This document shows, one piece after another, positions 1 through 64,000 of a DNA stretch of 64,000 nt. The notes under the pieces are model-generated. The model had not been told where the DNA came from, searched no databases, and worked only from the letters and a program-made list of their open reading frames with translations. The stretch lies in NCBI GenBank assembly GCA_964646765.1, contig CAZYIA010000002.1:99467-163466 (forward strand). Direction: 5' to 3'. How positions within the stretch are numbered: the first letter of the stretch is position 1; each line of letters starts with the position of its first letter. Both the position numbers and the translations under genes were made by a program. Source of the DNA: an uncultured Candidatus Saccharibacteria bacterium. GTDB lineage: Bacteria; Patescibacteriota; Minisyncoccia; Phycocordibacterales; UBA9973.

Positions 1-1181
1 CGGACGCGTACGCCATTTTAAATCCGCACCTTCCGGGCGAAACCTATCCGTTTCAGGATCTGTGCGGAGCAGGAGTAGCTTTTAAATTAGTTCAAGCACT
101 TTGTAAAAAATGTAATATCACGCCTGGTTGGGAGAAGTGGCTCTTAGATATGGCAGGACTCGCTACACTTTCTGATATGGTGCCACTCGTCGGTGAAAAT
201 CGCGTGCTCGCTTCGTACGGATTAAAAGTTCTTCAAAAAACTCGTCGGCCAGGACTTGCACAGCTTTTTCACAAAATGAAAACTGATATGGCACATCTCG
301 TTGAAGATGACGTGACATTTATGCTCACGCCTCGATTAAATGCTGCTTCCCGATTAGATACTCCACAAGCAGCGTTTGATCTTCTTTCTGAAACTGATGT
401 TGTTAAAGCTGGTGTACTGGCTGATCACCTCACTAAAATAAATGACTCGCGAAAAACAATGGTGGCAACTATTATGCGTGACGTGCACAAGCGGCTTGAA
501 GAGCGCGAGCTTCGCGACGTTATTGTTATCGGTTCTCCCGAATGGCGTCCAGGAGTACTTGGCCTAGTAGCTTCAAAAATTGTTGAAACGTATGAGCGAC
601 CAACATTTGTATGGGGAGGAGATAACGAGGGAAATTTTAAAGGCTCATGCCGCACAGAAGGAAAAGTGAACGTGGTTGAATTGATGACCAAGGCGAAAGA
701 TTCGTTTGCTTCATTTGGCGGACACAAAGAAGCCGGCGGGTTTGTAGTTACTCACGAAACGGTTCACTTTTTAGAAGATAAGTTAGTTTCTGCGTATCAG
801 TCATTTTCGTTTAAAGAGGAAGAGCATAAATTGGTTTCGTATACAGTTGATGCGGAACTTTCTCTTTCTGACGTTACGTTAGGCAATTACAAAGCAATTG
901 AACCGCTTGCCCCATTTGGATTGGGGAACACAAAACCAACATTTGCTTTTCCCAAGGTGACCATTTCCGGTATGCGACAATTTGGTAAAACTGCTGAGCA
1001 TCTCGAACTCTTACTCACCGATGGTGATACCAAAGTAAAAGCTATTTCGTTTTTTACTACACCTGAAAGTTATGATCGCACAATAGAACCCGGAGCTGTA
1101 GTTACTTTAGTTGGGACGTTTGAGAGATCTTACTTCTTGGGACGAAGCGAGTTGCGCCTTAGGATAGTTGATGTACTCTAA
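1..1181 (+). CDS. recJ: Single-stranded-DNA-specific exonuclease RecJ, C-terminal portion (5' end lies outside the window)
   Basis: The reading frame is open from nt 3 and translates to DAYAILNPHLPGETYPFQDLCGAGVAFKLVQAL..., which is a RecJ DHHA1-like region. The listed ORF starting at 150 is an internal Met. RecJ OB-fold-like C-terminus follows. Confidence 0.75.
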   Translation, partial: DAYAILNPHLPGETYPFQDLCGAGVAFKLVQALCKKCNITPGWEKWLLDMAGLATLSDMVPLVGENRVLASYGLKVLQKTRRPGLAQLFHKMKTDMAHLVEDDVTFMLTPRLNAASRLDTPQAAFDLLSETDVVKAGVLADHLTKINDSRKTMVATIMRDVHKRLEERELRDVIVIGSPEWRPGVLGLVASKIVETYERPTFVWGGDNEGNFKGSCRTEGKVNVVELMTKAKDSFASFGGHKEAGGFVVTHETVHFLEDKLVSAYQSFSFKEEEHKLVSYTVDAELSLSDVTLGNYKAIEPLAPFGLGNTKPTFAFPKVTISGMRQFGKTAEHLELLLTDGDTKVKAISFFTTPESYDRTIEPGAVVTLVGTFERSYFLGRSELRLRIVDVL

Positions 1182-1186
1182 GCACT

Positions 1187-1909
1187 ATGGCACAAACAGT
1201 CATATTTACTGACGGCGCTTCTCGAGGTAATCCTGGCCCGGGAGGTTGGGGAGCACTTATTATTGAAAGTGCAGAAAAGGGTTCTCGGGTTGCTGAACTT
1301 GGCGGTCGCGAAGATCATACTACCAATAATCGTATGGAGCTTATGGCGGCACTTAAAGCTCTTGAATATATAGAAGAGCGGAAATTTGGATCTCCAGTTG
1401 AAGTACGTACTGATTCCGCGTATCTCTTAAACGGTATTACCATGTGGGTGTACGGCTGGGAAAAGAATGGCTGGAAGACTAAAGAAGGAGAACCAGTATT
1501 AAACCAGGATATTTGGCAAGAACTTGCGCCAGTTGCATTTCGTCTGAAAAAAATTGTTGATCTCACCTGGGTAAAAGTAGTTGGTCATGCTGGAGACTTA
1601 GGTAATGAACGCGTTGATGAAATTGCTACTTCATTTGCCGACGGCGGTCATCCGCTTTTGTTTTCTGGTGCGCGAAGCGAGTACGAAAAATTATTTGGCG
1701 ATATGCTTGCCCCAGCACTTCTGCCACAAACGGTAAATCGTACGAAAGGCGTTGCCTACTCATACGTTTCAGTTATTGAAGGTATTCCGGAGATTCACAA
1801 AACTTGGCCAGAATGTGAACGTCGAGTAAAAGGGAAAAAAGGAGCAAAATACAAAAAAGTTTTTTCTAAAGAAGAGGAGGAGGCTCTGGTTACCGAGTGG
1901 ACCAAATAA
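1187..1909 (+). CDS. rnhA: Ribonuclease HI with a C-terminal viroplasmin (Cauli_VI)-like hybrid-binding domain
   Basis: The N-terminus VIFTDGASRGNPGPGGWGALI plus TNNRMEL and GHAGDLGNERVDEIA are the RNase H catalytic core. The C-terminal ~80 aa (GVAYSYVSVIEGIPEIHKTWPECERRVKGKKGAKYKKVFSKEEEEALV) resemble the Cauli_VI domain that normally sits N-terminal to RNase H. Confidence 0.8.
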   Translation: MAQTVIFTDGASRGNPGPGGWGALIIESAEKGSRVAELGGREDHTTNNRMELMAALKALEYIEERKFGSPVEVRTDSAYLLNGITMWVYGWEKNGWKTKEGEPVLNQDIWQELAPVAFRLKKIVDLTWVKVVGHAGDLGNERVDEIATSFADGGHPLLFSGARSEYEKLFGDMLAPALLPQTVNRTKGVAYSYVSVIEGIPEIHKTWPECERRVKGKKGAKYKKVFSKEEEEALVTEWTK

Positions 1910-1947
1910 TTTAAATTTTTCTTACTCTAGTTCGGTACAGTGGGAGT

Positions 1948-3405
1948 GTGTCATCACGCGATAAACTTCTCTATATCGTCCTTCTCGGTTTTACCATTGG
2001 TGTTTTTCTTCGAGCAAAGACACCCGATGTATATGTGCCGGCGGCTTTAGTTTCACTCAGTACTGGAAGTTTATTTTTATATCTTAAGGAAAAGAAAAGA
2101 CGGGTTATTTTTCTTACGAGTATTTTTGCAGTTGCGCTTTCCCTTGGAGTCATTCGGTTTGTTGTGAGTGTCCCTCCACCCTCGCTTTTATTAGGTGGCG
2201 TTGGAGAAACTATTTCTCTCACCGGGGTTATTTCTAGTGATCCTGATATTCGTGAATTTACCACGAAGTTAAGTATAGAAACTGATGAAGGCACAGTGCT
2301 AGTGACAGCGCCGATTGGCGCATATGCCTATGGTGACGAAATAATGGCAACTGGAACTCTAACGCAACCCGAAAACTTTGAAACTACTACTGGCCGCACC
2401 TTTAACTACGAAGCTTATCTTGGCAAAGATGGCATTTACTTTGAAATCAAAAAAGCAAAAGTTGTAGTTCTTTCACACAACCATGGAAACAGTATTTTAT
2501 CGTTACTCTTCACATTGAAACATGCAATTCTTAATGTTTTTTCGAAAACGATTCCTGATCCAGAACGAACTCTTTTAGGCGGCATTCTATTAGGTATTAA
2601 ACAATCGCTCGGCACTGATGTGCGCGATGCGCTTGTTGCCACGGGTACTATTCATATTGTGGCACTCTCTGGTTATAACGTTTCAGTTGTTGCTGGTTCC
2701 ATTATGAGAGCACTTTCTCTGATTACTTCAAGAACTGTTGCAACAATGGCAGGAGGCATCGGTATTGTTCTTTTTGTGCTTATGACTGGCGCGTCTTCAA
2801 CAGCAATTCGAGCAGGGCTTATGGCTCTGTTAGCGTTGATCGCTAAAATCTGGGGCAGGCCCTATGATGCACTACGCATTTTGTTTATCGCCGGAGTAGC
2901 AATGCTGATCTATAACCCACATTACCTAACCGACGATATTTCGTTTCAGCTTTCTTTTTTGGCCACCCTTGGGATTATTGTAATTGAACCAATTCTTCGA
3001 TCGAAACTTTCTTTTTTACAATCGCGATTTATTATCGAACTTTTCTCAGTTACCCTCGCCGCTCAAATTGCGGTGCTGCCATTTTTAGTTTGGGCGATGG
3101 GAACCCTTTCTTTGGTATCGTTACCTATAAATATTTTTGTTGGCATTTTGATTCCGTATTCAATGTTCGGTGGGGCATTGGTAGCTTTTCTCGGCCTTCT
3201 TTCTATGCCTTGTGCTACTCCAGTTGCCTATCTCGAGTATTGGCTGCTTCATATACTCCTCTGGCTTATTACCAAAGGAGCTAGTGTACCGTATGCTTCA
3301 ATAATTATTCCACCTTTCTCAGGGCTTTTCATTCTATTAATCTATGGGCTGATTTTGTGGTGGGTCTATACAGAAAGTAGAATTCGTGTTATAAAAAAAA
3401 TCTAA
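1948..3405 (+). CDS. comEC: ComEC/Rec2-family competence channel protein (polytopic membrane domain only); GTG start
   Basis: Multiple hydrophobic helices are present. The central region (GTIHIVALSGYNVSVVAG...TGASSTAIRAG) is typical of the ComEC competence domain. It has no metallo-beta-lactamase domain of its own. Confidence 0.65.
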   Translation: MSSRDKLLYIVLLGFTIGVFLRAKTPDVYVPAALVSLSTGSLFLYLKEKKRRVIFLTSIFAVALSLGVIRFVVSVPPPSLLLGGVGETISLTGVISSDPDIREFTTKLSIETDEGTVLVTAPIGAYAYGDEIMATGTLTQPENFETTTGRTFNYEAYLGKDGIYFEIKKAKVVVLSHNHGNSILSLLFTLKHAILNVFSKTIPDPERTLLGGILLGIKQSLGTDVRDALVATGTIHIVALSGYNVSVVAGSIMRALSLITSRTVATMAGGIGIVLFVLMTGASSTAIRAGLMALLALIAKIWGRPYDALRILFIAGVAMLIYNPHYLTDDISFQLSFLATLGIIVIEPILRSKLSFLQSRFIIELFSVTLAAQIAVLPFLVWAMGTLSLVSLPINIFVGILIPYSMFGGALVAFLGLLSMPCATPVAYLEYWLLHILLWLITKGASVPYASIIIPPFSGLFILLIYGLILWWVYTESRIRVIKKI

Positions 3406-3431
3406 AACATTTATAACGAAATAGTAAAATT

Positions 3432-3962
3432 ATGTTCAAGAAAATTTTTATCGTACATCCAACTGACCAGAAACTTATTAAAGCCCTACAGCTCTTTCTT
3501 GAGGGTTTAGGAATTCAGTGTGCTATCAACTTTAAATTCTATCCTCCAAATACGGAAAATGTATTGGCTGATTTAGCTGTTGTAGAAGGACCCGTACTTC
3601 TTATTTGTTCCGGAGAAGTGAATTTCGGTTCCGGTGACATGTATGCAGGTCAATTTGCAAAAGTAGCTAAATCCACCAAAGAAGATGTATTTGTGCTGGC
3701 ATATTCAAAGTCAGATAAACACCAGGAATCAAGAATGGCAGGAGAGCTCGATGCTTTCATTCTACGCTGGAATTCTGATTCTTATTTCCAACGTGTGTTT
3801 GAAATCGGCCAAAAACATCCTTCAGTAGATGGAGATTTGCGGTTGGATTACCAGCTTGCGGAATTTATTTCTGAAGCACTTAAAGTAAATAACCTGGATG
3901 AATTACATCACCTTATTGAAGGTGTTCATCAGGGAAAAGTTTTTGAACCGGTAAAACATTAA
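3432..3962 (+). CDS. Hypothetical protein, possibly a Rossmann/flavodoxin-like (TIR- or SLOG-like) fold
   Basis: The 176-aa ORF shows good coding periodicity. Its N-terminus KKIFIVHPTDQKLIKALQLFLEGLGIQCA follows a beta-strand–Asp–helix pattern, as in TIR or nucleotide-binding folds. No confident family assignment. Confidence 0.4.
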   Translation: MFKKIFIVHPTDQKLIKALQLFLEGLGIQCAINFKFYPPNTENVLADLAVVEGPVLLICSGEVNFGSGDMYAGQFAKVAKSTKEDVFVLAYSKSDKHQESRMAGELDAFILRWNSDSYFQRVFEIGQKHPSVDGDLRLDYQLAEFISEALKVNNLDELHHLIEGVHQGKVFEPVKH

Positions 3963-4012
3963 TACTCTTATCAGCTTTTACGCAGAGTATTGTTACACAA
4001 GTAAAAGATATG

Positions 4013-4052
4013 AATAGCCGCAGGTTAACGCCAGCGGCTGTTTTTTATTTTG
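4013..4052 (+). terminator. Rho-independent terminator (hairpin agccgc…gcggct followed by a T-run)
   Basis: An inverted repeat followed by TTTTTTATTTT lies immediately downstream of the 3432..3962 CDS. It overlaps the 3' end of the convergent SOD gene. Confidence 0.5.
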
Positions 4053-4641
4053 TCGCTTCTACGAAATTTTTTTCGATTACTTCCCAGTTGAGGTTTGCGA
4101 AGAAATCTTCAACGTACTGTTTCTTCCCAGAAGGAGCGTAGTCCATGACATAGGAGTGTTCCCACATGTCGAGCATGAGAATTGGTTGTAATCCATTTAG
4201 TTGGCCAAGATGCTGTTCGTCTACCCATGCCGGGGTAAATTGTCCCGCCTGTTTATCCCAGTATAAAATTGCCCAGCCGATGCCACGGGTCATTGCGAGC
4301 GTTTTAAATCCCATTAAGAATCCATCAAACGAACCAGCTTCGCTTTCGATTGCTGCTTTAAATTTTGAATTTTCTGGTAATGGTTTTGTGCCGTCCTCGA
4401 GCGATTTAAAGTAGTATTCATGGTTACGCATGCCATCAAATTCAAAAGCAATGCGACGATGGAGTTCCCCGATAATGTAAGCATTCTTTTCTGGATCACT
4501 CATGAGCTCGCCTAATTTTTCAAAAAGGCCGTTTAAGTTTTTTACGTATCCTTGGTAGAGCTTTAAATGTTCCTCAATTGTTTTTTTTGAAATTCCTTTA
4601 AGCTCCGGAATGTTAAATGTTTGTGCTAAGTGTTGTTTCAT
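4045..4641 (-). CDS. Fe/Mn-family superoxide dismutase
   Basis: The N-terminal LPELKG...IEEHLKLYQGYVKNLN matches the HHxKHH/YV region. The C-terminal DMWEHSYVMDY matches the classic D-x-W-E-H-A-Y-Y metal-ligand motif. Confidence 0.85.
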   Translation of the reverse strand: MKQHLAQTFNIPELKGISKKTIEEHLKLYQGYVKNLNGLFEKLGELMSDPEKNAYIIGELHRRIAFEFDGMRNHEYYFKSLEDGTKPLPENSKFKAAIESEAGSFDGFLMGFKTLAMTRGIGWAILYWDKQAGQFTPAWVDEQHLGQLNGLQPILMLDMWEHSYVMDYAPSGKKQYVEDFFANLNWEVIEKNFVEATK

Positions 4642-4818
4642 ACAATTTTTTCTATTACTGATACGTTTCTATTATATGCCGATAGAGGGAAGAGCCTAAT
4701 TTGACTTTTATAAAATTTATGTCAAAATACTTTAGTTCTTTTATAACTTGGTTAGCTAGCAGAAAGGCCACAAAGACTTTGCGGGTTTTCTATTAGCTAA
4801 CCTTAATACTAAAAAACA

Positions 4819-5307
4819 ATGGCAACTAAAAAAAGAAAAAAGAATGAAGACCCATCAAACATTACGAATGACCTTGCTCGCCTTGAAAAGGAAAAAAAGG
4901 AGATAATTCAGGAGTTTGTAAATGCGTGCCAGGAACACTCGACTGCACTTACGGCAGAACTTCGTAACCTATTACCTGACCTTTCCCTTAAAATCACTTT
5001 TGGACGGGAAGAAATTAGTCTGCTACCACAGATGAAAATTACTTCCGGCTATGTTGAATTACAAATTCGTTTTTCTCCACAGGGAACATATGGCTGCTTA
5101 GCAAAATATGCCCGTGGGAACAAGGAAAACCCCACTTGGTTAGAAAACTGCTATGAAGTTTTCGGCTTGCCCAACAGTTATAAGCCCGGGAAGACAAAAA
5201 GTATTTTAAGCAAAGCAAAAAAAATAGCTGAACATATACAGGAACAACACAACATTCCTTTACCGAAAGGACGGGAGTTTCAGAGTCAGCATGATTTAAT
5301 GTTTTAA
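4819..5307 (+). CDS. Hypothetical protein (basic N-terminus, predicted coiled region)
   Basis: The 162-aa ORF lies between a plausible promoter region and a downstream terminator. No recognisable family. Confidence 0.4.
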   Translation: MATKKRKKNEDPSNITNDLARLEKEKKEIIQEFVNACQEHSTALTAELRNLLPDLSLKITFGREEISLLPQMKITSGYVELQIRFSPQGTYGCLAKYARGNKENPTWLENCYEVFGLPNSYKPGKTKSILSKAKKIAEHIQEQHNIPLPKGREFQSQHDLMF

Positions 5308-5332
5308 TTTGTAAACCAATCGTTAGCTAATA

Positions 5333-5372
5333 AGGAAAGAAACCGTAGTTCATCACGGTTTCTTTTTTTTGC
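5333..5372 (+). terminator. Rho-independent terminator
   Basis: The hairpin gaaaccgtagttcatcacggtttc is followed by TTTTTTTT. Confidence 0.55.
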
Positions 5373-5403
5373 CTGAACGGTATTTTTCCAGTACACTAGC
5401 CGC

Positions 5404-6912
5404 ATGCAAATCCTCATTATTGACCTCGGCAGCCAGTACGCCCTGGTTATTGGCCGCACGCTTCGGGAGCTCGGGTATCGTTCTGCGGTGCTCTCACCAA
5501 AGCGGGCCGAAGAATGGCTTGCTCAAAATACGCCTAAATGTGTGATTCTCTCAGGAGGTGACAAGAGTGTGTATGAGGAGGGTGCTCCCAAAATCCCAGA
5601 AAAAGTTTTTTCGCTTGGGGTACCAGTGCTTGGTATTTGCTATGGCATGCAGTATATGGCGCATGTGCTTGGCGGAAAAGTAGAAAATATTACTGCTCAG
5701 CGTGAGTATGGACCAATTGATGTAACACACAACGGATCACTTTTATTTGAAGGAGTATCATCACCAACTCGCGTGTGGGCATCGCACGGCGATAGTGTTG
5801 TGACCCTGCCAGAAGGTTTTACTTCACTCGCTACTTCAACTGCTGGTGTGAATGAAGCGATGGTGCACGAAAACAAAAAACTCTATGCGGTTCAGTTTCA
5901 TCCAGAAGTACATGACTCAGTTGAAGGAAAAAAAATGCTCGAAAATTTTGTCCGCATTGTTGGTCTTGAAAAAGATTGGAATGCAGCCGAAATGATTGCC
6001 GAAATTCGTAACGAAGTAAAAACGGTAGCTGGCGATAAAAAAGCCATCATTGGCATGAGTGGTGGTGTTGATTCAACAACGCTCGGTGCCATTATTTCTC
6101 CAGTGTTTGGTGGAAATCTGTTGGCGCTTGCGGTAGATCATGGTGGTTTGCGCGAAGGTGAACTTGAAGAAATTAGAGCAAACGCGCTTTCTGCAAATCT
6201 CAATTTGAAAATTGTTGATGTAAAAGATCGGTTCTTCGCTGCAATGCAAGATGTTACTGACGCTGAAGAGAAACGTAAAAAATTTAAAGAAGTTTATCAA
6301 AAAGTTTTCGAAGAAGAAGCAGCGGCGTTTAGTGCACACTTTGTGGTGCAAGGAAGTTTAGCTACTGACTTTATCGAAAGTGGTAAAGCAGGAGAGTCGG
6401 CGCTCATTAAGAGTCATCACAATATTGGTATCGAATGGGCGATGGAAGATCTCCACCCACTTCGTAATCTATTTAAATATGAAGTTCGCGAATTAGCCGC
6501 GGCAGTGGGATTACCAGAGTGCGTTACCAAACGTCATCCGTTTCCTGGTCCAGGACTTTTCATTCGTATTGTTGGTACAGGAGTTAACGAAGAAACTATG
6601 AGTACGGTTCGGGCTGCTGATGCTATTGTGCGCGAAGTAGTAAAAACCCGCGGGTTAGAAGGTGATATTGCCCAGCTTATTGTTGCGCTTGTTGGTGTAA
6701 AAACAGTTGGAGTGAAGGGTGATGCCCGCTCATACGGATACTCAATTGTCGTTCGTGCTGTTGAAACGTCAGATTTCATGACGGCTCGCGGTTATTACTT
6801 CCCGAAAGAAGCCGCCGAAGAAATCACCAATCGTGTGACCAAAGCTCGCGAAGTGGTACGTGTGTGGTTTGACATGACTCCAAAACCACCAGCAACGACT
6901 GAGCTCGAATAA
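5404..6912 (+). CDS. guaA: GMP synthase (glutamine-hydrolysing)
   Basis: The N-terminal class-I glutamine amidotransferase region (ILIIDLGSQYALVIGRTLRELG, GICYGMQ, HPEV) is followed by the ATP pyrophosphatase PP-loop (GMSGGVDS) and the GMP synthase C-terminal dimerisation domain. Confidence 0.9.
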   Translation: MQILIIDLGSQYALVIGRTLRELGYRSAVLSPKRAEEWLAQNTPKCVILSGGDKSVYEEGAPKIPEKVFSLGVPVLGICYGMQYMAHVLGGKVENITAQREYGPIDVTHNGSLLFEGVSSPTRVWASHGDSVVTLPEGFTSLATSTAGVNEAMVHENKKLYAVQFHPEVHDSVEGKKMLENFVRIVGLEKDWNAAEMIAEIRNEVKTVAGDKKAIIGMSGGVDSTTLGAIISPVFGGNLLALAVDHGGLREGELEEIRANALSANLNLKIVDVKDRFFAAMQDVTDAEEKRKKFKEVYQKVFEEEAAAFSAHFVVQGSLATDFIESGKAGESALIKSHHNIGIEWAMEDLHPLRNLFKYEVRELAAAVGLPECVTKRHPFPGPGLFIRIVGTGVNEETMSTVRAADAIVREVVKTRGLEGDIAQLIVALVGVKTVGVKGDARSYGYSIVVRAVETSDFMTARGYYFPKEAAEEITNRVTKAREVVRVWFDMTPKPPATTELE

Positions 6913-6950
6913 TTTAGGAAAAACTTATTAGATCACGCTACACTTTCGGT

Positions 6951-7805
6951 ATGCGTCGGTATCTTTTTATTGTTCTTCTCATAGGATTCTGTGTCTTTGG
7001 CGTTCTGTGGTATGCGTTTCCAAAACACACAGTTGGTAACGATTTAAAAGTATATCTTTTAGATATTGGCCAAGGAGATGCAATGTATGTGTTGGCTCCC
7101 GACGGCAGCGATATGATTGTCGATGGTGGCCCGAAAGGGTCACTATTAACGCCGCTTCAAAAAGTGCTGCCGTTTGGTGATAGGGAAATAAATGTCATTG
7201 TGGTGACTAACCCTGACACTGATCACTACGCTGGTTTTCTTGAGCTGTTAAAAGAGTATCAGGTTGATACCGTTATTTTACCAGCGACACATTCTAAAAC
7301 GAAAACCTGGGCAGATTTTGAGTCTCTAGTTGCTGAAAAGAAAATTCCTACGGTGATTGCGTCGCGTGGCATGCGTGTACTGCTCGATAGAGATCATGGG
7401 GTCGAATACGATGTACTTTTTCCTGATCGCGATGTCTCCTCATGGACAAGTAATGATGGTTCGACGGTTGGGAAGTTGGTATATGGCGCGCGAAGTTTTA
7501 TGTTAACTGGTGACGCAACTGCGTATACTGAATCACTGCTTCTTTCAGGAAAAGATACTGCGATTTTAAAAAGTGATGTACTGAAAGTTGGTCATCACGG
7601 TTCACGAACTTCAACAAGTGAAGCGTTCTTAAAAGCTGTCCTCCCAACGTACGCCATTATTTCCGCAGGAGTACATAACAAGTATGGCCATCCACATCAA
7701 GAAGTGATTTCACGGCTGCAAGCATTTGGTGCCCAAATACTTGGAACCTATGAGCGTGGCAGCATTCTGTGTACCACTAATGGCGCTTCTCTTAATTGCC
7801 ACTAA
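6951..7805 (+). CDS. Membrane-anchored metallo-beta-lactamase-fold protein, ComEC C-terminal-domain-like
   Basis: An N-terminal transmembrane helix is followed by YLLDIGQGDAMYV, the VVTNPDTDHYAGF (HxHxDH-type) motif, and LKVGHHGS, which is typical of the ComEC/Rec2 MBL domain. It is encoded separately from the channel domain at 1948..3405. Confidence 0.65.
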   Translation: MRRYLFIVLLIGFCVFGVLWYAFPKHTVGNDLKVYLLDIGQGDAMYVLAPDGSDMIVDGGPKGSLLTPLQKVLPFGDREINVIVVTNPDTDHYAGFLELLKEYQVDTVILPATHSKTKTWADFESLVAEKKIPTVIASRGMRVLLDRDHGVEYDVLFPDRDVSSWTSNDGSTVGKLVYGARSFMLTGDATAYTESLLLSGKDTAILKSDVLKVGHHGSRTSTSEAFLKAVLPTYAIISAGVHNKYGHPHQEVISRLQAFGAQILGTYERGSILCTTNGASLNCH

Positions 7806-7902
7806 CTAGCTACCGCAAAAATATTCTATATACATTTCCCACCCCTGACGTGGGTTGTATATATGATTTTTTATTACAGTATCGAATTTGCGAGTACAAA
7901 AA

Positions 7903-9690
7903 TTAGTAGCACTCATGATGCCAAATTGGCACCTGGTGGGCTACGGGCGTCCTGTCGCCTGGTGGTGGAGTTCGTTCAAGCATGAAGATGATATCAAATG
8001 AGAGTAGTTCCTCGTTTGTGTTTCGGTGATCTGCATTCCATGTTCGGCAAATATATCTGCCATACCCTTGGCGAAAATCAGCAAGATCAGATGACCACAA
8101 GTTCATCATATATTTTTGCCAGCGTTGGTCTTTGTATGTGTAGGCAATCCACTGTGGTTTCTCGTAGGAAACAGGCGAGTGTCCACTAAAAACATCAATG
8201 GTGCCACCGTTTCTCAATTTACCTGGCATAACATACCACCCATCTTCAATAAGCGGAGTTGGGGCGAACATATTAAATTGCTGATCCAATCTGGTGATTG
8301 GGGCAATTGGCCGGAGTCTGTCTGGAATAATGTGATACCCAAGTGTTTCAAGATTTAAGCACACTATATAAATAGTAAAGAAAAGTAATACACCAGCGCG
8401 AAGCTGTTCTTTCCAAAGCTCTTGTTTTTCTGTTGGTTCTGGTGCACATACCAACTTGCGGTGATGAGCAACTGAACGGTATATCTCTTCACCAAGAGCT
8501 CGAAGTGGCGGGATGCGCAATAGTGGAGCAATAATTTTGGCATACGGTGAATATGTACATACGGTAATAAAGCCATAGAAACTTGTTGCTATTTTGCCAT
8601 CGGCATCAATAATGACCCAAGAATTCTCTTTCTCCATGATGCGCGCCCCTTCTTCATGTTCGGTTGAGGGGATAATGCGTGTCGATGGGTGAAGGAATAA
8701 AAGTCGGGCAAGTACAAAAGTTGCCTTGTGGCAGAATGAGCAATCGAAGTCATAAATAATAGTGAGATTAGGCTTACCCCAGGATTTTACTTTCGACACG
8801 ATTGGAGCAACACAATAATCCCAAAATTCGGAAGGGAAAAGACCAAAGAGTGTGGTAATCGTAATCATTCCAAAGAGGCCGAGACGCATACTCATATTAA
8901 AACCAGTTTGAAGTGCGATGAAACCAAAAATACCGATTGTGCGGAAAATCCATTGTTTCCAAGGGATAAAGAAAAGAATAACGCCGTAGACTTCGTAGTA
9001 GAGAACTGCGTGAGTAAGTAGAGGAAGAACAGCTGGAATGTTTCGCAACCATACGCCAAATGGTGTAACGAGCTGGTCAACGTTTAGAGCGTAATATACT
9101 GCGCTTCCTTCGCTGTGCCATGCCGGACCAGTTTTTAGGATGCCTGTAAAAATATACAGAACGCACGCTTGAGCTATGTACCCGAGGGTGCCGAAGTCCG
9201 CGATTGTTTTACTGCTTGGTCGAGGGACGCGATTAAAAAGTCGATCAAGCGACCACACACGTTCAAGTGGCAAAAACATCATGAAGAAAACAGTTGTGCG
9301 AAAAACAATATCACCACCCTGGAGCACCAACGGATTTCGATTTTGAAGTGAAATGAGGAGAAACCAACAAACAACAATGGCAAATCGAGTTCGGTAGCCA
9401 AAGAGTAGCATCAGCGCAAAAATCCCAGCAACAGCAAAGAGAAAAATTTGAAACCAAAGTTCTCCTGAAGCAAGATGGAGCGATACCGTCCAGTGCATAT
9501 TCCAATGAGCGAATAAGTCACTTCGCGGCAGGACTCCTCCATCGGTGTAGTGAGCAAAAAGATTTCGTGATCGCTGTAAAAGATCACAAAGAATGGTAAG
9601 TGCGATACCCACACGCAAAAGAGCTAGTGACCGATAATCAAGCGCGAACCACGTGCGAATAGTATCTTTCGCAAGTTCTAGAGATTTCAT
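7903..9690 (-). CDS. Polytopic membrane protein fusing an HTTM (vitamin-K-dependent gamma-carboxylase-like) domain to a DCC-family thiol-disulfide oxidoreductase (DUF393) domain, plus a C-terminal extension
   Basis: The HTTM signature is DYRSLALLRVGIALTILCDLLQR...FAHYTDGGVLP with multiple transmembrane helices. The DCC motif is IIYDFDCSFCHKATFVLARLL. The listed ORF runs to 9945, but the likely start is the ATG at 9688-9690 (MKSLELAKD), which gives a divergent arrangement with the next gene. Confidence 0.6.
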   Translation of the reverse strand: MKSLELAKDTIRTWFALDYRSLALLRVGIALTILCDLLQRSRNLFAHYTDGGVLPRSDLFAHWNMHWTVSLHLASGELWFQIFLFAVAGIFALMLLFGYRTRFAIVVCWFLLISLQNRNPLVLQGGDIVFRTTVFFMMFLPLERVWSLDRLFNRVPRPSSKTIADFGTLGYIAQACVLYIFTGILKTGPAWHSEGSAVYYALNVDQLVTPFGVWLRNIPAVLPLLTHAVLYYEVYGVILFFIPWKQWIFRTIGIFGFIALQTGFNMSMRLGLFGMITITTLFGLFPSEFWDYCVAPIVSKVKSWGKPNLTIIYDFDCSFCHKATFVLARLLFLHPSTRIIPSTEHEEGARIMEKENSWVIIDADGKIATSFYGFITVCTYSPYAKIIAPLLRIPPLRALGEEIYRSVAHHRKLVCAPEPTEKQELWKEQLRAGVLLFFTIYIVCLNLETLGYHIIPDRLRPIAPITRLDQQFNMFAPTPLIEDGWYVMPGKLRNGGTIDVFSGHSPVSYEKPQWIAYTYKDQRWQKYMMNLWSSDLADFRQGYGRYICRTWNADHRNTNEELLSFDIIFMLERTPPPGDRTPVAHQVPIWHHECY

Positions 9691-9748
9691 ATAAAAATAG
9701 TATACACCGCTATTGCACAGCAAGGATGGGTATAGTTTAATAACCCAT

Positions 9749-10666
9749 ATGAAACGCCTCGCAGGTATATTGTTGCTCATCGCCTCTTTTCTTGTCGTCT
9801 CTCCTGCACGCGCGGCAACAATTCCGGAACTTGAAAAAATAATTTCAGATCTCAAAGCCCAAATCGTTGAACTGCAAAGCAGATTGCAGGCCTCTGCTGT
9901 ACAAAAAGATGCAGGTGCTATTGGTGTCCAAAAAATCACGCGCACCCCAGCGCCACTTCCAGCGTTTGAAGACTTGAAACCGGCACGATACGGAGAATAT
10001 AGCGGAAGTGTTCGGACGCTTCAAAGCGAACTTACTGCGAGAGGATATTATGATGGTCCGATCACCGGCCGGTATGCTCAGGCAACTCGCGAAGCAGTAA
10101 AGAAGTTTCAGAAAGATAATGCTCTTCCTGGTGATGGGAGAGTGGTAAATGCGCAAATGATTTCCCGTATCAGCGAGTCGCTCTGTACGCTCTCTGTTTC
10201 TGTTTCTTCCGATATTGCTTCCCAAACAATTACCGCAGGGACCGAACACGTTCCGCTTGCGAAGCTTATGCTTACTGCACCCAAGAATTGCGGGGTTACC
10301 ATCTCAAAAATTTCAGTTGCTCTTGAGACAGACGGCACCGCGGTTAAAAACGTTGTCGAAGATATCAGGGTGTTTGCGGGAGAAAAGGAAATTGGTTTCT
10401 TTGCCTCGCCATCATGGGTAAATACCTTGCGCGATATTAATTTAGTTCTCGCTCCGAGTGAATCAGCATCTCTTATGATCGAAGCTTCCGTTGTAGGAGT
10501 TGGTAACGGAGTGGTGCAAGCTGGACTCTCTTATATCGAGGCAGTAAAAACAGGAACAACAACAAACGTGGGCAACAAACGAAGTTATCTTGGCGAAAAG
10601 ATGAAGCTAGTTGCTCCTCCGGAAGAAGAAAATTCTATAGATGGGGAAAGCCAGGAAACCATATAA
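9749..10666 (+). CDS. Secreted protein with signal peptide, coiled-coil, peptidoglycan-binding domain (PG_binding_1-like) and C-terminal domain
   Basis: The signal peptide MKRLAGILLLIASFLVVSPARA and the heptad-like IPELEKIISDLKAQIVELQSRLQ are followed by the PG-binding motif GSVRTLQSELTARGYYDGPITGRYAQATREAVKKFQKDNALPGDGRV. The start was moved from 9713 to the Met of the signal peptide. Confidence 0.6.
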   Translation: MKRLAGILLLIASFLVVSPARAATIPELEKIISDLKAQIVELQSRLQASAVQKDAGAIGVQKITRTPAPLPAFEDLKPARYGEYSGSVRTLQSELTARGYYDGPITGRYAQATREAVKKFQKDNALPGDGRVVNAQMISRISESLCTLSVSVSSDIASQTITAGTEHVPLAKLMLTAPKNCGVTISKISVALETDGTAVKNVVEDIRVFAGEKEIGFFASPSWVNTLRDINLVLAPSESASLMIEASVVGVGNGVVQAGLSYIEAVKTGTTTNVGNKRSYLGEKMKLVAPPEEENSIDGESQETI

Positions 10667-10705
10667 TTTTTTGCCACCGATCAAATTGTTTGGTTTAATT
10701 AGAAA

Positions 10706-12715
10706 ATGAAAAAAATCATTGCTGGCCTCGTGCTTGCAGGGGCACTTTTAGGAGCGGTACCGTTTGCTCGGGCTTCAACGCTTGATGACCTTGCGCTGCT
10801 TGTCCAACAGTTACGAGAAGAGGTTGTTCAACTCAAAAACCAGCTTCAGGCAGCAAGTATTCGCGCGACAACAACTGAGACGGTAAGCAGGATCCCTGAC
10901 CCTCAAGCAATTTCTGTTCTCGAAACAAAAGTTATTACTCCAGCAAAGCTGGGCGACTCTAGTGAAGCGGTAAAAGTTATACAAACTGAGCTTAAGACTA
11001 AAGGATATTATCCTGGTCCTATTACCGGAGTCTATGGGAAAGAAACTGCGAAAGCCGTCGCTAGTCTTCAAAAGACAGCAGGGATTAGCGGAGACGGTAG
11101 TAGGGTAGGATCACAAACAATTGCGGCGATTACTGGAGGAGTAAGTCCGGCACAAATTCCAAACGGAGGGCAACAGCCGGCACAAGGACCAAATGGAACC
11201 CAAAGCTCTATCTTTGGGAAAGTTCTTGTTTTAGCGGGAGGATATTGGGGGGCAACACCAACACCACAATCCTTTAATGATGTCTGGGCATCCTCAGGAA
11301 CACTTACCACATGGACTGAAGTTTTGGGAGATACCCCAACACCTGGAGTAAGTCAATTTAGCCAACAGACAGATACATATGCAGTTTTTCATAATGGGAA
11401 GATATATCTTCTCGGTGGTCTAGGAGGAACAGGACAATCTTTCTATGGTGACGTGTGGTCATCTTCGAATAATGGGCAGACTTGGACACGGCTTACAACA
11501 AATGCGCCGTGGAGCTCCCCGTATCCGTGTTGTGGTAGACGATATGGTCCCGGCTTCGTTTCCTTTAACGGAAAACTTTGGATTATTGGTGGTGATCAAA
11601 ACCCTGGACCAAATCCCACTACTACTGATATTTGGTCTTCCCCAGATGGCATAAATTGGACGCAAGAAACTTCTTCCGTTCCATGGGGCCGTCGGCATGA
11701 ACACACGACTTTGGTTTTTAATAACAAGCTCTGGGTTATTGGCGGTGTACAATTACAACCATACGCAACAAAAAATGACGTCTGGTCTTCATCTGATGGT
11801 GTTACTTGGACACAAGTAACAGCGAATGCCCCATGGTCAACAAGAAACGGGCATATGTCAGTGGTCTTCAATAACAAAATGTGGGTTATTGGCGGCGGTG
11901 GGTTTAACTCTGACGTTTGGTCTTCATCTGATGGTGTTACTTGGACACAAGTTACAGGCTCTGCTCCCTGGGGTGCAAGTTTCGGAAAAACCTGGGGGCA
12001 AGCGATTGTCTATAATAATAAAATCTGGATTCTTGGTGGTGGTGGAAATTCTCAGACGCAAGCTTCAGAGAGCGAAATTTGGTCTTCACCTGATGGAGCA
12101 ACATGGACACTAGTTACTAATATCCCGGGCTGGGCTGGCCGATCATGGCACGCAGCTGTTGTTATTCCGCCTTCCGTTAGTTCAATCCCAGTTACTAATT
12201 TGCCTACTCCAGTGAATAGCGCATGCAGTGCAAATCCAGTTATTACTGTTACACCGATACCACCTGCTGCGCAAATAGCCGCCCCAGGTCAGTATGGTGT
12301 GCAAATCGCGGATGTAACTATTAAAAATTATTCTTCATGTACGTATAAGATACGGTCAGTCTTTCCCACTTATGGTGTAGATGCGGGTAGTGGGAATTCA
12401 TCTTTACTCCAACAATTTACCAGTCAGTTCACTCTTCCTACAGTATTGACCTATTCAGTCAACAATGTAGCCGTTGGGCAGGGAAGTATTTCTGCTGGCG
12501 GTACAACAGCAGGCATCCCGCTTTCTCTCGGCATTACGCCAAACTCAACAAAGACGATCAAGGTTACAGCTACTTTTCCCGCAGTTACTGGCTATTCAGG
12601 GTTTAAACTACAACCAAAAGTGGTGAAGTGGATGAATGTTGATCTTTCTGGACAGATCTTTCAGGTAACTCCGCAGACTAATTACACGAATGCGACTTGG
12701 TTTACTGTTCAATAA
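10706..12715 (+). CDS. Secreted protein: signal peptide, coiled-coil, PG-binding domain, six to seven Kelch-like beta-propeller repeats, C-terminal beta-rich domain
   Basis: The N-terminal architecture matches the upstream gene (LDDLALLVQQLREEVVQLKNQLQ; GDSSEAVKVIQTELKTKGYYPGPITGVYGKETAKAVASLQKTAGISGDGS). Repeats of the form DVWSSSDGVTWTQVT..APW..R.GH..VVFNNKMWVIGG occur about seven times. Confidence 0.65.
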   Translation: MKKIIAGLVLAGALLGAVPFARASTLDDLALLVQQLREEVVQLKNQLQAASIRATTTETVSRIPDPQAISVLETKVITPAKLGDSSEAVKVIQTELKTKGYYPGPITGVYGKETAKAVASLQKTAGISGDGSRVGSQTIAAITGGVSPAQIPNGGQQPAQGPNGTQSSIFGKVLVLAGGYWGATPTPQSFNDVWASSGTLTTWTEVLGDTPTPGVSQFSQQTDTYAVFHNGKIYLLGGLGGTGQSFYGDVWSSSNNGQTWTRLTTNAPWSSPYPCCGRRYGPGFVSFNGKLWIIGGDQNPGPNPTTTDIWSSPDGINWTQETSSVPWGRRHEHTTLVFNNKLWVIGGVQLQPYATKNDVWSSSDGVTWTQVTANAPWSTRNGHMSVVFNNKMWVIGGGGFNSDVWSSSDGVTWTQVTGSAPWGASFGKTWGQAIVYNNKIWILGGGGNSQTQASESEIWSSPDGATWTLVTNIPGWAGRSWHAAVVIPPSVSSIPVTNLPTPVNSACSANPVITVTPIPPAAQIAAPGQYGVQIADVTIKNYSSCTYKIRSVFPTYGVDAGSGNSSLLQQFTSQFTLPTVLTYSVNNVAVGQGSISAGGTTAGIPLSLGITPNSTKTIKVTATFPAVTGYSGFKLQPKVVKWMNVDLSGQIFQVTPQTNYTNATWFTVQ

Positions 12716-12716
12716 T

Positions 12717-12752
12717 CAAAACAAAAGCCGCCTTGAGGCGGCTTTTGTTTTG
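12717..12752. terminator. Bidirectional rho-independent terminator
   Basis: The near-perfect palindrome caaaacaaaagccgcc ttga ggcggcttttgttttg has an A-run and a T-run on either side. It lies between convergent genes. Confidence 0.65.
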
Positions 12753-12765
12753 ATTTTCGATAAGT

Positions 12766-13011
12766 TTACGCGAGAAGTCCTGCTTTCTTAAGCGTTGCGT
12801 AGGCGCCGCGCTTGTTGATGGTGCGGATTGCACGGGTTGAGATTTCAAGAGTGACGGTTTTTTTGAGTTCAGGAATATACACCTTCTTCTTCTGGAGGTT
12901 TGGATATGCGCGGCGCTTGCCGGTTGGGTTGAATTTTGTAGCACGAACAGAGTTGGAGTATCCGCCAACGACTCGTGAACCTTTCTTTGTAATTGCGCAA
13001 ACCTTTGCCAT
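12766..13011 (-). CDS. rpmB: 50S ribosomal protein L28
   Basis: MAKVCAITKKGSRVVGGYSNSVRATKFNPTGKRRAYPNLQKK matches the L28 consensus (MAKVC...G.....S.S...T.R.F.PNLQ). Confidence 0.85.
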   Translation of the reverse strand: MAKVCAITKKGSRVVGGYSNSVRATKFNPTGKRRAYPNLQKKKVYIPELKKTVTLEISTRAIRTINKRGAYATLKKAGLLA

Positions 13012-13078
13012 AAGTCCTAGGATAGTAGCATAGATACTAAAAAGCGCAACCCCTCTAGCTCTATGCTACTATAGTGCT

Positions 13079-13711
13079 ATGCAAACAGAGCTCGCCGGAA
13101 TCTTTACAGTGATTATTGTCCTGATGTCTGTGGTGGTACATGAAGTTGCCCATGGCTACGCAGCGCTCGCCTATGGTGATCGAACAGCCTTAGTAGCTGG
13201 GAGACTCACACTTAACCCTCTTAAACATTTGGATCCAATTGGTTCAGTACTGTTACCACTCGTGCTTATCCTCTCTCATGCACCATTTCCATTCGGTTGG
13301 GCTCGGCCAGTACCATATAATCCGGCGAATATTAAAGACCTCAAGTGGGGTATCTTTGCGGTTTCAGCCGCAGGGATAGGAGCCAATTTTGGTCTAGCAT
13401 TTGTTTTCTCTCTCATCCTTCGAATTGCGGTTATGGTTGGTGTTACCTCGGCTTCTTTTTTGACGATAGTTTCTTTAATTATTATTGCTAATATTTCTTT
13501 AGCAGTTTTCAATCTTTTACCAGTCCCGCCGCTCGATGGCTCTCGAATTATTTTTAGTTTACTTCCACTACGGTATCGATATCTTGAAGCTCGTTTTGAA
13601 GCTTACGCACTTCCTGCCATTCTTGTTCTCATGTTTCTTCTCTGGAAATTCGACTTCATTTCCCCAGGTATTCGTTTTTTGTATACTTTTTTTACTGGGG
13701 TTGCGATATAA
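13079..13711 (+). CDS. Site-2 protease family (peptidase M50) membrane metalloprotease
   Basis: The HExxH motif (VVHEVAHGY) sits in the first transmembrane helix, and NLLPVPPLDGSRII is the M50 LDG motif. Four to five transmembrane helices. Confidence 0.6.
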   Translation: MQTELAGIFTVIIVLMSVVVHEVAHGYAALAYGDRTALVAGRLTLNPLKHLDPIGSVLLPLVLILSHAPFPFGWARPVPYNPANIKDLKWGIFAVSAAGIGANFGLAFVFSLILRIAVMVGVTSASFLTIVSLIIIANISLAVFNLLPVPPLDGSRIIFSLLPLRYRYLEARFEAYALPAILVLMFLLWKFDFISPGIRFLYTFFTGVAI

Positions 13712-13720
13712 TCTAGCTAC

Positions 13721-15646
13721 ATGCGATTGGAACGTCTTTTAGTCCCTCTTGTTTCTGCTGTTCTTATTTTTTCGACAGCGAGTTTTGCGCTTGCATCTTC
13801 AACTATAGGAACCATTGATCCAACTAACTCAGGTGCCAAATATGCATCCGTTGATGATGGTAGTCGATTAAACATTGGTAGTTTCACAACTCAATCTGCA
13901 TATAATGCGACAGTAACAAGTACCCAAATTCGCGGCTACGGTTGGGGTGATGATATGGGTTGGGTGGTTTGGAACTGTGCTGATACTACGAGTGGTTGTT
14001 CAAACACAAATGGTAATTTTAAGGTTTCAGTTAATGGAACTACCGGTGTTCTTTCAGGCTATGGTTGGGGAGAAATTGCTGGCTGGATTAATTTCGGTCC
14101 ATTTTCTAACGCGGCTATTTCGCGAGTAAAGATTGATCCGACCACCGGAGAATTTGGTGGAACCTTAGGCAATGCAGGTTACGCTTGGAGTGAAAATTTT
14201 GGCTTCATAAAATTTGATTGCAGTAATTCACCAACATGCGTCAAAACTGATTGGCGTGGAGCAAGTAGCACTACAGGTACTTCTGGTTCAGGCTCAGGTG
14301 CTGTTGGTTTGATTGGTCCTACTGGCCCAACATCAACAGTTGGTACAACGACTGGAACTACTACGGGCACAACTACAGGAACTGCTGGTACTACAACCAC
14401 TACAACTACTGGAACAACGACGGGAGGTAATGGTACTCAAACTTCTACAACTACAACAACGACAGGAACCACAACTGGTAGTGGTGATACGACAACCAGT
14501 ACAACCGGTGGCGATACTACAACCGGAACAACTGGAAGTGATGCCGGTACATCAACTGGATCAACAACTGGCACAGGAACTGGTTCTGGAACTGGTAGTG
14601 GTGGAAGTGGTACAGGATTCAGCCCAAATCCTCCAGGAGGTATCGTAGATGTTATTAAGAATCTTTTCGATACCATTAATGGTCTACAGGAGATTCCAAT
14701 TGCTAAGGAACTTGGTAAAGCTGCCGTGATTGTTGGTGCTGCCGCTGGTGTTGCCGCTACGACGGTTGCTGCACTCTTCGCTAATCCATTTGCAGTATCT
14801 GACCTCTTCTCTATCCCACTTCGTCTCTGGTCGCTACTCCTTTCTGCGTTTGGAGTTCGTCGTAAGCCATGGGGTGTTGTGTATGACTCTGTAACAAAAC
14901 AACCGCTTGATCCAGTATATGTAGTACTCAAAGACACGGCTGGTAACGATGTTGCAACCTCAATTAGTGATATCAGTGGACGTTGGGGCTTCTTAGCAAA
15001 ACCAGGTGTATATACCATTGCTGCTGGAAAAACAAATTATGTGTTCCCATCTCAAAATTTGAGTGGCCGCCTTGCGGACGAACTCTACCAAGATCTCTAC
15101 TTTGGTGAACCGATCACCATTTCACAAGAAGGTGAAGTAATTGCAAAAAATATTCCAATGGACCCAGTTGGCTTTGACTGGAATGAATTTGCCAAGAAGC
15201 AGCAGAAATTGATGAGCTTCTACACTGAACGAACAAAATGGTTTGCACGAATTACCGCAGTTGTATTCTATGCTGGTCTCCTCATTTCTCTCGCAGCATT
15301 TATTGGTACTCCAAAACCGTTGAATGGTATTATTCTTGCCCTCTATGGTTTAATTTTCCTTCTTCGCCGATTAGGTGTAAAACCAAAATCGTGGGGTGGT
15401 ATCGCCAATTCGCAAGGTTACCCAGTTCCGTTTGCCATCGTTCGAGTGTTCTCTGTTGCAACTAAGACTGAAATTACTCATAAAGTTGCTGATGCTACCG
15501 GCCGCTACTACTGTTTGATCCAGAATGGTAACTACTACGTCACTATTGATCGTAAGAATCCAGATGGTACCTATACCAGGGTTCTTGAAACTCCTCCATT
15601 TGCAGTCACAAAAGGGTTCTTGAACAAAAGCTTCACTATCCAGTAA
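13721..15646 (+). CDS. Large surface or membrane protein: signal peptide, N-terminal beta-rich domain, about 110-aa Thr/Gly-rich mucin-like linker, two transmembrane segments each followed by a carboxypeptidase-regulatory-like (prealbumin-fold) domain
   Basis: The signal peptide is MRLERLLVPLVSAVLIFSTASFALA. A low-complexity TTGTTTGTTTGTAGTTTTTTTG...GSGTGSGGSGTG region follows. Repeated modules read PWGVVYDSVTKQPLDPVYVVLKDTAGN...GRWGF and SWGGIANSQGYPVPFAIVRVF...TGRYY. Confidence 0.55.
   Translation: MRLERLLVPLVSAVLIFSTASFALASSTIGTIDPTNSGAKYASVDDGSRLNIGSFTTQSAYNATVTSTQIRGYGWGDDMGWVVWNCADTTSGCSNTNGNFKVSVNGTTGVLSGYGWGEIAGWINFGPFSNAAISRVKIDPTTGEFGGTLGNAGYAWSENFGFIKFDCSNSPTCVKTDWRGASSTTGTSGSGSGAVGLIGPTGPTSTVGTTTGTTTGTTTGTAGTTTTTTTGTTTGGNGTQTSTTTTTTGTTTGSGDTTTSTTGGDTTTGTTGSDAGTSTGSTTGTGTGSGTGSGGSGTGFSPNPPGGIVDVIKNLFDTINGLQEIPIAKELGKAAVIVGAAAGVAATTVAALFANPFAVSDLFSIPLRLWSLLLSAFGVRRKPWGVVYDSVTKQPLDPVYVVLKDTAGNDVATSISDISGRWGFLAKPGVYTIAAGKTNYVFPSQNLSGRLADELYQDLYFGEPITISQEGEVIAKNIPMDPVGFDWNEFAKKQQKLMSFYTERTKWFARITAVVFYAGLLISLAAFIGTPKPLNGIILALYGLIFLLRRLGVKPKSWGGIANSQGYPVPFAIVRVFSVATKTEITHKVADATGRYYCLIQNGNYYVTIDRKNPDGTYTRVLETPPFAVTKGFLNKSFTIQ
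14270..14625 (+). repeat. Imperfect tandem codon repeats (ACN GGN units) encoding the Thr/Gly-rich linker
   Basis: Repeated units act gga act/aca act gga are visible in the nucleotide sequence. This is a likely slippage- or recombination-prone tract. Confidence 0.5.
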
Positions 15647-15834
15647 ACTGTATAAGCAAACGCTCCGACTTCGGTCGGGGCGTCTTGCGTTTTGGGCCGA
15701 TATCTTGTATAGTTTTCGGCGTAGTTGCAACGGATAGGGTATGTCTCCCCGAGTCCGTCCTCGGCAAGAGGTTCTTGCCACTCCCTTTATTTTTGGATTT
15801 TTAATCCATTATTCGTTTTAGTATTTTTTGTAGA

Positions 15835-16260
15835 ATGCCTTCAATTAACCAGCTCATCAAAAAGCCTCGCAAACAGGTTCGCGCGAAGTCAAAGACCGTG
15901 GCTCTTTCTCGTGGTTTCAACACCTTGAAGAATCGCCCGATCTTTTACCCAGCTCCTTTCAAGCGTGGTGTGTGCACGAAAGTGACGACAACCACTCCTA
16001 AGAAGCCGAACTCAGCGTTGCGTAAAATCGCTCGTGTCCGTCTTTCAAACGGCATGGAAGTTACTGCGTATATTCCAGGTGAAGGACACAACCTCCAGGA
16101 ACACTCAGTGGTTGTTATTCGCGGTGGTCGTGTGAAAGACCTCGTAGGTGTGCAATACCACATTGTTCGTGGTCGTCTCGATGCTCAAGGTGTCGACAAA
16201 CGCCGCAAGGGTCGCTCACTTTACGGTAACAAGAAGCCAAAAGCTGGCGCTAAGAAATAA
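15835..16260 (+). CDS. rpsL: 30S ribosomal protein S12
   Basis: [13 protein letters not shown]...[10 protein letters not shown]...[39 protein letters not shown] is the S12 signature. Confidence 0.92.
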
Positions 16261-16270
16261 GAGTTAGACC

Positions 16271-16741
16271 ATGCGTAGAAAAGTAACCAATCGTAATATC
16301 CCAAAGCCGGATATTAAATACAGCTCAGAGCGTCTCGCTAAATTTATCAACTGCATCATGTGGGATGGTAAAAAAGAAGTCGCTCGTGGCATCGTCTATC
16401 GTGCTCTCGACATCATCAAGGAAAAGGAAAAGGTAACTGATCCACTTGAAGTATTCGAAGCAGCTCTTCGAAACACTGCTCCACTTATGGAAGTTCGCTC
16501 ACGCCGTATCGGGGGGGCTAACTACCAGGTGCCTCGTGAAGTTCGTCCAGAACGCCGTCTCGCTCTCTCTATCCGCTGGATGGTAGGTGCAGCTCGCGGT
16601 GGCAAGGGTCGCCCAATCGCTGATCGTCTTGCTGATGAACTCATCGCCGCTTCAAAAGGTGAAGGTGCAGCCGTTAAGAAAAAGGACGACACACACAAGA
16701 TGGCAGAATCAAACAAAGCATTCGCTCACTTTGCTTGGTAG
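16271..16741 (+). CDS. rpsG: 30S ribosomal protein S7
   Basis: MRRKVTNRNIPKPDIKYSSERLAKFINCIMWDGKKEVARGIVYRALD matches the S7 family. It lies immediately downstream of rpsL. Confidence 0.92.
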   Translation: MRRKVTNRNIPKPDIKYSSERLAKFINCIMWDGKKEVARGIVYRALDIIKEKEKVTDPLEVFEAALRNTAPLMEVRSRRIGGANYQVPREVRPERRLALSIRWMVGAARGGKGRPIADRLADELIAASKGEGAAVKKKDDTHKMAESNKAFAHFAW

Positions 16742-16900
16742 GTCGCAACTCCTTACAGGAGCAGTACACCTTTTGAGATATTTTTGTTCGTAAAACTCCA
16801 AAACTATCTCAAAAGGTCTTGCACTCCTCTAAGTATTCAGAGTTCACTCATCAGCGCCTCGCATCTAAAGCAATTTATATTGATTTTCCAAAATCTATTT

Positions 16901-16928
16901 CTCCACACAAAAACCGCCGTTCATGGCG
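16901..16928 (+). terminator. Rho-independent terminator after rpsL-rpsG
   Basis: The hairpin aaaaaccgccgttcatggcggttttt is followed by a T-run. Confidence 0.5.
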
Positions 16929-16950
16929 GTTTTTGCTATACTGGCAGCAT

Positions 16951-18243
16951 ATGCATCACCCTACGCGGTTGAAAGTTCTCATTGGAACTCTTGTTCTTAT
17001 TTCGATATACGCAGTATCTCTCTTTGCGCTTGCTGCCGTTACCTACGTAACTCCAGGAACTGTTCAAGATCCAGCTGGCGCACCTGGAAGCTATACCGTT
17101 GCTCCTGTTTCAATTGGGGAAACAATAGGGAACTCTCCCGTTCCGACAGGCGCTTTGTATGTAGATGGCAATGGCCTTTTGGCTACGGACGCCGGATTTA
17201 CTCATATTCCCGTACTTGTTGATCAACCAAACCAAACAGTTGCTAATCTAGCTATTTCATCAATTGCCAATACTGTTGATTCAACAACCGGGGTAACCAA
17301 TGTTGGCTTTGAGGGGGGATTAGTTATCAACGATAACTTTGATCATTCAGGAAATGGTGGAAGTTTGATTGGAACAGTAAATGGGGCTTTTCTCTCGAGT
17401 GCTGCCACAATTAATAAACTCATTGGCAACCTAAGTATTTCAGGAGGATATATTGGTGGTACAGGAACGATTACTGATGCTATTGGAGTAGCTTCGAATA
17501 TTATTAATGTTGGCAGTACAGTAACGAATGGTTACTTGTTCTACGGACAGAGTATTGGCTCAACAAACAAATATGGTGTCTATATTGATCTTGATGACAC
17601 GATAAATGTTCTCCGTGAACTTCAGCTCCGCCAAGATAGTCCGCTTAAGTGGTACGACGGCGACAGCTCAAATTACGTTGCTTTCAAGGCACCGAATGTT
17701 GTTGCTTCTGATCTTACTTGGGTGCTTCCTTCAGTTGAGGGAACCGATGGCCAAGTGCTTACTTGGCATACTGGCGGACTTTCGTGGGATACGCCGGCAG
17801 GTGGTGGCGGTGGGGGAGGAGAAACTGTAACCACTGTTAAACTAAGTCTCTCGCAATCTGATATTTTAGCTCTCGGAACAAAGGTAGAAGTTGTTCCAGC
17901 TCCTGGTCCTGGTAAAGCAATTCAAATTCTTAATATCGTAGGCACAGTAAATTTTGGAACTACGGCATATGATACTAATACCCAAATGGTTGGTTTCGAA
18001 GGAACCGATCCAAGTAATGGTATTTTTAGCTCCATAAACCACCTAAATGCTACCAGCTCAAAAACGATACTTTTTAACGCCAACGGTTTTGGTGGACCGA
18101 GTTCGTATAAAGCTGTTGTAGAGAATTCTCCATTTTATATTCAAGCAGGAAGTAGCGGTCCAGGAGGATTTACTGGAGGCAACCCAGCTAATGGAGATAG
18201 TACTATTGATTTGTATGTAACTTATACAACGATCAACCTCTAA
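16951..18243 (+). CDS. Membrane-anchored surface protein, family member A (N-terminal transmembrane anchor, conserved TYVTPGTVQDPAGAPGSYTV box, beta-rich repeats, poly-Gly hinge, C-terminal beta domain)
   Basis: The start was moved to MHHPTRLKVLIGTLVLISIYAVSLFALAA. It is paralogous to 18256..19464 and to the N-terminus of 52088..54724. Shared boxes are NVLRELQLRQDSPLKWYDGDSSNYVAFKAP and LTWHTGGLSWDTPAGGGGGGG. Confidence 0.55.
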   Translation: MHHPTRLKVLIGTLVLISIYAVSLFALAAVTYVTPGTVQDPAGAPGSYTVAPVSIGETIGNSPVPTGALYVDGNGLLATDAGFTHIPVLVDQPNQTVANLAISSIANTVDSTTGVTNVGFEGGLVINDNFDHSGNGGSLIGTVNGAFLSSAATINKLIGNLSISGGYIGGTGTITDAIGVASNIINVGSTVTNGYLFYGQSIGSTNKYGVYIDLDDTINVLRELQLRQDSPLKWYDGDSSNYVAFKAPNVVASDLTWVLPSVEGTDGQVLTWHTGGLSWDTPAGGGGGGGETVTTVKLSLSQSDILALGTKVEVVPAPGPGKAIQILNIVGTVNFGTTAYDTNTQMVGFEGTDPSNGIFSSINHLNATSSKTILFNANGFGGPSSYKAVVENSPFYIQAGSSGPGGFTGGNPANGDSTIDLYVTYTTINL

Positions 18244-18255
18244 CACTTTCATCGT

Positions 18256-19464
18256 ATGTCTATGTCTCTTCAACGAAAAAAAATTCTCCTCGGTTCATTT
18301 ATTTTTATTTCACTCTATGGGGCCGCGCTTACGTATGCAGCGATGACTTATGTTGCTCCAAGTACCGTCCAAGATCCTGTCGGTGCCCCAGGTACTTACA
18401 CAGTTGGTTTTGCTACAGCACCAAATGAGGTTCTCTATACCAATAGTTCAAACCAGCTTGCCTCTGATGCGGGGTTTACTCGTGTTCCAACAATGGTTGA
18501 TTTACCCGATCAATCAATTGGAAATAAAACTCTTACCACAATGCAGAACACGGCTAATACGAATGGTATTGCAAACGTTGGGTCAAGCTCGGTTCTCTTA
18601 ATAAATGACAGTTTTGATCACCTAAATGCGTATACTATTGGGTTAGCAGGTGAAGCAGTGCAAATGAGTAGTGGTACCATCGATAAGCTTGTTGGTCTTG
18701 GCGGCGTATCGATAAACAATGGTTCTGGTGTTGTAACACAGGCAATGGGAACGGCATCGGTGGTGGTTAACTCTGGTAGCGGTTCTATCACCAATGGCTA
18801 CGGATTTTTCTCGAACAAAATTGATGGTACAAATAAGTACGGTATTTATGTCGATGTTGACGACACTACGAATGTTCTTCGTGAACTTCAGTTGCACGAC
18901 GAAAGCCCGCTCAAATTATTTGATAAAGACAGTTCGAACTTTATTGCACTCAAGTCTCCATCAGTTCTCTTAACTGATACGACATATACACTTCCGCTTG
19001 CTGATGGTTCTTCTGGTCAATTTTTGAAAACGGACGGGGCAGGTAACCTTTCGTGGGATACGCCGGCAGGTGGTGGAGGGAGTAGCGACATTCAAACGGC
19101 AACCATTCACGTTAGTTCCGCAGAAATATTAGCACTCAACACTTCTCCTGTAGAACTTTTACCTGCTCCGGGAGCAGGTAAGGCTATTGATTTAGTATCA
19201 CTTGTCGTTAGACAGAACTTCGTTACAACTCAATATGATGGAGGATTCATGGCTATCTTCCCGAGTCTTTACTTTGGTGTAGGTAATATCAGCGACAACA
19301 TTAGTGGTACTCAGCTTGATTTTACTTCTTCGCGTATTACTAAAATGACTATGAACGGCCTCATGGTAGAGAATGAGCCTCTGTATCTTGGAACAAGTGC
19401 CAATCCAACCAATGGTGACGGCACCCTCGATTTCTATATAACCTATCGAATTATCGATTTGTAA
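18256..19464 (+). CDS. Membrane-anchored surface protein, family member B (paralog of 16951..18243)
   Basis: MSLQRKKILLGSFIFISLYGAALTYAAMTYVAPSTVQDPVGAPGTYTV, NVLRELQLHDESPLKLFDKDSSNFIALKSP and GNLSWDTPAGGGGS match the upstream gene in both order and spacing. The C-terminus ends TLDFYITYRIIDL, against IDLYVTYTTINL in the paralog. Confidence 0.55.
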   Translation: MSMSLQRKKILLGSFIFISLYGAALTYAAMTYVAPSTVQDPVGAPGTYTVGFATAPNEVLYTNSSNQLASDAGFTRVPTMVDLPDQSIGNKTLTTMQNTANTNGIANVGSSSVLLINDSFDHLNAYTIGLAGEAVQMSSGTIDKLVGLGGVSINNGSGVVTQAMGTASVVVNSGSGSITNGYGFFSNKIDGTNKYGIYVDVDDTTNVLRELQLHDESPLKLFDKDSSNFIALKSPSVLLTDTTYTLPLADGSSGQFLKTDGAGNLSWDTPAGGGGSSDIQTATIHVSSAEILALNTSPVELLPAPGAGKAIDLVSLVVRQNFVTTQYDGGFMAIFPSLYFGVGNISDNISGTQLDFTSSRITKMTMNGLMVENEPLYLGTSANPTNGDGTLDFYITYRIIDL

Positions 19465-19558
19465 TCCCTTTAAACTGTGCTATAGTTTGCGCTAGAAAAG
19501 ACCTAGCGGTCCTTTTTATTTATCACTTAGAAGCCTTTGCGCTGTATCTTTTATTTCC

Positions 19559-21709
19559 ATGGAACGAGATTATCCTCTAGAGAAAGTACGTAACTTCGGT
19601 ATCGTTGCTCACATCGATGCCGGTAAAACCACGACATCAGAACGTGTGCTCTTTTACACTGGTGTATCACACAAAATTGGTGAAGTGCACGAAGGTGAGG
19701 CAACCATGGACTGGATGGAACAGGAGCGTGAACGCGGTATCACCATTACTGCTGCGGCAACTACCTGTTTCTGGACTCCAACCTACGCAAACGGCGACAA
19801 AAATAAAAAGCACCGCTTTAACTTGATCGACACCCCTGGACACATCGACTTCACCGTAGAAGTGAAGCGTTCCCTCCGTGTGCTCGACGGCGCAGTTGTG
19901 GTGTTCGATGGTGTTGCTGGTGTAGAACCACAGTCTGAAACAAACTGGCGCTACGCTGACGAAGCAAAGGTTCCTCGTATTTGTTTCATCAACAAACTCG
20001 ACCGTACTGGCGCATCATTCGAGAAGTCATACGCTTCTATTCTTGATCGCTTGAACAAAAAAGCTGTTCGTATGCAGATTCCAATTGGTCTTGAAGATAA
20101 GCACGAAGGTGTTATTGATCTTCTTACTATGGAAGCAGTAACGTTCTCGGGTGAAAAAGGAGAAAAAATTTCTCGCGGACCAATTCCTGAAGAGTACAAA
20201 GCTGAAGCAGAAAAGTTTCACAACGAACTCATCGAAGCTATCGTTTCTCATGACGACGAACAGATGACCGCATACCTCGACGGAAAAGTTCCATCAATCG
20301 ATGAACTCAAGAAAACACTCCGTAAGGCAGTTATCGCAAACGAAATTTTCCCAGTGTACGCAGGTTCTGCGCTTAAGAACAAAGGCGTGCAACTCGTCCT
20401 CGACGGTGTTGTAGATTATCTTCCAGCTCCAACTGATATTCCACCAATCAAAGGTATTAACCCTGACACTGAAGAACCAGCAGAACGCAAAGCTTCTGAT
20501 GCCGAACCATTTTCAGCACTTGCTTTCAAGGTTGCTTCTGATCCATTCGTTGGCCAGCTCGTGTTCTTCCGTGTGTACTCTGGACAACTTGCCGCTGGTT
20601 CATACGTGTACAACCCACGCACTCGAAACAAAGAGCGCATCGGCCGTATTCTTCGTATGCACGCAAACGAGCGTGAAGAAGTGAAGAAAGTATTTGCTGG
20701 TGAAATTGCCGCTGCCGTTGGTTTGAAAGACACCATTACTTCTGACACTATCTGTGACGAACAGAATCCAATTGAACTTGATCGCATTGTCTTCCCAGAA
20801 CCAGTTATCAGCTTACGTATCGAACCGAAGACAAAGGCTGACCAGGAAAAAATGGGTATGGCACTTTCTCGTCTTGCTCAAGAAGACCCAACCTTCCGTG
20901 TCACCTCAGATTCTGAAACTGGCGAAACAATCATCGCAGGTATGGGAGAACTTCACCTCGACATTATTGTTGATCGCTTGAAGCGCGAATTCTCTGTTGA
21001 AGCAAACGTTGGTAAGCCACAGGTTGCTTACCGCGAAACTATTACCGGTACTGCTGAAGTGGAAGGTAAGTACATCAAGCAAACTGGTGGTCGTGGTAAC
21101 TATGGTCACGTTCGCATCAAGATTAAGCCAATGGATATGACTCTTACCAAAGAGGATATTGCTGACCTTCCGAAGAACGTGAAGCGCGAAGACCACTTCG
21201 AATTCATTAACACAATTAAAGGTGGTGCAATTCCTCAAGAATATATTCCAGCTTGTGAAAAAGGTTTCCGTGAAGGTCTTGAACGCGGTGTTGTTGCTGG
21301 ATTCAAAATGGTGGACGTTTCTGTTGACCTTTGGGATGGTAGTTACCACGATGTGGACTCAAACGAAATGGCCTTCAAGATTGCTGCTTCAATGGCAATT
21401 CAGGATGCATGTAAACAAGCTCGTCCAGTTATCCTTGAACCGATGATGAAAGTAGAAGTGGTGACTCCAGATAAATTCATGGGTGATGTTACTGGTTCTC
21501 TTTCAGCGAAGCGTGGTCTTATCGAAGGTATGGAAGCTCGTGGTATGAACCAAGCAGTAAAAGCAGTTGTGCCACTTTCTGAAATGTTCGGTTACATGAC
21601 TAACCTCCGCTCAATGACCGAAGGCCGCGCTGGATTTACTATGGAATTCCTTCGCTACGATGTGGTTCCGCAGAACGTCGCCGACGAAATCGTAAAATCC
21701 CGCAAATAA
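19559..21709 (+). CDS. fusA: Elongation factor G
   Basis: The G1–G5 GTPase motifs ([20 protein letters not shown]; DTPGHIDF; NKLD) and all EF-G domains II–V are present, including [13 protein letters not shown]. Confidence 0.95.
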
Positions 21710-21720
21710 TTTTTGACACT

Positions 21721-21752
21721 AAAAACAACCCCTCACAAGGGGTTGTTTTTGC
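21721..21752 (+). terminator. Rho-independent terminator after fusA
   Basis: The hairpin aaaaacaacccctcacaaggggttgttttt has flanking A- and T-runs. Confidence 0.6.
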
Positions 21753-21799
21753 AAGAGGAGAGGCGCTCACTCGTCTTAGTTAGTGACAAGAAATGGTAT

Positions 21800-21828
21800 T
21801 TGACTAAATGTCAAAAACATGGTAAAGT
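21800..21828 (+). promoter_or_regulatory. Candidate sigma70-type promoter (TTGACT, 17-nt spacer, extended -10 TGgTAAAGT) for the downstream secreted-protein gene
   Basis: ttgactaaatgtcaaaaacatggtaaagt lies about 115 nt upstream of the 21944 start. Confidence 0.35.
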
Positions 21829-21943
21829 CAGAGCCATTTTACTGCCTTGAAAAATGTTAAGGAATAGAAAGTTTTGGCCGCTATAAAGTGGCTGGGATTT
21901 TCTATTTTTTAATTAAACAATCACTTTTAAACAAAGACCAACT

Positions 21944-24574
21944 ATGAGGAAATTTCTTCTCTGCATGCTGGTAGCTCTAGGTAGTTACCACATGTTTGCT
22001 CAAACCACTTTCTCCACGTCCTTCAACAGCGGGGTTCAATTTATCTGTTCACAGCAGGTAAACTTTGAAATCGCTGAAGCAGGCATTACGGCTTCCGTTT
22101 CGGAAGACTTACAACCAAACACGGTGTATTTTCACCTGAATCCTTCCGTAACAGGAATAATTACCAATGTCACTATATGGCAAGGTGGGGTTCAGTATGG
22201 TCCTACGGTTAATCCGTTTGGGGCGATGCAGGTAGCTATTCAGGGTTCGCCCGGCATACCAGCAGGAACTTCGGAAATTCTTACGTTCAATGCAGATGTT
22301 ATTGGCAATTCTGGCGACATATTCAGCCTAACAATTGACTCAATTCGTTGCATTGGTCTAACTACCGGAACGGCCGTTACTCTTCCTGCAAATTTTTCCG
22401 GAAAAACATTCATTATTCAAAGTTGCCCGGCGCTTATCGCGGATTTCAGTTTGAGTAAACATGAGTTTTGCTACGGTGAAATTATAGCAATAACAAATCA
22501 TTCTATTGCTCCAGGTAATGCCGAATATCAATGGGAATTTGGTTGGAACTCACAGCCGCCTAATATTATTGGTGATACTTCAGTTTTCCCGAATACATTT
22601 ACCGTTCAGTTCTATCAAACAGGAACATACAATGTTGATCTTTGGGTAACCAATCATACTACCGGCCAATCAAGCCACCACGCCGAAACTGTTCAAGTAC
22701 GCCCGAATCCATCTACAACATCAATTACCGCAAGCGGATTACTGGGCTGCAATGGAGCGACCGAATTAACACTTACAGCAAATACCCTTGGCGGTATTAA
22801 CACATACACCTGGATGCAAGGAACATGGGGTGGTCCATATGACACACTTGCTGTGAATGGAGATTCCACTCTTATGGTTACCACGCCGGGAGAGTATTTC
22901 GTTGTTCCTACAAATGTGTATGGTTGCTCACAACCGTATCCGCAACCCTACAATGTAAGTTATGTTCAAAATCCAAGTGTGGAATTGTACGTAACGAATT
23001 TGCCGGGAACATGGATTCAAATACCACAGGTACTACATGATACTGCTTATGCGTGCGAATTTAGTCTTTCCCAACTACAACTTGGAGTAAATGCTTGGGT
23101 TCCTATGACCGGCTCCCAAGGACTATTCTATGAGTGGAACGATAGTAGCCATGCCGCTCAGTTTCATCCACTTTCCGGTTCCGGAAATTCGGAGTGGTAT
23201 TATGTTTCAGTTACCAATACAAATGGTTGCACTACAGTGGATTCTCTGTACTTAGATGTTGTTCATCCAACAGCGCCCACTATTACTGCATTAGGCCCAA
23301 CTACTTTCTGCGAAGGTGACCATGTATCTTTATTAGCCAGTGGTTCTCCAGGATTACAATACTACTGGAACTACGGTGCTCCTGGAGATAGCGTGTCGCT
23401 GTTCTGGAATCCCGGACCTATCGTTGCGTTTACCATTGATGCCTATGGTTGCAGAGCCCAATCAGATACCGTGTTTATTACCATATTGCCGGTGCCACAA
23501 AAACCAACAATATTAGTGAACGGTTGCAATCTTGTTTCTGATGCTGTTTCAAATAACACCTGGTTTTATGGAACACAGCAACTCTCTTACACTGGAAGTG
23601 TTATTACTCCTGATTCATCAGGAATTTTTATCACCACAGTTACAGGAGTGAATGGTTGCTCAGCAACTTCTGACCCTGTTGCGTTCCAAGTACCACCACT
23701 TCCACAAATTACAGTTAGCGATAACAATTTTTGTGAAGGTGGTTCAAGTACGCTCGCTGTTGGACCTGGTACGGATTTTGTATGGTCTAACGGCCAAACA
23801 GGAAGCCCAATTACTGTTGAAACTTCAGGCACCTACAGCGCCACCGTTACAAATGGTACCTGCGTACGGGTTGCAACACCTGTTACTATCACGGTTTTTC
23901 CGAAACCGAACACTACTATTGATACCGTTGGCACAATGCAATTTTGCCAAGGTGGCTCAGTTACCTTGCTACTTCAGGAAAGTGGTTCTGTGTACGATTG
24001 GAACACAAATGAGGTTACACAAGAAATTAATGTAACCCAATCCGGTTCCTTCCGTGCTCACATCACTAATATATATGGCTGCGAAGCTTATACTGATGTA
24101 GTAACAGTGTTTGTACATCCATTACCTGATGTTGACCCGATTTTAGTAACTAACTGTTTACTGGCCGCGCCTTACGGAGCAGCGACCTATCAGTGGTTAC
24201 TGTTCGGAGATACTATTAGCGGAGCAACAAACCGCTTTTGTACTGCAGATACCAACGGCATCTACGAATGTGTTCTGACCAGCCAATTTGGTTGTGAGGC
24301 GTATTCGTTGCCAACTGTTGTAACTTGCGGAGCTACTACGGGTATTACAGAAATTACCGAAGATGCGCTTGCGTTATTCCCGAACCCCACAACTGGTTTG
24401 GTTACCGTAAAGCCTGATTTGACGCTTGAAGAAGAAGTTTTCATTTACTCCATTACCGGAGATATTGTTCGCAAGGAACCGAAAGGGACCAAAGCATTCG
24501 ATATTTCTAACCTGGCAGACGGTATGTATACCGTTCGCATAGGGAATTCGATTACAAAACTGGTGAAGCAGTAA
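21944..24574 (+). CDS. Large secreted multi-domain protein with a Bacteroidota-type signal peptide, tandem Cys-bracketed Ig-like repeats and a type IX secretion (Por) C-terminal sorting domain
   Basis: The signal peptide is MRKFLLCMLVALGSYHMFAQ. Repeats of the form FC.GG(S).L.....Y.W..G.T...I.V...G.Y...VT...GC occur at least five times. The C-terminal ~70 aa (LFPNPTTGLVTVKPDLTLEEEVFIYSITGDIVRKEPKGTKAFDISNLADGMYTVRIGNSITKLVKQ) fit the T9SS CTD pattern (PNP..., Y...G..V, D.S.L..G.Y.V.I). Confidence 0.7.
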   Translation: MRKFLLCMLVALGSYHMFAQTTFSTSFNSGVQFICSQQVNFEIAEAGITASVSEDLQPNTVYFHLNPSVTGIITNVTIWQGGVQYGPTVNPFGAMQVAIQGSPGIPAGTSEILTFNADVIGNSGDIFSLTIDSIRCIGLTTGTAVTLPANFSGKTFIIQSCPALIADFSLSKHEFCYGEIIAITNHSIAPGNAEYQWEFGWNSQPPNIIGDTSVFPNTFTVQFYQTGTYNVDLWVTNHTTGQSSHHAETVQVRPNPSTTSITASGLLGCNGATELTLTANTLGGINTYTWMQGTWGGPYDTLAVNGDSTLMVTTPGEYFVVPTNVYGCSQPYPQPYNVSYVQNPSVELYVTNLPGTWIQIPQVLHDTAYACEFSLSQLQLGVNAWVPMTGSQGLFYEWNDSSHAAQFHPLSGSGNSEWYYVSVTNTNGCTTVDSLYLDVVHPTAPTITALGPTTFCEGDHVSLLASGSPGLQYYWNYGAPGDSVSLFWNPGPIVAFTIDAYGCRAQSDTVFITILPVPQKPTILVNGCNLVSDAVSNNTWFYGTQQLSYTGSVITPDSSGIFITTVTGVNGCSATSDPVAFQVPPLPQITVSDNNFCEGGSSTLAVGPGTDFVWSNGQTGSPITVETSGTYSATVTNGTCVRVATPVTITVFPKPNTTIDTVGTMQFCQGGSVTLLLQESGSVYDWNTNEVTQEINVTQSGSFRAHITNIYGCEAYTDVVTVFVHPLPDVDPILVTNCLLAAPYGAATYQWLLFGDTISGATNRFCTADTNGIYECVLTSQFGCEAYSLPTVVTCGATTGITEITEDALALFPNPTTGLVTVKPDLTLEEEVFIYSITGDIVRKEPKGTKAFDISNLADGMYTVRIGNSITKLVKQ

Positions 24575-24599
24575 AAACTGCCTTCATTTTATCTTTTGA

Positions 24600-24634
24600 A
24601 AAAGGCGAGCTTCGGTTCGCCTTTTTTCTTTTTC
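24600..24634 (+). terminator. Rho-independent terminator
   Basis: The hairpin aaaaaggcgagcttcggttcgcctttttt is followed by a T-run. Confidence 0.6.
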
Positions 24635-24659
24635 CACCAAATTCACAGGCAAGGCGCCT

Positions 24660-24688
24660 TTGACAGGATACTTGTTTTGACGTAGTAT
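24660..24688 (+). promoter_or_regulatory. Candidate sigma70-type promoter upstream of tuf (TTGACA, 17-nt spacer, TAGTAT)
   Basis: ttgacaggatacttgttttgacgtagtat lies about 190 nt upstream of the tuf start. Hairpin-forming sequence follows immediately. Confidence 0.4.
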
Positions 24689-24880
24689 AGCCCCAACTGC
24701 TCCTTGGGGCATTTTTTATTTGTCCAAATAAAAAATGCCAGAAGACAGGTATGAGTTAGTGGCTGTGGCTGAGGATAGATGATCAAATCCTCAACTTTCG
24801 CCAGTAACTCAATTTATTATCAGTTAAGCTAATAGATTGCAGATGTAGAATCTGGGAACTACTAGCAAAGACTAAAACAT

Positions 24881-26080
24881 ATGGCAGAAGAATTTAATCG
24901 TTCCAAGCCGCACGTAAACGTAGGTACCATCGGTCACGTTGACCACGGTAAGACCACGCTCACGGCGGCAATCCTCACTGTTCTCGGTCGCGAAGGCAAC
25001 GGGTATGGTGCAAAGATGAAGGGTGTTGATCAAATCGACAACGCTCCAGAAGAAAAGGCTCGTGGTATCACGATTGCTCTTTCTCACAACGAGTACGAAA
25101 CTCCTACTCGTCACTACGCTCACATCGACGCTCCGGGTCACGCTGACTACATCAAGAACATGATTACTGGTGCCGCTCAAATGGACGGTGCTATTATCGT
25201 GGTAGCAGCTACTGACGGTGCTATGCCTCAGACTCGTGAACACATCCTCCTTGCTAAGCAAGTTGGTGTTCCAAAGATCATCGTTTTCCTCAACAAGTGC
25301 GACATGGTTGACGACAAAGACATGATCGACCTCGTTGAAGAAGAAATCCGCGAACTCCTCACCAAGCAGGGCTTCGACGGTGCTGGTGCTCCAGTTATCC
25401 GCGGTTCAGGTCTCAAGGCTCTCGAATCAGCTGACAACTCAGATCCATGGGCACAGAAAGTGCTTGAGCTCGCAAAGGCTCTCGACGAATACATCCCGCT
25501 TCCACAGCGTGATCTCGACAAGCCATTCCTCATGCCGGTTGAAGACATCTTCTCAATCGAAGGCCGTGGAACTGTGGTTACCGGTCGTATTGAGCGTGGT
25601 GTTGTAAAAGTTGGTGAAGATATCGAAATCGTTGGTATCAAGGACACCGTTAAGACAACTGTTACCGGTATCGAAATGTTCAACAAGTCCCTCAAAGAAG
25701 GTATGGCTGGTGACAACGCTGGTATCCTTCTCCGCGGTACTAAGAAAGAAGACATCACTCGTGGTCAGGTGCTTGCAAAGCCAGGCTCTGTAACTCCTCA
25801 CTCACAGTTTGAAGCTGAAGTATATATCTTGAAGAAGGAAGAAGGTGGCCGCCACACTCCATTCTTCTCTGGATATAAGCCACAGTTCTACGTTCGTACT
25901 ACGGACGTAACTGGTGAAGTTACTCTTCCAGAAGGAAAGGAAATGGTCGTTCCAGGTGACACCGTTACTTTCAAGGTGAAGCTCGTTACTCCAGTTGCGC
26001 TCGAAGAAAAGACTCGTTTTGCTATCCGTGAAGGTGGTAAGACAGTTGGTGCTGGTGTCGTAACCAAAATTACTGCGTAA
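24881..26080 (+). CDS. tuf: Elongation factor Tu
   Basis: [39 protein letters not shown] and NKCDMV match, and the overall length and domain order are those of EF-Tu. Confidence 0.95.
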
Positions 26081-26131
26081 GCAAGCAGCGTTTCTTTAAG
26101 GCCCTCGCTTAAAGATCTCTAGCTCTTTCCC

Positions 26132-26488
26132 ATGGCTACCGCTAAAGCAAAAACAAAGGCGAAGGCTTCGTCCGGTGAAACTTCTATCCGATTGCGCATC
26201 CGCGTTCGGGCGTACGAGAACAAAATTCTTGACGCGTCCGTTAAGCAAATCATGGACACTGCTGCTCGCTATGATGCACAGGTCCTTGGTCCAATCCCGA
26301 TGCCAACGGAAATTAAGAAATACACGGTCAACCGTTCGTCTTTCATCTATAAGAACACTCGAGAACAGTTCGAAGTTCGCGTGCACAAGCGCGTGATCGA
26401 CATTCTCAACCCTAACCAGAAGACTATTGAAGCACTTACCAACCTCTCACTCCCTAGTGGTGTTGATGTTGATGTGAAAATGCTCTAA
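26132..26488 (+). CDS. rpsJ: 30S ribosomal protein S10 (with a short basic N-terminal extension)
   Basis: IRLRIRVRAYENKILDASVKQIMDTAARYDAQVLGPIPMPT matches the S10 core. It begins the S10 operon after tuf. Confidence 0.9.
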   Translation: MATAKAKTKAKASSGETSIRLRIRVRAYENKILDASVKQIMDTAARYDAQVLGPIPMPTEIKKYTVNRSSFIYKNTREQFEVRVHKRVIDILNPNQKTIEALTNLSLPSGVDVDVKML

Positions 26489-26513
26489 GCATTCCACGAG
26501 TGCGAGAATCTTT

Positions 26514-27125
26514 ATGAAATATTTACTTGGAACGAAAGTCGCCATGACGGAGTTCTTCGCTGAAAACGGCGAAGTAACTCCGGTTACGGTGATCAGCGCA
26601 GGTCCTATCACTGTTACCAGTGTAAAGACCAAAGAGCGCGACGGCTACGCCGCCGTAAAAGTTGGCTACGGCGCACAGAAAGAGAGCCGTCTCTCAAAAT
26701 CTGTCGTCGGTGAAACAAAAGCAAACGGAGTATTCCGTCACCTCAAGGAATTTCGTCCAAAAGGCGATATGCCGGAAGTGAAGGCAGGTGACACGTTTGA
26801 TGTTTCTGCATTTGCTGCAGGGGACACCATTCGCGTTACTGGCACTTCGAAAGCAAAAGGTTTTCAAGGTGTAGTTAAGCGTCATGGTTTCCATGGTGGT
26901 CCTCGTTCCCACGGTCAGAAACACTCTGAACGCGAACCAGGTTCTATTGGTGGAGGTCTCCGTGTTCGTGTACCAAAAGGTATGCGCATGGCCGGCCGCA
27001 CTGGTGGTGACACCGTGACAGTAACCAACCTCAAAGTGGTTGCTACTGATCCTACAAACAATCTCTTACTCGTCAAAGGAGCCGTCCCTGGTCGTCGCGG
27101 CACTCTTCTAACTATCGTTGGATAA
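26514..27125 (+). CDS. rplC: 50S ribosomal protein L3
   Basis: LGTKVAMTEFFAENGEVTPVTVISAGP...VTGTSKAKGFQGVVKRHGFHGGPRSHGQ is typical of L3. Confidence 0.9.
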   Translation: MKYLLGTKVAMTEFFAENGEVTPVTVISAGPITVTSVKTKERDGYAAVKVGYGAQKESRLSKSVVGETKANGVFRHLKEFRPKGDMPEVKAGDTFDVSAFAAGDTIRVTGTSKAKGFQGVVKRHGFHGGPRSHGQKHSEREPGSIGGGLRVRVPKGMRMAGRTGGDTVTVTNLKVVATDPTNNLLLVKGAVPGRRGTLLTIVG

Positions 27126-27130
27126 ATTCT

Positions 27131-27832
27131 ATGGCTACTAAAAAGACAAAAGAAGCATCCGGCGCAAGCTTGGAAGCAAAAGTATATAGCGCCGCTGGTA
27201 AGGAAGTTTCAAAACTTTCTCTCCCAGAAGCTGTATTCGGTGCAAAGCGAAACACTGACCTCGTGCACCAAGTAGTATCTGCTATGCGTGGCAACGCGCG
27301 CGCAGGTACAGCGCACACCAAAAACCGTGGAGAAGTTCGCGGTGGTGGACGCAAGCCTTGGAAGCAAAAGGGAACTGGCCGTGCTCGTCACGGTTCAACC
27401 CGTTCTCCAATTTGGAAGGGTGGTGGTGTAACCCACGGACCACGTGCTGAAAAAGACTACACACGCTCTATCAACAAAAAGATGCGCGTGGGTGCTCTCT
27501 ATGCAGTCCTTTCTGAAAAATTCCGCGCAGGCGAAATTCTCTTTGTTGAGAAGCTCGACCTCAAAGACGCAAAAACCAAGAGTGGTGCGAAAGTAGTTTC
27601 TGCTCTCGCAAAAATTTCTGGATTTGAACGTCTCGCTGGTAAAAAGAAGACAGCACTTGTTGCGCTTCCGGGCAAAGACGAAGAAAATCGCCGCGCTCTC
27701 CGCAACCTTGGTGTTGTTGAACTTGTTTCAATCAAAGATATTAACCCGGTCGATGTTCTTGATACTCGCTATCTCATCGTTACTGCTCCAGAAGAAAGTG
27801 TGAAAATGCTTGCTTCTCGCAGTGCAAAATAG
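27131..27832 (+). CDS. rplD: 50S ribosomal protein L4
   Basis: ...RGGGRKPWKQKGTGRARHGSTRSPIWKGGGVTHGP is the L4 signature. Confidence 0.9.
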   Translation: MATKKTKEASGASLEAKVYSAAGKEVSKLSLPEAVFGAKRNTDLVHQVVSAMRGNARAGTAHTKNRGEVRGGGRKPWKQKGTGRARHGSTRSPIWKGGGVTHGPRAEKDYTRSINKKMRVGALYAVLSEKFRAGEILFVEKLDLKDAKTKSGAKVVSALAKISGFERLAGKKKTALVALPGKDEENRRALRNLGVVELVSIKDINPVDVLDTRYLIVTAPEESVKMLASRSAK

Positions 27833-27834
27833 TT

Positions 27835-28146
27835 ATGAAAAAGACTACACTCGAAATGCGCGTACTCGGAACAAAATCGGCTGAAAGCATTGTGCTCTCT
27901 CCACGCATTACTGAGAAAGCAACAAAGGCTGCAGAAAACAATACGTACACCTTTAACGTTGCTAAAGATTCTTCAAAGACTGAAATTACTCAGGCAGTGA
28001 AGGCTCTCTACAATGTTACTCCGGTCGAAGTTCGCGTTGTTACCGTTCGCGCACAGCGCGCCGTTCGCGGCACGCGTGGTGCTCGCAAGAGCGGTCGCAA
28101 AGCGTACGTTACCCTCAAAAAGGGCGATGTCATTAAGCTCATGTAA
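27835..28146 (+). CDS. rplW: 50S ribosomal protein L23
   Basis: ESIVLSPRITEKATKAAENNTYTFNVAKDSSKTEITQAVKALYNVTPVEVRVV matches the L23 family. The position between rplD and rplB fits. Confidence 0.85.
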   Translation: MKKTTLEMRVLGTKSAESIVLSPRITEKATKAAENNTYTFNVAKDSSKTEITQAVKALYNVTPVEVRVVTVRAQRAVRGTRGARKSGRKAYVTLKKGDVIKLM

Positions 28147-28151
28147 GGCAT

Positions 28152-29000
28152 ATGAAAACATACCGACCAACAACCAAATCACGCCGCAACATGTTGACTG
28201 TTGACTACTCTGACAAACTCACACGAGGGAAGCCAGAGAAGTCACTCACTGGTGGTTTTAAGCGCTCTATGGGCCGTAACGCACAGGGCCGCATTACTAC
28301 TCGCCACAAAGGCGGCGGTAACAAGCGTCTCTATCGCGACATCGACTTCGTATTAAACAAGCGCGATATTCCTGCGAAGATCGCTTCAGTTGAATACGAT
28401 CCAAACCGCACAGCATTCATTGCGCTTGCAGTGTACGCTGATGGTGAAAAGCGTTACGTACTTGCACCAAAAAGTTTAACCGCTGGAAGCACCTTCATCA
28501 TTTCTGAGAAGGCTCCAGTGAAGACTGGTAATCGTCTCCCGCTTAAGTTCATTCCTGTTGGTACCTTCGTGTACAACATTGAGCTCAAGCCAAACGGTGG
28601 TGCTAAGCTTGTTCGTTCAGCTGGTAACTTTGCTCAAGTTATTGCTAACGACGCAGGTTACACACTTCTTAAGATGCCTTCAACCGAAGTTCGCAAAGTT
28701 TCAGAAATGAGCTGGGCAAACGTTGGTGAAGTTTCTAACGAAGAAAACAAACTCCGAAACTTCGGTAAAGCAGGACGTTCACGATGGCGCGGTATTCGCC
28801 CAACCGTTCGTGGTTCTGCTATGAACCCAGTTGATCACCCATACGGTGGTGGTGAAGGAGCTCAGGGTCGCGGAACCCGTCGCCCAAAGACCCTCTGGGG
28901 TAAGGTGACTGGTGGACGCAAAACTCGTACACCAAAGAAATACTCAAACCAATTTGTGGTTACTCGCCGGGTTACCGGAAAGAAGCGCAAAGAGGCGTAA
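28152..29000 (+). CDS. rplB: 50S ribosomal protein L2
   Basis: GRNAQGRITTRHKGGGNKRLYRDIDF and the C-terminal GGGEGAQGRGTRRPKT are L2 hallmarks. Confidence 0.92.
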   Translation: MKTYRPTTKSRRNMLTVDYSDKLTRGKPEKSLTGGFKRSMGRNAQGRITTRHKGGGNKRLYRDIDFVLNKRDIPAKIASVEYDPNRTAFIALAVYADGEKRYVLAPKSLTAGSTFIISEKAPVKTGNRLPLKFIPVGTFVYNIELKPNGGAKLVRSAGNFAQVIANDAGYTLLKMPSTEVRKVSEMSWANVGEVSNEENKLRNFGKAGRSRWRGIRPTVRGSAMNPVDHPYGGGEGAQGRGTRRPKTLWGKVTGGRKTRTPKKYSNQFVVTRRVTGKKRKEA

Positions 29001-29011
29001 AGATTTTTACT

Positions 29012-29048
29012 CAAAAAGTCGAGAGGAGATACCCTCTCGACTTTTTGT
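29012..29048 (+). terminator. Rho-independent terminator after rplB
   Basis: The hairpin gtcgagagg…cctctcgac is followed by TTTTTG. It interrupts the S10 operon, where rpsS would normally follow. Confidence 0.6.
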
Positions 29049-29085
29049 ATTTATGTGGTATTGTAAAAATACAAAATTTACAACA

Positions 29086-29664
29086 ATGAAAAGAATATTT
29101 TTTGAAACCAACCGCATGCTTCGCGCATTAAAAAACATCTTGTTACTCGTAATACCCGAAACTATCGATGTAGAAGTTTTCAGTGAGCGTATTGAGAACC
29201 TACTTCGTTTTGTAATGGGTAGTTGGATTATTGCTCTTACCAGCTTCATTATTTTTACAGCCGGGGTGGAAACTGCATATTTTTACTATTTTCACTACCT
29301 GCAGGATATGAGCAAAGAAGCATACTTCTACTACCTCAAAGACCACCAAAATGGGGTAGTGGTTCGTATCGTTGTGTTTACAGCAATACTCTTGCTTTGC
29401 CAAAAGCGTTTTTTGAAAACCACTGAAGATGTAATAAAGACAAGAATATTACTTATTGCCACAGGTTTTTTCTGCGCCCCGCTACTGTTAACCTGGGATT
29501 TCCTTCAGCTTTGGGACCCGAGTAGTGCAATTGCCCTTGCCTTTGCGGTAAGAATAACGCTTTCGTGGGAGATTTTGAGTAAATGGGTAAACCCATTTAC
29601 TGCATCCATCAGGGATTTTATACACCAGAAAACTGCCAAAACTTGGCATGTTCGAAGTTCGTAA
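29086..29664 (+). CDS. Hypothetical integral membrane protein
   Basis: The listed ORF begins inside rplB. The likely start is MKRIFFETNRMLRALK (an alternative ATG at 29053). About four hydrophobic helices. Confidence 0.4.
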   Translation: MKRIFFETNRMLRALKNILLLVIPETIDVEVFSERIENLLRFVMGSWIIALTSFIIFTAGVETAYFYYFHYLQDMSKEAYFYYLKDHQNGVVVRIVVFTAILLLCQKRFLKTTEDVIKTRILLIATGFFCAPLLLTWDFLQLWDPSSAIALAFAVRITLSWEILSKWVNPFTASIRDFIHQKTAKTWHVRSS

Positions 29665-29715
29665 TACTAAACTGCTCACCCTCCGTCTCCGCGGAGGGTT
29701 TGCTATACTCCAGGG

Positions 29716-30108
29716 ATGGAATCACCAAAAGAAGAGGAAGCTTTTTCTGTAGTAAAGAGAGCACGAAGTTTTACCCATGCTTGGCGCGGATTATGCATTA
29801 TGGTTAAAACGCAGCATAATGCCTGGCTTCATGTATTAGCCGCACTGGTTGCAATTGCTCTTGGTGTATATTTTTCAATCTCTACAACTGAATGGTTTGC
29901 CCTCATTATTTCTATTGGTGTGGTATTAGTGGCTGAAGCGTTTAATACGGCAATTGAAGTTGATATCAATTTAACTTCACCGGAATATCACCCGTTTGCA
30001 CGCGACACCAAAGACATTGCCGCTGGGGCAGTGCTCATTTCAGCCCTCATGGCTCTCACTGTTGGCCTTATGATTTTTTTACCGAGAGTCCTTGAACTTC
30101 TTTCTTAA
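29716..30108 (+). CDS. dgkA: Diacylglycerol kinase / undecaprenol kinase family (DgkA)
   Basis: AWRGLCIMVKTQHNAWLHVLAALVAIALG and AEAFNTAIEVDINL carry the conserved E..NTAIE motif. Three transmembrane helices, about 130 aa. Confidence 0.7.
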   Translation: MESPKEEEAFSVVKRARSFTHAWRGLCIMVKTQHNAWLHVLAALVAIALGVYFSISTTEWFALIISIGVVLVAEAFNTAIEVDINLTSPEYHPFARDTKDIAAGAVLISALMALTVGLMIFLPRVLELLS

Positions 30109-32518
30109 AGAGAGTTCCTTTCTCTTCGAAATTTTTCCAAAGTGAATACGAAGGGGAAGCTGTTGAAAGGAGACAGATGCTTCCTTTTTTTGTGTGTTGG
30201 TAAGCAAAAGTCACGGCCGCTTTCATGCTTTTTGTTTTAAGAATGTTAAATCCTTTTTCGCTTTTTAAGATTCGCTTACCTGAATCAGGGAAGAGCACAA
30301 TATTTTGCACTTTATATTTTCGGAGTGTTTTTTCGAGCTCACGAAAATCATAGCCGCGGTCCGTACCGCCCAAGAAGATGGTATTAACGTTTTTCAGAGT
30401 CTTGATTGCTTCGCTAGTTGATTCTGGGGTAGTTGAAATAGCGTCGTCGTAGAATGTAACATCGCTATATGTGCCAACTTTCTCAAGTCGATGAGGAAGC
30501 GGCTTAAAGTTTTTGATCGCTTTTTTGATTGCTATGTCAGAAATACCAAAGTATTTTGCAATAGTAATTGCTGCTTTAATGTTACTCTCGTTATGTTTTC
30601 CTAAGAGTGGAATATCTTTTTCTCCAACTGGAATTTTTGCTGTAAATGGAGCAACAAAAGCCACGTCCCCTTTCTTCTGAAATTTGAATATGTTTTTCTT
30701 AGCCGCGTAGTATGCTTCCACTGATCCGTGATAGTTCATGTGTTCAGGGAACAAGTTAAGAAGTAGGGCAACGTTTGGTGATTGCTCAATGTCCTCAAGC
30801 ATGTAACTTGAAAGTTCAAGGACGAAAATCTCTTTCTGATTGCGCTTAGTAAGCACTGCTTCGAGCATTGGATTTCCAATATTCCCAAGCAGCCGCACTT
30901 TTTTCCCGCCCGCTTTGAGCATTTCATATACTAAGCTGGTAGTCGTGCTTTTACCTTTTGTTCCCGTAATGCCAACCGTTACGTTTTTATTTTCAGAGAA
31001 GAAAAGATTAGTTGCTGTAGTATAGGGAATAGTAATAAGGCGCTTTGGAATACCTGGAGTTTTAATGGCAAGGTCATAAGCGCTCTGTTTCTTTAAATAG
31101 TTTTTATCGCGGGTTTCGTCTAAAATGCCAACTTTCAGGTTTGGGTATTTTTGCTTGAGATACTTTTCAGTTACTTTTCCTTCTCGGCCGTAACCAACAA
31201 TTGCCACGTTTTTGATACTCAAGAATTTAAATGGAGTCGGAAGCGTTGGAGCGTGAGCAGTTTTAAAAACTTTCTCTACTAGAGCCTTCGGATTTTTAAC
31301 TTTTGATAAAAATGTTTTTACTACAACGGAGTCTTTCCAATTCTTTGAAGCTAAATAAAGCGCAGCCTGGGATTCTTCAAATGTACCTACACAATCAAAC
31401 GGCTTCATGGTGCCAAAGCCTAATATGTCTTTATAGAGTGGCAAAAGCGATTCATCCGCTAACAGATTCTTGCCGAACATGTCGATGACTTCTTGTTTTG
31501 GAAGCGTGGCGGCAAGCAGCAAAAAGACGAAGGCACATTTTGGGCACTCTCCGCACCACAGCGTATTTGGGCGATCTTTGTGAACTTTGAAGTTTCGGTT
31601 GCAGCTTGAGAAAAAAGGAAAGTATTTTGGATACTTGGCAAACATTTTCACAATTCGGATTTCATAAAATTGGCGAAGAACTGAAGTATAGATGATGTCA
31701 GGTGTAATAAATTTTCGAGTGTACTCTTGAAGTAGTGCTTCAAATTCTGCTGATTTGCTCCATTGGTGATTAATTGTTTCTCCTTTATAGGTTAAGTTCC
31801 CGAAGTTACTCGAGTGTTCATTTGCGACAGCGATATATTTAAAGCCGTAGAGTGCTGAAGTGAGAAGACCAAGAAAAGCAAACACGGCGGAAATTGGCAC
31901 GTGACCGTTATATGCACCATCGTGATTTTGAAAAATCTTCGGATCAAGTCTTCGGTGAATTTTTAGCGCTGGATAGCCAATAGTTTCAATAATGTGTTCT
32001 GAAATAAGATCAGCTCGCTCGGTTTCAACTAAGAATGATGTAACGGGAAAATCACGCAACAGTTCGGCTGCAACGATTGAATCTTTTCCGCCACCAATAC
32101 CAAGTAAGATGTCATTGCCGGTTGGAATTCGTACGGAAGTAGTGCCAGTTTTTGTAAAAGGGAATTTGGCGATATTTTTTGGATTAATATTATTTCGGTA
32201 TGAAAATTCACCGAGACCTTTTCGATATACTGTATTCCAAAATTCCGCCTGCTCTTTAGAGAGAGAGTAGGGAACCGTAATTTTCTTCGGGCAATACAGT
32301 TTGTAGTAACTGATACCTAAAATAAGGTGAAGCGGCTCTAAAAAGTGGCCTAGCTCTTCCTTCGAAAGTTTCCGCGGAGCTTTTGGCAAGGTAATGGTTT
32401 CGGTAAAAATAAGTGGTTCTCGATTTGAAAAAGCGATTTCGTAAGAAAACTTGATTTCTAGGCTGTTTTTAGGGAATTCGTAGCCGAGAAAGTTAAAACT
32501 GTTCGCGCGCGGAGTCAT
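30068..32518 (-). CDS. murD: Fusion protein: N-terminal PP-loop (adenine-nucleotide alpha-hydrolase-like) domain with a CxxC motif, joined to a complete UDP-N-acetylmuramoyl-L-alanine–D/L-glutamate ligase (MurD-type)
   Basis: The N-terminal half has LLGIGGGKDSIVAAELL (SGGxDS-type PP-loop) and WCGECPKCAFVFLL. The C-terminal half has VAIVGYGREG, the Mur ligase P-loop GITGTKGKSTTTSLV, the central domain, and the Mur ligase C-terminal domain (HNESNIKAAITIA; FYDDAISTTPEST). Confidence 0.65.
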   Translation of the reverse strand: MTPRANSFNFLGYEFPKNSLEIKFSYEIAFSNREPLIFTETITLPKAPRKLSKEELGHFLEPLHLILGISYYKLYCPKKITVPYSLSKEQAEFWNTVYRKGLGEFSYRNNINPKNIAKFPFTKTGTTSVRIPTGNDILLGIGGGKDSIVAAELLRDFPVTSFLVETERADLISEHIIETIGYPALKIHRRLDPKIFQNHDGAYNGHVPISAVFAFLGLLTSALYGFKYIAVANEHSSNFGNLTYKGETINHQWSKSAEFEALLQEYTRKFITPDIIYTSVLRQFYEIRIVKMFAKYPKYFPFFSSCNRNFKVHKDRPNTLWCGECPKCAFVFLLLAATLPKQEVIDMFGKNLLADESLLPLYKDILGFGTMKPFDCVGTFEESQAALYLASKNWKDSVVVKTFLSKVKNPKALVEKVFKTAHAPTLPTPFKFLSIKNVAIVGYGREGKVTEKYLKQKYPNLKVGILDETRDKNYLKKQSAYDLAIKTPGIPKRLITIPYTTATNLFFSENKNVTVGITGTKGKSTTTSLVYEMLKAGGKKVRLLGNIGNPMLEAVLTKRNQKEIFVLELSSYMLEDIEQSPNVALLLNLFPEHMNYHGSVEAYYAAKKNIFKFQKKGDVAFVAPFTAKIPVGEKDIPLLGKHNESNIKAAITIAKYFGISDIAIKKAIKNFKPLPHRLEKVGTYSDVTFYDDAISTTPESTSEAIKTLKNVNTIFLGGTDRGYDFRELEKTLRKYKVQNIVLFPDSGKRILKSEKGFNILKTKSMKAAVTFAYQHTKKGSICLLSTASPSYSLWKNFEEKGTLFKKEVQGLSVKKS

Positions 32519-32581
32519 GTTGAACCTACTATACTCGCTGTTCGCTTTATCGCCAAACCTGAGTTACTATAGCGAATATCT

Positions 32582-33475
32582 ATGGCACTAGGTTTCCGTG
32601 AAAAACTAAAAGCACGTCAGGAAGAAATCCGAGGCGTACTTTGTGTTGGACTCGACCCACTCCCAGAAAAATTGCCGTCCTCTCTCTCAACCGGCTCACA
32701 TCCTTCACAAACTGCTCACGATATTACGGAGTGGATGAAGGCTATTGTGGACGCTACCGCTCCATACGCCACCATGTTTAAGCCACAGAAAGCTCACTGG
32801 GAGGCATTTGTTGGTGGCGACTATGCGCTTCAAGAAGTGATTACCTACATTCATAAACGCTATCCAGGTATTGTGGTTTTTGAAGACTGTAAACGTGGAG
32901 ATATTGGTCGCACTCAAGAACGATATCGTATGAGTGTCTTTGAATTTGACGGGGCTGATGGCGCTAACTTTTCTCCATACATGGGCCGCGAGTGTATGGA
33001 ATATTTCGTTGATCAAAATCATAAAGAGCGCTCAATTGTTGGACTCTGTTATACGAGTAATCCTTCAGCGCGCGAGATCCAAAATCAAAAATTAGAAAGC
33101 GGAGAATATCTCTGGGAATTTATTGCTAAGCGTACACTTGCGTGGGCAGACGAACTCGGAGTAACCGAAAATGCTGGTCTTGTGATGGCTGCTGCATATG
33201 AAGAAGAAAAGGGATCCGGTAAGATCAAAACTGATCATCTCACTCGTTGTCGCCAAATTGTTGGCGACAAATTCTGGTTCTTAATTCCAGGTGTTGGAAC
33301 CCAAGGTGGTTTTGCTTATGAAACTGTTCAAGCTTCGTTTGCTGGTTTCGGTTCCATTGCGGTGAATTCTTCAAGCGATATCAACTTTGCTTCAAGTGGT
33401 CCTGACTTTGCCGACGCTGCTGCTCAAAAAGCAAAGGAGCTCCATCTAGAGCTCCAGGCTGCATTACCAAACTAG
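32582..33475 (+). CDS. pyrF: Orotidine 5'-phosphate decarboxylase, type 2
   Basis: LCVGLDP near the N-terminus, a length of about 295 aa and KRGDIGRT are typical of the long-form PyrF. Confidence 0.7.
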   Translation: MALGFREKLKARQEEIRGVLCVGLDPLPEKLPSSLSTGSHPSQTAHDITEWMKAIVDATAPYATMFKPQKAHWEAFVGGDYALQEVITYIHKRYPGIVVFEDCKRGDIGRTQERYRMSVFEFDGADGANFSPYMGRECMEYFVDQNHKERSIVGLCYTSNPSAREIQNQKLESGEYLWEFIAKRTLAWADELGVTENAGLVMAAAYEEEKGSGKIKTDHLTRCRQIVGDKFWFLIPGVGTQGGFAYETVQASFAGFGSIAVNSSSDINFASSGPDFADAAAQKAKELHLELQAALPN

Positions 33476-34248
33476 TTTTTTGCCATTGCTTCGCGAAGCG
33501 GCGTCCAGTTATCCTTTGGTTTCCAAATGATATTTCCGGCTTCGATATCGGCTTGTACGGCCGTGTCGTCTTGGCGAAATTCAGGAATAGGGAAGGCAAG
33601 AAGAGCAATAACCTTAAGGGTTATATCGTTTTCACTGTAGATATCGGTCACTTTCGAAGAACGATTCAAAATATCAGTTACGGCAACCGGCACGCCACCT
33701 TTTTCGGTAATGGCAGCAATCGATTTTCCAATAGTTGAGAAGTTAAAAGAAACATCTTCAGAAATAATTACTTTGTCGCCTGGTTCAATGCGATGACGGA
33801 AGAATCCCATCTTCGTTTCTTCGCGCTCTCCGATAGCTGCGGCCTTGGTTACTTTCTTTTCAATGATGGCAAAACGCGTGCCGAGTTCAGCAGCTAAAAA
33901 ATTTCCAATGCCAATGCCGCCCATTTGTGGTCCTGCCACAACATACTGTGCGGCGTGTGTTTCAATATCTGGAATTGCCTCCCGAACTTTTTGAGCAATC
34001 AGTTTTCCGATATATGAAAGAATAGTTGGATACTGTTCAATTTGCGCGCAGTTGATGTAGGTTTCACCAACCCACTGTTTCATTTCACCGTTATCTTCAT
34101 ATGTTCCGGCATAGCCAACTAATGGACCAAGACGCTTTCCGCTCACATCTTTCGGCACGGTGTACATTGCGCCACACGCTTTCAAAATTGCCACCGGGTC
34201 GCCTGGGTTTTTTTCAATGATGGTTTGAAGTTCGTTGGGCGAGAGCAT
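33472..34248 (-). CDS. pyrE: Phosphoribosyltransferase-domain protein, probably orotate phosphoribosyltransferase
   Basis: The PRPP-binding motif is KVIISEDVSFNFSTIGKSI (acidic-hydrophobic followed by a T/G-rich loop). It is convergent with and overlaps pyrF by 4 nt. Confidence 0.55.
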   Translation of the reverse strand: MLSPNELQTIIEKNPGDPVAILKACGAMYTVPKDVSGKRLGPLVGYAGTYEDNGEMKQWVGETYINCAQIEQYPTILSYIGKLIAQKVREAIPDIETHAAQYVVAGPQMGGIGIGNFLAAELGTRFAIIEKKVTKAAAIGEREETKMGFFRHRIEPGDKVIISEDVSFNFSTIGKSIAAITEKGGVPVAVTDILNRSSKVTDIYSENDITLKVIALLAFPIPEFRQDDTAVQADIEAGNIIWKPKDNWTPLREAMAKN

Positions 34249-34307
34249 AGATTTCTACAGGAAACGGTAGCACAGGAGCGGAGTCGGTGCAATTTAGAAG
34301 TCTATAT

Positions 34308-34335
34308 TTGACAATGTTAGACAATCTGCTAATAT
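34308..34335 (+). promoter_or_regulatory. Candidate sigma70-type promoter for rpsS and downstream ribosomal-protein genes (TTGACA, 16 nt, TAATAT)
   Basis: atttgacaatgttagacaatctgctaatatagcc lies about 40 nt upstream of the rpsS start. Confidence 0.45.
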
Positions 34336-34373
34336 AGCCACCACTGGCTCTTTGGAGCCCTTTTATTTACGCC

Positions 34374-34715
34374 ATGACACGATCACTCAAAAAAGGACCA
34401 TATATTGACCCACGCCTCTTGAAAAAGATTGAGGGCAAAGAACCACAAAAGACTGGGGTTATTAAAACCTGGTCACGCGCCTGCCAGATTTCTCCAGAAA
34501 TGATTGGATTCATTTTTGGCGTGCACAATGGTAAGCAACACATCGAAGTTCTTGTTTCTGAAGACATGGTTGGACATCGCTTAGGTGAATTTTCTCCAAC
34601 TCGTAAGTTCAGCAAGCACGGTGGTAAGATGCAAAAGGAACTTGAAGCTAAGAAGAAGGAAGCTGAACTCGCTGCTGCACAGGCTGCTAAGGCTGCTCCT
34701 GCCGATAAGAAATAA
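34374..34715 (+). CDS. rpsS: 30S ribosomal protein S19 (with a Lys/Ala/Glu-rich C-terminal extension)
   Basis: [19 protein letters not shown]...[29 protein letters not shown] matches S19. Confidence 0.9.
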
Positions 34716-34717
34716 TC

Positions 34718-35128
34718 ATGAAAGCTACTCTCTCAAACTATCGTCAAGCTCCACGCAAGGTTCGCCTTGTTGCTACTTCTTTGAAAGGAAAGAAGGTTTC
34801 TGACGCGAGTGTTGCTCTCCGCTTTATGCCAAAGCGTGCTGCTCTTCCACTTTCAAAACTCCTTGCTTCAGCTGTAGCTAACGCCCTCCAAGATTCAAGC
34901 GTTCGTGCAGAAGACTTGATTGTTCGCGAAGTCCGCGTCGACAAAGGAACCAACGCTAAGCGCTGGCTTCCTCGTGCGTTCGGCCGTGCTTCCCGCATAA
35001 ACAAGCGCTCAAGCCACGTTACTATTGTGCTTGGTGTAGCAGAAGGCAAGGCAGAGAAAAAAGCTAAGGCTGTTAAGGCTCCAAAAGCAAAAGCTGTAAA
35101 GAAGACCACTAAGAAAGCCGCGAAATAA
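34718..35128 (+). CDS. rplV: 50S ribosomal protein L22 (with a Lys/Ala-rich C-terminal tail)
   Basis: APRKVRLVATSLKGKKVSDA...KRWLPRAFGRASRINKRSSHVTIVL matches L22. Confidence 0.9.
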   Translation: MKATLSNYRQAPRKVRLVATSLKGKKVSDASVALRFMPKRAALPLSKLLASAVANALQDSSVRAEDLIVREVRVDKGTNAKRWLPRAFGRASRINKRSSHVTIVLGVAEGKAEKKAKAVKAPKAKAVKKTTKKAAK

Positions 35129-35129
35129 T

Positions 35130-35810
35130 ATGTCTAAGAACGTTCATCCATATGCACACCGCCTCGTAATCCTCCGCGACTGGAAAAGCCGCTGGATTGC
35201 TCCAAACCGTAAGTATCAGGAGTTTCTCCGTGCTGACGTTTTGATCCGTGAATTTCTCGCCGAGAAGCTCCGTGGCTTTTATGTTTCTTCTGTAGAAATC
35301 GAGCGCGGTCAGAAAACCACTCGCATCATCCTCCGCACTTCACGCCCAGGAATGCTTATCGGCCGCAACGGTGAAGGTTCTATCAAACTTAAAGCTGATC
35401 TCACTTCTTTCATGAAAAAGAAGAAGATCGCTGTTCCAGAAGATCTCAAGATTGATATCGTTGAAGTTCCAAACGCTGATGCTGATGCTCATGTTGTTGG
35501 CTACGCCATTGCTGAAGCTCTCGAAAAGCGTATGACCTTCCGCCGCGTCATGAAGCAGACCATCGAAAAAGTTATGGCTGTTCGTGGTGTTGAAGGAGTT
35601 CGCATCGTAATGTCAGGCCGCCTTGGTGGTGCTGAAATTGCTCGTACTGAAGAACTCAAGAAAGGTTCAATCCCACTCCAAACATTCCGTGCTGATGTTG
35701 ATTTCGCTCGTGAACGTGCAACTCTTCCATACGGCGTTATCGGTATCAAAGTTTGGATTTACCGCGGTCAGATTTTTAATGATAAGAAAGCAGCCGCACC
35801 TGCTAAGTAA
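35130..35810 (+). CDS. rpsC: 30S ribosomal protein S3
   Basis: A KH domain and the S3 C-terminal domain are present (GVEGVRIVMSGRLGGAEIARTE). Confidence 0.9.
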   Translation: MSKNVHPYAHRLVILRDWKSRWIAPNRKYQEFLRADVLIREFLAEKLRGFYVSSVEIERGQKTTRIILRTSRPGMLIGRNGEGSIKLKADLTSFMKKKKIAVPEDLKIDIVEVPNADADAHVVGYAIAEALEKRMTFRRVMKQTIEKVMAVRGVEGVRIVMSGRLGGAEIARTEELKKGSIPLQTFRADVDFARERATLPYGVIGIKVWIYRGQIFNDKKAAAPAK

Positions 35811-35816
35811 ACCTAT

Positions 35817-36239
35817 ATGCTTATCCCTAAGAAAGTAAAACACCGCAAATGGCAAAGTGGCCGCGCTGGTAAGGAACGAACAGTTCGTCCAGAAACTCGT
35901 GGTATTACACTTGCTTTTGGCTCACACGGTCTCAAAGCTGAAACTCAGGCTCGCATCCGTTCAAACCAGCTCGAGGCTGCTCGAAAGGCTCTTACTCGCC
36001 AGCTTACTAAAGTTGGTAAAGTATGGATTCGTGTGTTCCCAGACCGACCATATACTCAGAAAGGTGCACAGGTGCCGATGGGTAAGGGTAAAGGAGATCT
36101 TCAGGGATACTGTTTTGATGTTCGCCCAGGCCGCATCCTCTTTGAAGTTGATGGTGTTGATGAGAAGACTGCTCGCGAAGCACTTCGCAAAGCAGGTACG
36201 AAGCTTCCAGTTAAAGTCCGCATTATCTCACGTGCGTAA
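35817..36239 (+). CDS. rplP: 50S ribosomal protein L16
   Basis: MLIPKKVKHRKWQSGRAGK... matches the L16 N-terminus and length. Confidence 0.9.
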   Translation: MLIPKKVKHRKWQSGRAGKERTVRPETRGITLAFGSHGLKAETQARIRSNQLEAARKALTRQLTKVGKVWIRVFPDRPYTQKGAQVPMGKGKGDLQGYCFDVRPGRILFEVDGVDEKTAREALRKAGTKLPVKVRIISRA

Positions 36240-36248
36240 GAGTTTTGT

Positions 36249-36449
36249 ATGAAGAAGAAAGTAAACTTTACTGATCTCAATACGACTGATCTCAAAGACA
36301 AGCTCGCAGAAGCTCGCAAAGCAGTTCACACAGCTTCGATGGCTCTCGCTGGCGTTCGTGGCAAAAGCTTAAAAGAAGCTCGCGTTGCGAAGAAAACTGT
36401 TGCCCAGATCATGACCGAGCTCACTAAGCGCACAAAGGCAAACGCATAA
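36249..36449 (+). CDS. rpmC: 50S ribosomal protein L29
   Basis: The 66-aa protein has the L29 pattern [20 protein letters not shown]. The position is conserved. Confidence 0.8.
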
Positions 36450-36454
36450 CCTAT

Positions 36455-36706
36455 ATGACAAAGAACAAAGTACAAAACAAAACAGTAAAGACTTGGAAAG
36501 GCGTTGTTGTCTCTGACAAAATGGACAAGACCGTTGTTGTTCGTGTTGACCGCTACGTGAAGCACGCAAAGTACAAGAAGTACTACACCATTTCAAAGAA
36601 CTACAAAGCTCATGATCCAGAAAACAAAGCTAAGGTAGGCGACACTGTTACCATCAAAGAAACGAAGCCAATGTCGAAAGACAAGCGGTTTGCGGTAGTG
36701 TTTTAA
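36455..36706 (+). CDS. rpsQ: 30S ribosomal protein S17
   Basis: [32 protein letters not shown]...[18 protein letters not shown] matches S17. Confidence 0.9.
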
Positions 36707-36709
36707 TAT

Positions 36710-37081
36710 ATGATTCAACCTCGCTCAATCGTAAAAATTACAGACAACGCTGGTGGTAAAGTAGGCCGCGTATTTAAAGTACTCGGTGGTTCAAAGAAGC
36801 GCTACGCTTCAATTGGTGAACTCGTCGTTATCTCTGTACAGATTGCTGAACCTCGCAAAGGCGTAAAGAAGAAGGATGTTCACCGTGCAGTTGTCGTTCG
36901 TCAGCGTAATGCGTTCCGCCGCAAGGACGGTTCATACATTCGCTTTGACGACAACGCAGTAGTGATCCTCGAAAAGGACAAGCCAGAACCAAAAGCTGGT
37001 CGCGTATTCGGTCCGATTCCACGTGAAGTTGGTGAAGCTGGCTACCAGAAAATTATTTCCCTCGCACCGGAAGTTCTCTAA
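36710..37081 (+). CDS. rplN: 50S ribosomal protein L14
   Basis: [44 protein letters not shown] matches L14. Confidence 0.92.
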
Positions 37082-37091
37082 GAGTTTGTAT

Positions 37092-37391
37092 ATGCATATC
37101 AAGAAAGGAGACAACGTAATAGTAAAAACCGGTAAGGATAAGGGTAAGAAGGGCTCAGTGCTCCGTATCATGGGTGATCGCGTTCTCGTAGAAGGCGTTA
37201 ACATGGTAAAGAAGCACCAAAAGCCTCGCCGAAGTGGTGAAGCTGGTCAGATTCTCGATGTTGGTCGCTCAGTCCACATTTCAAACGTATCACCAGTTGA
37301 TCCAAAGACAGGCAAAGCTACACGCGTTGGTTCAAAAATGATCAGCGGCAAAAAAGTTCGCATTGCTAAGAAGAGCGGACAGGAGTTCTAG
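37092..37391 (+). CDS. rplX: 50S ribosomal protein L24
   Basis: [26 protein letters not shown] matches the L24 (KOW) signature. The start was moved from the listed 37023 to the Met after the rplN stop. Confidence 0.85.
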
Positions 37392-37392
37392 T

Positions 37393-37932
37393 ATGATTTC
37401 AGTTAAAGAAAAAGCAGAAAAAGCATTTGAGACGATGAAAGGTTCGTTCGGCTACAAAAACAAAATGGCCGCACCAAAACTCAAGAAAGTAGTTGTTTCA
37501 GTTGGTACTGGTAGCGCAATGAAGCGCGACAATAAGCGCAACGATTTCGTTCTCGGACGCCTCGCAAACATTACTGGCCAGAAGCCAGCAACTCGCCAGG
37601 CTAAGAAGTCAGTGGCATCATTCAAAATTCGTCAAGGTGATCCAATCGGTGTTGCGGTTACTCTCCGTGGTGCTCGCATGTACGCGTTCCTCGACAAGCT
37701 CTTCAATATTGCACTTCCTCGAACCAAAGACTTCCGTGGAATTGATGCAAAAGTTGTTGATGATATCGGAAACGTAACGCTTCCAATTAAAGAGCACACA
37801 ATCTTCCCAGAAACTGCTGATGAAGAATTGAAAGACGTGTTCTCTCTCGGAATCACTATCGTTACTTCTGCAAAGGATAAAAAAGAAGCAACTAAATTCT
37901 TCGAACTCATTGGCGTTCCGTTCAAAAAATAA
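37393..37932 (+). CDS. rplE: 50S ribosomal protein L5
   Basis: The protein has PKLKKVVVSVGTGSAMKRDNKR and RGARMYAFLDKLFNIALPRTKDFRG. The start was moved to MISVKEKAEK. Confidence 0.88.
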   Translation: MISVKEKAEKAFETMKGSFGYKNKMAAPKLKKVVVSVGTGSAMKRDNKRNDFVLGRLANITGQKPATRQAKKSVASFKIRQGDPIGVAVTLRGARMYAFLDKLFNIALPRTKDFRGIDAKVVDDIGNVTLPIKEHTIFPETADEELKDVFSLGITIVTSAKDKKEATKFFELIGVPFKK

Positions 37933-37937
37933 ATTGC

Positions 37938-37975
37938 AAAACAAAAACACCCCATACGGGGTGTTTTTGTTTTCT
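37938..37975 (+). terminator. Rho-independent terminator after rplE
   Basis: The hairpin aaacaccccatacggggtgttt is followed by TTGTTTTC. Confidence 0.6.
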
Positions 37976-38062
37976 ATTGACAAAAAGAGGAGTAATGAGG
38001 TAATTTAAAGGTCTCATTCTTAAATAATTAAATTTTTTCTAAACCAGTCAAACCAAGTTATT

Positions 38063-38542
38063 ATGAACACTGCAGCTCCAAAAATTTTGGGCGAGGACTT
38101 TAACCTTGCCGATGTAACCAATTTCTTCACTACTAACAATATGGCTATCGGCAATGATATCCGTACATTGTTAGGGAATATCGCTCGTTCCCCGGAGATT
38201 TATACCAAACCGGACACTGACGCCTTCAATCATTTCCTCTCTAAACCCGTTCAATCGCATGAGCAGGTATTGGGAGAACTTACTGATTGCGAAAAGGTGT
38301 TAGCTATCGGTTCTGTATATGGAACCAGTAACATCGAGCCGCTGCGTAAATTTTTGCGCAAAAATGATTCCAGCCACCCTGACTATTTTGAAAAGGAAAA
38401 AGAGTGTCTGCTGATTAAGCCCCGCCAGGAGCTTTTGAAAGGACACCTGATTACCTCAATTGCTGACCGGTTTAAAGGTCAGATTCAGGGACGCCCGATT
38501 GAAATCCGTGAAGGCTGGCAAGTTGTTGTGCTGCCTCATTAA
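38063..38542 (+). CDS. Hypothetical protein (159 aa) inserted in the spc operon
   Basis: The ORF is clean and followed by a 13-bp-stem hairpin (agccccgcaatac…gtatttgcggggct). I noticed more CTG (Leu) and CCG (Pro) codons than in neighbouring genes. Confidence 0.4.
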   Translation: MNTAAPKILGEDFNLADVTNFFTTNNMAIGNDIRTLLGNIARSPEIYTKPDTDAFNHFLSKPVQSHEQVLGELTDCEKVLAIGSVYGTSNIEPLRKFLRKNDSSHPDYFEKEKECLLIKPRQELLKGHLITSIADRFKGQIQGRPIEIREGWQVVVLPH

Positions 38543-38635
38543 CAAACGGTTACCGTTAAAAAAACAAGCCCCGCAATACCTTAAAAGTATTTGCGGGGCT
38601 AGTTTATTTATGGGGAGACATGCTATTGTTCCTCC

Positions 38636-39244
38636 ATGCAGAAAAAGGAACGTCTTGGTTTTAATATTGTTTTGCTTGGGCAAATTGCCGCTGGAAAAGA
38701 AACACAGGCGGCACTTCTTATGGAAAAATACGCTCTCCATCCTGTTGAATCAGGAAAGTACTGGCGTACGATGATGAAGGCTAAAACTAAAGAAGGGGAA
38801 TGGCTCCGTCGTACAACCGCCAAAGGACTGCCGGCTCCAGTATCACTGATGAAAAAATTCCTTGTTGAACGTATTAACAAAAAACCAAAAAATAAAGACC
38901 TTCTCTTTATTGGTAACCCACGATTGAAGCCGGAAGCCCAGCTTTTAAAAAAGTTGTTAGCAGCAAAGAAACAAGATTTCTTTGCGCTCTATATCTCACT
39001 TCCTGATAAGGAAATATATAATCGATCGCTCAAGCGAAAAGAAGGTGCCGGTAAGGCAATTTACAAAGTGCTTGATGAAAAGCACCTTATTGCTGCGCGT
39101 ATTAAATGGCATAAAGACCAGGTTGGTAAGACCGTGGCCTACTTTGATTCTCTCGGTAAATTAAAAAAAATTAACGGCAAACAAAGCATTGAAAAGGTGG
39201 CTGCTGATATTGAAAAAGCTATCGCTCAAGCTCGAAAAGCCTAA
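38636..39244 (+). CDS. Adenylate-kinase-like nucleoside-monophosphate kinase paralog with a variant P-loop (GKETQ instead of GKGTQ)
   Basis: The protein has FNIVLLGQIAAGKETQAALLMEKY, and its length and LID-like region match the adk family. The canonical adk is at 43325..43921. Confidence 0.5.
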   Translation: MQKKERLGFNIVLLGQIAAGKETQAALLMEKYALHPVESGKYWRTMMKAKTKEGEWLRRTTAKGLPAPVSLMKKFLVERINKKPKNKDLLFIGNPRLKPEAQLLKKLLAAKKQDFFALYISLPDKEIYNRSLKRKEGAGKAIYKVLDEKHLIAARIKWHKDQVGKTVAYFDSLGKLKKINGKQSIEKVAADIEKAIAQARKA

Positions 39245-39245
39245 A

Positions 39246-39276
39246 TTGACTTTTCGCCATTTCCTGATACTATAAT
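39246..39276 (+). promoter_or_regulatory. Candidate promoter (TTGACT, about 19 nt, perfect TATAAT) for rpsN and the distal spc genes
   Basis: aattgacttttcgccatttcctgatactataatgcc. A 7-bp-stem hairpin with a large loop (tcctgcc…ggcaggg followed by a T-rich tract) lies between it and rpsN. Confidence 0.4.
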
Positions 39277-39412
39277 GCCTAGGCACCTGTTACGGTTCCC
39301 AGTCCGTTTTTCTCCTTTAGATTACGCCTCGTTCCTGCCGAGCGCTGTAGCATAAAGAATAAAAACGCGATACTGGATCCTGGCAGGGGGCTTTTATTAA
39401 GTATTTTCTAGT

Positions 39413-39598
39413 ATGGCAAAAACATCAACGTACGTACGTTCTCAAAAAAAGCCCAAGTTCTCATCTCGGGCTAAGAACCGCTGCTTTCGCTGCGGTCGTG
39501 GTCGTGGTTTTATGCGTGATTTCGGACTCTGTCGTATTTGCTTCCGCGAGTTAGCAAACGAAGGAATGATTCCGGGCGTCCGCAAATCATCTTGGTAG
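39413..39598 (+). CDS. rpsN: 30S ribosomal protein S14, zinc-binding type Z (61 aa)
   Basis: [61 protein letters not shown] carries the Z-type C..C...C..C signature. Confidence 0.9.
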
Positions 39599-39617
39599 TT
39601 TTTTAAAGCACACGATT

Positions 39618-40004
39618 ATGGATCCAATTTCCAACATGGCAATCGCCTTAAAAAACGCTTCTCTTGCTTCACACGAAAGCATCACTGTGCCTTTTTCAAA
39701 GGTAAAGCTTGCTCTCGCAGAAGCTCTCGAGAAAGCTGGTTTCGTTAAGGCCGTTGCAAAAAAAACAAAGAAGAACCTCCAGGTTCTCGAAGTTACCCTC
39801 GCTTATACGAATGGCAAGCCAAAGATTAGTGGCGTTGAGCGTGTTTCAAAACCGTCTCGCCGTCTCTATATCAATACTCGGGCAATGAAAAAGCCGCTCG
39901 GTGGCGTTGGTACTGAATTTATTTCCACCCCGAAAGGGATTTTGACTAGTCGCGAGGCTCACCTCGAACACGTCGGCGGCGAAGTTATGCTTAAAGTTTG
40001 GTAA
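39618..40004 (+). CDS. rpsH: 30S ribosomal protein S8
   Basis: DPISNMAIALKNASLASHESITVPFSKVKLALAEALEKAGFV matches S8. Confidence 0.9.
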   Translation: MDPISNMAIALKNASLASHESITVPFSKVKLALAEALEKAGFVKAVAKKTKKNLQVLEVTLAYTNGKPKISGVERVSKPSRRLYINTRAMKKPLGGVGTEFISTPKGILTSREAHLEHVGGEVMLKVW

Positions 40005-40008
40005 CTAT

Positions 40009-40542
40009 ATGTCACGAGTTGGTAAACAAGTTATAACAATTCCATCTGGTACTGAGGTTAAACTCGACAATGGAATGGTTTCAGTGAAAGGTCCAAAAGG
40101 AACTCTCACTCGTCCGGTGCTCGACAATGTGGTTATCACCATTGAAGGCACAACCGTTCGCTTTGAACCAAAGCGCAACGATGGTTTCACAAAAGCTCTT
40201 TGGGGAACCTATGCTTCGCACGTCAAAAATATGATCGCTGGTGTGAACACCCCGTTCGTTAAGAAACTCATTCTCGAAGGTGTTGGTTTCAAGAGCGATG
40301 TGAAAGGAAAGAATCTCGAGCTTGCGCTTGGTTTCTCTCACCCAGTATCAGTAGCAATTCCTGAAGGTCTTACCGTGACCGCAGAAAAGAACCTCATCAC
40401 AATCACTGGAGTCGACAAGGAAAGTGTTGGTCAGTATGCGGCAAAGATCCGCGCACTCAAGAAGCCAGAACCATATAAGGGTAAAGGTTTTCGCTACGAC
40501 ACTGAAGTTATTCGCCGCAAGCAGGGTAAGAAAACTGCATAG
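40009..40542 (+). CDS. rplF: 50S ribosomal protein L6
   Basis: MSRVGKQVITIPSGTEVKLDNGMVSVKGPKGTL with a two-domain length matches L6. Confidence 0.9.
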   Translation: MSRVGKQVITIPSGTEVKLDNGMVSVKGPKGTLTRPVLDNVVITIEGTTVRFEPKRNDGFTKALWGTYASHVKNMIAGVNTPFVKKLILEGVGFKSDVKGKNLELALGFSHPVSVAIPEGLTVTAEKNLITITGVDKESVGQYAAKIRALKKPEPYKGKGFRYDTEVIRRKQGKKTA

Positions 40543-40545
40543 TGT

Positions 40546-40896
40546 ATGAAAGCAACTAACAAACAAAACGAAAAGCGTTCACGACTCAAGGCAAAGATCC
40601 GCGCAAAAGTGTTTGGAACACAGGAGCGCCCACGCCTTTCAGTCTATCGCTCAAATAAATTCATTTACGCTCAAATCATTAACGACGACATGGGCAAGAC
40701 TCTTGTTTCTGCTTCTGATGTTTCAACAACGAAGGGAACAAAGATTGAACGTGCTGAAAAAGTTGGTACTGATATTGCAGCTGCCGCAAGTGCAAAAGGT
40801 ATCAAAGCAGTTGTCTTCGATCGTAACGGATTCAAGTATATTGGTCGCATTAAACTTCTCGCTGACGCCGCTCGCAAGGCCGGTTTAGTTTTCTAA
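40546..40896 (+). CDS. rplR: 50S ribosomal protein L18
   Basis: [28 protein letters not shown]...[25 protein letters not shown] matches L18. Confidence 0.9.
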
Positions 40897-40900
40897 ATTT

Positions 40901-41548
40901 ATGGATACTCCTACAACAACAAATGCTGCTTCGGCTACCGGAGCACAGAAGCCTCGACCAGCAAACGATCGTCGCCGTCCAGGTGGTCCTCGTGGCCAAG
41001 GTGGTCCACGCCGTGGTGGTGATCGAGGTGGTAATCGCCCAAACTTTGAGCGCCCTCGACCAGAATTTGAACAAAAAATGCTCGCTGTTCGCCGCGTAAC
41101 CCGTGTGGTTGCTGGTGGACGCCGCATGTCATTTGCTATCGCACTCGCGATTGGTGACAAAAAAGGTTCAATCGGTCTCGGTACTGGTAAAGCTGGTGAT
41201 ACTTCACTCGCTATCAACAAAGCAGTTCGTGATGCAAAGAAAAATCTCATTCGCATCAAGACCACTAAGAATTTTTCAATTCCTCAGGTTGTGTCTGCTA
41301 AGTATGGCAGTGCTGAAGTAATGATTATGCCTAACCGTGGTAAAGGTCTTGTGGCTGGTTCTGCAGTTCGTGATCTTCTCTCTCTCGCTGGTATTAAAGA
41401 CACTACTTCAAAAGTGCTCACTGGTTCGAAAAACAAGTTAAACATTGCTCGCGCAACTATGCTCGCGCTCTCTCGCATTGCGGACAAGAAAACTTCTTTC
41501 CCGATGACTGAACAGAAAGCGTTCGTTGCTGATGCTCCAGCAGAGTAA
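40901..41548 (+). CDS. rpsE: 30S ribosomal protein S5 (with an Arg/Gly-rich N-terminal extension)
   Basis: RRVTRVVAGGRRMSFAIALAIGDKKGSIGLGTGKAGDTSLAINKAVRDAKKNLIRI matches the S5 dsRBD and C-terminal domain. Confidence 0.9.
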   Translation: MDTPTTTNAASATGAQKPRPANDRRRPGGPRGQGGPRRGGDRGGNRPNFERPRPEFEQKMLAVRRVTRVVAGGRRMSFAIALAIGDKKGSIGLGTGKAGDTSLAINKAVRDAKKNLIRIKTTKNFSIPQVVSAKYGSAEVMIMPNRGKGLVAGSAVRDLLSLAGIKDTTSKVLTGSKNKLNIARATMLALSRIADKKTSFPMTEQKAFVADAPAE

Positions 41549-41553
41549 ACTTT

Positions 41554-41985
41554 ATGCAAACTCACTCACTTAAACGAAATCATCCAAACAAGGACGCAAA
41601 GCGCGTTGGTCGCGGTGGCCGATTTGGAAAGACTTCTGGCCGCGGTACAAAAGGTCAGAACGCTCGCGCAGGTCGCAAGAAGTGGCCTGAACTCCGCACC
41701 ATCATTAAGCGTTTACCAAAACTTCGTGGTTACCGTTTCAATTCAATCCACGACAAGCCTCTTACCGTAAATCTTATTGCTCTCGAAGCTGCTTTCAAGG
41801 CAGGAGAAACGGTTACTCCGGTAACACTTCGTGAACGTGGTGTTATTAAGAACACCAAGAGCACTGGCGCACAGGTTAAAATTCTTGCGACTGGTGACAT
41901 TACCAAAGCACTCACCGTTTCAGGCTGCACGCTTTCTGAGACTGCCAAGGAGAAAATTACGAAAGCTGGTGGTACTGTTAAGTAA
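41554..41985 (+). CDS. rplO: 50S ribosomal protein L15
   Basis: VGRGGRFGKTSGRGTKGQNARAGR matches the L15 N-terminus. It follows rpsE directly, with no rpmD (L30) between them. Confidence 0.9.
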   Translation: MQTHSLKRNHPNKDAKRVGRGGRFGKTSGRGTKGQNARAGRKKWPELRTIIKRLPKLRGYRFNSIHDKPLTVNLIALEAAFKAGETVTPVTLRERGVIKNTKSTGAQVKILATGDITKALTVSGCTLSETAKEKITKAGGTVK

Positions 41986-41991
41986 CCCCCT

Positions 41992-43266
41992 ATGAACTCA
42001 CTTATTCAAAAGATAAAGACAGTTTTCACGGATGCTTCGATTCGTCGTCGTGTTATCGTGGTACTTCTTTCCCTCGTTGTCTTCCGACTGCTTGCGTCGA
42101 TTCCAGTTCCTGGTATTGATGCAAATCGTTTGGCAGCATTCCTCGCTAATAACCAGTTTCTCGGTATCTTAAACATCTTCTCAGGTGGTGGACTTTCAAA
42201 CCTTTCGGTGATCATGCTCGGTGTTGGTCCGTACATTACGGCTTCCATCGTGCTTCAACTCCTCACGATTATGGTGCCATCACTTAAGCGTCTCTACCAA
42301 GAAGAAGGTGAAGCTGGCCGCAAGAAATTTGCCCAGTACTCACGTCTTCTTACAGTACCGCTTGCTGCTGTTCAAGGATTTTCCCTCATGACCATTCTTG
42401 AACGACAGGGAATTCTGGTTAGCCCAGATCTCTTTCACAAGTTTGTAACCCTCGCGGTTATCATTGGGGGCTCACTACTCCTTATGTGGATTGGAGAACT
42501 TGCTACTGAATTTGGTATTGCAAACGGTGTCTCGCTTATTATCTTTGCTGGTATCGTTGCTCGTCTTCCTCGTGAAGTTGGACAACTTCTCTTTACCTTC
42601 GATGCTTCGCAGATTCCGCAGTACATCGTATTCCTTTTGGTTGCTGCTCTCCTTATTCTTGGAGTGGTTATCGTTACTGAAGCGGAACGTCCAATTCCAG
42701 TAACGTATGCTCGCCGAGTTACGGCAACAGGACGCGCAACAGGTGGTGTCTCAACATACCTTCCAATTCGCGTGAACCAGGCTGGTGTGATGCCAATCAT
42801 CTTTGCGCTTTCACTCCTCCTCATTCCGCAGCTTCTTGGAACCCTTCTGTCGAATAATGCGCATGCATCTCTCCAAGCAATTGGTCATACACTCGCACTA
42901 TTCACTCAGAATACTTGGGGCTATCTTGTTGCCTACTTCGTTCTCGTGTTTGTCTTTACCTACTTCTATACAGCGATTACTTTCGAACCACATCAGCTCG
43001 CTGAAAATCTTCAGAAAGGTGGTGCGTTCGTTCCAGGTATTCGCCCAGGTAACGATACCGAGCAGTACGTTGGCAACATTGTTTCTCGCATTACCTTTAT
43101 TGGTGCGCTCTTCCTCGGTGTTATTGCGATCTTGCCACTTCTCATGCAGAAGTTAACTGGCATCACCGCAATTGCAGTCGGTGGCACAGCGCTCCTCATC
43201 GTAGTGTCTGTTGTGCTTGATTTCTTGAAACGAATCGACGCTCAGCTTGCGATGCGCGAGTACTAA
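41992..43266 (+). CDS. secY: Preprotein translocase subunit SecY
   Basis: Ten transmembrane helices are present, and the protein has GIDANRLAAFL, FSGGGLSNLSVIMLGVGPYITASIVLQLL and IPGIRPG. Confidence 0.92.
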   Translation: MNSLIQKIKTVFTDASIRRRVIVVLLSLVVFRLLASIPVPGIDANRLAAFLANNQFLGILNIFSGGGLSNLSVIMLGVGPYITASIVLQLLTIMVPSLKRLYQEEGEAGRKKFAQYSRLLTVPLAAVQGFSLMTILERQGILVSPDLFHKFVTLAVIIGGSLLLMWIGELATEFGIANGVSLIIFAGIVARLPREVGQLLFTFDASQIPQYIVFLLVAALLILGVVIVTEAERPIPVTYARRVTATGRATGGVSTYLPIRVNQAGVMPIIFALSLLLIPQLLGTLLSNNAHASLQAIGHTLALFTQNTWGYLVAYFVLVFVFTYFYTAITFEPHQLAENLQKGGAFVPGIRPGNDTEQYVGNIVSRITFIGALFLGVIAILPLLMQKLTGITAIAVGGTALLIVVSVVLDFLKRIDAQLAMREY

Positions 43267-43288
43267 ATTCTTCTCGAAAGGATTAAAA

Positions 43289-43316
43289 ACAGCCTGCTTT
43301 CGCAGGCTGTTTTTGT
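43289..43316 (+). terminator. Rho-independent terminator between secY and adk
   Basis: aaacagcctgctttcgcaggctgttttt. Confidence 0.55.
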
Positions 43317-43324
43317 GTGTTAGG

Positions 43325-43921
43325 ATGGCTCGTATGAATCCTAAAACCTATGTATTTTTCGGTAATGTTGGTGCCGGAAAGGGAACCCAGATTGAACGCC
43401 TCCAGAAATACCTTAAGGAAAAAACTGGCCAAGATACAGCATACGCGTATCCAGGCGGAGAGTTTCGGAAACTCATTGGTGGAACAGGTTATACCTCGTC
43501 GTTGGTAAAAGATATTTTGAGCGCTGGGAAATTAGTACCGATGTTCCTGGTTTCGTGGGTTATTGGCAATGTTCTAGTTGAAAAACTTACCAGCCCTGAC
43601 ATGCATGTAATTTTTGACGGTTTCCCACGATCACTCGATCAGGTAATTGCTTTTGAATCGACGCTCGATTTGTATAAGCGTACAAATGTTGAACTTGTCT
43701 ATATCGAAGTGCCGAAAGAGGAAGTGATTAAACGCATGAAGCTACGCGGTCGTTTTGATGACACCGATGAAGGTATTGCTCAGCGTTTTTCGGAGTATGA
43801 AAACAATGTACTTCCTGCATTAAATCTTTTGAAAGAAAAGGGATACCCAGTACATACGATTCATGGAGCTCAGAGTATTGAAGAAGTATTTGCTGATCTC
43901 GTTAAAGCGCTCAATGTGTAA
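43325..43921 (+). CDS. adk: Adenylate kinase
   Basis: MARMNPKTYVFFGNVGAGKGTQ carries the canonical GxxGxGKGTQ P-loop. The start was moved from the listed TTG at 43247 to the ATG after the terminator. Canonical position after secY. Confidence 0.8.
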   Translation: MARMNPKTYVFFGNVGAGKGTQIERLQKYLKEKTGQDTAYAYPGGEFRKLIGGTGYTSSLVKDILSAGKLVPMFLVSWVIGNVLVEKLTSPDMHVIFDGFPRSLDQVIAFESTLDLYKRTNVELVYIEVPKEEVIKRMKLRGRFDDTDEGIAQRFSEYENNVLPALNLLKEKGYPVHTIHGAQSIEEVFADLVKALNV

Positions 43922-43923
43922 GT

Positions 43924-44604
43924 ATGAATAATCGCACCATCATCTCTCTCGGCGGTTCACTCGTAGTACCAAACGGTATCGATACCGAATTTTTGTCTAC
44001 GTTTGTTTCGCTTATAAAAAAAGAAGCAGAGAATGGTAAAGAATTTTCGATTGTGGTTGGTGGTGGCAAAGTGGCGCGTGATTACCGCGACGCACTTACT
44101 GCTCTTGGAGTTTCAGATAACGATATCCTTGATTGGCAGGGGATTTACGCCACACGATTGAATGCCGAGCTCGTTCGCCTCGCATTTGGTGAAACTGCTG
44201 AACCAGAAATTTTTCTTGAACCAGCGCAAGCTAGTTTTAAAACTAAGCGTATTCTCATTGGCGGCGGCTGGAAGCCAGGTCACTCAAGTGATGGTGCTGC
44301 TGTTGGCCTTGCAGAAGCACTTAAAGCGGGAACACTCATTAATCTTTCAAATATCGACTACGTCTACACTGATGACCCTCGCAAAAATCCTGAAGCCACA
44401 CCAATCGAAAAAATTAGTTGGGCAGAGTTTCGAAAGTTACTACCAACAGAGTGGAATCCTGGTGTGAATGCACCATTTGATCCAGTTGCCGCACAGATGG
44501 CCGAAAAAATTGGTCTTACTGTTGTGGTGATGAATGGCAAAAATTTGAATAATCTTAAAGCGTACCTTTCTGGCGAGCAGTTTATTGGTACGGTCATTTC
44601 TTAG
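43924..44604 (+). CDS. pyrH: Uridylate (UMP) kinase, short archaeal/CPR-type amino-acid-kinase fold
   Basis: IISLGGSLVVPNG...IVVGGGKVARDY...ILIGGGWKPGHSSDGAAV is the amino-acid-kinase family pattern. The length is about 225 aa. Confidence 0.65.
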   Translation: MNNRTIISLGGSLVVPNGIDTEFLSTFVSLIKKEAENGKEFSIVVGGGKVARDYRDALTALGVSDNDILDWQGIYATRLNAELVRLAFGETAEPEIFLEPAQASFKTKRILIGGGWKPGHSSDGAAVGLAEALKAGTLINLSNIDYVYTDDPRKNPEATPIEKISWAEFRKLLPTEWNPGVNAPFDPVAAQMAEKIGLTVVVMNGKNLNNLKAYLSGEQFIGTVIS

Positions 44605-45376
44605 TATGGCTATCATTATTAAAACCGAAGAAGAAATTGCGCATCTTCGTGAGGGGGGCAAGCGCTTAGCAAAAATTTTAGCTGAGGTGGCAACTCATGT
44701 CCGCCCAGGTATTTCTACACTCGAACTCGACAAAATTGCGGAAGGGCTTATTCGTGATGGTGGAGACGAACCAGCATTCAAAGGTTATCGCCCAGCTCAC
44801 CATATGGCTCCGTATCCAGCGTCGCTTTGTACCTCACTAAATAGTGAAGTGGTACATGGTATTCCACGAGCGAGCGTTATCTTAAAAGAAGGTGATATTG
44901 TTTCGCTCGATCTTGGTTTAAAACACAAAAATCTTTTTACCGATCACGCTATTTCAGTTATCGTTGGCAAAGGCTCAAAGAAAGATCAAGAATTTTTGGA
45001 AAACACTAACGAAGCACTACTTGTGGGAATTTATGAAGCAGTAGCAGGGAATCGCACAGGTGATATCGGCGCGGCTATTTCGGAATTTGTAAAACCATTT
45101 AAATATGGGGTGGTTCGTGATCTTGCTGGTCATGGTGTTGGGCGTGCAATCCACGAAGATCCATTTATTCCAAACTATGGCAAACGAGGAACTGGAGCGC
45201 TATTAGAGCCAGGAATGGTAGTTGCTCTTGAGCCAATGCTTACCCAAGGTGGTGCTCCGACAATCGTTGATGCTGACGGCTACACCGTTCGTACTGCCGA
45301 CGGTTCTCGCGCTGCTCACTTTGAACACACGATTCTCATCACTGAAGGAGAGGCTGAAATCCTGACTATTTTCTAA
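44585..45376 (+). CDS. map: Methionine aminopeptidase, type I
   Basis: IKTEEEIAHLREGGKRLAKIL, metal-ligand His/Asp/Glu positions (HGIP...; DLG; HGVGRAIHEDP; EPM; FEHT). Confidence 0.88.
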   Translation: MVRSFLSMAIIIKTEEEIAHLREGGKRLAKILAEVATHVRPGISTLELDKIAEGLIRDGGDEPAFKGYRPAHHMAPYPASLCTSLNSEVVHGIPRASVILKEGDIVSLDLGLKHKNLFTDHAISVIVGKGSKKDQEFLENTNEALLVGIYEAVAGNRTGDIGAAISEFVKPFKYGVVRDLAGHGVGRAIHEDPFIPNYGKRGTGALLEPGMVVALEPMLTQGGAPTIVDADGYTVRTADGSRAAHFEHTILITEGEAEILTIF

Positions 45377-45397
45377 GGTGCGCTATAATAGTGGGAG

Positions 45398-48136
45398 ATG
45401 GAAAGTTTCCCGCAAGCGTCCAAATTTAAAACGGCTGAAGAAGAGCTCGCTTTTTTGCGTGCTCATATTGCTGAACGCGAACAAAAATCTGCTGAGATGG
45501 GCACAGGCGGTGGCAGTGAAAAAGCAGCGGAAGCCACACTTGAAGCATACAAGCGTGCTGACGCTGCAGAAGTGCTTCATGAAGCTGCGAAATTGCCGGA
45601 GCATCAGGTTGAACAATTAGTTCTTAATTTAAAACCTGAAACACACGATCGCCAGATGGAAGAGCTTCTCGGGATTCTTCTTGAGAATGGTATTAAGAAC
45701 GCCCTTGATGTAGTTGAGGCTATGCAGAACCCGCACTTAACCGATGATTTTCATCGTTTTCTAGTGCAGTACCTTGTAAGTACCAACGGTATTCCAGGAC
45801 TAAAAGAATCGCATCCACTTTGGAAAGGAGTGAATATGAAGCTTTTTGAAATTACCCTTCCTGAACAAGGAAAAGATGAAGCAAAGGGCTACAAAGAATT
45901 TATTGCCGCTATGGAGCAATTTTACGCTGGCATGCTCTCCGCTGGCGGAACTGACAATCCAAACCGTAAATACTACACCCTTGAAATCGCGGTTAATAAT
46001 AAGTCACCGCAAATCATGTTCTATGCTGCGGTGCCGAATGAAAAAGTAGATCTCTTTGAAAAACAGGTTCTTGGTTTCTACGAAGATGCAAAAGTAAAAG
46101 AAATTTCTGACGACTACAATATTTTTACTGAAGGTGGTGAAGCCGCTGGTTCATATGCCAAGCTTGGGGAAGTAGAAGTATTTCCACTGAAAATGCATGA
46201 TGAACTCGAGCACGACCCGATGAAGGCTATCATCAATGCCTTTTCAAAATTGAAGGATGAAGGTGAAGGTGCTGCTATTCAGTTTATGGTAGTTCCTGCG
46301 GGGGAACGACTAGTAAAGCAATTTTCTAATGTCCTCTGGCGAGTGAAAGAGGAAAAACTTCGAGCTCGAGAAGCTCTTAAGCTTTCAAACTCAATTGGCC
46401 GGGAAGTATTTCACCTGGCCAAACAGTTTGTAAAACCAACTTCCAAAGAGCGTCTTGAACAAAAAGGCCGCGCAAATGAAAAAGATATTGAAAATATCAC
46501 TAATAAGTTAAAAAGCACTGTTGTTGATGTTGCTGTTCGAGTAGTTGCTTCAGCTGCTACTCGTGAACGAGCGAAAGACATTTTGCGTGAAATTGAATCA
46601 GCATTCTATCAATTCTCAAATCCAACTGCGAACCATATTGAATGGGAACGTGTTGAAGGGCGTCGGGCAAGCGAACTCTTCCAAGAATTTTCATATCGTA
46701 TGTTCAATGAGGAAGAGCGCATGTCGCTTAATCTTCGCGAACTTGCCTCACTTTTTCATTTCCCAATTGGTATTTCTTCTTCACCTGAACTCAAGCAAGC
46801 TAAGGCTGCAACTGCTCCAGTGCCACTGGAAATGAAGGCTGACGCCGGCGGTATTTTCTTAGGTACCAATGAGCATCGTGGTGGATCGAAGAAAGTATTT
46901 ATGGGCAAAGAAGATCGCCGTCGTCACTTCTATGCTATTGGTCAAACCGGTACTGGTAAGACAACCATTTTGAAGCACATGATCATTCAAGATATTCAGA
47001 ATGGTGACGGAGTGTGTTTCATCGATCCGCATGGTTCTGATCTCCAGGACATTATTGCCAATATTCCAAAAGAGCGTATCGACGATGTTATTTACTTTGA
47101 TCCGGCGTACATTGCTCGGCCAATGGGGCTAAACATGTTGGAATACGATCCACGATACCCAGAACAAAAAACCTTCGTGGTGAACGAGCTTTTGGCTATT
47201 TTTAATAAGCTCTTCGATATGAAAACGGCCGGTGGCCCAGCGTTTGAACAGTACTTCCGTAACTCGTCGCTTTTGGTTATGGAAGATCCAGCATCTGGTT
47301 CAACGCTCCTGGAAATCGGTCGCGTGCTCGCGGATAAAGAATTCCGCGATCTCAAACTTTCTCGTTGTAAAAACCCAATCATCAAACAATTTTGGGAAAA
47401 TGCTGAAAAAACATCGGGCGAACAATCATTGGCAAACTTCGTACCATACGTTACCAACAAGTTCGATGTGTTCGTTTCAAACGACATCATGCGTCCGGTT
47501 ATTGCTCAGGAAAAGTCCGTATTCAATTTCCGTGAGATTATGGATAATCGCAAGATCCTTCTCGTGAATCTTTCGAAAGGCCGTTTGGGTGATATTAACT
47601 CAAACCTTATTGGTCTCATTTTGGTTGGAAAGCTTACGATGGCGGCGCTTTCTCGTGTCGATATTTTAGGCAAACAAGAAGTGCACGATTTTTACCTCTA
47701 CATCGACGAATTTCAGAACGTCACAACCGACTCCATCGCAACAATCCTTTCCGAAGCCCGCAAATACCGCCTGTGTTTGAATATCGCCCATCAATATATC
47801 GAACAGCTTGATGAGAAGATCAAAAATGCCGTCTTTGGAAACGTGGGATCGATGGCCATCCACCGTGTTTCGGTGGAGAATGCGGAGGTGTTCGCTAAAC
47901 AGCTTGAACCGACATTCACTGCAGAAGATATCATTAAACTCGAGAACCTTAATTGTTACATAAAGATGCTGGTGAACGGCATGCCGGTAAAACCATTCAA
48001 CTCGAAAACACCGTTTCCGCCGAAGGGTAATCCAGAGCTTGCTGAAAAGATTAAAGAGCTTTCGTACCTCAAATTCGGGCGAGATCGGGAAGAAGTGGAA
48101 AGTGAAATCATGGCCCGCTACGTTCAGCAGTTCTAA
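45398..48136 (+). CDS. Large soluble P-loop ATPase of the VirD4/TraG/TrwB coupling-protein superfamily (ATPase domain in the C-terminal half; about 450-aa N-terminal domain of unknown function, no transmembrane segments)
   Basis: Walker A is HFYAIGQTGTGKTT, followed by CFIDPHGSD. Walker B is LYIDEFQN. The region SEARKYRLCLNIAHQYIEQL resembles the TraG-D_C motif. Confidence 0.6.
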   Translation: MESFPQASKFKTAEEELAFLRAHIAEREQKSAEMGTGGGSEKAAEATLEAYKRADAAEVLHEAAKLPEHQVEQLVLNLKPETHDRQMEELLGILLENGIKNALDVVEAMQNPHLTDDFHRFLVQYLVSTNGIPGLKESHPLWKGVNMKLFEITLPEQGKDEAKGYKEFIAAMEQFYAGMLSAGGTDNPNRKYYTLEIAVNNKSPQIMFYAAVPNEKVDLFEKQVLGFYEDAKVKEISDDYNIFTEGGEAAGSYAKLGEVEVFPLKMHDELEHDPMKAIINAFSKLKDEGEGAAIQFMVVPAGERLVKQFSNVLWRVKEEKLRAREALKLSNSIGREVFHLAKQFVKPTSKERLEQKGRANEKDIENITNKLKSTVVDVAVRVVASAATRERAKDILREIESAFYQFSNPTANHIEWERVEGRRASELFQEFSYRMFNEEERMSLNLRELASLFHFPIGISSSPELKQAKAATAPVPLEMKADAGGIFLGTNEHRGGSKKVFMGKEDRRRHFYAIGQTGTGKTTILKHMIIQDIQNGDGVCFIDPHGSDLQDIIANIPKERIDDVIYFDPAYIARPMGLNMLEYDPRYPEQKTFVVNELLAIFNKLFDMKTAGGPAFEQYFRNSSLLVMEDPASGSTLLEIGRVLADKEFRDLKLSRCKNPIIKQFWENAEKTSGEQSLANFVPYVTNKFDVFVSNDIMRPVIAQEKSVFNFREIMDNRKILLVNLSKGRLGDINSNLIGLILVGKLTMAALSRVDILGKQEVHDFYLYIDEFQNVTTDSIATILSEARKYRLCLNIAHQYIEQLDEKIKNAVFGNVGSMAIHRVSVENAEVFAKQLEPTFTAEDIIKLENLNCYIKMLVNGMPVKPFNSKTPFPPKGNPELAEKIKELSYLKFGRDREEVESEIMARYVQQF

Positions 48137-48183
48137 CAACCTAGCAGGCTTTACGCTTCATTCTTTACCCGTATACTAGGGAA

Positions 48184-48762
48184 ATGACTATCTTACCGTT
48201 GCCTCTCATCCTCGGTTCCTCTTCGGAGTTTCGGGCGCTTGAACTTCGAAATGCCGGGTACGATTTTACTGTGCGCACTGCTGATATCGACGAGAAAAAA
48301 AATCGGCATACTGATTTGCGAAAATTACCCCTTTTTATTGCTGAGGCAAAGGCTGAAGCTCTTCTCCCGCAGATCCAAGAACCGTCAATTCTACTCACGG
48401 CTGATGTGGTCGTTATCGCCAATGGCGAGCTCCGTGAAAAACCTATCGATGAAACGCAAGCGCGCACATGGTTCCACTCATATAGTAGCGGTGTGCCAGC
48501 AGTCATTTATACTGGCCTTGTCGTAGTGAACACTAAAACCGGAAAACGCGCCGAAGGTATTGATGAGTGTGTCGTGCATTGGAATCATATTCCTGAAAAT
48601 GCAGTAGAGAAAATTATTGCCGATGGTACGATTTTCAAAACCGCTGGCGGATTCACAAATGAAATTGCTCTTGAATTTGGACGGCAACCACTTCCGTCAG
48701 GCGATCGCCGTCGCGGCATCCCGATCTATCTTTTTGAAGAATTAGTGCAGAAAGTCTTGTAG
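48184..48762 (+). CDS. maf: Maf-family nucleoside triphosphate pyrophosphatase
   Basis: LILGSSSEFRALEL matches the Maf N-terminal signature (LILAS.SPRR..LL). The length is about 190 aa. Confidence 0.7.
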   Translation: MTILPLPLILGSSSEFRALELRNAGYDFTVRTADIDEKKNRHTDLRKLPLFIAEAKAEALLPQIQEPSILLTADVVVIANGELREKPIDETQARTWFHSYSSGVPAVIYTGLVVVNTKTGKRAEGIDECVVHWNHIPENAVEKIIADGTIFKTAGGFTNEIALEFGRQPLPSGDRRRGIPIYLFEELVQKVL

Positions 48763-48764
48763 CT

Positions 48765-49349
48765 ATGCATGAAGAAATTGAAATAAAGTTTTTGGAGGTA
48801 GATATTCCAACACTTGAAGAAAAATTTCTTTCCTATGGTGCTACCCGGGTGGGAGAGACTCTTTCACGTATCACTAATTTTGATTTTCCCGACTACCGCT
48901 TAAAAAGCGATCATGCGTGGGTACGGCTTCGAACAGAGTTTGGAAAGACAACTCTTACCTATAAGCAGCGAATTGGTGTAGTTTCTAGCGATACATCACT
49001 GCGTGACGAAGGAATGCGCGAAATTGAAATCACTGTTTCTGATTTTGAGACAATGCGCAAATTACTTCACGCTATTGGCATGATTGAGAAATTTTCCCAG
49101 GAACGGAAAAGAATTCATTTTGAAAAAGACGACCTGTCTTTTGACATTGACACGTGGCCTCTCATACCGCCGTACTTGGAAATTGAAGGAAACAGCTGGG
49201 AGAATGTCGAAAAAGCGGCTTCTGATCTCGGCTTTGATTACGATAGCCATCTTCGCTGTTCGGCAGGTAATATCCTTACCAAATACGGATATCCTGACCA
49301 TGATTATTCCATTTTTACCTTCAGTGAACAGATAAAAAAGAATTTGTAA
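48765..49349 (+). CDS. CYTH-domain (triphosphate tunnel metalloenzyme, CyaB/ThTPase-like) protein 1
   Basis: EIEIKFL is the N-terminal CYTH ExExK motif. Alternating acidic beta-strand residues (RLR, ExE) and YLEIEG are present. Confidence 0.65.
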   Translation: MHEEIEIKFLEVDIPTLEEKFLSYGATRVGETLSRITNFDFPDYRLKSDHAWVRLRTEFGKTTLTYKQRIGVVSSDTSLRDEGMREIEITVSDFETMRKLLHAIGMIEKFSQERKRIHFEKDDLSFDIDTWPLIPPYLEIEGNSWENVEKAASDLGFDYDSHLRCSAGNILTKYGYPDHDYSIFTFSEQIKKNL

Positions 49350-49422
49350 AACCACCAAATTTTTGCTAGTATCTGGCTGTATTTTAGTAGTCCTATAGAG
49401 CGAGAAATCGCATTTTTTATTT

Positions 49423-50007
49423 ATGGCAGTACACCCGAAAGAGGAGCGCACATACGTGATGATCAAACCGGATGGCGTTCGCAAAGGCCTTATTGGAGAG
49501 GTCATCAAGCGTTTCGAACAGCGCGATCTTAAAATTGTCGCTCTTGAGATGTTTACCCCGACTCGCGACCAGGTTCACAACCATTATCCGCAGGATGAAA
49601 AGTGGATTCGTCGCCTCGGTGAAAAAACCGCTGCTACTTATGAAAAGTACGGCTATGACTTGAACGAACTCGGTACATCCGATCTTCTTGAGATTGGTGG
49701 CATGGTTCGCGAATGGCTCCTTGATTTCATGACCAGCGCTCCGATGGTTCGCATGGTGGTGCAGGGACTCCACGCTGTAGACGTTGTCCGAAAAATTGCA
49801 GGCCCAACGATGCCGTATCTCGCTGAAATGGGAACGATCCGCGGAGATTACTCAATTGACTCTCCAGCGCTTGCAAACAAAGAAAAGCGCGCAGTTGCAA
49901 ACATCATTCACGCTTCAGAAACTGCTGAAGAAGCAGCACATGAAATCGAATACTGGTTCGGCAAAAGCCCGATTCACCCGTACAAGCGTTTCGGTGTAGA
50001 CGAATAA
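49423..50007 (+). CDS. ndk: Nucleoside diphosphate kinase (long form, 194 aa)
   Basis: RTYVMIKPDGVRKGLIGEVIKRFEQRDLKIVALEM... NIIHASETAEEAAHEIEYWF carries the NxxHGSD-like active-site His region. Confidence 0.8.
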   Translation: MAVHPKEERTYVMIKPDGVRKGLIGEVIKRFEQRDLKIVALEMFTPTRDQVHNHYPQDEKWIRRLGEKTAATYEKYGYDLNELGTSDLLEIGGMVREWLLDFMTSAPMVRMVVQGLHAVDVVRKIAGPTMPYLAEMGTIRGDYSIDSPALANKEKRAVANIIHASETAEEAAHEIEYWFGKSPIHPYKRFGVDE

Positions 50008-50019
50008 AAAGAAAAGTCA

Positions 50020-50128
50020 CAAACTGCTTACTAAGGAAAACGGAATATTTTTCTGCGGAAAAATTTCCTCCGACTCGCACCCAGTGCTCCGTCGAGTTTC
50101 CTTAGTAAGCAGTTTCTTTTTTTGAGAG
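50020..50128 (+). terminator. Long-stem hairpin (about 19 bp, about 55-nt loop) plus T-run after ndk
   Basis: caaactgcttactaaggaaa … tttccttagtaagcagttt is followed by cttttttttg. Confidence 0.45.
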
Positions 50129-50129
50129 G

Positions 50130-50813
50130 TTGTTACATAACCCAACTAGCAGTATGCTGATTACTATCATGCGGCCTATTTTAGAAATCTACAAACAATA
50201 CAATATTCCACCGAAGCTTGAGGAGCACATGCTTACAGTTGCCGGAGTCGCTCTTTGGATCGGTGAACACATCGAAGTGCCGCTTGATACTGACCGGGTA
50301 GTAACCGCGGCGCTTCTTCACGACATGGGAAATCTGGCGAAGTTCAAATTTGATTCTGATCTCTACCCGATATCTGACGAAGAGCGCGAGTACTGGAGGC
50401 GGGCGCAGTTGGAATTTTTTCACAAATATGGTCGTGACGAATACGAAGCAACCCTCCATATCGTCAGAGAACTCGGGATGCCCGATACGGTAACGTCACT
50501 TCTCGGTAGCGCCGGATTTAAAAGCGCATGTCTTGTATTAGAGGGAGCTAATTGGGAATACAAAGTTCTCGATTATTCTGATATGCGCGTCGGCCCGCAT
50601 GGAATTGTTTCACTTGATGAACGCCTGCTTGATCTTAAAAAGCGTTATGGTGAAAAAGTAGTTGTTGAGACGAAGGAAGAAGCAGAAAAACAATCCGAAT
50701 GTCTTCGCATGCTTGAGAAACAACTGTTCGAAAAGATTTCCCAAGATCCAGCCGCTATTTCTTCGGAAACAATCTTCTCGTATCGCGAGCGTGTACGCGC
50801 ACGGAATATCTAA
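50130..50813 (+). CDS. HD-domain metal-dependent phosphohydrolase
   Basis: The H…HD motif is TAALLHDMGN. The protein is helical and about 225 aa long. Confidence 0.6.
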   Translation: MLHNPTSSMLITIMRPILEIYKQYNIPPKLEEHMLTVAGVALWIGEHIEVPLDTDRVVTAALLHDMGNLAKFKFDSDLYPISDEEREYWRRAQLEFFHKYGRDEYEATLHIVRELGMPDTVTSLLGSAGFKSACLVLEGANWEYKVLDYSDMRVGPHGIVSLDERLLDLKKRYGEKVVVETKEEAEKQSECLRMLEKQLFEKISQDPAAISSETIFSYRERVRARNI

Positions 50814-50814
50814 T

Positions 50815-51351
50815 ATGGAAATTGAAACTAAAGTTCTTGAGATCGATCGGGTTTTGGTTGCTCAAAAGTTACGAGCGCTCGGAGCAAACGAAGTCCAAAA
50901 CGTGCGTCTTATCGTTGATTGGTATTCGCCGGCAGACATTTTGGGGGATACTCATCCGTGGTATTTGCGTGTGCGAAGCTTTGGAGAAGAGAAAGCAGAG
51001 ATTTCCTGGAAGTCTTTGCCGAAAATAATAGGGAATACGCGTCATTCAGAGGAAATAACCGTTCCGGTAAGTGATTTTGAGACAGCAAAAAGTATTTTAG
51101 ATGCTCTCGGGTTTAAAAACTACGCTCACCAGGAAAAAGACCGGCTCTCGTTTGTCTATAAAGCTTGGAATTTTGATATTGATCAGTATCCAGACATGCC
51201 GTGCTACTTAGAAATTGAAGGAAACTCGTATGAACACGTACAAGAAGCAATTTTGTTACTTAATTTAGAAAACCACGAAAGTATTTCTGAAGGAGAACGC
51301 CTTCTCATTGAAGAGAAATACAAACTAAACTGGAGTGACATGCGATTTTAG
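50815..51351 (+). CDS. CYTH-domain protein 2 (paralog of 48765..49349)
   Basis: MEIETKVLEID carries the ExExK motif. The shared C-terminal box YLEIEGNSYEHVQEA matches YLEIEGNSWENVEKA in the paralog. The start was moved to the Met after the HD-gene stop. Confidence 0.6.
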   Translation: MEIETKVLEIDRVLVAQKLRALGANEVQNVRLIVDWYSPADILGDTHPWYLRVRSFGEEKAEISWKSLPKIIGNTRHSEEITVPVSDFETAKSILDALGFKNYAHQEKDRLSFVYKAWNFDIDQYPDMPCYLEIEGNSYEHVQEAILLLNLENHESISEGERLLIEEKYKLNWSDMRF

Positions 51352-51617
51352 TTTTGTCTAATTTGCTACCATGCATTTTTTATTGCAAATCTATTCTTTC
51401 CGCTTGCAGATTATGTATCGAAGCATACAATAAATACAGGATTATTGAGGAGTATCACTTAGAACATAAAGTATCCGGGATCCTTGATTATTTTGTGCCG
51501 TGGCACAGAATCTCTGGAACCCACTTGGCTTCACGCTAAGGTGATATCTGCCCGATAGTCCTAACAAGCAACTCTCCGTTTGGAGGGTTTTTTGTTTGTT
51601 CAGGCTTTAGGTATACT

Positions 51618-52055
51618 TTGCATATGTATCCGATTACTTCAGTAGCGCAGAAACGCACTTTTCGACAAGCGGCGGCGGTCATTGCGGTCATTTGCGTCCT
51701 TAATCTCCTGGCAACCCTCTTCTATTGGTACTCTACAATCTGGTGGTTTGATATTTTGATGCATTTCCTGGGTGGATTTTTTATAGGATTGCTTGCGTAC
51801 TGGATCAGCACCTCTTTTATTCCCGCTCGATTTCTACCGACCACTATCATGGGGTGGATTTCTGTACTGATTCTTTCGGTATGTATTATCGGCTTTCTTT
51901 GGGAAGCATATGAACTCGTGGTTGATCTTTGTACCGGAGCCCAAGGATACGGATATCTTGATGGAATTTCTGATATGTTTAACGATCTTTCCGGAGGCTT
52001 TTTTAGTGTCATCGCAATCTTCCTTTTCCCTCAAAGAGATTCAACAGTAAATTAG
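51618..52055 (+). CDS. Hypothetical small integral membrane protein (about four transmembrane helices)
   Basis: Hydrophobic helices VIAVICVLNLLATLFYWY, FLGGFFIGLLAYWI and ISVLILSVCIIGFLW are present. It is preceded by a terminator-like hairpin. Confidence 0.4.
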   Translation: MHMYPITSVAQKRTFRQAAAVIAVICVLNLLATLFYWYSTIWWFDILMHFLGGFFIGLLAYWISTSFIPARFLPTTIMGWISVLILSVCIIGFLWEAYELVVDLCTGAQGYGYLDGISDMFNDLSGGFFSVIAIFLFPQRDSTVN

Positions 52056-52087
52056 GAATACTGTTGCATTTTTGATATACTATAAGG

Positions 52088-54724
52088 ATGTTTGACCAAG
52101 TATGGTTATTTCTAAAGCTCCGTATTTTTTCCGAGAAGGTTCTCATCGGAGCTTTTGTATTTATTTCTCTCTATACAGGCGCCTTATACGCATTTGCGGT
52201 TACGTATGTAAACCCGGGAGATGTTCTTGATCCTTCAGGATTGCCTGGGAGTTACACAGTTCGAATATTTCCCAATCAAGCCGGCCATGCTGGAGAGTAC
52301 CTCACTACCGATGGCTCAGGAAATCTAAGCTGGGATTCAGTCTCTGGTTCCGGTAGTCCTGCGGGGAGTGATGGAGAAGTGCAGTTTAATAATGGAGGCT
52401 CTTTTGGAGCTTCGTCTCATTTTTTCTGGGATAACAGCACTAATCGTTTGGGAATAAAGACAAATACTCCGGAAGCGAGTCTGCATCTGCTAGCTTCGCA
52501 AAATATTATTCCAGGAACCCCCGGCACTATCGGTTCAACTTCCTATACTCCCACTGGTCCAGGAGAGCTTGATGACGCGACATTTGGCGGAGATTACTCT
52601 GGAGACAGCGATTGTACAATTGCTGCAGGCATCGCAACGACAGCCCCAGGAAATGGCCATACCAATGATGAATTTATCTGGGGGTATGTAAGCGGTTCTT
52701 GCAGTGGGGGGTCAGGCACTCCGACTGAAATCACCCCAGGAGCTCCTCAGGCTCTTGAGAATGGCATTACGATTACTTTTGCATCAGGAACCGGTCATAC
52801 ACCGTTAGGTGAAGATTTTAGTTCAATTTGGACAGCGGCGGTTACCGCAGGTACTCCAGATACTACGAGCGCTGGAGATGATCCGTTTTTGATCACGAAT
52901 AGTGATGATGCCACTGTATTTAAGGTGGCAAACGACGGCAGAATTTCGGTAGGAGGTAGCATCGGTTCGTCTACCGTATTAATTCACGCTCTTGAAGGCT
53001 ACCGGGCGCTGACGATTCGTAACTTTGACGACAGCAGCCTTCTTTTTTCCATTGATGATTTAGGGGATGCCGATTTGTTTGGTGATTTAAGCGTTGGAGG
53101 TAATTCCTTGGCTGTAAACGGAGTTGATTATACGTGGCCTAGTTCCCAAGCTGGTGGTTCCGGGTATGTTCTTACAAACGATGGTTCGGGTGGGTTATCT
53201 TGGACAGTGCCAGATGGTGGAGGTATTACTGTTGACGCAACAAGTTATAATATCTTTTCCGATAATATAAATGCTGGTACTTCACTTACTAGCGGTACAA
53301 CAAATACTTTTTTTGGTCGGCATGCAGGATCTATTAATACCGAGGGTTCAAGTAATATTTTCATTGGACCATATTCTGGATCCTCAAATACGACAGGCAA
53401 CAACAATGTGTTTTTAGGTTCAAATGCTGGTTTTACTAGCATGATGGGAGACGATAATATTTTTATCGGGACTAATGCTGGGTATCAGGCAAATGCCGCT
53501 CAGTATAATGTTTTCTTAGGTGCAGGTGCGGGCTACTCAAATCTTTCAGGAAATTTAAATGTTGCTATTGGGTATAATGCAGGATCTGTTGCTTCTAATT
53601 ATCAAAATACCTTTATTGGCGCTTATGCGGACGCCACAATTAATACAGTCACTGAATCTATAGCACTTGGCTCTTATTCTAAAGTTAGCAATTCAAATAC
53701 ATTTGTCGCAGGTTCACAAAACGCTCCAATAACAGATGTATATTTTGGTGGAGGAGAGCATCTCGATTGGATGTACGCACCATTCGGTTATACAATTCAC
53801 GGCACCGATGCTAATGGTAATAATTTAAAAGGCGGAGACATTACTCTTATGTCAGGAGCGGGAAGCGGAAATGCTGATGGAGGAGATATTCGCATCGGGG
53901 TCGCTCCGGGCGGTTCTTGCGGCACTCCATCATCTGGCAGTACAAACGGCACGCTGTGTCGTGGGATTTTCGTTTCAGGCAATTACGGAGAAGTAAGTTT
54001 CGGATCATATACCCAATCTCCGGGAACGTTTTACACATTCCCATATAATGACGGCTCGAGCGGTGATGTTCTCGTAACCGACGGTGCCGGTGTTATAACT
54101 TGGGAAGATCCAAGCCTGCTTCCATCTGATATCTCTCTTAAAACAAACATAAACCCGATTTCCTATGGACTCGAAACTCTAGAGAATCTTCGCCCCGTTT
54201 CTTATACCTTGATTGCCTCAGGACGTCCGCAGGTTGGTTTTATCGCCCAGGAGGTTGAAACAGTTGTGCCTGAATTGGTCGGGGTAATCTCGGGAGATAA
54301 AAAAGGAATTCAATACGGCCAGCTCTCAGCGGTGATTGTAAAAGCGATTCAGGAGCTCGACCTTAAGGTACAAAACCTTGAATTGCTTACCGGAGAGGCA
54401 ACTTCAATTGCCGGTCAGTTTACAGAAACGATTCTCCGTGTAAAAAGCATCGTCTTTGGATCGTCTGAAGACCCAACAGGATTTACCATGTATGATACCG
54501 TCACTAAAGAACCGTATTGCGTAACACTTACTAGCGGAGATTTCGTTAAAACCCCGGGTGTTTGCGGTGAAGACAGTAATTTAGGATCTTCTGGAAGTGG
54601 AGACGGCGATGATATTCAAACAGAGGAAACCGTTACTCCGGATGAGCAAGAAGAAGGTGGAAGCGGAGAAGAAATTACTACGGAAAATCCTTCTCCTCAA
54701 GCGGAGCCTGCTCCTATAGAGTAA
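52088..54724 (+). CDS. Tail-fiber-like surface protein: N-terminal transmembrane anchor and family box shared with 16951 and 18256, Gly/Ser-rich hinge, beta-helix-like N.F.G..AG repeats, C-terminal phage intramolecular-chaperone (peptidase S74-like) domain, acidic tail
   Basis: The N-terminus is KVLIGAFVFISLYTGALYAFAVTYVNPGDVLDPSGLPGSYTV...GSGNLSWD. Repeats read NIFIGPYSGSSNTTGNNNVFLGSNAGFTS / NIFIGTNAGYQANAAQYNVFLGAGAGYS. The C-terminal chaperone region is SDISLKTNINPISYGLETLENLRPVSYTL...QVGFIAQEVETVVPELV. Confidence 0.6.
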   Translation: MFDQVWLFLKLRIFSEKVLIGAFVFISLYTGALYAFAVTYVNPGDVLDPSGLPGSYTVRIFPNQAGHAGEYLTTDGSGNLSWDSVSGSGSPAGSDGEVQFNNGGSFGASSHFFWDNSTNRLGIKTNTPEASLHLLASQNIIPGTPGTIGSTSYTPTGPGELDDATFGGDYSGDSDCTIAAGIATTAPGNGHTNDEFIWGYVSGSCSGGSGTPTEITPGAPQALENGITITFASGTGHTPLGEDFSSIWTAAVTAGTPDTTSAGDDPFLITNSDDATVFKVANDGRISVGGSIGSSTVLIHALEGYRALTIRNFDDSSLLFSIDDLGDADLFGDLSVGGNSLAVNGVDYTWPSSQAGGSGYVLTNDGSGGLSWTVPDGGGITVDATSYNIFSDNINAGTSLTSGTTNTFFGRHAGSINTEGSSNIFIGPYSGSSNTTGNNNVFLGSNAGFTSMMGDDNIFIGTNAGYQANAAQYNVFLGAGAGYSNLSGNLNVAIGYNAGSVASNYQNTFIGAYADATINTVTESIALGSYSKVSNSNTFVAGSQNAPITDVYFGGGEHLDWMYAPFGYTIHGTDANGNNLKGGDITLMSGAGSGNADGGDIRIGVAPGGSCGTPSSGSTNGTLCRGIFVSGNYGEVSFGSYTQSPGTFYTFPYNDGSSGDVLVTDGAGVITWEDPSLLPSDISLKTNINPISYGLETLENLRPVSYTLIASGRPQVGFIAQEVETVVPELVGVISGDKKGIQYGQLSAVIVKAIQELDLKVQNLELLTGEATSIAGQFTETILRVKSIVFGSSEDPTGFTMYDTVTKEPYCVTLTSGDFVKTPGVCGEDSNLGSSGSGDGDDIQTEETVTPDEQEEGGSGEEITTENPSPQAEPAPIE

Positions 54725-54778
54725 ACATATACACAGCGCTCTCTCCCGTTTCAGCCGTCTAATCGGTATACTAGGGGA

Positions 54779-56167
54779 ATGCAAGCTTCGGGAGAGAAGA
54801 GTCTCTCTATTACATTTTGTTCTGGCGCCGGTACGGTTACCGGGGCTAATTTTTTAGTCGAAGCAAAAAATCCGGACGGCACGAGTACAAAGTTTCTCGT
54901 TGACTGTGGTCTTATTCAAAATACCAGTATTGCTGACCCAGTGAATTGGCAGCCGTGGCCTTATAACGCTTCCGAAATTGAAGCACTGATTATTACACAC
55001 TCACATATTGATCATATTGGCCGCATTCCTAAACTTATTAAAGATGGTTTTCGTGGCCGAATTCTTTCAACGGTGCCAACAAAGGAGTTGGTCAAACCAA
55101 TGCTTGAAGATACCGCAGCGATTTTGGGTCATGAAAAGGAGCTCAAGCTCAACGAAATTTATAATTCCGAAACTATTAACCAGGCTTTAAAGCTTTGGGA
55201 AGGAATCCCATATCATCAGGAATTTCAAATTGGGGAAGTGCGTGGTCGCTTCTTAGATGCTGGCCATATTTTAGGTTCAGCTATGGCATCGCTTCGCTTT
55301 GGTGAAAAAACCACTGTCTTTACTGGTGATCTTGGTAACTCACCATCACCAATTTTGAAGGATACTGAGCCGTTAGGAACCGTTGATTATCTCGTCATGG
55401 AAAGTGTGTATGGTGATCGTAACCATGAAGCGCGTGACGAACGCAAGCGTCGTCTTGAGGGAGTCATTGAGGATAACTATAAGCGTCGTGGCACACTCGT
55501 GATTCCAACATTTTCTCTTGAACGCAGCCAAGAACTGCTCTATGAAATTGGTACGCTCGTTGAAGAAAAACGCATTCCAGAAATGCCAGTATACTTCGAT
55601 TCACCACTTGGTATTAAACTTACCAGTGTCTATCGTTCGTTTACTAATTACTTAAATGAAGAAGCTCAAAACTGGTTGAAACATGATGACGATCTTTTCT
55701 CATTTCCAGGGCTCAAAGTCACTCCGGAAACTGACGACTCAAAAGCCATCGTGCATACCTCTGACCCAAAAATTATTATTGCTGGTAGTGGTATGAGTAA
55801 CGGCGGCCGTATTACGCATCACGAGCACAATTACTTACCAAATCCAAACAACACCTTATTACTTACTGGGTATCAATCAATGGGAACTCTTGGCCGAGCG
55901 ATTGAAGACGGAGCCAAAGTAGTGCGCATTCATGGAGATGAAGTTCCTGTAAAAGCTCACATAGAAAAAATTAGTGGCTACTCAGGTCATAAAGATCGTG
56001 ATCATCTGGTGGACTTTGTAGGAGCAGTGAGCGATCAGGTGCAACGTGTCTTTGTGGTGATGGGAGAACCACATTCATCCCTTTTTCTTACTCAACGACT
56101 TCGTGATTTCTTGGGTGTGCAAGCAGAAGCACCAGATGCTGGTACCAGTGTAACCCTTCAGTGTTAA
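54779..56167 (+). CDS. Metallo-beta-lactamase / beta-CASP family ribonuclease (RNA-metabolising MBL)
   Basis: The MBL motif is ITHSHIDHIGRIP, with a downstream beta-CASP region and a C-terminal RMMBL-like histidine (ISGYSGHKDRDHL). Confidence 0.6.
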   Translation: MQASGEKSLSITFCSGAGTVTGANFLVEAKNPDGTSTKFLVDCGLIQNTSIADPVNWQPWPYNASEIEALIITHSHIDHIGRIPKLIKDGFRGRILSTVPTKELVKPMLEDTAAILGHEKELKLNEIYNSETINQALKLWEGIPYHQEFQIGEVRGRFLDAGHILGSAMASLRFGEKTTVFTGDLGNSPSPILKDTEPLGTVDYLVMESVYGDRNHEARDERKRRLEGVIEDNYKRRGTLVIPTFSLERSQELLYEIGTLVEEKRIPEMPVYFDSPLGIKLTSVYRSFTNYLNEEAQNWLKHDDDLFSFPGLKVTPETDDSKAIVHTSDPKIIIAGSGMSNGGRITHHEHNYLPNPNNTLLLTGYQSMGTLGRAIEDGAKVVRIHGDEVPVKAHIEKISGYSGHKDRDHLVDFVGAVSDQVQRVFVVMGEPHSSLFLTQRLRDFLGVQAEAPDAGTSVTLQC

Positions 56168-56170
56168 TGT

Positions 56171-56800
56171 ATGGCAACCAATCCAACTACACTTCTTTGT
56201 TATAACGGTCCAATTGGTAACGGTGATAAACATAATCACCTCAAACGTAAAATTGGAATTGCTGGTGCTTCTGAAACAGTACAGTGGGGCGGTACCGTAC
56301 TCGATACCGCAAAAGAAGTTGGGAAAGAAGTTGTTAAACAAGGAGGAATTTTGTTAACAGGAGCAGAAAGTGGTTTTGCGCTGTGGGCTTCCATGGGAGC
56401 GAAAGAAGAACGGGGAATTGTGATTGGTATTTCTCCTGCAGTTTCTGAAGAAGAACATGTAAATGTGTATCGGTATCCGCTTGATTACACTGACCTTATT
56501 GTCTATACCGGTTTTGGTCTTGCTGGTCGCGATCTTCTTTTTACCCGTAGTTGCGATGCTGTCGTTATTGGTGCTGGCCGTACTGGCACTATTCATGAAT
56601 TTACAGTTGCGTACGAAGACGAAAAACCGATCGGAGTACTCGAAGGCCCTGGAAGTATTGCCGAAATTGCTCGCGATATTATTACTCGTGGCGGGCATCC
56701 AGCTGACAATGTTATTTTCTCTGCTTCTCCAAAAGAACTTATTACGAAACTTATGAAAATGCTCGATGAGCGAAAAGTAACAGAAGCCCATCTTCGTTAA
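56171..56800 (+). CDS. TIGR00725/LOG-like Rossmann-fold nucleotide-binding protein
   Basis: The protein has KIGIAGASE...GGILLTGAESGFALWASMGAKE...CDAVVIGAGRTGTIHEF, which is the pattern of the LOG/SLOG superfamily. Confidence 0.5.
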   Translation: MATNPTTLLCYNGPIGNGDKHNHLKRKIGIAGASETVQWGGTVLDTAKEVGKEVVKQGGILLTGAESGFALWASMGAKEERGIVIGISPAVSEEEHVNVYRYPLDYTDLIVYTGFGLAGRDLLFTRSCDAVVIGAGRTGTIHEFTVAYEDEKPIGVLEGPGSIAEIARDIITRGGHPADNVIFSASPKELITKLMKMLDERKVTEAHLR

Positions 56801-56801
56801 T

Positions 56802-59243
56802 ATGTCGACCATCCAGGGCTTAACACACGCCGAAGCAGTAGCGCGTCTCAGTAAGGAAGGTTATAACCGCGTTGGTGGGCAAGAACATCAATCAGCACTC
56901 CGTACGTTTCTTGCTGAATTCAAAAGTCCGTTAGTCTTGCTTCTCATTGGAGCCGCTTCTATCTCCTTTATTTCAGGATCGTACGCCAGTGCGACGCTTA
57001 TTATCATCATTATTTTAGTCAGTTCGGTTATTGATTTTTGGATTTCACACAAATCAGAACGAGCCGCTCAGGCGCTCGCGGAAAAAATTGCCGAGCATGC
57101 AACTGTTATTCGGGAAGGACGAGAACTTGAAGTTCCGATTGAAACAGTGGTTCCCGGAGATATTGCTGTGCTTGAAGCAGGTTCACTTGTTCCTGCTGAC
57201 GGTGTGGTCGTTGATGGTACTGATTTATTTTTAAACGAGTCGTCCTTAACAGGAGAATCGTTGCCCGTTGAAAAAGGCAAAGGCTTGCCAGTGTATCTTG
57301 GTTCCGGTGTGGTTACTGGGCATGCTTATATTGAGATAACCGCAACAGGTAAAAAGACAAAATTTTATGACATTGTTGCGTTACTTTCTTCTCGTGAGCG
57401 CGCCAGTAGCTTTGAAACCGGTATCCGCGACTTTAGTTTTCTGGTAGCAAAAGTTGCCGTTCTGATGGCAGCTGTTGTATTTGGAGCAAATGTTTTTGCG
57501 CATCGTGATATTCTAGAGTCTCTCATTTTTGCTTTGGCAATTGCTGTTGGTGTGACTCCTGAACTTTTACCAATGATCATTGCGTTTAATGTGTCACGAG
57601 CATCTATTCGAATGGCCGATGGGGGAGTTATTGTGAAGCGCCTCTCCGCAATCGAAAATTTTGGAAGCATTGATATTCTCTGTACTGACAAAACCGGGAC
57701 GTTAACAGAAGATCGAATTGCCGTTGTGAAGTATCTCAATAGTGATGGGGTAGAATCACTCGACGTTCTAAAAGATGCCTATTTAACCAGTGCATTCCAT
57801 TCAGGGGTTCGCAATCCGCTTAATGAAGCAATTATCAGTTATCGCGATTTTGATCTTTCACCTTATCAAAAAATTGAGGAAATACCGTTTGATTTTGAAC
57901 GCCGACGAGACAGTATTGTCGTTGGTGAAAATGGTATACGGACCTTAATAGCGAAAGGTGCACCAGAAAATATTTTGCCGGTGGTAACGCTTTCAAGCAC
58001 GGAAAAAGAAAAGGCGAATGCTCTTTTTACCGCACTTTCTAAGGATGGGTATCGAGTTCTTGCTGTTGCCCGAAAAGAAGGTATTGAAGCCAAAGATAAC
58101 TATACTCGCGAAGATGAAAAAGAGATGACTTTCGATGGCTTTATTGCTTTTATTGATCCACCAAAACCTGGAGTAAAGCCAATACTTGATATGCTCAAGG
58201 CGCGAGGCATTAGCATTAAAGTTATTACCGGAGATCATCCTTTAGTTGCTGAGAGGGTTGCTAAAGATGTTGGTCTATCAGTACAGTCGTTGGTGACTGC
58301 AGAAGAAATTGATGCACTTTCTGATGAAGCACTTCGTGAACGTGCCGAGCATACAACTATTTTTGCTCGAGTTACGCCAGTTCAAAAAAATCGTATTATC
58401 CAAGCGCTTCAGGCAAAGGGCCATATTGTTGGGTATATGGGAGATGGTATCAATGATGCTCCGGCACTGCGTACTGCGGATGTTGGTATTTCTGTAAACA
58501 ATGCAGTAGATGTTGCTCGTGAGGCCGCAGATATTATTCTTACTCAGAAAAGCTTGAAGCAGTTGAAAGATGGAGTAATTGAAGGTCGCCGTACTTTTGC
58601 AAATACAACAAAATATATTACGATGGCCGTCTCCTCTAATTTTGGGAATATGTTCTCAATGACTGGAGCATCATTTATTTTGCCATTTCTCCCGATGCTT
58701 CCAGTGCAAATTTTGCTCAATAACTTACTCTATGAAAGTTCACAGTTCTCACTTGGCTTTGATACTGTTGAGGATGAAATTTTAAATAAGCCAAACCCGT
58801 GGGATATCGCTTTTATCAAAAAATTCATGGTGGTGTTTGGCACGGTTAGTTCGCTGTTCGATTTTCTAACCTTTTTCCTTTTGTATAAAGTGTTTGCGCT
58901 CTCAGGGGCAACATTTCAAACCGGCTGGTTTATTGAATCATTTGCCACTCAGGTGCTTGTGGTCTTTGTGATTCGAACGCATAAGTCATTTATTAAAGCC
59001 AACCGAGCAAAGCCTGTAGTGATTATCGCTATTCTCGGGGCTCTCTTAGTTGCCTGGGCTATTGCGCTAACCGGACTTGGCGCACTCTTTGGATTTACTC
59101 CACTACCGTTGCCCCTTATTGTAGCCATTGGCATCATTGTTCTTGCTTACCTTTTTGTTGTTGAAGTTGTGAAGCATTTCTTCTACTCATGGACTACTGT
59201 TGGTAGACGAGTAAAACATGTTCACGTAAATGTGGCAGCATAA
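56802..59243 (+). CDS. Cation-transporting P-type ATPase (MgtA/Ca2+-ATPase-like)
   Basis: The phosphorylation motif is ICTDKTGTLTED. The hinge MGDGINDAPALRTADVGISV, the TGES motif (LTGES) and ten transmembrane helices are present. The N-terminus GLTHAEAVARLSKEGYNRV resembles MgtA. Confidence 0.8.
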   Translation: MSTIQGLTHAEAVARLSKEGYNRVGGQEHQSALRTFLAEFKSPLVLLLIGAASISFISGSYASATLIIIIILVSSVIDFWISHKSERAAQALAEKIAEHATVIREGRELEVPIETVVPGDIAVLEAGSLVPADGVVVDGTDLFLNESSLTGESLPVEKGKGLPVYLGSGVVTGHAYIEITATGKKTKFYDIVALLSSRERASSFETGIRDFSFLVAKVAVLMAAVVFGANVFAHRDILESLIFALAIAVGVTPELLPMIIAFNVSRASIRMADGGVIVKRLSAIENFGSIDILCTDKTGTLTEDRIAVVKYLNSDGVESLDVLKDAYLTSAFHSGVRNPLNEAIISYRDFDLSPYQKIEEIPFDFERRRDSIVVGENGIRTLIAKGAPENILPVVTLSSTEKEKANALFTALSKDGYRVLAVARKEGIEAKDNYTREDEKEMTFDGFIAFIDPPKPGVKPILDMLKARGISIKVITGDHPLVAERVAKDVGLSVQSLVTAEEIDALSDEALRERAEHTTIFARVTPVQKNRIIQALQAKGHIVGYMGDGINDAPALRTADVGISVNNAVDVAREAADIILTQKSLKQLKDGVIEGRRTFANTTKYITMAVSSNFGNMFSMTGASFILPFLPMLPVQILLNNLLYESSQFSLGFDTVEDEILNKPNPWDIAFIKKFMVVFGTVSSLFDFLTFFLLYKVFALSGATFQTGWFIESFATQVLVVFVIRTHKSFIKANRAKPVVIIAILGALLVAWAIALTGLGALFGFTPLPLPLIVAIGIIVLAYLFVVEVVKHFFYSWTTVGRRVKHVHVNVAA

Positions 59244-59244
59244 T

Positions 59245-59278
59245 AAAAAAAATCTCCGCCGAGCGGAGATTTTTTTAT
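59245..59278. terminator. Bidirectional rho-independent terminator
   Basis: aaaaaaaatctccgccgagcggagattttttt lies between convergent genes. Confidence 0.65.
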
Positions 59279-59287
59279 TCCAGAGTA

Positions 59288-59632
59288 TTACGAGAGGCTC
59301 TTAGCGAGACGCTCGAATGTTTCAGGGTGGTGTTCAGCAATTTGAGCGAGAACCTTTCGATCGAGAGCGATGCCTTTTTTCTTGAGAGCACCAATCATCT
59401 TTGAGTAGGAGAGACCAAAAGCTTTTGCAGATGAACCAAGCTTGATGTTCCAGAGACCGCGGTTTTCAGTCTTTTTCTTTCGGCGATCGCGGAAAGCGTA
59501 CTTACCAGCGTGCTTGATAGCTTCCTTAGCTGCTGCTTCCTTAGATTTTCGGCCGAAGCGATATCCTTTCGTTTGAGAGAGGACATTGCGGCGGCGCTTC
59601 ATTTTTATAACACCTCGTTTGACGCGTGACAT
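59288..59632 (-). CDS. rplT: 50S ribosomal protein L20
   Basis: MSRVKRGVIKMKRRRNVLSQTKGYRFGRK...YAFRDRRKKK matches L20. Confidence 0.9.
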   Translation of the reverse strand: MSRVKRGVIKMKRRRNVLSQTKGYRFGRKSKEAAAKEAIKHAGKYAFRDRRKKKTENRGLWNIKLGSSAKAFGLSYSKMIGALKKKGIALDRKVLAQIAEHHPETFERLAKSLS

Positions 59633-59635
59633 AGA

Positions 59636-59824
59636 CTAGCTGAATGGCAAGAGGCGGCTCTTGTCTTTATTCTTCATGGTAAATTCGACACCTTTCTTTC
59701 GACCGAGCTGTTTCACTCGACGCTCTTTGGCGTTGAAGTGGTTGCCACCCGGTTTGCGACCGATGAGCTTACCATTCTTGGTGAGCTTGAGGCGCTTTGC
59801 AACTGCTTTGTTTGTTTTTGGCAT
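59636..59824 (-). CDS. rpmI: 50S ribosomal protein L35
   Basis: MPKTNKAVAKRLKLTKNGKLIGRKPGGNHF matches L35. It sits between infC and rplT. Confidence 0.85.
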   Translation of the reverse strand: MPKTNKAVAKRLKLTKNGKLIGRKPGGNHFNAKERRVKQLGRKKGVEFTMKNKDKSRLLPFS

Positions 59825-59841
59825 GTTGTTTTACTACTAAA

Positions 59842-60387
59842 TTACTTACTAGGTTCGGTCTTTGCCTTCTTTGCGTTATCGCGCTCAATAGTGAGTTGGA
59901 GTCCTTTCGGGCCGCGCTTAACTTCTTCGGCAATTTTCCAGTTTTCGGTGATGAGTTTTAATACTCGATCAAGCCGTTCTTTCAAAAACCTCTCTTCCAT
60001 GTACTTTGTGCGACCTGAAAGGAACAGTTCAACTTTAATGCGATGGCCTTCAGCGAGCCAGTTTGAAGCTTGCTTCGCTTTGAGCTCGAGGTCGTGTTCG
60101 CCAGTTCCTACTTTTACCTGAATGGCTTTAGTTTCGGTTGGCTTAGCGCCTGCGCGCATTTTCTTGGCCTTTTTGGCTTCCGCATACTGATACTTGCCGT
60201 AGTCAGCAATTTTAGCAACCGGGGGAGTAGCGTTTGGGGCAACCTCAATGAGGTCAAGTCCAACACTTTGTGCTCGAGCGAGAGCATCTTTCGTGGCCAT
60301 AACGCCAAGATTTTCGCCATTCTCGCCGACAACCCGAAGTTCGGCTGCGCGGATAAAGTTGTTTATTCGTTCTCGCAAGTTATACAA
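59842..60387 (-). CDS. infC: Translation initiation factor IF-3 (non-ATG start, listed with TTG)
   Basis: INNFIRAAELRVVGENGENLGVMATKDALARAQSVGLDLIEVAPNATPPVAKIADYGK matches the IF3 N- and C-terminal domains. Unusual start codons are typical for infC. Confidence 0.85.
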   Translation of the reverse strand: MYNLRERINNFIRAAELRVVGENGENLGVMATKDALARAQSVGLDLIEVAPNATPPVAKIADYGKYQYAEAKKAKKMRAGAKPTETKAIQVKVGTGEHDLELKAKQASNWLAEGHRIKVELFLSGRTKYMEERFLKERLDRVLKLITENWKIAEEVKRGPKGLQLTIERDNAKKAKTEPSK

Positions 60388-60475
60388 AACGGCGTACTTC
60401 GCTCCGGTGTGGAGTAGGAAGGAGACATACCGTAGGCACCACTATAGCGCGGAATTACTAACCTGTCAAAAGGGG

Positions 60476-61825
60476 TTACGACAGGAGCGTATTCAGAATC
60501 GCCAGTATTTCCAAGGTCCGTTTTTCGGTTAGTGCTTCTACTGTTGCACGGGCAATTGGCTCAGTATTGGAAGGACGGAGGGAAAGCCAGGAACCGTCAG
60601 AAAAATCAAGTCGAATGCCATCCTGAGTATTCTTTGTGCCTCCCGGGAAGGCAGCTTCTATCTTTTGATAGAAGGCATCCAAAGTGCCAACAAGAGGGAA
60701 TTTCATTTTTTTCATATAGGTTTTTGGAAGTTCGTCCACAATTTGAGAAAGTGGCTTACCCGTTTCAGCGAGGAGAGAAAGGATAAGAGCCATACCAGCA
60801 ATACTGTCACGACACGGATTCATAGTTGGGTAGATAATTCCGCCAGATCCTTCACCGCCGATAATACAGTTGTTTTCTAAAATTGCTTCAACTACGTTTC
60901 CTTCACCCACTTTGGCGTAGTATGTCTTTTTGCCGTAAGAAGCTGCAATCATTTCCGTTACTTTTGATGAGGTGAGATTGGTTGCAACGTCACCAGGAGT
61001 TTTTCGAAGCACGGAAAGTACGCCAAGAGCAATGGTGTATTCTTCAAACACAATTTGGCCTTTCTCGTCACAAAAAACAATGCGATCGGCATCAGGATCT
61101 TGAGCAAAACCAACCTGTGCACCCACTTTTGTTACTGTTTCAGCAAGCTTTGTTAAATGTTCTGGCAATGGTTCTGGTGTATGAGCAAAATCTCCATTTG
61201 GTGTATCGTTTAAATAGGTAACTTCGCAACCAAGTTCAGAAAGTAAGAGCTTTGCTGGTAAGATGCCGACGCTATTAATAGAGTCGAGCACAACCTTAAA
61301 GTGCATATTCCGAATGTTAGTTTTGGTTTCTTCACTCAGTTTTGAAAGTATGTGAAGTGCGTGTTTTTGAGCGAGCCCTTCGGTAATGGTAACTTCACCA
61401 TGACCAGTTGGCTCCTCTCCAAGTTCACTCATGATAGCCATAATTTCGTTAGCCTCTTCTTGGTTGGTCATTATGCCTCGGCCGGTAACAAACTTGAGGC
61501 CATTATATTGGGCAGGATTGTGTGAAGCGGTAATGATAATGGCGCCATCAAAACCCATTTCACGAACCAAAAACATAATTGATGGAGTAGGTAAAAGACC
61601 ACCGATAGTTACATTCATGTTTTCGCTCGATAGAGCGGCCGAAACAAGTGGTTCTATGGTTTCGCCAGTTTGTCGTGCGTCGCGGCCAACTAAAATACGT
61701 GAACCTCCACGTTTTTTAGTGAATTGTGCAAAAGCGCGAGAAAAGTCTCGGACAAGTTCGGGAGTGAGGCTTTCACCCCAGATAGCGCGGTAACCAGAAA
61801 CAGCTAATTTTACAGTTTGTGCCAT
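60476..61825 (-). CDS. Alpha-D-phosphohexomutase family enzyme (phosphoglucosamine mutase or phosphomannomutase-like)
   Basis: The active-site serine loop is IITASHNPAQYNGLKF. The Mg-binding FAQDPDADR and the four-domain length (449 aa) also match. Confidence 0.7.
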   Translation of the reverse strand: MAQTVKLAVSGYRAIWGESLTPELVRDFSRAFAQFTKKRGGSRILVGRDARQTGETIEPLVSAALSSENMNVTIGGLLPTPSIMFLVREMGFDGAIIITASHNPAQYNGLKFVTGRGIMTNQEEANEIMAIMSELGEEPTGHGEVTITEGLAQKHALHILSKLSEETKTNIRNMHFKVVLDSINSVGILPAKLLLSELGCEVTYLNDTPNGDFAHTPEPLPEHLTKLAETVTKVGAQVGFAQDPDADRIVFCDEKGQIVFEEYTIALGVLSVLRKTPGDVATNLTSSKVTEMIAASYGKKTYYAKVGEGNVVEAILENNCIIGGEGSGGIIYPTMNPCRDSIAGMALILSLLAETGKPLSQIVDELPKTYMKKMKFPLVGTLDAFYQKIEAAFPGGTKNTQDGIRLDFSDGSWLSLRPSNTEPIARATVEALTEKRTLEILAILNTLLS

Positions 61826-61904
61826 AGGGGAAATTCTAGCGCATCTTTCAAAATAACGGAAAATTTCTCCTTGAAATTGAAGTATTTTTAGGCTATAGTT
61901 CGGT

Positions 61905-64000
61905 CATGATTTCGAGAGTGTTTATAGCCCCGGTCGTTTCTGACCCGAGGGCGCACTCCGCCCAAAAATCCTTCGATCGCCTTACTCTTTCCGGAAAGGT
62001 GTCTTCGGTATTTGTGGTTGATGCCTATACCTTTGATGTATCGCTCTCACTCCTAGAACACAAGAAGCTTGCCGAGGCGCTCACCAATCCAGGACTAGAA
62101 ATTTCCACCATTGATAGTCTGCCGAAGCTCCCGAAATTCTCCTTCGCCATCGAAATTGGTTTTAAGCCGGGAGTTACCGACAACGTAGCAACTACGGTTC
62201 GCGAAATGGTCGGAGATATAACTCGCCGAAATGTAAAAGACTCTGAAACAATTGCGAGCTCGAAGGTCTTTTTTGTTTCAGGTCCTCTCAACGAGAACGA
62301 TGCAAAAATAATTGCGCTCTCTCTCCATAACCCGCTTATTGAGCATGCAGCAATTACCAAAGAATCTGAAGTAAAAAAAAGTGGTTTACCTACCTATCTT
62401 CCGCGCGTGGTGCTTGAAAGTTCAGGCAATGTTTCTACTGTGCCACTGCTTTTAATGAGTGACGCTGAACTCAAAGAAGTCGGTGAAAAGGGAATCAAAA
62501 ATGCCGACGGCAGCTACCGTGGCCCGCTCGCACTTGAATTTGATTATATGAAAGTAATTCAGGCGCACTTTAAAGCGCTCGGCCGAAATCCTACGGATAT
62601 TGAACTGGAATCGTTGGCTCAGACGTGGAGCGAGCACTGCAAACACACTATTTTTGCCAATCCGATGGAAGGAGCAGAGCGCGGCATTTACAAAACCTAC
62701 ATTAAAGGCGCCACAGAAAAAATTCGTGCCGCAAAAGGCAAAAAAGATTTTTGCGTTTCGGTTTTCTCTGACAACGCCGGCGGCATTGTCTTCGATGATG
62801 AGTATGTGGTGACGCACAAAGTTGAAACGCATAATTCACCATCAGCCCTCGATCCATTCGGCGGTGCCATCACCGGCATCGTTGGTGTTAACCGCGACAC
62901 GATCGGTTTCGGCCTCGGAGCGAAGCCAGTGGCAAACGTCTACGGCTTCTGTTTTGGTTATCCAACCGATAAGCGCCCGCTCTATCGCAACGCACAAAAA
63001 ACTGAAAAACTGCTTTCACCGGAACGTATTATGGAAGGCGTGGTGAAGGGAGTGAATGTTGGCGGCAACTGCTCGGGTATCCCAACAGTGCATGGCTTTC
63101 TTCATTTTGATGATGACTTCCGCGGAAAGCCGCTCGTTTTTGCAGGAACTGTTGGTCTTATTCCGAGAAAAGTGAAAGGGAAACCTTCGCACGAGAAAGA
63201 AGCAAAGAAAGGCGACTATGTGGTAGTTATCGGCGGCCGCGTCGGCGCCGATGGTATTCATGGCGCAACATTCTCTTCAGTCGTGCTTGATCAAAATTCT
63301 CCGGCAACAGCGGTGCAAATCGGCGACCCCATCACTCAGAAAAAACTTTCTGACATGATCGTCAAAGAAGCTCGAGAAGAGGGACTCTATAACAGCATCA
63401 CCGATAACGGCGCGGGAGGTATTTCCTGTTCGGTTGCTGAAATGGCAAAGGAGTGTAACGGTGCAGTGGTTGATTTAGAAAAAGTGCCGCTCAAATATCC
63501 CGGACTTGATCCATGGCAGATTTGGATTTCTGAATCACAAGAACGCATGACTCTTTCTGTGCCGAAAGGTAAGTGGGAAGCATTCAAAAAACTATGCGAT
63601 AGCCGAGGAGTAGAAGCAACGGTGATTGGTGAATTTACTAACTCTGGAAACATGACGGTGCGTTTTGGTGGGAAAACAGTGATGGATATTTCACTTGAAT
63701 TTCTTCACAACGGTTTACCAAAGAAGGAACTCGAACTTACAAAGCCGGTTCGTACATTTATTGAACCAAAACGTAAGGCAGAAAAAGATCTTACAAAAAC
63801 TGTTATAAAACTTCTTGCTCGCGAAAATATCGGCAGCACCGAGTTTGTGTCTAAGCAGTACGATCATGAAGTCCAAGCTGGTTCAGTATTGAAGCCAACC
63901 CAGGGTCGCGGTCGTGTTTCCGCTGATGCCGAAATTTTCCGTCCAGTTCTTTCCAGTAAAAAAGGAGTGGTGCTCACTTCAGCTCTCTTTCCTTCGTACT
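61905..64000 (+). CDS. purL: Phosphoribosylformylglycinamidine synthase (FGAM synthase, PurL-type), 3' end outside the window
   Basis: This ORF is not in the supplied track because it runs off the window. It translates from the ATG at 61905 to MISRVFIAPVVSDPRAHS... and contains LAQTWSEHCKHTIF (the PurL SEHC.HK.F motif) and GAITGIVGVNRD, and it continues in frame to the window end. Confidence 0.7.

Follow-up and report, generated by a model that had tools for sequence, protein, structure and literature searches.

Genes and Features between rplE and rpsN

Two genes were found between rplE and rpsN, within the spc ribosomal-protein operon of the window (the whole stretch of 64,000 nucleotides that was analysed), together with two hairpins, two promoter-like elements and a structured leader RNA. 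The features are as follows.

37393–37932, forward strand: rplE (L5), an ORF that closes the upstream ribosomal-protein transcription unit
37938–37973, no strand assigned: intrinsic-terminator-like hairpin with a 16-bp perfect stem, a 4-nt loop and A-tract and U-tract arms
37977–38006, forward strand: promoter-like element of the 159-aa gene, TTGACA (37977–37982), 18 nt and TAATTT (38001–38006), a weak −10
38063–38542, forward strand: gene for a 159-aa protein, an ORF of a four-member family without known domain
38567–38611, forward strand: hairpin (13 bp, one bulged U, 7-nt loop) and interrupted U-rich stretch between the 159-aa gene and adkL
38636–39244, forward strand: adkL, a paralog of adenylate kinase with the fold of an adenylate-kinase-type NMP kinase, 202 aa, Pfam ADK, P-loop GxIxxGK[D/E]TQ
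39246–39276, forward strand: promoter of the rpsN unit, TTGACT (39246–39251), 13 nt and the extended −10 TGaTACTAT (39265–39273)
39276–39397, forward strand: conserved structured leader of rpsN, covariance-model match of 50.2 bits (E 6e-10)
39301–39304, forward strand: AGUC of the S8-site-like core of the leader, opposite GAUACUGG at 39369–39376, with bulged UA
39309–39315, forward strand: UUUCUCC of the invariant module of the leader, opposite AAGAAUAAAAA
39413–39598, forward strand: rpsN (S14, zinc-ribbon type, 61 aa), an ORF that heads the downstream unit
39618–40004, forward strand: rpsH (S8, the proposed ligand of the leader), an ORF; Pfam Ribosomal_S8 was detected on the identical gene in related locus L025
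43325–43921, forward strand: canonical adk with GKGTQ, equivalents of Asp84 and Gln92 kept, directly 3′ of secY

The rplE product showed 70–75% identity to L5 of related loci, and the rpsN product 80–93% identity across them. The terminator expected after rplE was confirmed as the perfect 16-bp hairpin with A/U flanks at 37938–37973, rplE itself ending at 37932. This hairpin (−23 kcal/mol, z −6.0) is GC-rich with a U-run directly 3′, as in intrinsic terminators, and given its A-tract and U-tract arms it is potentially bidirectional. Counterparts were found at the equivalent position in L108, L109 and L115. No Shine-Dalgarno sequence could be read from the window sequence at rpsN or the neighbouring genes.

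Among relatives, the rplE–rpsN distance ranged from 72 to 2847 bp. The cargo in this slot includes genes for pilin-like proteins, a cytidylate-kinase-like protein, a cytidine/dCMP deaminase and a dCTP-deaminase-like protein, and in some relatives also a reverse transcriptase and an IS200-like transposase. The rplE–rpsN slot is a variable insertion site among relatives. It resembles accessory-gene insertion hot spots between core genes in that conserved flanks (rplE and the rpsN leader) enclose variable cargo with mobile-element genes, but it differs from them in lying inside a universally conserved ribosomal-protein cluster and in carrying largely housekeeping cargo (NMP kinases, deaminases and pilins).

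A promoter-like element with a perfect TATAAT had been predicted upstream of rpsN. Both are present, but the TATAAT (39271–39276) overlaps the extended −10 and would need a 19-nt spacer, and the −10 that is homologous in relatives is the TGaTACTAT at 39265–39273. The pattern TTGACn-N15-19-TAnnnT was present in 64 of 80 related loci, with the consensus TTGACT-N14-TGcTAGTAT.

The 159-aa Gene and the Origin of the Insertion

The 159-aa ORF was present at 38063–38542 as originally predicted. A search against 1.8 billion representatives gave three remote homologues of similar length (E 1e-9 to 1e-10). Two of these (31–33% identity) likewise lie between rplE and rpsN in L108 and L109, the closest relatives, whose S14 is 93% identical to that of the window. 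The alignment of the four sequences contained 20 invariant columns; a profile search gave no further members, and no domain was detected in Pfam, NCBIfam or PHROGs. A 150-aa ORF adjoining adkL in L115, considered as a further member, was unrelated and looks like a membrane protein. The AF2 model obtained with the four-sequence alignment (pLDDT 77.9, pTM 0.70) predicted a helical fold with a small beta-sheet, fold comparison of this model gave no informative match, and the single-sequence model was poor (pLDDT 46).

The promoter-like element at 37977–38006 was read from the sequence and lies under the threshold of the promoter scan; L108 and L109 carry TTGACA/TTGACT with TAGAGT/TAAAGT at the equivalent place. 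The 13-bp-stem hairpin described as closing the gene was found at 38567–38600, with one bulged U, positions 38567–38579 pairing with 38587–38600 (−23.3 kcal/mol, z −4.1). Its U-tract is interrupted, and it is probably a leaky terminator between the 159-aa gene and adkL. A hairpin and U-tract also follow the homologues in L108 and L109. We picture the 159-aa gene as a probable stand-alone unit with its own promoter-like element and hairpin, from a rare and fast-evolving family that would have resided in the slot since before the divergence of the closest relatives. Its conserved position may be merely historical.

That the ORF arose by chance in a spacer is very improbable. The missing domain matches and the poor single-sequence model would agree with such an origin, but the homologues are of similar length at low E-values, 20 columns are invariant, the small alignment yields a confident model, the flanking promoter-like and terminator elements are conserved in relatives, and an identical protein is present in several independent assemblies. 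The original prediction had also suggested that both genes form a recently acquired cassette, that is, a mobile islet inserted horizontally into the spc operon, and had pointed to atypical codons in the 159-aa gene. CTG is indeed in excess there (5 of 16 Leu codons, or 31%, against 6.3% in the contig; binomial p 0.002), but CCG is not clearly so (4 of 9 Pro codons against 23%; p 0.13), and the overall deviation is mild (z 3.3). Eight other contig genes deviate more; since the gene ranks 9th among 62, it is not an outlier. The codon use of adkL is typical of the contig (z −0.9). Besides the moderate codon bias, the transposase and reverse transcriptase genes in the slot of some relatives speak for mobility. 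Against it, none of the marks of a mobile island (integrase or transposase, direct repeats, tRNA target, deviant composition, phage or plasmid similarity) was seen at the islet: no flanking repeats, tRNA genes or integrases were found around it, the repeat search returning short chance matches only, and the 159-aa gene had no phage or plasmid matches, those of adkL being distant and adenylate-kinase-like (24–29% identity). Homologues of both genes hold the same slot in diverged relatives, adkL in L112 and L115 and the 159-aa gene in L108 and L109, and the adkL tree follows genomic context. Ordinary codon statistics together with conservation in relatives had been named as what would speak against a recent cassette; this was found for adkL, and largely so for the 159-aa gene. 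A recent horizontal acquisition is thus scarcely credible.

The adkL Family

The adk-like gene with P-loop GKETQ was confirmed at 38636–39244 (GQIAAGKETQ; GKETQ codons 38693–38707), as was the second, canonical adk downstream at 43325–43921, with GKGTQ. The adkL product belongs to Pfam ADK PF00406 (65.5 bits, cut-off 26.8; profile positions 1–149 of 151) and its best PDB matches are adenylate kinases. It reached none of the NCBIfam adk cut-offs (best 88.8 bits, cut-off 187; TIGR01351 78.5 against 168), a test that is weak in this lineage, as the canonical adk of the window also fails TIGR01351 (93.1 against 168). We found 623 homologues, and the family occurs throughout Paceibacteria (53–74% identity). 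Its proteins are currently annotated as 'adenylate kinase' or 'nucleoside monophosphate kinase'.

The 120 closest homologues share a set of substitutions (E. coli numbering). All 120 carry GK[D/E]TQ and not the canonical P-loop GxPGxGKGTQ, the equivalent of Asp84 (in DGFPR) is Leu, Ile or Val in 120/120, and that of Gln92 is Glu in 120/120. Equivalents of Lys13, Arg36, Arg88, Arg123 and Arg167 are kept, those of the NMP-site arginines Arg36 and Arg88 being invariant and that of Arg123 being Arg in 112 of the 120, and Arg156 is replaced by Lys. The NMP-binding domain has its 56–61 loop remodelled to G-x-P-A-P and has acquired new invariant residues, Glu38 and Arg58-Arg59-Thr60.

By sequence, with full-length coverage, adkL is in the same fold family as the short-LID type of Adk (PF00406; PDB 8pvw and 3cm0), with which it shares a short LID and equivalents of Lys13, Arg36, Arg88, Arg119, Arg123 and Arg167. 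It differs from Adk in the P-loop (GxIxxGK[D/E]TQ), the hydrophobic residue for Asp84, the changes of Gln92 to Glu and Arg156 to Lys, the remodelled NMP-binding loop, its scores under the adk cut-offs and its coexistence with a canonical adk. Eukaryotic-type UMP/CMP kinases (TIGR01359; PDB 1tev) are likewise AK-fold enzymes with a short LID, and they use a non-adenine acceptor. They keep GKGT, and adkL matched TIGR01359 with 71 bits, far under the cut-off of 207.6 and more weakly than it matched Adk; the match to 1tev had an E-value of 2e-10. Literature searches on the GKDT/GKET motif returned unrelated peptides only, and those on NMP kinases of Patescibacteria nothing relevant.

Most relatives have adkL between secY and adk on the other strand, head-to-head with adk. 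In a small clade formed by the window, L112 and L115 it lies between rplE and rpsN, and a third recurrent context is between tsaD and mur. The adkL copies of the window, L112, L115 and L114 clustered in 83 of 100 resamplings, and the adkL genealogy tracks genomic context. This suggests that adkL is a core Paceibacteria paralog of adenylate kinase, which in the small clade would have moved into the rplE–rpsN slot from an ancestral opposite-strand place between secY and adk. No promoter was found between the hairpin and the adkL start codon, and expression would probably come from read-through of the leaky hairpin, with transcripts continuing into the rpsN leader.

The rpsN Leader RNA

The structured leader predicted before rpsN is real, as the covariance model, covariation and folding agree. 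The model had a single match in the 64-kb window, and about 70 of the roughly 80 related loci carry the leader directly upstream of rpsN, regardless of the sequence further upstream. In an independent MAFFT alignment 94.4% of cells were paired and 18 of 24 pairs showed compensatory changes; this covariation was reached by 0 of 500 shuffles, slid controls giving 39–56%. The minimum free energy fold of 39296–39384 reproduced the UA bulge. UUUCUCC opposite GAAAAA, with invariant C-A oppositions, is the most conserved stretch, and the apical hairpin is variable. No match at gathering threshold was found to Rfam 15 in the 64 kb, and none to 39245–39412 even at E 10; a permissive search gave terminator-like noise on the two other hairpins only. 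The rpsN leader is a previously unlisted RNA: conserved, covarying and without Rfam match. It is of the same kind as the ribosomal-protein leaders obtained by comparative genomics, a conserved structured 5′ UTR with covariation (Eckert and Weinberg, 2020), a work in which neither S14 or S8 leaders nor Parcubacteria or Patescibacteria are mentioned (PMC7247131). The UUUCUCC was considered as an anti-Shine-Dalgarno-like element and set aside, as rpsN and its neighbours have no Shine-Dalgarno sequence.

The lower part of the leader resembles the S8 site in helix 21 of 16S rRNA, whose core positions are defined in PMC4176348. The AGUC and GAUACUGG strands of the window correspond to E. coli 16S positions 596–599 and 639–646, and the core matches 597–599/639–643 with the same strand placement around the hairpin loop. 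Among 69 distinct leaders, the C-G pair was present in 69, the U-A pair in 69, the bulged U in 68 and the bulged A in 69, and the equivalent of 597-643 covaried (A-U in 67, G-C in 2). The equivalent of 596-644 also pairs and covaries (A-U in 39, G-C in 27); helix 21 has here an unpaired nucleotide 595 in a base triple on 596-644 (an odd-numbered asymmetric loop), and many leaders could have such a 5′ nucleotide unpaired, though this is not evident in all. No counterpart of the UUUCUCC/GAAAAA module was identified in helix 21. The leader is part of a transcript that encodes S8; both in the window and in relatives, rpsH is the second gene after it. Free S8 is the most likely ligand of the leader, bound through mimicry of 16S helix 21 so that the rpsN-rpsH unit is repressed.

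An S8 autoregulatory site in the spc operon mRNA of E. coli was reportedly described by Cerretti in 1988 and by Merianos in 2004. It is likewise an element in the mRNA of an S8-encoding operon with a core resembling helix 21 (bulged A, U-A and R-Y pair), and the extra single-base bulge adjoining the leader core is a further likeness; such bulges next to the core are stated in PMC3616713 to lower the affinity in E. coli compared with rRNA. The same source places the E. coli site across the start codon of rplE and reports it from Gammaproteobacteria only (PMC3616713, Fu 2013). In contrast, the leader is a Patescibacteria 5′ UTR before rpsN with its own promoter, carries the extra invariant UUUCUCC/GAAAAA module and is not homologous in sequence to any family of Rfam. 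In the window the model match stops at 39397, 16 nt short of the rpsN ATG at 39413, and in relatives the core lies 35–100 nt upstream of the start; as the leader is clear of the start codon, simple start-site occlusion as at E. coli rplE is not evident.

Discussion

We consider it probable that the locus is a permissive operon boundary that holds two vertically inherited genes and adjoins a probable S8 autoregulatory leader, the S8 part of which we infer. The rplE–rpsN junction would be a natural border between transcription units in this Paceibacteria/Nomurabacteria-type lineage of Patescibacteria, the downstream unit (rpsN-rpsH-rplF and later genes) having its own strong extended −10 promoter and conserved 5′ leader. 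As no co-transcription would be needed across this border, inserted genes would be tolerated and their content would vary between relatives.

The adkL product is most probably a functional ATP:NMP phosphotransferase. The carboxylate that positions Mg seems to have shifted from the place of Asp84 to that of the Walker-A Ser/Thr (GK[D/E]T), as read from one evolutionary event in an alignment. Gln92 is the adenine-reading residue of E. coli Adk. Its change to Glu suggests a non-adenine acceptor, for example GMP or CMP, a guess from one residue; being family-wide at a base-recognition position, this change makes it plausible that adkL is an NMP kinase specialised for a different nucleotide, as had been proposed originally. 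It is unlikely that adkL is instead a second adenylate kinase isozyme acting on AMP and ATP, with a P-loop change that is neutral or kinetic. Its best matches in Pfam, NCBIfam and PDB are adenylate kinases, it retains the Lys and Arg residues of catalysis and its frequent place next to adk suggests origin by duplication, but the loss of Gln92 in 120 of 120 members, the remodelled loop and its new invariant residues argue otherwise, and redundant isozymes would seldom be kept this long in small genomes. A non-metabolic role, as an inactive pseudo-enzyme or as a ribosome-assembly factor like Fap7/AK6, the ATPase or chaperone of archaea and eukaryotes, is more improbable still. The unusual Walker A, the lost Asp84 and the proximity to ribosomal-protein gene clusters in two of the three contexts would suit it, but the third context, tsaD and mur, is unrelated to ribosomes and location is weak evidence, as most bacteria have, for historical reasons, their canonical adk in that cluster too. 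The invariant Arg36 and Arg88 equivalents would not be needed by a pure ATPase, and the motifs appear unlike the Fap7 P-loop GxxGxGK[ST]T. We favour the reading of adkL as an active kinase, which may represent a new class of AK-fold kinases with the carboxylate in Walker A and a non-AMP acceptor. In it these salvage-dependent bacteria might have their missing GMP or CMP kinase, or an alternative one.

The leader could also be a genuine structured RNA that does not bind S8, binding another product of the unit (S14, L6, L18, S5 or L15) or acting as a protein-independent attenuator, processing or stability element. This is somewhat unlikely. In its favour, the most conserved module lies outside the S8-like core, a U-rich run follows the base of the structure in some loci in a terminator-like manner, and the start codon lies outside the leader. 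On the other hand, the invariant C-G and U-A pairs, the bulged U and A and the covarying R-Y pair match the core of helix 21 with the strands oriented alike, S8 is described in PMC3616713 as the repressor of the spc operon in E. coli, and rpsH is the second gene of the rpsN unit. Under the preferred reading, S8 binding, the leader may have evolved independently as an S8-responsive regulator that mimics helix 21 by convergence, in a 5′ UTR behind an internal promoter. That both parts hold together, the convergent S8-responsive leader and adkL as a new AK-fold kinase class, is a tentative proposal to which we give clearly less than an even chance.

The locus indicates that insertion slots may be tolerated at internal promoter borders even within the most conserved gene cluster of bacteria. 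The adkL family, which has an acidic residue where Walker A has Ser/Thr and lacks Asp84, offers a natural experiment on Mg positioning in P-loop kinases, and its current annotation may lead to one step of Patescibacteria nucleotide salvage being wrongly assigned. To our knowledge, control of the spc cluster in other phyla is largely unknown. The covariation-supported helix 21 look-alike before rpsN-rpsH is a directly testable candidate in a phylum without genetics; if S8 binding is true, the leader would be another case of convergent rRNA mimicry and, together with the split operon, would show that ribosomal-protein autoregulation has been rebuilt in ultra-small genomes.

Organization of the islet

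The region lies in the ribosomal-protein cluster of a Patescibacteria-type genome, in the order rpsS...rplE | rpsN...rplO (without rpmD), secY, adk, archaeal-type pyrH and map. The terminator, 159-aa ORF, hairpin, adk-like gene with GKETQ, second adk and structured leader named in the original prediction are all contained in the sequence:

Features of the rplE–rpsN junction, and the second adk (window positions)
37932: 3′ end of rplE
37938–37973: hairpin 3′ of rplE; perfect 16-bp stem, A-/U-tract arms, −23 kcal/mol, z −6.0
38063–38542, plus strand: 159-aa ORF
38567–38579 with 38587–38600: second hairpin; 13 bp, one bulged U
38636–39244, plus strand: 202-aa ORF, the adk-like gene (adkL); Pfam ADK 65.5 bits, P-loop GQIAAGKETQ
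39246: TTGACT box, 3′ of adkL
up to 39413: structured 5′ region, reaching the rpsN ATG
43325–43921, plus strand: second, canonical adk; P-loop GKGTQ

An identical 159-aa protein and the same arrangement were found in independent assemblies from other samples, and the islet is not an assembly artefact.

Elsewhere in the cluster, rpmD (L30) is absent between rpsE and rplO (40901–41985) and S5 is extended at its N terminus by ~60 aa with many Arg, Gly and Pro residues, both in keeping with Candidate Phyla Radiation genomes. The UMP kinase directly 3′ of adk (43924–44604) is of archaeal type (TIGR02076 196 bits, above cut-off, versus 57 bits for bacterial pyrH). A 912-aa protein 3′ of map (45398–48136) has weak signatures of TrwB/TraG-type coupling-protein ATPases, and a DUF8128/TrwB-like gene also lies near map in the contig of one adkL homologue (P0007). 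The S10 cluster is split by a second, larger islet, from the rplB end (29000) to the rpsS start (34374), in which nucleotide-metabolism genes again occur within the ribosomal cluster:

Features of the rplB–rpsS islet
between rplB and rpsS: ORF without Pfam match
29716–30108: diacylglycerol kinase
30068–32518, minus strand: 816-aa Mur-ligase-like gene
32582–33475: OMP decarboxylase
33472–34248, minus strand: PRTase-like gene

The rplE–rpsN slot and the 159-aa gene

S14 was used to retrieve 80 metagenomic loci, in which the rplE–rpsN distance was between 72 and 2847 bp. Where both genes were present, the gap was only ~110–290 bp in about half of the loci; in several loci rplE was not found within 1–3.5 kb upstream of rpsN. 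Gaps above 400 bp were present in 26 loci, 25 of which contained ORFs of at least 60 aa. A recurrent pair consisted of a small membrane protein (~110–128 aa; 11 loci) followed by a pilin-like protein (~170–210 aa; 13 loci) carrying the N-terminal methylation motif GFTLIELLVV, the two occurring together, for example, in L036, L046, L077, L083, L086, L089, L090, L091 and L100. Other cargo included a methyltransferase, a reverse transcriptase and an IS200-like transposase, besides nucleotide enzymes in close relatives: a cytidylate-kinase-like protein, a cytidine/dCMP deaminase and a dCTP-deaminase-like protein (loci L029, 819–1400; L038, 2836–3306; L058, 1723–2157). The operon breaks naturally at this slot, which is also a hot spot for insertion.

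A word-indexed search with the 159-aa protein returned only itself. Three homologues of 144–152 aa (31–33% identity, E 1e-9 to 1e-10), which share 20 invariant columns with the query, emerged from full HMMER against 1.8 billion representatives; a profile search gave no additional members. The two homologues with usable context (loci L108 and L109) both lie between rplE and rpsN, flanked by a hairpin 3′ of rplE, a TTGACA/TTGACT box, their own hairpin and the rpsN promoter, and the S14 of these loci is 93% identical to that of the window, the highest found. The gene is thus not a true orphan; it is real, rare and fast-evolving, and has occupied the slot since before the lineages of the window, L108 and L109 split. 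The fourth family member, on a JGI contig (P0124), is flanked on the opposite strand by a 202-aa gene, which matches adkL in length.

AF2 with the four-sequence alignment predicted a helical fold with a long helical hairpin and a three-stranded sheet (pLDDT 77.9, pTM 0.70), for which a structural search gave no informative neighbour. We would guess that the protein is soluble, lineage-specific and dispensable, and that history, not a ribosomal role, accounts for its position.

The gene had been described as atypical in codon choice, with a codon-distance calculation proposed as a check. When synonymous codon use of each of the 62 window ORFs was compared with the rest, it deviated by z 3.3, ranking ninth. 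The CTG excess stood (5 of 16 Leu codons versus 6.3% in the contig, p 0.002), but CCG did not (4 of 9 Pro codons versus 23%, p 0.13), and the gene is not a codon outlier. Codon use of adkL was typical (z −0.9), and a GC-content scan of the window detected no island.

Distribution and active site of adkL

Of 24 species-representative genomes, 15 had adkL between secY and canonical adk, on the opposite strand and thus head-to-head with the latter, a placement also seen in P0007 and locus L113. Seven genomes, and additionally P0010, carried it with a divergent tsaD on one side and Mur ligase genes on the other, and locus L114 showed a variant of this context with adkL adjoining murB. In the window and in loci L112 and L115 it was located between rplE and rpsN and shared their strand. 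In a neighbour-joining tree the secY–adk copies were basal, and those of the window, L112, L115 and L114 grouped in 83 of 100 resamplings. The position in the slot is common to a small clade, and the data are most simply explained by vertical inheritance in which relocation was rare. The suggestion of a recently acquired cassette was not borne out: adkL has typical codons and belongs to an old, conserved family, and homologues of the 159-aa protein are found in the same slot. Searches at the islet detected neither affinity to phages or plasmids nor flanking repeats or tRNA genes.

adkL is an old, conserved paralog. A search yielded 623 homologues, the best 120 of which showed 62–74% identity, with Nomurabacteria, Paceibacteria and 'Patescibacteria group' as named sources; all of these 120 had the P-loop G-x-I-[AT]-[SA]-G-K-[DE]-T-Q. 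Alignment with E. coli Adk and the window's canonical adk showed that the family retains Lys13, Arg36, Arg88, Arg119, Arg123 and Arg167, with Arg156 replaced by Lys. The Asp84 equivalent is always Leu, Ile or Val, that of Gln92 always Glu, and the 56–61 loop is G-x-P-A-P; Glu38 and Arg58-Arg59-Thr60 are new invariant residues. In contrast, the canonical adk has GKGTQ, Asp84 and Gln92. Given this family-wide GK[DE]TQ, the Gly-to-acid change is to be read as a family signature and not a lesion.

The P-loop acid accompanies the loss of Asp84, the usual acidic residue, and occupies the Walker A position held in most P-loop NTPases by the Mg-binding Ser/Thr. Our inference is a shift of the metal-positioning carboxylate into Walker A, with ATP-Mg binding preserved. 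As the adenine-reading position is invariably Glu, the acceptor base may be a different one, and the specialised NMP kinase that the original prediction offered as its alternative is plausible.

The rpsN promoter and leader

A TTGACn-N15-19-TAnnnT element was found just upstream in 64 of the 80 loci, with the consensus TTGACT-N14-TGcTAGTAT, an extended −10 promoter. The perfect TATAAT previously pointed out before rpsN exists, but the homologous −10 of the window is TGaTACTAT (39265–39273); TATAAT overlaps it 3 nt further downstream and would require a 19-nt spacer.

RNAalifold on a MAFFT alignment of 47 leaders gave two stacked helices, the basal one of which we extended across a 2-nt bulge before testing covariation; the minimum-free-energy fold of 39296–39384 gives the same bulge. 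The structure had 94.4% of cells paired and compensatory changes in 18 of 24 pairs; none of 500 shuffles reached any measure, and slid controls were 39–56% paired. A covariance model built from this structure matched immediately 5′ of rpsN, in the orientation of that gene, in ~70 loci, including loci not used in building it, and once in the 64-kb window (39276–39397; 50.2 bits, E 6e-10). Rfam 15 gave no match, and no such rpsN element was mentioned in the ribosomal-leader literature searched, including the 20 leader candidates of PMC7247131. The leader is conserved and uncatalogued.

The rpsN start codon lies between the arms of an imperfect 14-nt inverted repeat (86% complementary; 39388–39401 and 39441–39454). 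Since the 5′ arm shares sequence with the 3′ base of the leader structure, one pairing would compete with the other.

Transcription from upstream is predicted to stop at the rplE hairpin, and the 159-aa gene would be driven by its own promoter-like box. Since the second hairpin has a poor U-run and a scan detected no promoter before adkL, adkL is probably expressed by read-through of that hairpin; with no terminator 3′ of adkL, its transcript probably extends into the rpsN leader.

In 69 distinct leaders, the basal helix contained an invariant C-G pair and an invariant U-A pair, 3′-strand bulges of U (68/69) and A (69/69), a next pair of A-U (67) or G-C (2), and a following pair of A-U (39) or G-C (27). 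The window strands AGUC and GAUACUGG are identical to E. coli 16S 596–599 and 639–646, the primary S8 site of helix 21, in the same orientation to the hairpin loop. The core of that site comprises G597-C643, U641, the invariant A642 and the A595-(A596-U644) triple (PMC4176348). S8 represses the spc operon in E. coli (PMC3616713), and its gene, rpsH, is the second behind the leader (39618–40004). From these likenesses we propose the leader as a candidate S8-responsive element. The E. coli mRNA site overlaps the rplE start and has extra bulged bases thought to lower affinity (PMC3616713); the leader likewise has a variable single-base bulge one pair from the core, in the 69 leaders. Unlike the E. 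coli site, however, it leaves the start codon uncovered, which counts against S8, as does the module that varies least, UUUCUCC facing GAAAAA with C-A oppositions, for which no counterpart was identified in the helix 21 site. The conserved leader with its S8-site-like core and the family-wide active-site rearrangement of adkL are the more interesting content of the islet.

Follow-up and report, generated by a model that had tools for sequence, protein, structure and literature searches.

The stretch of DNA analysed here (the window, 64 kb) very likely carries a CPR ribosomal protein gene cluster that lacks L30, that has been re-cut into separate units with cargo-tolerant boundaries and that bears a putative S8-mimic leader RNA in front of rpsN. 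What is new here is the covarying rpsN leader, the missing L30 merely confirming a known CPR trait. The genes on which the argument draws are the following:

15835–16260, plus strand: rpsL
16271–16741, plus strand: rpsG
about 16951–18243 and 18256–19464, plus strand: two paralogous membrane-anchored tail-fibre-like proteins
19559–21709, plus strand: fusA
21944–24574, plus strand: secreted protein of 876 aa with a C-terminal T9SS sorting domain, encoded between fusA and tuf
24881–29000, plus strand: tuf–rpsJ–rplC–rplD–rplW–rplB unit
29001–34373: rplB–rpsS block, ~5.4 kb, with two genes on the minus strand
about 29086–29664: membrane ORF in this block
29716–30108: dagK in this block
30068–32518, minus strand: MurL–MurD fusion in this block
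32582–33475: pyrF in this block
33472–34248, minus strand: pyrE-like PRTase in this block
34374–37932, plus strand: rpsS–rplV–rpsC–rplP–rpmC–rpsQ–rplN–rplX–rplE, predicted transcription unit
38063–38542, plus strand: 159-aa ORF with no family match, rplE–rpsN cargo
38636–39244, plus strand: adenylate-kinase-like NMP kinase, 25% identical to canonical adk, rplE–rpsN cargo
39413–39598, plus strand: rpsN (type Z S14), first gene of the rpsN–secY unit, which includes rpsE and rplO
39618–40004, plus strand: rpsH (S8), second gene of this unit
40009–40542, plus strand: rplF
40546–40896, plus strand: rplR
40901–41548, plus strand: rpsE (S5), 215 aa (Pfam, NCBIfam)
41549–41553, plus strand: 5-nt spacer between the rpsE stop and the rplO start (from the sequence)
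41554–41985, plus strand: rplO (L15), 143 aa (Pfam, NCBIfam)
41992–43266, plus strand: secY
43325–43921, plus strand: adk
43924–44604, plus strand: archaeal-type pyrH
to 45376, plus strand: map

None of infA, rpmJ, rpsM, rpsK, rpsD, rpoA and rplQ follows map. The 64-kb window contains neither rplA nor rplI, whose products L1 or L9 are missing from CPR subgroups, and no rRNA gene, in which introns, like a small genome, are a further CPR trait; a tRNA scan of the window returned no tRNAs. An identical S5 protein with the same gene order occurs in Logan assemblies SRR11845633 and SRR6837583 and in an NCBI contig of 281 kb; the order is repeated in independent assemblies and is therefore no assembly artefact.

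Judged by homology, the window is the str–S10–spc cluster of a Paceibacteria (Parcubacteria/OD1) bacterium of the CPR, near Ca. Nomurabacteria. In a set of 5.8 billion proteins, the top named S5 homologues belong to Paceibacterota/Parcubacteria, apart from one with an Omnitrophota label, and the ~60 nearest genome loci are Nomurabacteria/Paceibacteria. In an NJ tree of 13 proteins (2107 columns), whose reference set is the loci retrieved as relatives and which thus places the window within the CPR rather than against all phyla, the window is nested in the Paceibacteria/Nomurabacteria clade as sister to a Ca. Nomurabacteria MAG. A locus labelled 'Bdellovibrionales' groups with Moranbacteria in this tree and is therefore probably mislabelled. 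These three lines of evidence, the tree being the ribosomal-protein placement that an earlier note on this DNA had asked for, agree with that note in assigning the contig to the CPR. Pfam domain limits likewise confirm the terminal extensions it had described on four ribosomal proteins: 21 aa at the N-terminus of S10, 31 A/K-rich aa at the C-terminus of S19 (the domain ends at residue 82 of 113), 31 K/A-rich aa at the C-terminus of L22 and 55 R/G/P-rich aa at the N-terminus of S5. An A/K-rich C-terminal region of ~25 aa in S19 is a published Parcubacteria trait, which the window S19 shares.

In most bacteria rpmD (L30) lies between rpsE and rplO. Here rpmD is absent and rpsE abuts rplO, which is the lineage-wide CPR loss of L30. 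Both neighbours are securely identified, rpsE by the N- and C-terminal Ribosomal_S5 domains of Pfam (E 1e-20 and 8e-18, together residues 56–195) and NCBIfam rpsE_bact (136 bits), and rplO by Pfam Ribosomal_L27A (E 1e-14) and NCBIfam rplO_bact (82.2 bits, cut-off 77.95). A six-frame search of the window for L30 gave nothing significant (best tblastn E 0.17; best E 0.72 with an HMM made from three non-CPR sequences, those of E. coli, B. subtilis and T. thermophilus), and Pfam Ribosomal_L30 at E ≤ 1 matched none of the 10 unassigned small ORFs of the window. Fusion of L30 to S5 or L15 was ruled out, as 40901–41985 contains no L30-like similarity. Nor was L30 found in the 70 related loci (~1 Mb) when tblastn and the three-sequence HMM were run on 72 loci, a search that had no proper positive control because every fetched locus lacks L30, the Mycoplasma-labelled and 'Bdellovibrionales'-labelled loci included; no related locus with both genes has an aligned gap of more than 137 nt from rpsE to rplO. 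The earlier note was thus right that rpsE runs directly into rplO with no L30 gene, and right to call this a recognised CPR trait. All CPR are reported to lack L30 and to have S5 and L15 adjacent (Brown et al. 2015; Tsurumaki et al. 2022, bioRxiv 10.1101/2022.01.07.475337). The window shows no difference from this description, and the L30 part is ordinary because it has already been published for all CPR.

Two other accounts of the missing gene were weighed. L30 has also been lost in Mollicutes, Halanaerobiales and several endosymbionts, so that its loss alone is not diagnostic of the CPR, and a reduced non-CPR bacterium, either a Mollicute or an endosymbiont, might have lost it independently. 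We regard such an origin as extremely improbable, given that the close homologues are all Paceibacteria/Nomurabacteria, that the tree distance from the window is 0.61 to the Mycoplasma-labelled locus versus 0.29 to Ca. Nomurabacteria, and that the Parcubacteria-specific S19 tail is present. It is also very improbable, if slightly less so, that L30 is kept at another genomic site, away from the spc cluster. That the sequence covered is 64 kb of a genome, that the cluster is already scattered, with the alpha-operon genes not after map, and that the search HMM is small and built from non-CPR sequences would all leave room for this; against it stand the surveys of 69 complete CPR genomes with zero L30 and its absence from the related loci and, by Pfam, from the small ORFs of the window.

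The cluster around this junction is divided by several breaks. The rpsG–fusA break holds two ORFs (16819–19464), the fusA–tuf break one 876-aa ORF (21944–24574) and the rplE–rpsN break two ORFs (38063–39244). The candidate control elements, in which promoters and terminators are consensus matches, are:

16911–16934: terminator-like hairpin, weaker, after rpsG
21725–21751: terminator-like hairpin with T run, after fusA
24598–24627: terminator-like hairpin with T run, after the 876-aa gene
24660–24688, plus strand: promoter-like TTGACA-17-TAGTAT before tuf
29012–29047: terminator-like hairpin with T run, after rplB
34308–34335, plus strand: promoter-like TTGACA-16-TAATAT before rpsS, conserved in relatives
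34346–34359, plus strand: short 5′ hairpin before rpsS, conserved in relatives
37938–37973, plus strand: intrinsic-terminator-like hairpin with 16-bp stem and T run, 6 nt after the rplE stop
38567–38610, plus strand: terminator-like hairpin with T run, after the 159-aa ORF
39246–39273, plus strand: promoter-like TTGACT-16-TACTAT just past the adk-like cargo gene, with a TG ahead of its -10 box
43285–43315, plus strand: terminator-like hairpin after secY

Terminator-like sites recur in relatives, no more than 90 nt past the gene, after rplB in 21 of 26, after rplE in 37 of 47 and after secY in 42 of 53, with zero after 12 other cluster genes and 3/61 after rplO. In 44 of 54 relatives, an equivalent of the promoter ahead of rpsN (TTGACN-N15-19-TRNNWT) has its end 16–26 nt upstream of the leader core. 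The rplB–rpsS and rplE–rpsN junctions are tight in loci of the Moranbacteria type and of other Patescibacteria. As far as conservation among relatives can define them, the breaks at these two junctions are clade-wide operon boundaries, neither lesions specific to this contig nor a CPR-wide feature. The cluster would thus have been re-partitioned into the units tuf–rplB, rpsS–rplE, rpsN–secY and adk onwards, each with a predicted intrinsic terminator at its end and a consensus sigma-70-type promoter at its start; the layout itself is conserved, and from it we infer separate transcription. The earlier note had described a cluster broken four times by terminators and foreign blocks. The breaks and hairpins are real, but the terminator after secY and the missing alpha-operon genes after map bring the breaks to more than four, and the blocks are mostly not foreign. 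Our literature search found no paper on operon fragmentation in Parcubacteria.

Comparison of loci shows turnover of the cargo at these predicted boundaries. Between rplE and rpsN, the gap varies from 144 to 3556 nt in the clade loci, and the distance from rplE to the leader varies from 68 to 4757 nt in metagenome contigs. The 61 cargo ORFs found at this junction match 43 Pfam families, with at most four ORFs sharing any one family and one toxin–antitoxin-like pair (Gp49/HTH_3) among them, and pairs of loci with 90–99% identical flanks have unrelated interiors. Since the cargo differs even in near-identical genomes, the junction is a turnover hot spot. An apparent 67% identity of the 159-aa ORF to an ORF of locus L025 proved to be a forced-alignment artefact, tblastn having found no homologue. 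The suggestion that the ribosomal locus is a permissive insertion site is therefore supported for rplE–rpsN. At the non-coding boundaries left by the re-partitioning, genes come and go; some cargo is clade-conserved, as dagK is at rplB–rpsS, and some changes rapidly, as at rplE–rpsN.

The rpsN–secY unit is preceded by a conserved RNA structure with these parts:

about 39281–39394, plus strand: structured 5′ leader RNA of the rpsN–secY unit
39297–39378, plus strand: covariance-model match
A39301–C39304 (AGUC) opposite G39369–G39376 (GAUACUGG), plus strand: S8-site-like core
39305–39311 with 39361–39367, plus strand: P2
39315–39320 with 39352–39357, plus strand: P3
about 39281–39299 with 39377–39394, plus strand: outer helix P0

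In an unfitted alignment (MAFFT, 42 distinct sequences), pairing is seen in 96.5% of cells, versus 36–55% in slid registers; compensatory changes occur in 12 of 17 pairs (88 cells), and the covariation score was reached by 0 of 500 shuffles. RNAalifold independently predicts P2, P3 and the core pairs U-A and C-G, and in 46 of 50 loci the two flanks that make up P0 complement each other (p ~5e-12). The free energy of the window leader by itself is unexceptional (z = -1.4). A covariance model gave one plus-strand match per clade locus, including two loci outside the training set, with no further matches elsewhere in 1.1 Mb. Of 80 metagenome contigs selected by the RNA pattern alone, 77 were testable for the next gene, which was rpsN in all 77. 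The leader ends 14–145 nt (median 46) before the rpsN ATG. Columns U7, C8 and A86-U87-A88 are invariant, G85 differs in one of the 42 sequences, and the pairs 5–90 and 6–89 covary. At the basal locus L034, the core and P2 are kept and the remainder of the leader is replaced. Rfam 15 at gathering thresholds gave no matches in the whole window, and in E-value mode its best hit in 39200–39450 was noise (preQ1-II, 14.7 bits, threshold 47); we found no paper on a CPR ribosomal leader. Beyond P0 there is a U tract, in a region so A/T-rich that chance alone predicts U runs.

The leader is probably an S8 autoregulatory mimic, an assignment that is putative and based on its likeness to 16S rRNA. The nucleotides of the S8 site (595–599/639–644; PMC4176348), set on a helix with an asymmetric internal loop, are present in the leader, whose invariant or near-invariant columns match U598, C599, G639, A640, U641 and A642 of the E. 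coli site. In the window, AGUC/GAUACUGG is identical to E. coli 16S positions 596–599 and 639–646. After the leader come rpsN and then rpsH, with no terminator-like site before secY, so that the transcript is inferred to encode S8. The correspondence has its limits: the register of the core is ambiguous, RNAalifold pairing column 6 with 87 and not 89; the G-C at 6–89 is confined to the window and its sister locus and may reflect one evolutionary change; in most leaders A-U stands in place of the G597-C643 of the rRNA; and column 84 is a 1-nt bulge absent from helix 21. On the protein side, the S8 motif of the clade is STPKG versus STSKG in other bacteria, and the third residue of STSKG contacts A642 in E. 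coli (PMC4176348), which was also the only source found on SELEX rules for the 597/641/643 triple.

In the mechanism we propose, fission parted rpsH from rplE, and for that reason the rpsN–secY unit has a structured leader of its own. The invariant asymmetric internal loop would copy the part of 16S helix 21 to which S8 binds, free S8 in excess would most likely bind the mimic, and the bound leader would lower expression of S14, S8, L6, L18, S5, L15 and SecY, as on the E. coli spc mRNA. Repression may act either on translation or by stabilising the long P0–P4 hairpin ahead of the U-rich tract. We lean, by no wide measure, towards an S8-responsive helix-21 mimic that arose after the split and independently of the E. 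coli site, the spacer before it having become a hot spot of gain and loss; with the same guarded preference, its origin is placed in an ancestor of the Nomurabacteria-like Paceibacteria, after rplE and rpsN were parted.

An alternative for the leader is that it is real but recognised by something other than S8, whether S14, L6, L18, S5, L15 or a metabolite, or by nothing, serving as a 5′ stabiliser or attenuator hairpin. This is possible, though we think it rather doubtful. The CUCC/AAA internal loop and the P3 strands CUUAAG/UUUAAG are near-invariant and have no counterpart in the S8 site, which, like the ambiguous core register and the unusual STPKG motif, would fit such a reading; yet the nucleotides conserved in the leader, U, C / G, A, U, A and an asymmetric bulge of 2 nt, also make up the S8 site, the window sequence agrees with E. 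coli helix 21 at each of 4 + 8 nt, L034 retains just the core and P2, and the genes concerned are the same as those regulated by S8 in E. coli. These points favour recognition by S8. For the boundaries, the earlier note's view amounts to recent, contig-specific insertion of foreign or mobile DNA into an intact super-operon, and this we consider unlikely. In its favour, the 159-aa ORF and the adk-like gene have no homologues at rplE–rpsN in any other species' locus, and the G+C of the rplB–rpsS block (0.40) is below that of the flanking ribosomal genes (0.47–0.50). The dagK gene, however, lies between rplB and rpsS in most relatives, with pyrF or a PRTase there in several; the junction cargo is largely nucleotide-metabolism housekeeping genes; the junction terminators and promoters are kept in ~80% of relatives; and the 25 commonest of the 43 Pfam families in the cargo ORFs include no integrase or transposase. 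The one piece of junction cargo with a foreign look is the Bacteroidota-like T9SS-tail protein encoded between fusA and tuf, its homologues being almost exclusively from Bacteroidota at 35% identity or less. Its G+C of 0.44 equals the window mean, and its orthologue in another species has the same neighbours; with the context kept and the orthologue only 61% identical, the gene is not a recent arrival. An assembly chimera as its source was ruled out, since an independent run reproduces fusA–gene–tuf and the orthologue has the same neighbours. Clade-wide operon boundaries that gain and lose cargo thus agree better with these observations than recent insertion.

If true, the S8 reading would give the CPR its first described autoregulatory RNA for ribosomal proteins and would add an example of convergent mimicry of rRNA. 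It would provide a clade-specific, covarying candidate regulatory RNA, with S8 as candidate ligand, in organisms that cannot be cultured, and since gene regulation in the CPR is almost unexplored, a testable RNA–protein feedback loop would be a useful entry point. More broadly, an ultra-conserved cluster appears to have been re-cut into new operons in one lineage, with boundaries serving as landing pads for other genes, a point of concern for binning and for those phylogenomic pipelines in which the ribosomal block is taken to be contiguous.

The predicted boundaries resemble those of the E. coli S10, spc and alpha operons, where ribosomal gene order is likewise divided by promoters and terminators. 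They fall at different points, namely rpsQ–rplN and secY/rpmJ–rpsM in E. coli and rplB–rpsS, rplE–rpsN and secY–adk in the window, whose spacers hold non-ribosomal genes, unlike the classical boundaries. In E. coli, S8 regulates the spc operon by binding an mRNA element that mimics 16S helix 21 (Cerretti et al. 1988; Merianos et al. 2004; PMC4176348), and the mRNA site overlaps the rplE start (PMC4176348). The asymmetric-loop nucleotides U598, C599/G639, A640, U641 and A642 are alike in the E. coli site and the leader, the flanking 596–644 and 597–643 pairs are matched, and both elements lie on the mRNA for S8 and the distal genes of spc, the leader transcript being a predicted one. The site-over-start arrangement of E. 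coli is not shared: the leader is a 5′ UTR element ahead of rpsN, rplE belongs to a different unit, and the distance to the start codon means that the leader cannot work exactly as in E. coli. Unlike the E. coli site, it is embedded in the longer P0–P4 hairpin with its second conserved loop, CUCC/AAA, and it is restricted to one Paceibacteria clade, with no detectable homology to a known RNA family. The 20 published r-leader candidates (PMC7247131) include none on S8, S14 or the CPR. The r-leaders (Eckert and Weinberg 2020, PMC7247131) are likewise covarying 5′ UTR structures of ribosomal protein operons, and both they and the rpsN leader resemble the rRNA site of an encoded protein.

The earlier note had claimed that rpsE is followed directly by rplO without an L30 gene, and this is confirmed by a spacing of 5 nt in both the ORF listing and the raw sequence:

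40901-41548, +, rpsE (S5; ORF listing and raw sequence, both S5 domains by Pfam)
41554-41985, +, rplO (L15; Pfam, and NCBIfam score above the curated cut-off)

Pfam also names the neighbours L18, SecY and S14, the last being type Z by NCBIfam. No significant L30 match was found in the six frames of the window by tblastn (best E 0.17) or HMM (best E 0.72), the queries being the E. coli, B. subtilis and T. thermophilus L30 sequences, with the HMM built from all three; nor did Pfam return Ribosomal_L30 at E ≤ 1 among the window's ten unassigned small ORFs. L30 was likewise not found in six-frame translations of the related loci, and in those having both genes the aligned interval from rpsE to rplO never exceeds 137 nt. 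An assembly artefact is ruled out as the source of the arrangement, since five independently assembled contigs, one of them 281 kb long, carry an identical S5 protein in an unchanged gene order. The literature agrees that L30 is missing from all CPR, in whose genomes the S5 and L15 genes lie close together (bioRxiv 10.1101/2022.01.07.475337), so that this finding, offered as a recognised CPR trait, is already known; as L30 has also been lost in Mollicutes, Halanaerobiales and several endosymbionts, its absence alone is not diagnostic.

CPR membership is supported by the S5 matches, the related loci and a tree. The best name-bearing S5 matches among 5.8 billion proteins are Paceibacterota/Parcubacteria, and a one-genome-per-species scan yielded 70 loci (S5 identity of the nearest, 65%), nearly all of them named Nomurabacteria, Paceibacteria(ota) or Parcubacteria, with some TPA records coarsely labelled 'Saccharibacteria'. 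Placement by concatenated ribosomal proteins, suggested earlier as a check, puts the window within the Paceibacteria clade: in an NJ tree of 50 loci built from 13 proteins (2107 columns) it is nested among Nomurabacteria/Paceibacteria as sister to Ca. Nomurabacteria Ike-100m-32, with Moranbacteria-type, other Patescibacteria and Mycoplasma-labelled loci outside its clade. Pfam domain limits bear out the terminal extensions reported on S10, S19, L22 and S5, and an A/K-rich S19 tail is Parcubacteria-specific (bioRxiv 10.1101/2022.01.07.475337). One related locus labelled 'uncultured Bdellovibrionales' (L068), which is without L30, clusters closely with a Moraniibacteriota locus in the NJ tree; it is likely to be a CPR contig that was mislabelled or mis-binned.

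The four breaks that had been named in the ribosomal cluster (rpsG/fusA, fusA/tuf, rplB/rpsS and rplE/rpsN) all exist in the gene map:

rpsL, rpsG, two paralogous membrane-anchored proteins (inserted block, to 19464), then fusA, +
16951-18243 and 18256-19464, +, the two paralogues, between rpsG and fusA
21944-24574, +, 876-aa protein with a T9SS C-terminal sorting domain, between fusA and tuf
tuf, rpsJ, rplC, rplD, rplW, rplB, +, 3' of the T9SS-tail gene
29001-34373, rplB/rpsS block: membrane ORF, dagK, MurL-MurD fusion (-), pyrF, pyrE-like PRTase (-)
rpsS, rplV, rpsC, rplP, rpmC, rpsQ, rplN, rplX, rplE, +, after the rplB/rpsS block
38063-39244, rplE/rpsN block: 159-aa ORF, adenylate-kinase-like gene
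rpsN, rpsH, rplF, rplR, rpsE, rplO, secY, +, after the rplE/rpsN block
adk, archaeal-type pyrH, map, +, 3' of secY
912-aa DUF8128/TraD-like ATPase, Maf, CYTH, NDK and further genes, 3' of map

Terminator-like hairpins with a T run lie 3' of fusA, the T9SS-tail gene, rplB, rplE and the 159-aa ORF, with a further hairpin 3' of secY and a weaker one 3' of rpsG. Two of the breaks recur across the clade, where the rplB-to-rpsS gap is 151-3563 nt and the rplE-to-rpsN gap 144-3556 nt, compared with 25-57 and 4-54 nt, respectively, in the same four outgroup loci. A simple detector (hairpin plus T run, scanning 90 nt past each stop codon) found terminator-like sites after rplB in 21/26 relatives, rplE in 37/47 and secY in 42/53, but after rplO in only 3/61 and after 12 other cluster genes in none. 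Near-consensus promoters, TTGACA-N17-TGCTAGTAT, lie upstream of both rpsS and rpsN in relatives. Mapping of the window proteins onto the loci places dagK between rplB and rpsS in most relatives, and pyrF and/or the PRTase there in several. Together, the gaps, terminator-like sites and promoters at the junctions indicate that the cluster is split into conserved transcription units, with the extra genes in the spacers between them. The proposal of foreign blocks in a permissive locus therefore stands in part: the spacers do collect genes, but the breaks are conserved operon boundaries. Nor is such fragmentation a general CPR trait, since tight junctions are kept in other CPR loci (Moranbacteria-type and 'Patescibacteria group').

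Several further features of the cluster were observed. A short hairpin (window 34336-34373; GGCUC-UUUG-GAGCC, clade consensus GAGCUC-N4-GAGCUU, with an A/U-rich tail 3') is conserved in L003-L067 between the promoter and the rpsS start, and is a possible 5' stabiliser or second leader. The 190-nt tuf leader (24689-24880) follows a promoter-like site (24660-24688), with a hairpin and T run (24690-24717) immediately behind that site, an arrangement suggestive of an attenuator. Within the clade the position of the str operon has changed: in two relatives (L050 15991-17276; L059 7684-10903) rpsL-rpsG-fusA, with rpsG and fusA adjacent, follows map instead of preceding tuf. The UMP kinase 3' of adk (43924-44604, +) is of archaeal type (TIGR02076, 196 bits, above cut-off), not bacterial pyrH, and its position is conserved in most relatives. 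Alpha-operon genes are absent 3' of map in the window; the place of infA-rpmJ-rpsM-rpsK-rpsD-rpoA-rplQ is occupied by the 912-aa DUF8128 protein (45398-48136, +), with weak similarity to TraD/TrwB coupling-protein ATPases, a position kept in most relatives.

Homologues of the T9SS-tail protein (Por_Secre_tail) are almost exclusively from Bacteroidota at ≤35% identity, apart from an identical copy (100%) in a second run and an orthologue of 61% identity that retains the fusA/tuf context, its contig carrying in the same order a 399-aa protein, fusA, the T9SS-tail gene and the start of another gene. In a CPR genome, neither an outer membrane nor a T9SS would be expected. The gene appears to have been acquired long ago by horizontal transfer and to have become fixed at fusA/tuf, and its donor may have been a Bacteroidota neighbour or host. 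The rpsG/fusA paralogues, which have no Pfam match, each comprise an N-terminal membrane helix, tail-fibre-like repeats, a linker (GGGG) and, at the C-terminus, a conserved domain. Another tail-fibre-like surface protein, the third in the window (878 aa, 52088-54724, +), has a Peptidase_S74 domain, the intramolecular chaperone of phage tail fibres and endosialidase. The 816-aa fusion (30068-32518, -) joins a MurL-type UDP-MurNAc-L-Ala-L-Glu epimerase (residues 6-408) to a MurD-type ligase (438-785); in Xanthomonas, MurL and MurD2 are separate proteins.

The rplE/rpsN spacer is a hot spot of gene turnover. Its 61 cargo ORFs (≥100 aa) match 43 Pfam families, none common to more than four ORFs; examples are Cu-oxidase_4, nucleotidyl transferases, NUDIX, kinases, methyltransferases and a toxin-antitoxin pair (Gp49/HTH). 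The 25 families matched most often contain neither an integrase nor a transposase. In three locus pairs (L030/L041, L058/L055 and L036/L067) the flanks are 90-99% identical in DNA while the interiors are unrelated and differ in length, the differing stretch starting just past the rplE stop and ending some 150-160 nt ahead of rpsN. The window's 159-aa ORF and its adenylate-kinase-like gene, an NMP kinase 25% identical to canonical adk, were not found at rplE/rpsN in any other species' locus.

The constant 150-160 nt before rpsN contain a promoter and a conserved motif, GATCCGTTTGTCTCCTTAAG, a variable hairpin and TTTAAGAAAATAAACGAGATATC. In a plain MAFFT alignment (42 distinct sequences), the proposed helices P1, P2 and P3 have standard pairs in 96.5% of cells, compared with 36-55% after shifting the partner by 1-3 columns; two-sided changes occur at 12/17 pairs, in 88 cells, and the covariation score was reached by none of 500 shuffles. 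An independent RNAalifold run recovered P2, P3, the U-A and C-G pairs of the core and two more pairs that covary, and the duplex energy of an outer helix, P0, formed by the motif flanks beats shuffled controls in 46/50 loci (Wilcoxon p about 5e-12). A covariance model gives one significant plus-strand match in the window (39297-39378, 49 bits) and exactly one in each of 55 clade loci, including two (L014 and L049) outside the training set, with none in outgroups, in the 16S rRNA of E. coli or in the rest of the 1.1 Mb. Public metagenome contigs scanned with nothing but a degenerate RNA pattern gave at least 120 matches; among 80 contigs fetched, the next gene was rpsN in all 77 cases with enough downstream sequence, starting 14-145 nt (median 46) past the motif. 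No Rfam 15 family matches the leader, and a published set of 20 ribosomal leader candidates holds nothing for S8, S14 or CPR (PMC7247131); it is the one element here that appears undescribed.

The layout of the leader core is that of the primary S8 site in 16S helix 21, where C599-G639 and U598-A640 adjoin unpaired U641 and the invariant A642, and the helix continues through G597-C643 and A596-U644 with a bulged 595; the loop, made up of seven nucleotides conserved across phylogeny, also serves in the operator of the E. coli spc mRNA (PMC4176348). Invariant leader columns include U7, C8 and A86-U87-A88, with G85 differing in 1/42 sequences, and the flanking pairs covary (5-90, G-C in 33 sequences and A-U in 9; 6-89, A-U in 40 and G-C in 2). 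E. coli 16S has UAAGUCAG at 594-601 and CUGAUACUGG at 637-646, and the window leader CCCAGUCCG and CGCGAUACUGG, with AGUC and GAUACUGG identical. The basal locus L034 retains AATCCGCAA...TTTGCGCGATATT (core and P2) with the interior replaced, which suggests that the core is the most constrained part. The S8 gene, rpsH (39618-40004), is second in the rpsN unit, and clade S8, that of a Kaiserbacteria-labelled locus included, has STPKG where other bacteria have STSKG/STSQG, a motif whose third residue contacts A642 in E. coli (PMC4176348). The core register is ambiguous, column 6 pairing with 87 rather than 89 in RNAalifold, and, unlike helix 21, the leader is bulged by 1 nt (column 84) and has another conserved loop, CUCC/AAA; it does not overlap a start codon. 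The simplest reading is that the leader is a candidate S8 autoregulatory mimic that arose after operon fission and is, judged from sequence, a new form of a known kind of regulator.

Follow-up and report, generated by a model that had tools for sequence, protein, structure and literature searches.

A three-part soluble protein with a probable coupling protein-like ATPase, encoded by a vertically inherited core gene of Nomurabacteria-like genomes

We report that the 64,000-nucleotide stretch of DNA analysed here (the window) encodes, at positions 45398 to 48136 on the + strand, a protein of 912 residues that consists of three parts: a helical module (residues 1-137), a DUF8128 core (residues 140-465) and an ATPase of the coupling protein (T4CP) type (residues 480-912). 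That the protein is a soluble member of the DUF8128 family with this architecture and a T4CP-like ATPase is in our view very probable. Its gene is a vertically inherited core gene in Nomurabacteria-like genomes and Parcubacteria, ultra-small bacteria where it occurs without a relaxase gene, and its position after map reflects conserved vertical synteny and not an insertion. As a whole statement, we tentatively propose, with a confidence that stays just short of even, that it is a domesticated soluble coupling-type motor with a type IV secretion (T4SS) machine as its partner; a function together with such a partner, taken by itself, is possible but somewhat more doubtful.

A preliminary description of the region, made from the DNA sequence, had proposed the 912-residue reading frame, which does run from ATG to stop on the + strand, and the four motifs quoted from it (among them YAIGQTGTGKTT and SEARKYRLCLNIAHQYIEQL) are all present in the translation. 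More than 1,700 homologues were found, of which the best (P0001) shares 92% identity across its entire length (100%), while the 120 best are between 905 and 924 residues long. On the sequence evidence, the reading frame represents a real gene. The features of the gene and its product are the following.

45398..48136, + strand: complete gene for the 912-residue soluble protein with DUF8128 core and T4CP-like ATPase (open reading frame and translation)
45362..45389, + strand: weak promoter-like sequence CTGACT-16-TATAAT, 10/12 matches, located 9 nt before the ATG and overlapping with the last part of map
45398..45808, + strand: N-terminal helical module, residues 1-137 (all-helical in the AF2 model, H13-127)
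45815..46792, + strand: DUF8128 core, residues 140-465, alpha/beta, with a predicted VirB4 N-terminal-domain-like fold
46835..48133, + strand: TrwB/VirD4-type ATPase domain, residues 480-912 (Pfam, Foldseek and residue conservation)
46931..46966, + strand: Walker A / P-loop YAIGQTGTGKTT, residues 512-523, with K521; aligns with the TrwB P-loop
47015..47041, + strand: CFIDPHGSD, residues 540-548, counterpart of TrwB VIVDPNGD
47120..47545, + strand: all-helical insertion inside the ATPase domain, residues ~575-716 (model secondary structure H590-716)
47696..47719, + strand: Walker B LYIDEFQN, residues 767-774, with D770/E771; aligns with TrwB LFIDELAS
47750..47809, + strand: SEARKYRLCLNIAHQYIEQL, residues 785-804, TraG-D_C region; aligns with TrwB GRKAGLRVVAGLQS

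The promoter-like sequence is the top consensus match within 41.5-52.2 kb, although the promoter and terminator scans gave site counts not above the shuffled expectation. No tRNA genes were found in the 64-kb window.

The C-terminal half had been described as a P-loop ATPase of the coupling-protein (TrwB/VirD4/TraG) type, an assignment borne out by Pfam, by superposition on TrwB and by the genetic context of the homologues from outside the CPR bacteria. Specifically, the window protein matches TrwB_AAD_bind with 27 bits (cutoff 20.5) and TraG-D_C with 23.1 bits (cutoff 22), both by small margins; across the family these profiles match 33/33 and 32/33 members, respectively, and T4SS-DNA_transf matches 24/33. 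In one homologue (P0297) the TrwB_AAD_bind match covers profile positions 7-302 of 387. Using Foldseek, the modelled C-terminal half aligned with TrwBΔN70 along some 435 columns (target-normalised TM-score 0.68-0.70), and the only PDB sequence matches at E<0.02 were TrwB (the best), DotL and a short DnaA-related protein, the last in the P-loop region alone. The NCBIfam T4CP equivalog models scored far below their cutoffs.

The motifs follow the same order as in TrwB, VirD4, TraD and TraG (P-loop, DP.G, Walker B, R...Q), and in an alignment of 75 homologues G515-K521, D543 P544 H545 G546, D770 through N774 as well as R788, K789, Y790, H798, Q799 and Y800 are invariant. We take R788 to be a candidate arginine finger and Q799 a candidate sensor, roles assigned from TrwB. 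The helical insertion of ~140 residues lies where TrwB has its all-alpha domain, a placement that comes from alignment of the whole TrwBΔN70 chain and not from superposition of the insertion alone. VirB4 likewise has a helical insertion at that position. In contrast to TrwB, VirD4, TraD and TraG, to which identity is only 16-18%, the window protein has no N-terminal transmembrane anchor but about 465 extra N-terminal residues, and its gene has no relaxase or T4SS neighbourhood; the view that it is not a canonical T4CP is supported. Profile searches did not place the ATPase in the HerA/FtsK family, a placement that would have spoken against the earlier assignment: DUF87 matches 33/33 family members, but in the window protein it reaches 21.4 bits, below the cutoff of 23.2, and covers the P-loop only. 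FtsK_SpoIIIE matches are weak (15/33 members, best E 1e-4), and HerA structures align less completely than TrwB (target-normalised TM-score 0.53-0.54).

The highest Kyte-Doolittle score of the protein is 1.53, compared with 3.03 for SecY encoded in the same window, and therefore no transmembrane helix is indicated, a call that rests on a 19-residue scan and not on a dedicated predictor. The AF2 model likewise consists of soluble domains. Hence the protein appears soluble, as described earlier, and no overlooked transmembrane segment came to light.

The N-terminal half had been regarded as unassigned, and our local copy of Pfam indeed gave no match there; however, the precomputed annotation of the homologues assigns it to PF26449 (DUF8128), with a match in all of the 120 best homologues, including one that is 92% identical. 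Because the local scan of the window protein did not report PF26449, its membership in DUF8128 is by homology and not by direct score. Within this half, residues 140-465 are predicted to adopt a VirB4 N-terminal-domain-like fold in place of the transmembrane anchor, a fold assignment that is based on AlphaFold models and not on a solved structure. VirB4/TrwK, the T4SS ATPase of R388, is also a soluble two-domain protein (an N-terminal domain of the VirB4 type, then a RecA-like ATPase at the C-terminus), and the full-length model could be aligned with it over 850-930 columns, whereas identity is 6-10% and the VirB4 sequence families (PF03135, PF12846 and PF19044) have no match in the window protein. 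In VirB4, the N-terminal domain serves to dock the ATPase to small T4SS subunits of the inner membrane.

A fused partner protein makes up the first 137 residues, a feature that, like the VirB4-like N-terminal domain, the preliminary description had missed. The module carries the invariant motif HD..MEELLGILL.KGIKNAL...NPH.DDDFHRFLVQYL. Shorter homologues in other Parcubacteria are without query residues 1-140, and there a small gene of its own, located immediately upstream, encodes the helical module: comparison of the module with this upstream small-ORF family (C1) using hhalign gave a probability of 97.8% (E 1e-12, 128 columns), and hmmsearch with the module yielded 35 matches among 986 ORFs, all of them in C1. 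A second upstream small-ORF family, C5, was rejected as a relative of the module (hhalign probability 0.4%), and neither C1 nor C5 is present in the plasmid or phage loci discussed below. Judged from these comparisons, the helical partner is fused to the motor in this lineage and encoded by a separate gene in other Parcubacteria. Other neighbours of the short forms, i.e., a FtsQ-like POTRA protein, PMT_2 glycosyltransferases and PilM, were not seen near the long-form genes or in the window.

Upstream of the gene the order secY-adk-map had been noted; these genes are present, but an AA_kinase (UMP-kinase-like) gene sits between adk and map. Of the alpha operon, expected after map, indeed no gene was found among the scanned downstream ORFs up to 62.8 kb, and the same applies to related genomes. 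In about 85% of the informative species (Nomurabacteria-like genomes) the order secY-adk-kinase-map-gene-NDK-βCASP is kept. In 59/69 informative species loci, map precedes the gene on the same strand, and downstream NDK and beta-CASP are found in 50/60 and 54/60 loci, respectively, with identities of 54-74%. The other contexts in which homologues occur are housekeeping as well. No relaxase, T4SS or pilus genes were detected among the scanned ORFs of the window and no relaxase or T4SS genes within 8-10 kb of the gene across 164 related loci; nor did a Replic_Relax profile (4 sequences) match in these loci or in the window.

Outside the Patescibacteria, the nearest relatives are soluble proteins of Bacillus plasmids, a Streptomyces replicon and phage SPO1, and the similarity covers both the N- and the C-terminal domains. 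For the Bacillus plasmid proteins, the Streptomyces protein and SPO1 gp27.4, BLAST returns one alignment that covers query residues ~205-888, with E-values of about 3e-31 to 7e-54 for the Bacillus plasmid proteins (e.g. 3e-34) and Streptomyces (7e-54), and 4e-19 for gp27.4; moreover, profiles made from either the N-domain only or the C-domain only each match the plasmid, Streptomyces and SPO1 relatives. Examples are the proteins of pBM69 (WP_003349917.1) and of a B. subtilis MH-1 plasmid (WP_121549396.1), annotated as "DUF87 domain-containing" at the head of Tcp/ICEBs1-like conjugation operons, and the homologue on p1 of Streptomyces sp. BHT-5-2. Like the window protein, the Bacillus plasmid proteins have no transmembrane helix and many of the Bacillus homologues carry PF26449. 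The Bacillus and Streptomyces proteins differ from it in having only 23-26% identity, in being without the 137-residue helical module, and in having Replic_Relax, VirB4-like, TcpE and VirB1-like genes nearby, none of which is found near the window gene. They have generic database names and seemingly have never been studied experimentally.

In each of the plasmid, Streptomyces and SPO1 loci a gene for a Replic_Relax nickase, i.e., MOB_C (PMC5357655), is next to the homologue. Since the plasmid and Streptomyces loci in addition hold a separate VirB4-like ATPase, which has no similarity to the query (E>0.1), the relatives in these loci occupy the position of the coupling protein. The SPO1 protein gp27.4 has the same architecture and is soluble; query residues 206-904 align with it at 23% identity, and it is matched by the N-domain profile with E 9e-11 and by the C-domain profile with E 8e-20. 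However, it is encoded by a lytic phage, where it is paired with the Replic_Relax nickase gp27.3, annotated as "replication initiation by nicking", and its function is seemingly unstudied. As SPO1 has this pair of ATPase and nickase without any T4SS, the family can work outside secretion.

Our data suggest the following working model. The protein would be a cytoplasmic ring ATPase from the type IV secretion branch (VirB4/VirD4) within the FtsK-HerA superfamily, and the DUF8128 family would represent a version of the T4CP without membrane anchor. Its TrwB/VirD4-like motor, with intact Walker A (K521) and Walker B (D770/E771) and the candidate R788 finger and Q799 sensor, may form a hexamer, which the VirB4-like domain would dock peripherally on a membrane translocon, and ATP would be used to feed a substrate, either DNA or protein, into this translocon; the helical module may act as adaptor or regulator. 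The likeliest partner would be the monoderm-type T4SS that Patescibacteria encode on the chromosome and whose cluster is without a coupling protein. Since no T4SS, pilus or relaxase gene adjoins the gene in the window or in the 164 related loci, this partner machine is one that we purely infer. Membership in a "minimal type IV-like system", as also suggested earlier, is plausible.

Orphan T4CP homologues in Patescibacteria are already known from a survey published in 2025 (Quinonero-Coronel et al., PMC12102498), which found 5,713 VirD4-like homologues in 2,918 of about 3,035 genomes, only 148 of them near virB4, and VirB4 in 2,417 genomes, such that T4CP homologues are commoner (96% of genomes) than VirB4 (80%). 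Those matches that lie away from virB4 probably include the window protein, which has in common with them the taxon (Paceibacteria/Nomurabacteria), the similarity to T4CP profiles and the distance from virB4. The survey treats the orphans as one HMM-detected class and does not deal with an N-terminal domain, synteny or fusion. In S. epibionticum, the T4SS cluster is without recognisable coupling or relaxase proteins (PMC10633639). The T4SS there is reported to be essential and a t4cp homologue, which may or may not belong to DUF8128, to be non-essential (PMC12102498); this weighs against the model, as does the higher prevalence of T4CP homologues than of VirB4. The fold assignment, the fusion and the link to mobile elements are seemingly new, as we found no published description of them; our literature search returned no paper on DUF8128 and nothing specific for TrwB/TraD/DUF87 in Parcubacteria or for FtsK in CPR bacteria.

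A somewhat unlikely alternative is that the protein is an exapted cytoplasmic DNA motor that acts on the cell's own DNA, in replication, segregation, recombination or the salvage of DNA into nucleotides, in the manner of FtsK/HerA and with no secretion channel. It is supported by the recurrence of DNA and nucleotide genes as neighbours, with dnaX within a few genes in 39/83 short-form loci, HU directly upstream in 6 loci, and adk, the UMP-kinase-like gene, Maf, CYTH, NDK and HD in the window and in relatives, as well as by the pairing of gp27.4 with a gene for replication initiation in a phage that has no T4SS. The greater number of genomes with T4CP homologues than with VirB4 points the same way, and the survey authors themselves suggest exaptation (PMC12102498). 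Yet the neighbourhoods differ between lineages and may merely reflect housekeeping regions, no nickase is found near any homologue from these bacteria, and neither a HerA-type barrel, a NurA-like neighbour nor a FtsK gamma domain was seen for the window protein. Moreover, the only role known to date for the VirB4 N-domain-like fold is docking in a membrane machine. This fold, the two-domain architecture and the solubility also match VirB4/TrwK, as would be expected if the protein were the VirB4 orthologue itself, i.e., the main T4SS ATPase encoded away from its cluster; we regard this as very improbable, as the VirB4-type AAA_10 matched 2/33 family members, CagE_TrbE_VirB gave no match and the other two VirB4 families are absent from the 25 families listed for these members, and the VirB4-like proteins beside the plasmid and Streptomyces homologues are unrelated in sequence. 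In addition, the survey scores Nomurabacteria genomes with a separate VirB4 in its table and places virB4 near dnaA/dnaN (PMC12102498).

Improbable, too, is the earlier suggestion of a DNA-uptake motor that works with ComEC and type IV pili. We know of no competence system that pairs a T4CP-type ATPase with ComEC. The split ComEC is in the same window (1948-3405 and 6951-7805), but 40 kb from the gene, and just 1 of the 164 related loci has ComEC in the vicinity of the gene; PilM_2 is directly downstream in one short-form locus only, and a weak NCBIfam match to the archaeal DNA-import ATPase CedD (E 0.005) amounts to 15.5 bits against a cutoff of 600. Patescibacteria are, on the other hand, naturally competent (PMC10633639). 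Finally, that the gene is a remnant of an integrated conjugative element or of some other mobile element, or belongs to an anti-phage defence similar to MADS mad8, is already disfavoured and the least probable of these readings. The closest relatives outside the Patescibacteria do reside on plasmids and phages, and PADLOC mad8 gives the best single-profile match to the ATPase core (E 8.6e-12), which we take as generic ATPase-core similarity. Against this stand the conserved housekeeping position (59/69 species loci, 54-74% identity) with invariant catalytic residues, the GC content of 0.43-0.45, which is like that of the flanks and shows no compositional anomaly, and the finding of only 2 distant C-domain matches in IMG/VR viral contigs; no integrase, relaxase or defence genes adjoin the gene. 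Membership in MADS as such, an 8-gene mad operon with a methyltransferase and further partner genes, was rejected, as mad8 matches the ATPase core only and the neighbours are housekeeping genes; the MADS preprint gives no description of mad8.

Returning to the soluble coupling-type motor, a more far-reaching and quite unlikely interpretation is that DUF8128 is a deep lineage of the VirB4/VirD4 superfamily, a living intermediate between the two T4SS ATPases in which a VirD4-type motor retains the docking domain of the VirB4 type; in Parcubacteria, this motor and a helical partner specific to the lineage would have been domesticated into an essential housekeeping function without relaxase or conjugation; candidates would be moving host-derived or chromosomal DNA and energising a symbiosis T4SS.

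Patescibacteria, which rely on other cells, account for a large part of bacterial diversity; in the sole species tested the T4SS is essential and its cluster is without a coupling protein, while the orphan T4CP homologues in about 96% of genomes are unexplained (PMC12102498, PMC10633639). Our analysis provides one orphan family with a concrete anatomy: a predicted VirB4-like docking domain instead of a membrane anchor, a partner that is either fused or separate, and relatives beside MOB_C relaxases. It also draws attention to the soluble coupling proteins of Bacillus and Streptomyces replicons as a class that has seemingly not been studied, and bears on the divergence of VirB4 and VirD4. The vague notion that such homologues may be exapted is thereby turned into testable questions, namely which membrane subunit the N-domain would bind, what the helical partner would target and whether DNA is moved.

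The ORF at 45398-48136 (+ strand) runs from ATG to stop and encodes 912 amino acids, among which all four motifs quoted in the preliminary description were located (residues 512-523, 540-548, 767-774 and 785-804). Searching 5.8 billion proteins brought up over 1,700 relatives; each of the top 120 measures 905-924 aa and shares at least 60% identity, and the closest is 92% identical across its full length. Judged from these comparisons the gene is genuine and not a chance ORF. The protein had been described as lacking transmembrane helices, and this was borne out: its peak Kyte-Doolittle score over 19 residues is 1.53 vs 3.03 for SecY, encoded 3 kb upstream, so by this simple hydrophobicity test it has no membrane helix, and its full-length AlphaFold model (pLDDT 80) consists of globular domains throughout and nothing else.

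For the C-terminal half, the Pfam matches to TrwB_AAD_bind (27 bits) and TraG-D_C (23.1 bits) are marginal yet above threshold; weaker matches to DUF87/HerA and generic AAA families cover the P-loop only, and the NCBIfam coupling-protein models match locally and far under their cutoffs. Among solved structures, a sequence comparison reached E<0.02 for just three proteins: TrwB, DotL and a short DnaA-related one (the last over the P-loop region only). In the TrwB alignment the P-loop, DP(H/N)G motif, Walker B and R...Q segment are in register. The Pfam tally was extended to 33 more divergent family members.

Pfam models matching the 33 more divergent family members
TrwB_AAD_bind: 33/33
DUF87: 33/33
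TraG-D_C: 32/33
T4SS-DNA_transf: 24/33
FtsK_SpoIIIE: 15/33
AAA_10 (VirB4-type): 2/33

These counts, together with the fit of the modelled C-terminal half to TrwBΔN70 (TM-score 0.68-0.70, normalised to TrwB), agree with the coupling-protein-type ATPase proposed earlier, and the family-wide matches show this more clearly than those of the window protein. G515-K521, D770, E771, R788 and Q799 do not vary across 75 aligned homologues, and the ATPase half is ~60% identical even in homologues whose N-terminal half fell to ~30%. The motor is thus strongly constrained, and coupling proteins are what it resembles most.

The N-terminal half is soluble as described, but it is not unassigned, since precomputed annotation of homologues gives PF26449 (DUF8128). 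With residues 1-465 as query, 951 clusters were retrieved at E<=1e-3 from 1.84 billion cluster representatives; nearly all representatives of at least 650 aa carry a P-loop downstream as well, the two exceptions being apparently truncated, and the two halves thus form a fixed combination. Residues 1-470 were also modelled on their own (pLDDT 85); set against solved structures, this model gave 14 Foldseek matches at E<1e-3, all of them TrwK/VirB4 chains. Because of these matches, and because the full-length model aligns with VirB4 chains over 850-930 columns, the predicted domain organisation is VirB4's, combined with the motor sequence of a coupling protein.

Residues 1-137 form a helical module preceding the DUF8128 core. 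In other Parcubacteria, Portnoybacteria among them, many relatives have a length of 780-860 aa and begin at about query residue 140, and in 83 loci with such short forms a small soluble ORF of 115-190 aa lies directly upstream on the same strand. It belonged to one of two families, C1 (40) or C5 (19), in 59 of 78 cases. A profile of residues 1-145 matched 35 of 986 ORFs, every one C1, and profile-profile comparison of the helical region with C1 gave a probability of 97.8% (E 1e-12, 128 columns, including the GIKNAL...DDFHRFL motif); no relationship of C5 to the module was detectable in the same kind of comparison. By these profile matches, the 912-aa protein carries a fused, lineage-specific helical partner. 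C5, a conserved small soluble protein of ~170 aa with the motif ...WL..IPGVN.FFLEQEAKIKTD, precedes about a quarter of short-form genes (loci L090-L161) and may be an alternative partner, distinct by profile. Neither family was present in the plasmid or phage loci described below. A frequent short-form order (L082-L164) is small ORF, ATPase, GtrA-like membrane protein and dnaX, with dnaX in 39 of the 83 loci; PMT_2-type glycosyltransferases and an FtsQ-like POTRA protein often lie upstream.

Upstream of the gene lie, in order, L15, secY, adk, an AA_kinase-family (UMP-kinase-like) gene and map, and downstream Maf, CYTH, NDK, an HD hydrolase, a second CYTH, a large S74-domain surface protein, a beta-CASP nuclease, a SLOG protein, a P-type ATPase and L20. 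The secY-adk-map order described before is present, except that the AA_kinase gene stands between adk and map; in line with that description, no alpha-operon gene was found after map among the window ORFs scanned downstream.

Other features of the window
1948-3405 (+): ComEC part with DUF4131 and Competence domains
6951-7805 (+): separate metallo-beta-lactamase gene of the apparently split ComEC, 3.5 kb away with SOD and GMP synthase in between
9713-12715 (+): two adjoining proteins with peptidoglycan-binding (PG_binding_1) domains, the second also with a Kelch beta-propeller
18256-19464 (+): 402-aa protein whose N-terminus resembles that of the S74 protein at 52088-54724, the two possibly being a family of self-cleaving surface fibres
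21944-24574 (+): 876-aa protein between fusA and tuf, with a signal-peptide-like N-terminus and a C-terminal Por_Secre_tail domain, a T9SS sorting signal typical of Bacteroidota and odd for the phylum of this Parcubacteria-type genome
30068-34248: three genes breaking the S10-spc ribosomal run, an 816-aa Mur-ligase-domain protein (-), an OMP-decarboxylase-family gene and a phosphoribosyltransferase
43247-45376 and 48184-51351 (+): nucleotide-metabolism run embedding the ATPase gene (adk and UMP-kinase-like AA_kinase before it; Maf, CYTH, NDK, HD and second CYTH after it)
50130-50813 and 50662-51351: HD and second CYTH ORFs, overlapping by ~150 nt as listed, so that one start codon is probably wrong
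52088-54724 (+): 878-aa protein with an N-terminal signal anchor and a Peptidase_S74 (endosialidase/tail-fibre chaperone) domain

The position was surveyed in 80 species-level loci from GTDB genomes encoding a relative (at least 543 confirmed relatives), all labelled Candidatus Nomurabacteria, Paceibacteria or Parcubacteria and encoding proteins 54-74% identical to the query. Of the 69 listed loci with enough upstream sequence, 59 have map upstream in the same orientation (at most 400 nt away in 38); NDK lies downstream in 50 of 60 and beta-CASP downstream in 54 of 60; exact look-up found the same order on two additional contigs. In a six-species sub-clade the gene is located in a different housekeeping block (NusA, pyrophosphatase, trigger factor, ClpP, RNase Y, HU, ATPase gene, two-component pair, CCA-adding enzyme). 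In the window, the GC content of the gene is like that of its flanks. The gene belongs to the vertically inherited core and did not arrive by insertion behind the ribosomal operon.

Relatives aligning to query residues ~205-888 in one segment came from 72,556 plasmids and 50,697 phage genomes searched in translation, and profiles of the N-domain only and of the C-domain only each match the plasmid, Streptomyces and SPO1 proteins. PF26449 is annotated on many of the Bacillus relatives.

Relatives on plasmids, Streptomyces and phage (length; E-value; transmembrane helices)
'DUF87 domain-containing' proteins of small Bacillus plasmids and pBM69: 833-886 aa; 3e-31 to 3e-34; none
Streptomyces replicon protein: 814 aa; 7e-54; possibly one (Kyte-Doolittle 1.86 near residue 55)
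gp27.4 of Bacillus phage SPO1 and relatives: 906 aa; 4e-19; none

In each of the four loci inspected, the relative is directly followed by a gene of the Replic_Relax family (PF13814), which in CONJscan represents the MOB_C relaxases (PMC5357655). Further on, the Bacillus plasmids encode a conjugal-transfer protein, a TcpE-family protein and an 848-860-aa AAA_10 ATPase (VirB4 type), followed on the MH-1 plasmid by a large conjugal-transfer protein, while in the Streptomyces locus a VirB4-like gene stands just before the homologue and a VirB1-like hydrolase is encoded downstream of it. The VirB4-like proteins of these loci have no sequence similarity to the query (E>0.1), and in the plasmid and Streptomyces loci the family therefore fills a coupling-protein slot apart from VirB4, beside MOB_C nickases. 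In SPO1-like phages (L167, 5743-9280), gene 27.4 (the DUF8128-type ATPase) is followed by 27.3, which encodes a Replic_Relax nickase and bears the annotation 'replication initiation by nicking'. The Bacillus conjugative-type plasmids have this gene pair too, and since a phage carries it, it can exist without a secretion system.

In Parcubacteria the gene is a conserved core gene with no relaxase-type or T4SS partners nearby: no Replic_Relax-like ORF occurs in the whole window or within 8-10 kb of the gene at 164 related loci, Firmicutes and Streptomyces VirB4 queries, a test of low sensitivity, detected none near homologues, and the search for VirB4, pilus or other T4SS genes in the window found none among the ORFs scanned. 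A 2025 survey reported VirB4 in 2,417 of 3,035 Patescibacteria assemblies, mostly near dnaA/dnaN, and 5,713 VirD4-like homologues in 2,918 genomes, only 148 of them near virB4; no more than 103 genomes had a relaxase, with MOB_C commonest, and 39 relaxase genes adjoin a t4cp (PMC12102498). Its authors suggest that t4cp may be exapted, given a non-essential S. epibionticum homologue (PMC12102498). In its supplementary tables, the listed Nomurabacteria genomes are scored VirB4-positive and one Paceibacteria genome (Table S3) has several t4cp hits away from virB4 (PMC12102498). A Tn-seq study described an essential T4SS cluster without recognisable coupling and relaxase proteins (PMC10633639). 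A second T4CP-like family in Minisyncoccia/Parcubacteria (proteins P0516, P0520, P0521, P0523 and P0528) has a CxxC-x17-CxxC domain (PF23477) in place of DUF8128, and may explain the published figure of about two T4CP homologues per genome.

Patescibacteria were already known to have orphan T4CP homologues, and Pfam lists the N-domain as a DUF, so the finding is not categorically new. Database names of the family are generic (hypothetical protein; DUF87, DUF8128 or TraD DNA-binding domain-containing protein), and our literature search found no paper mentioning DUF8128. The predicted VirB4-like fold of DUF8128, the fusion/fission of the helical partner, the constant place of the gene in the ribosomal/nucleotide operon, and the homology that links the family with SPO1 gp27.4 and with soluble proteins in the coupling position on Bacillus and Streptomyces replicons appear undescribed so far.

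The role of the protein can be read in several ways. The main rival, that it now works on the cell's own DNA with no channel involved, draws on the DNA and nucleotide-metabolism genes that recur as neighbours, on the phage pair and on the wider distribution of T4CP homologues than of VirB4; we consider it rather unlikely. A motor for ComEC-linked DNA uptake, raised in the preliminary description, is highly improbable, as gene linkage gives it no support (ComEC nearby in one of 164 related loci, PilM in one); in one related locus, L087, both ComEC parts lie near the ATPase gene. An orthologue of VirB4, whose organisation the model shares, is unlikely, and the same holds for a mobile element in decay and for a defence gene.

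The protein is a soluble ATPase of the VirB4/VirD4 group with a coupling-protein-like motor, in which a predicted VirB4 N-domain-like fold takes the place of the membrane anchor. By analogy with its relatives it would assemble as a hexamer. VirB4 docks on VirB3/VirB8 in the R388 structures, and the VirB4-like domain may likewise dock the ATPase on a membrane machine, into which it would drive a substrate. The most economical partner would be the chromosomal monoderm-type T4SS of most Patescibacteria, which is without a coupling protein of its own; that the protein is a motor serving this system is our preferred, though tentative, reading.
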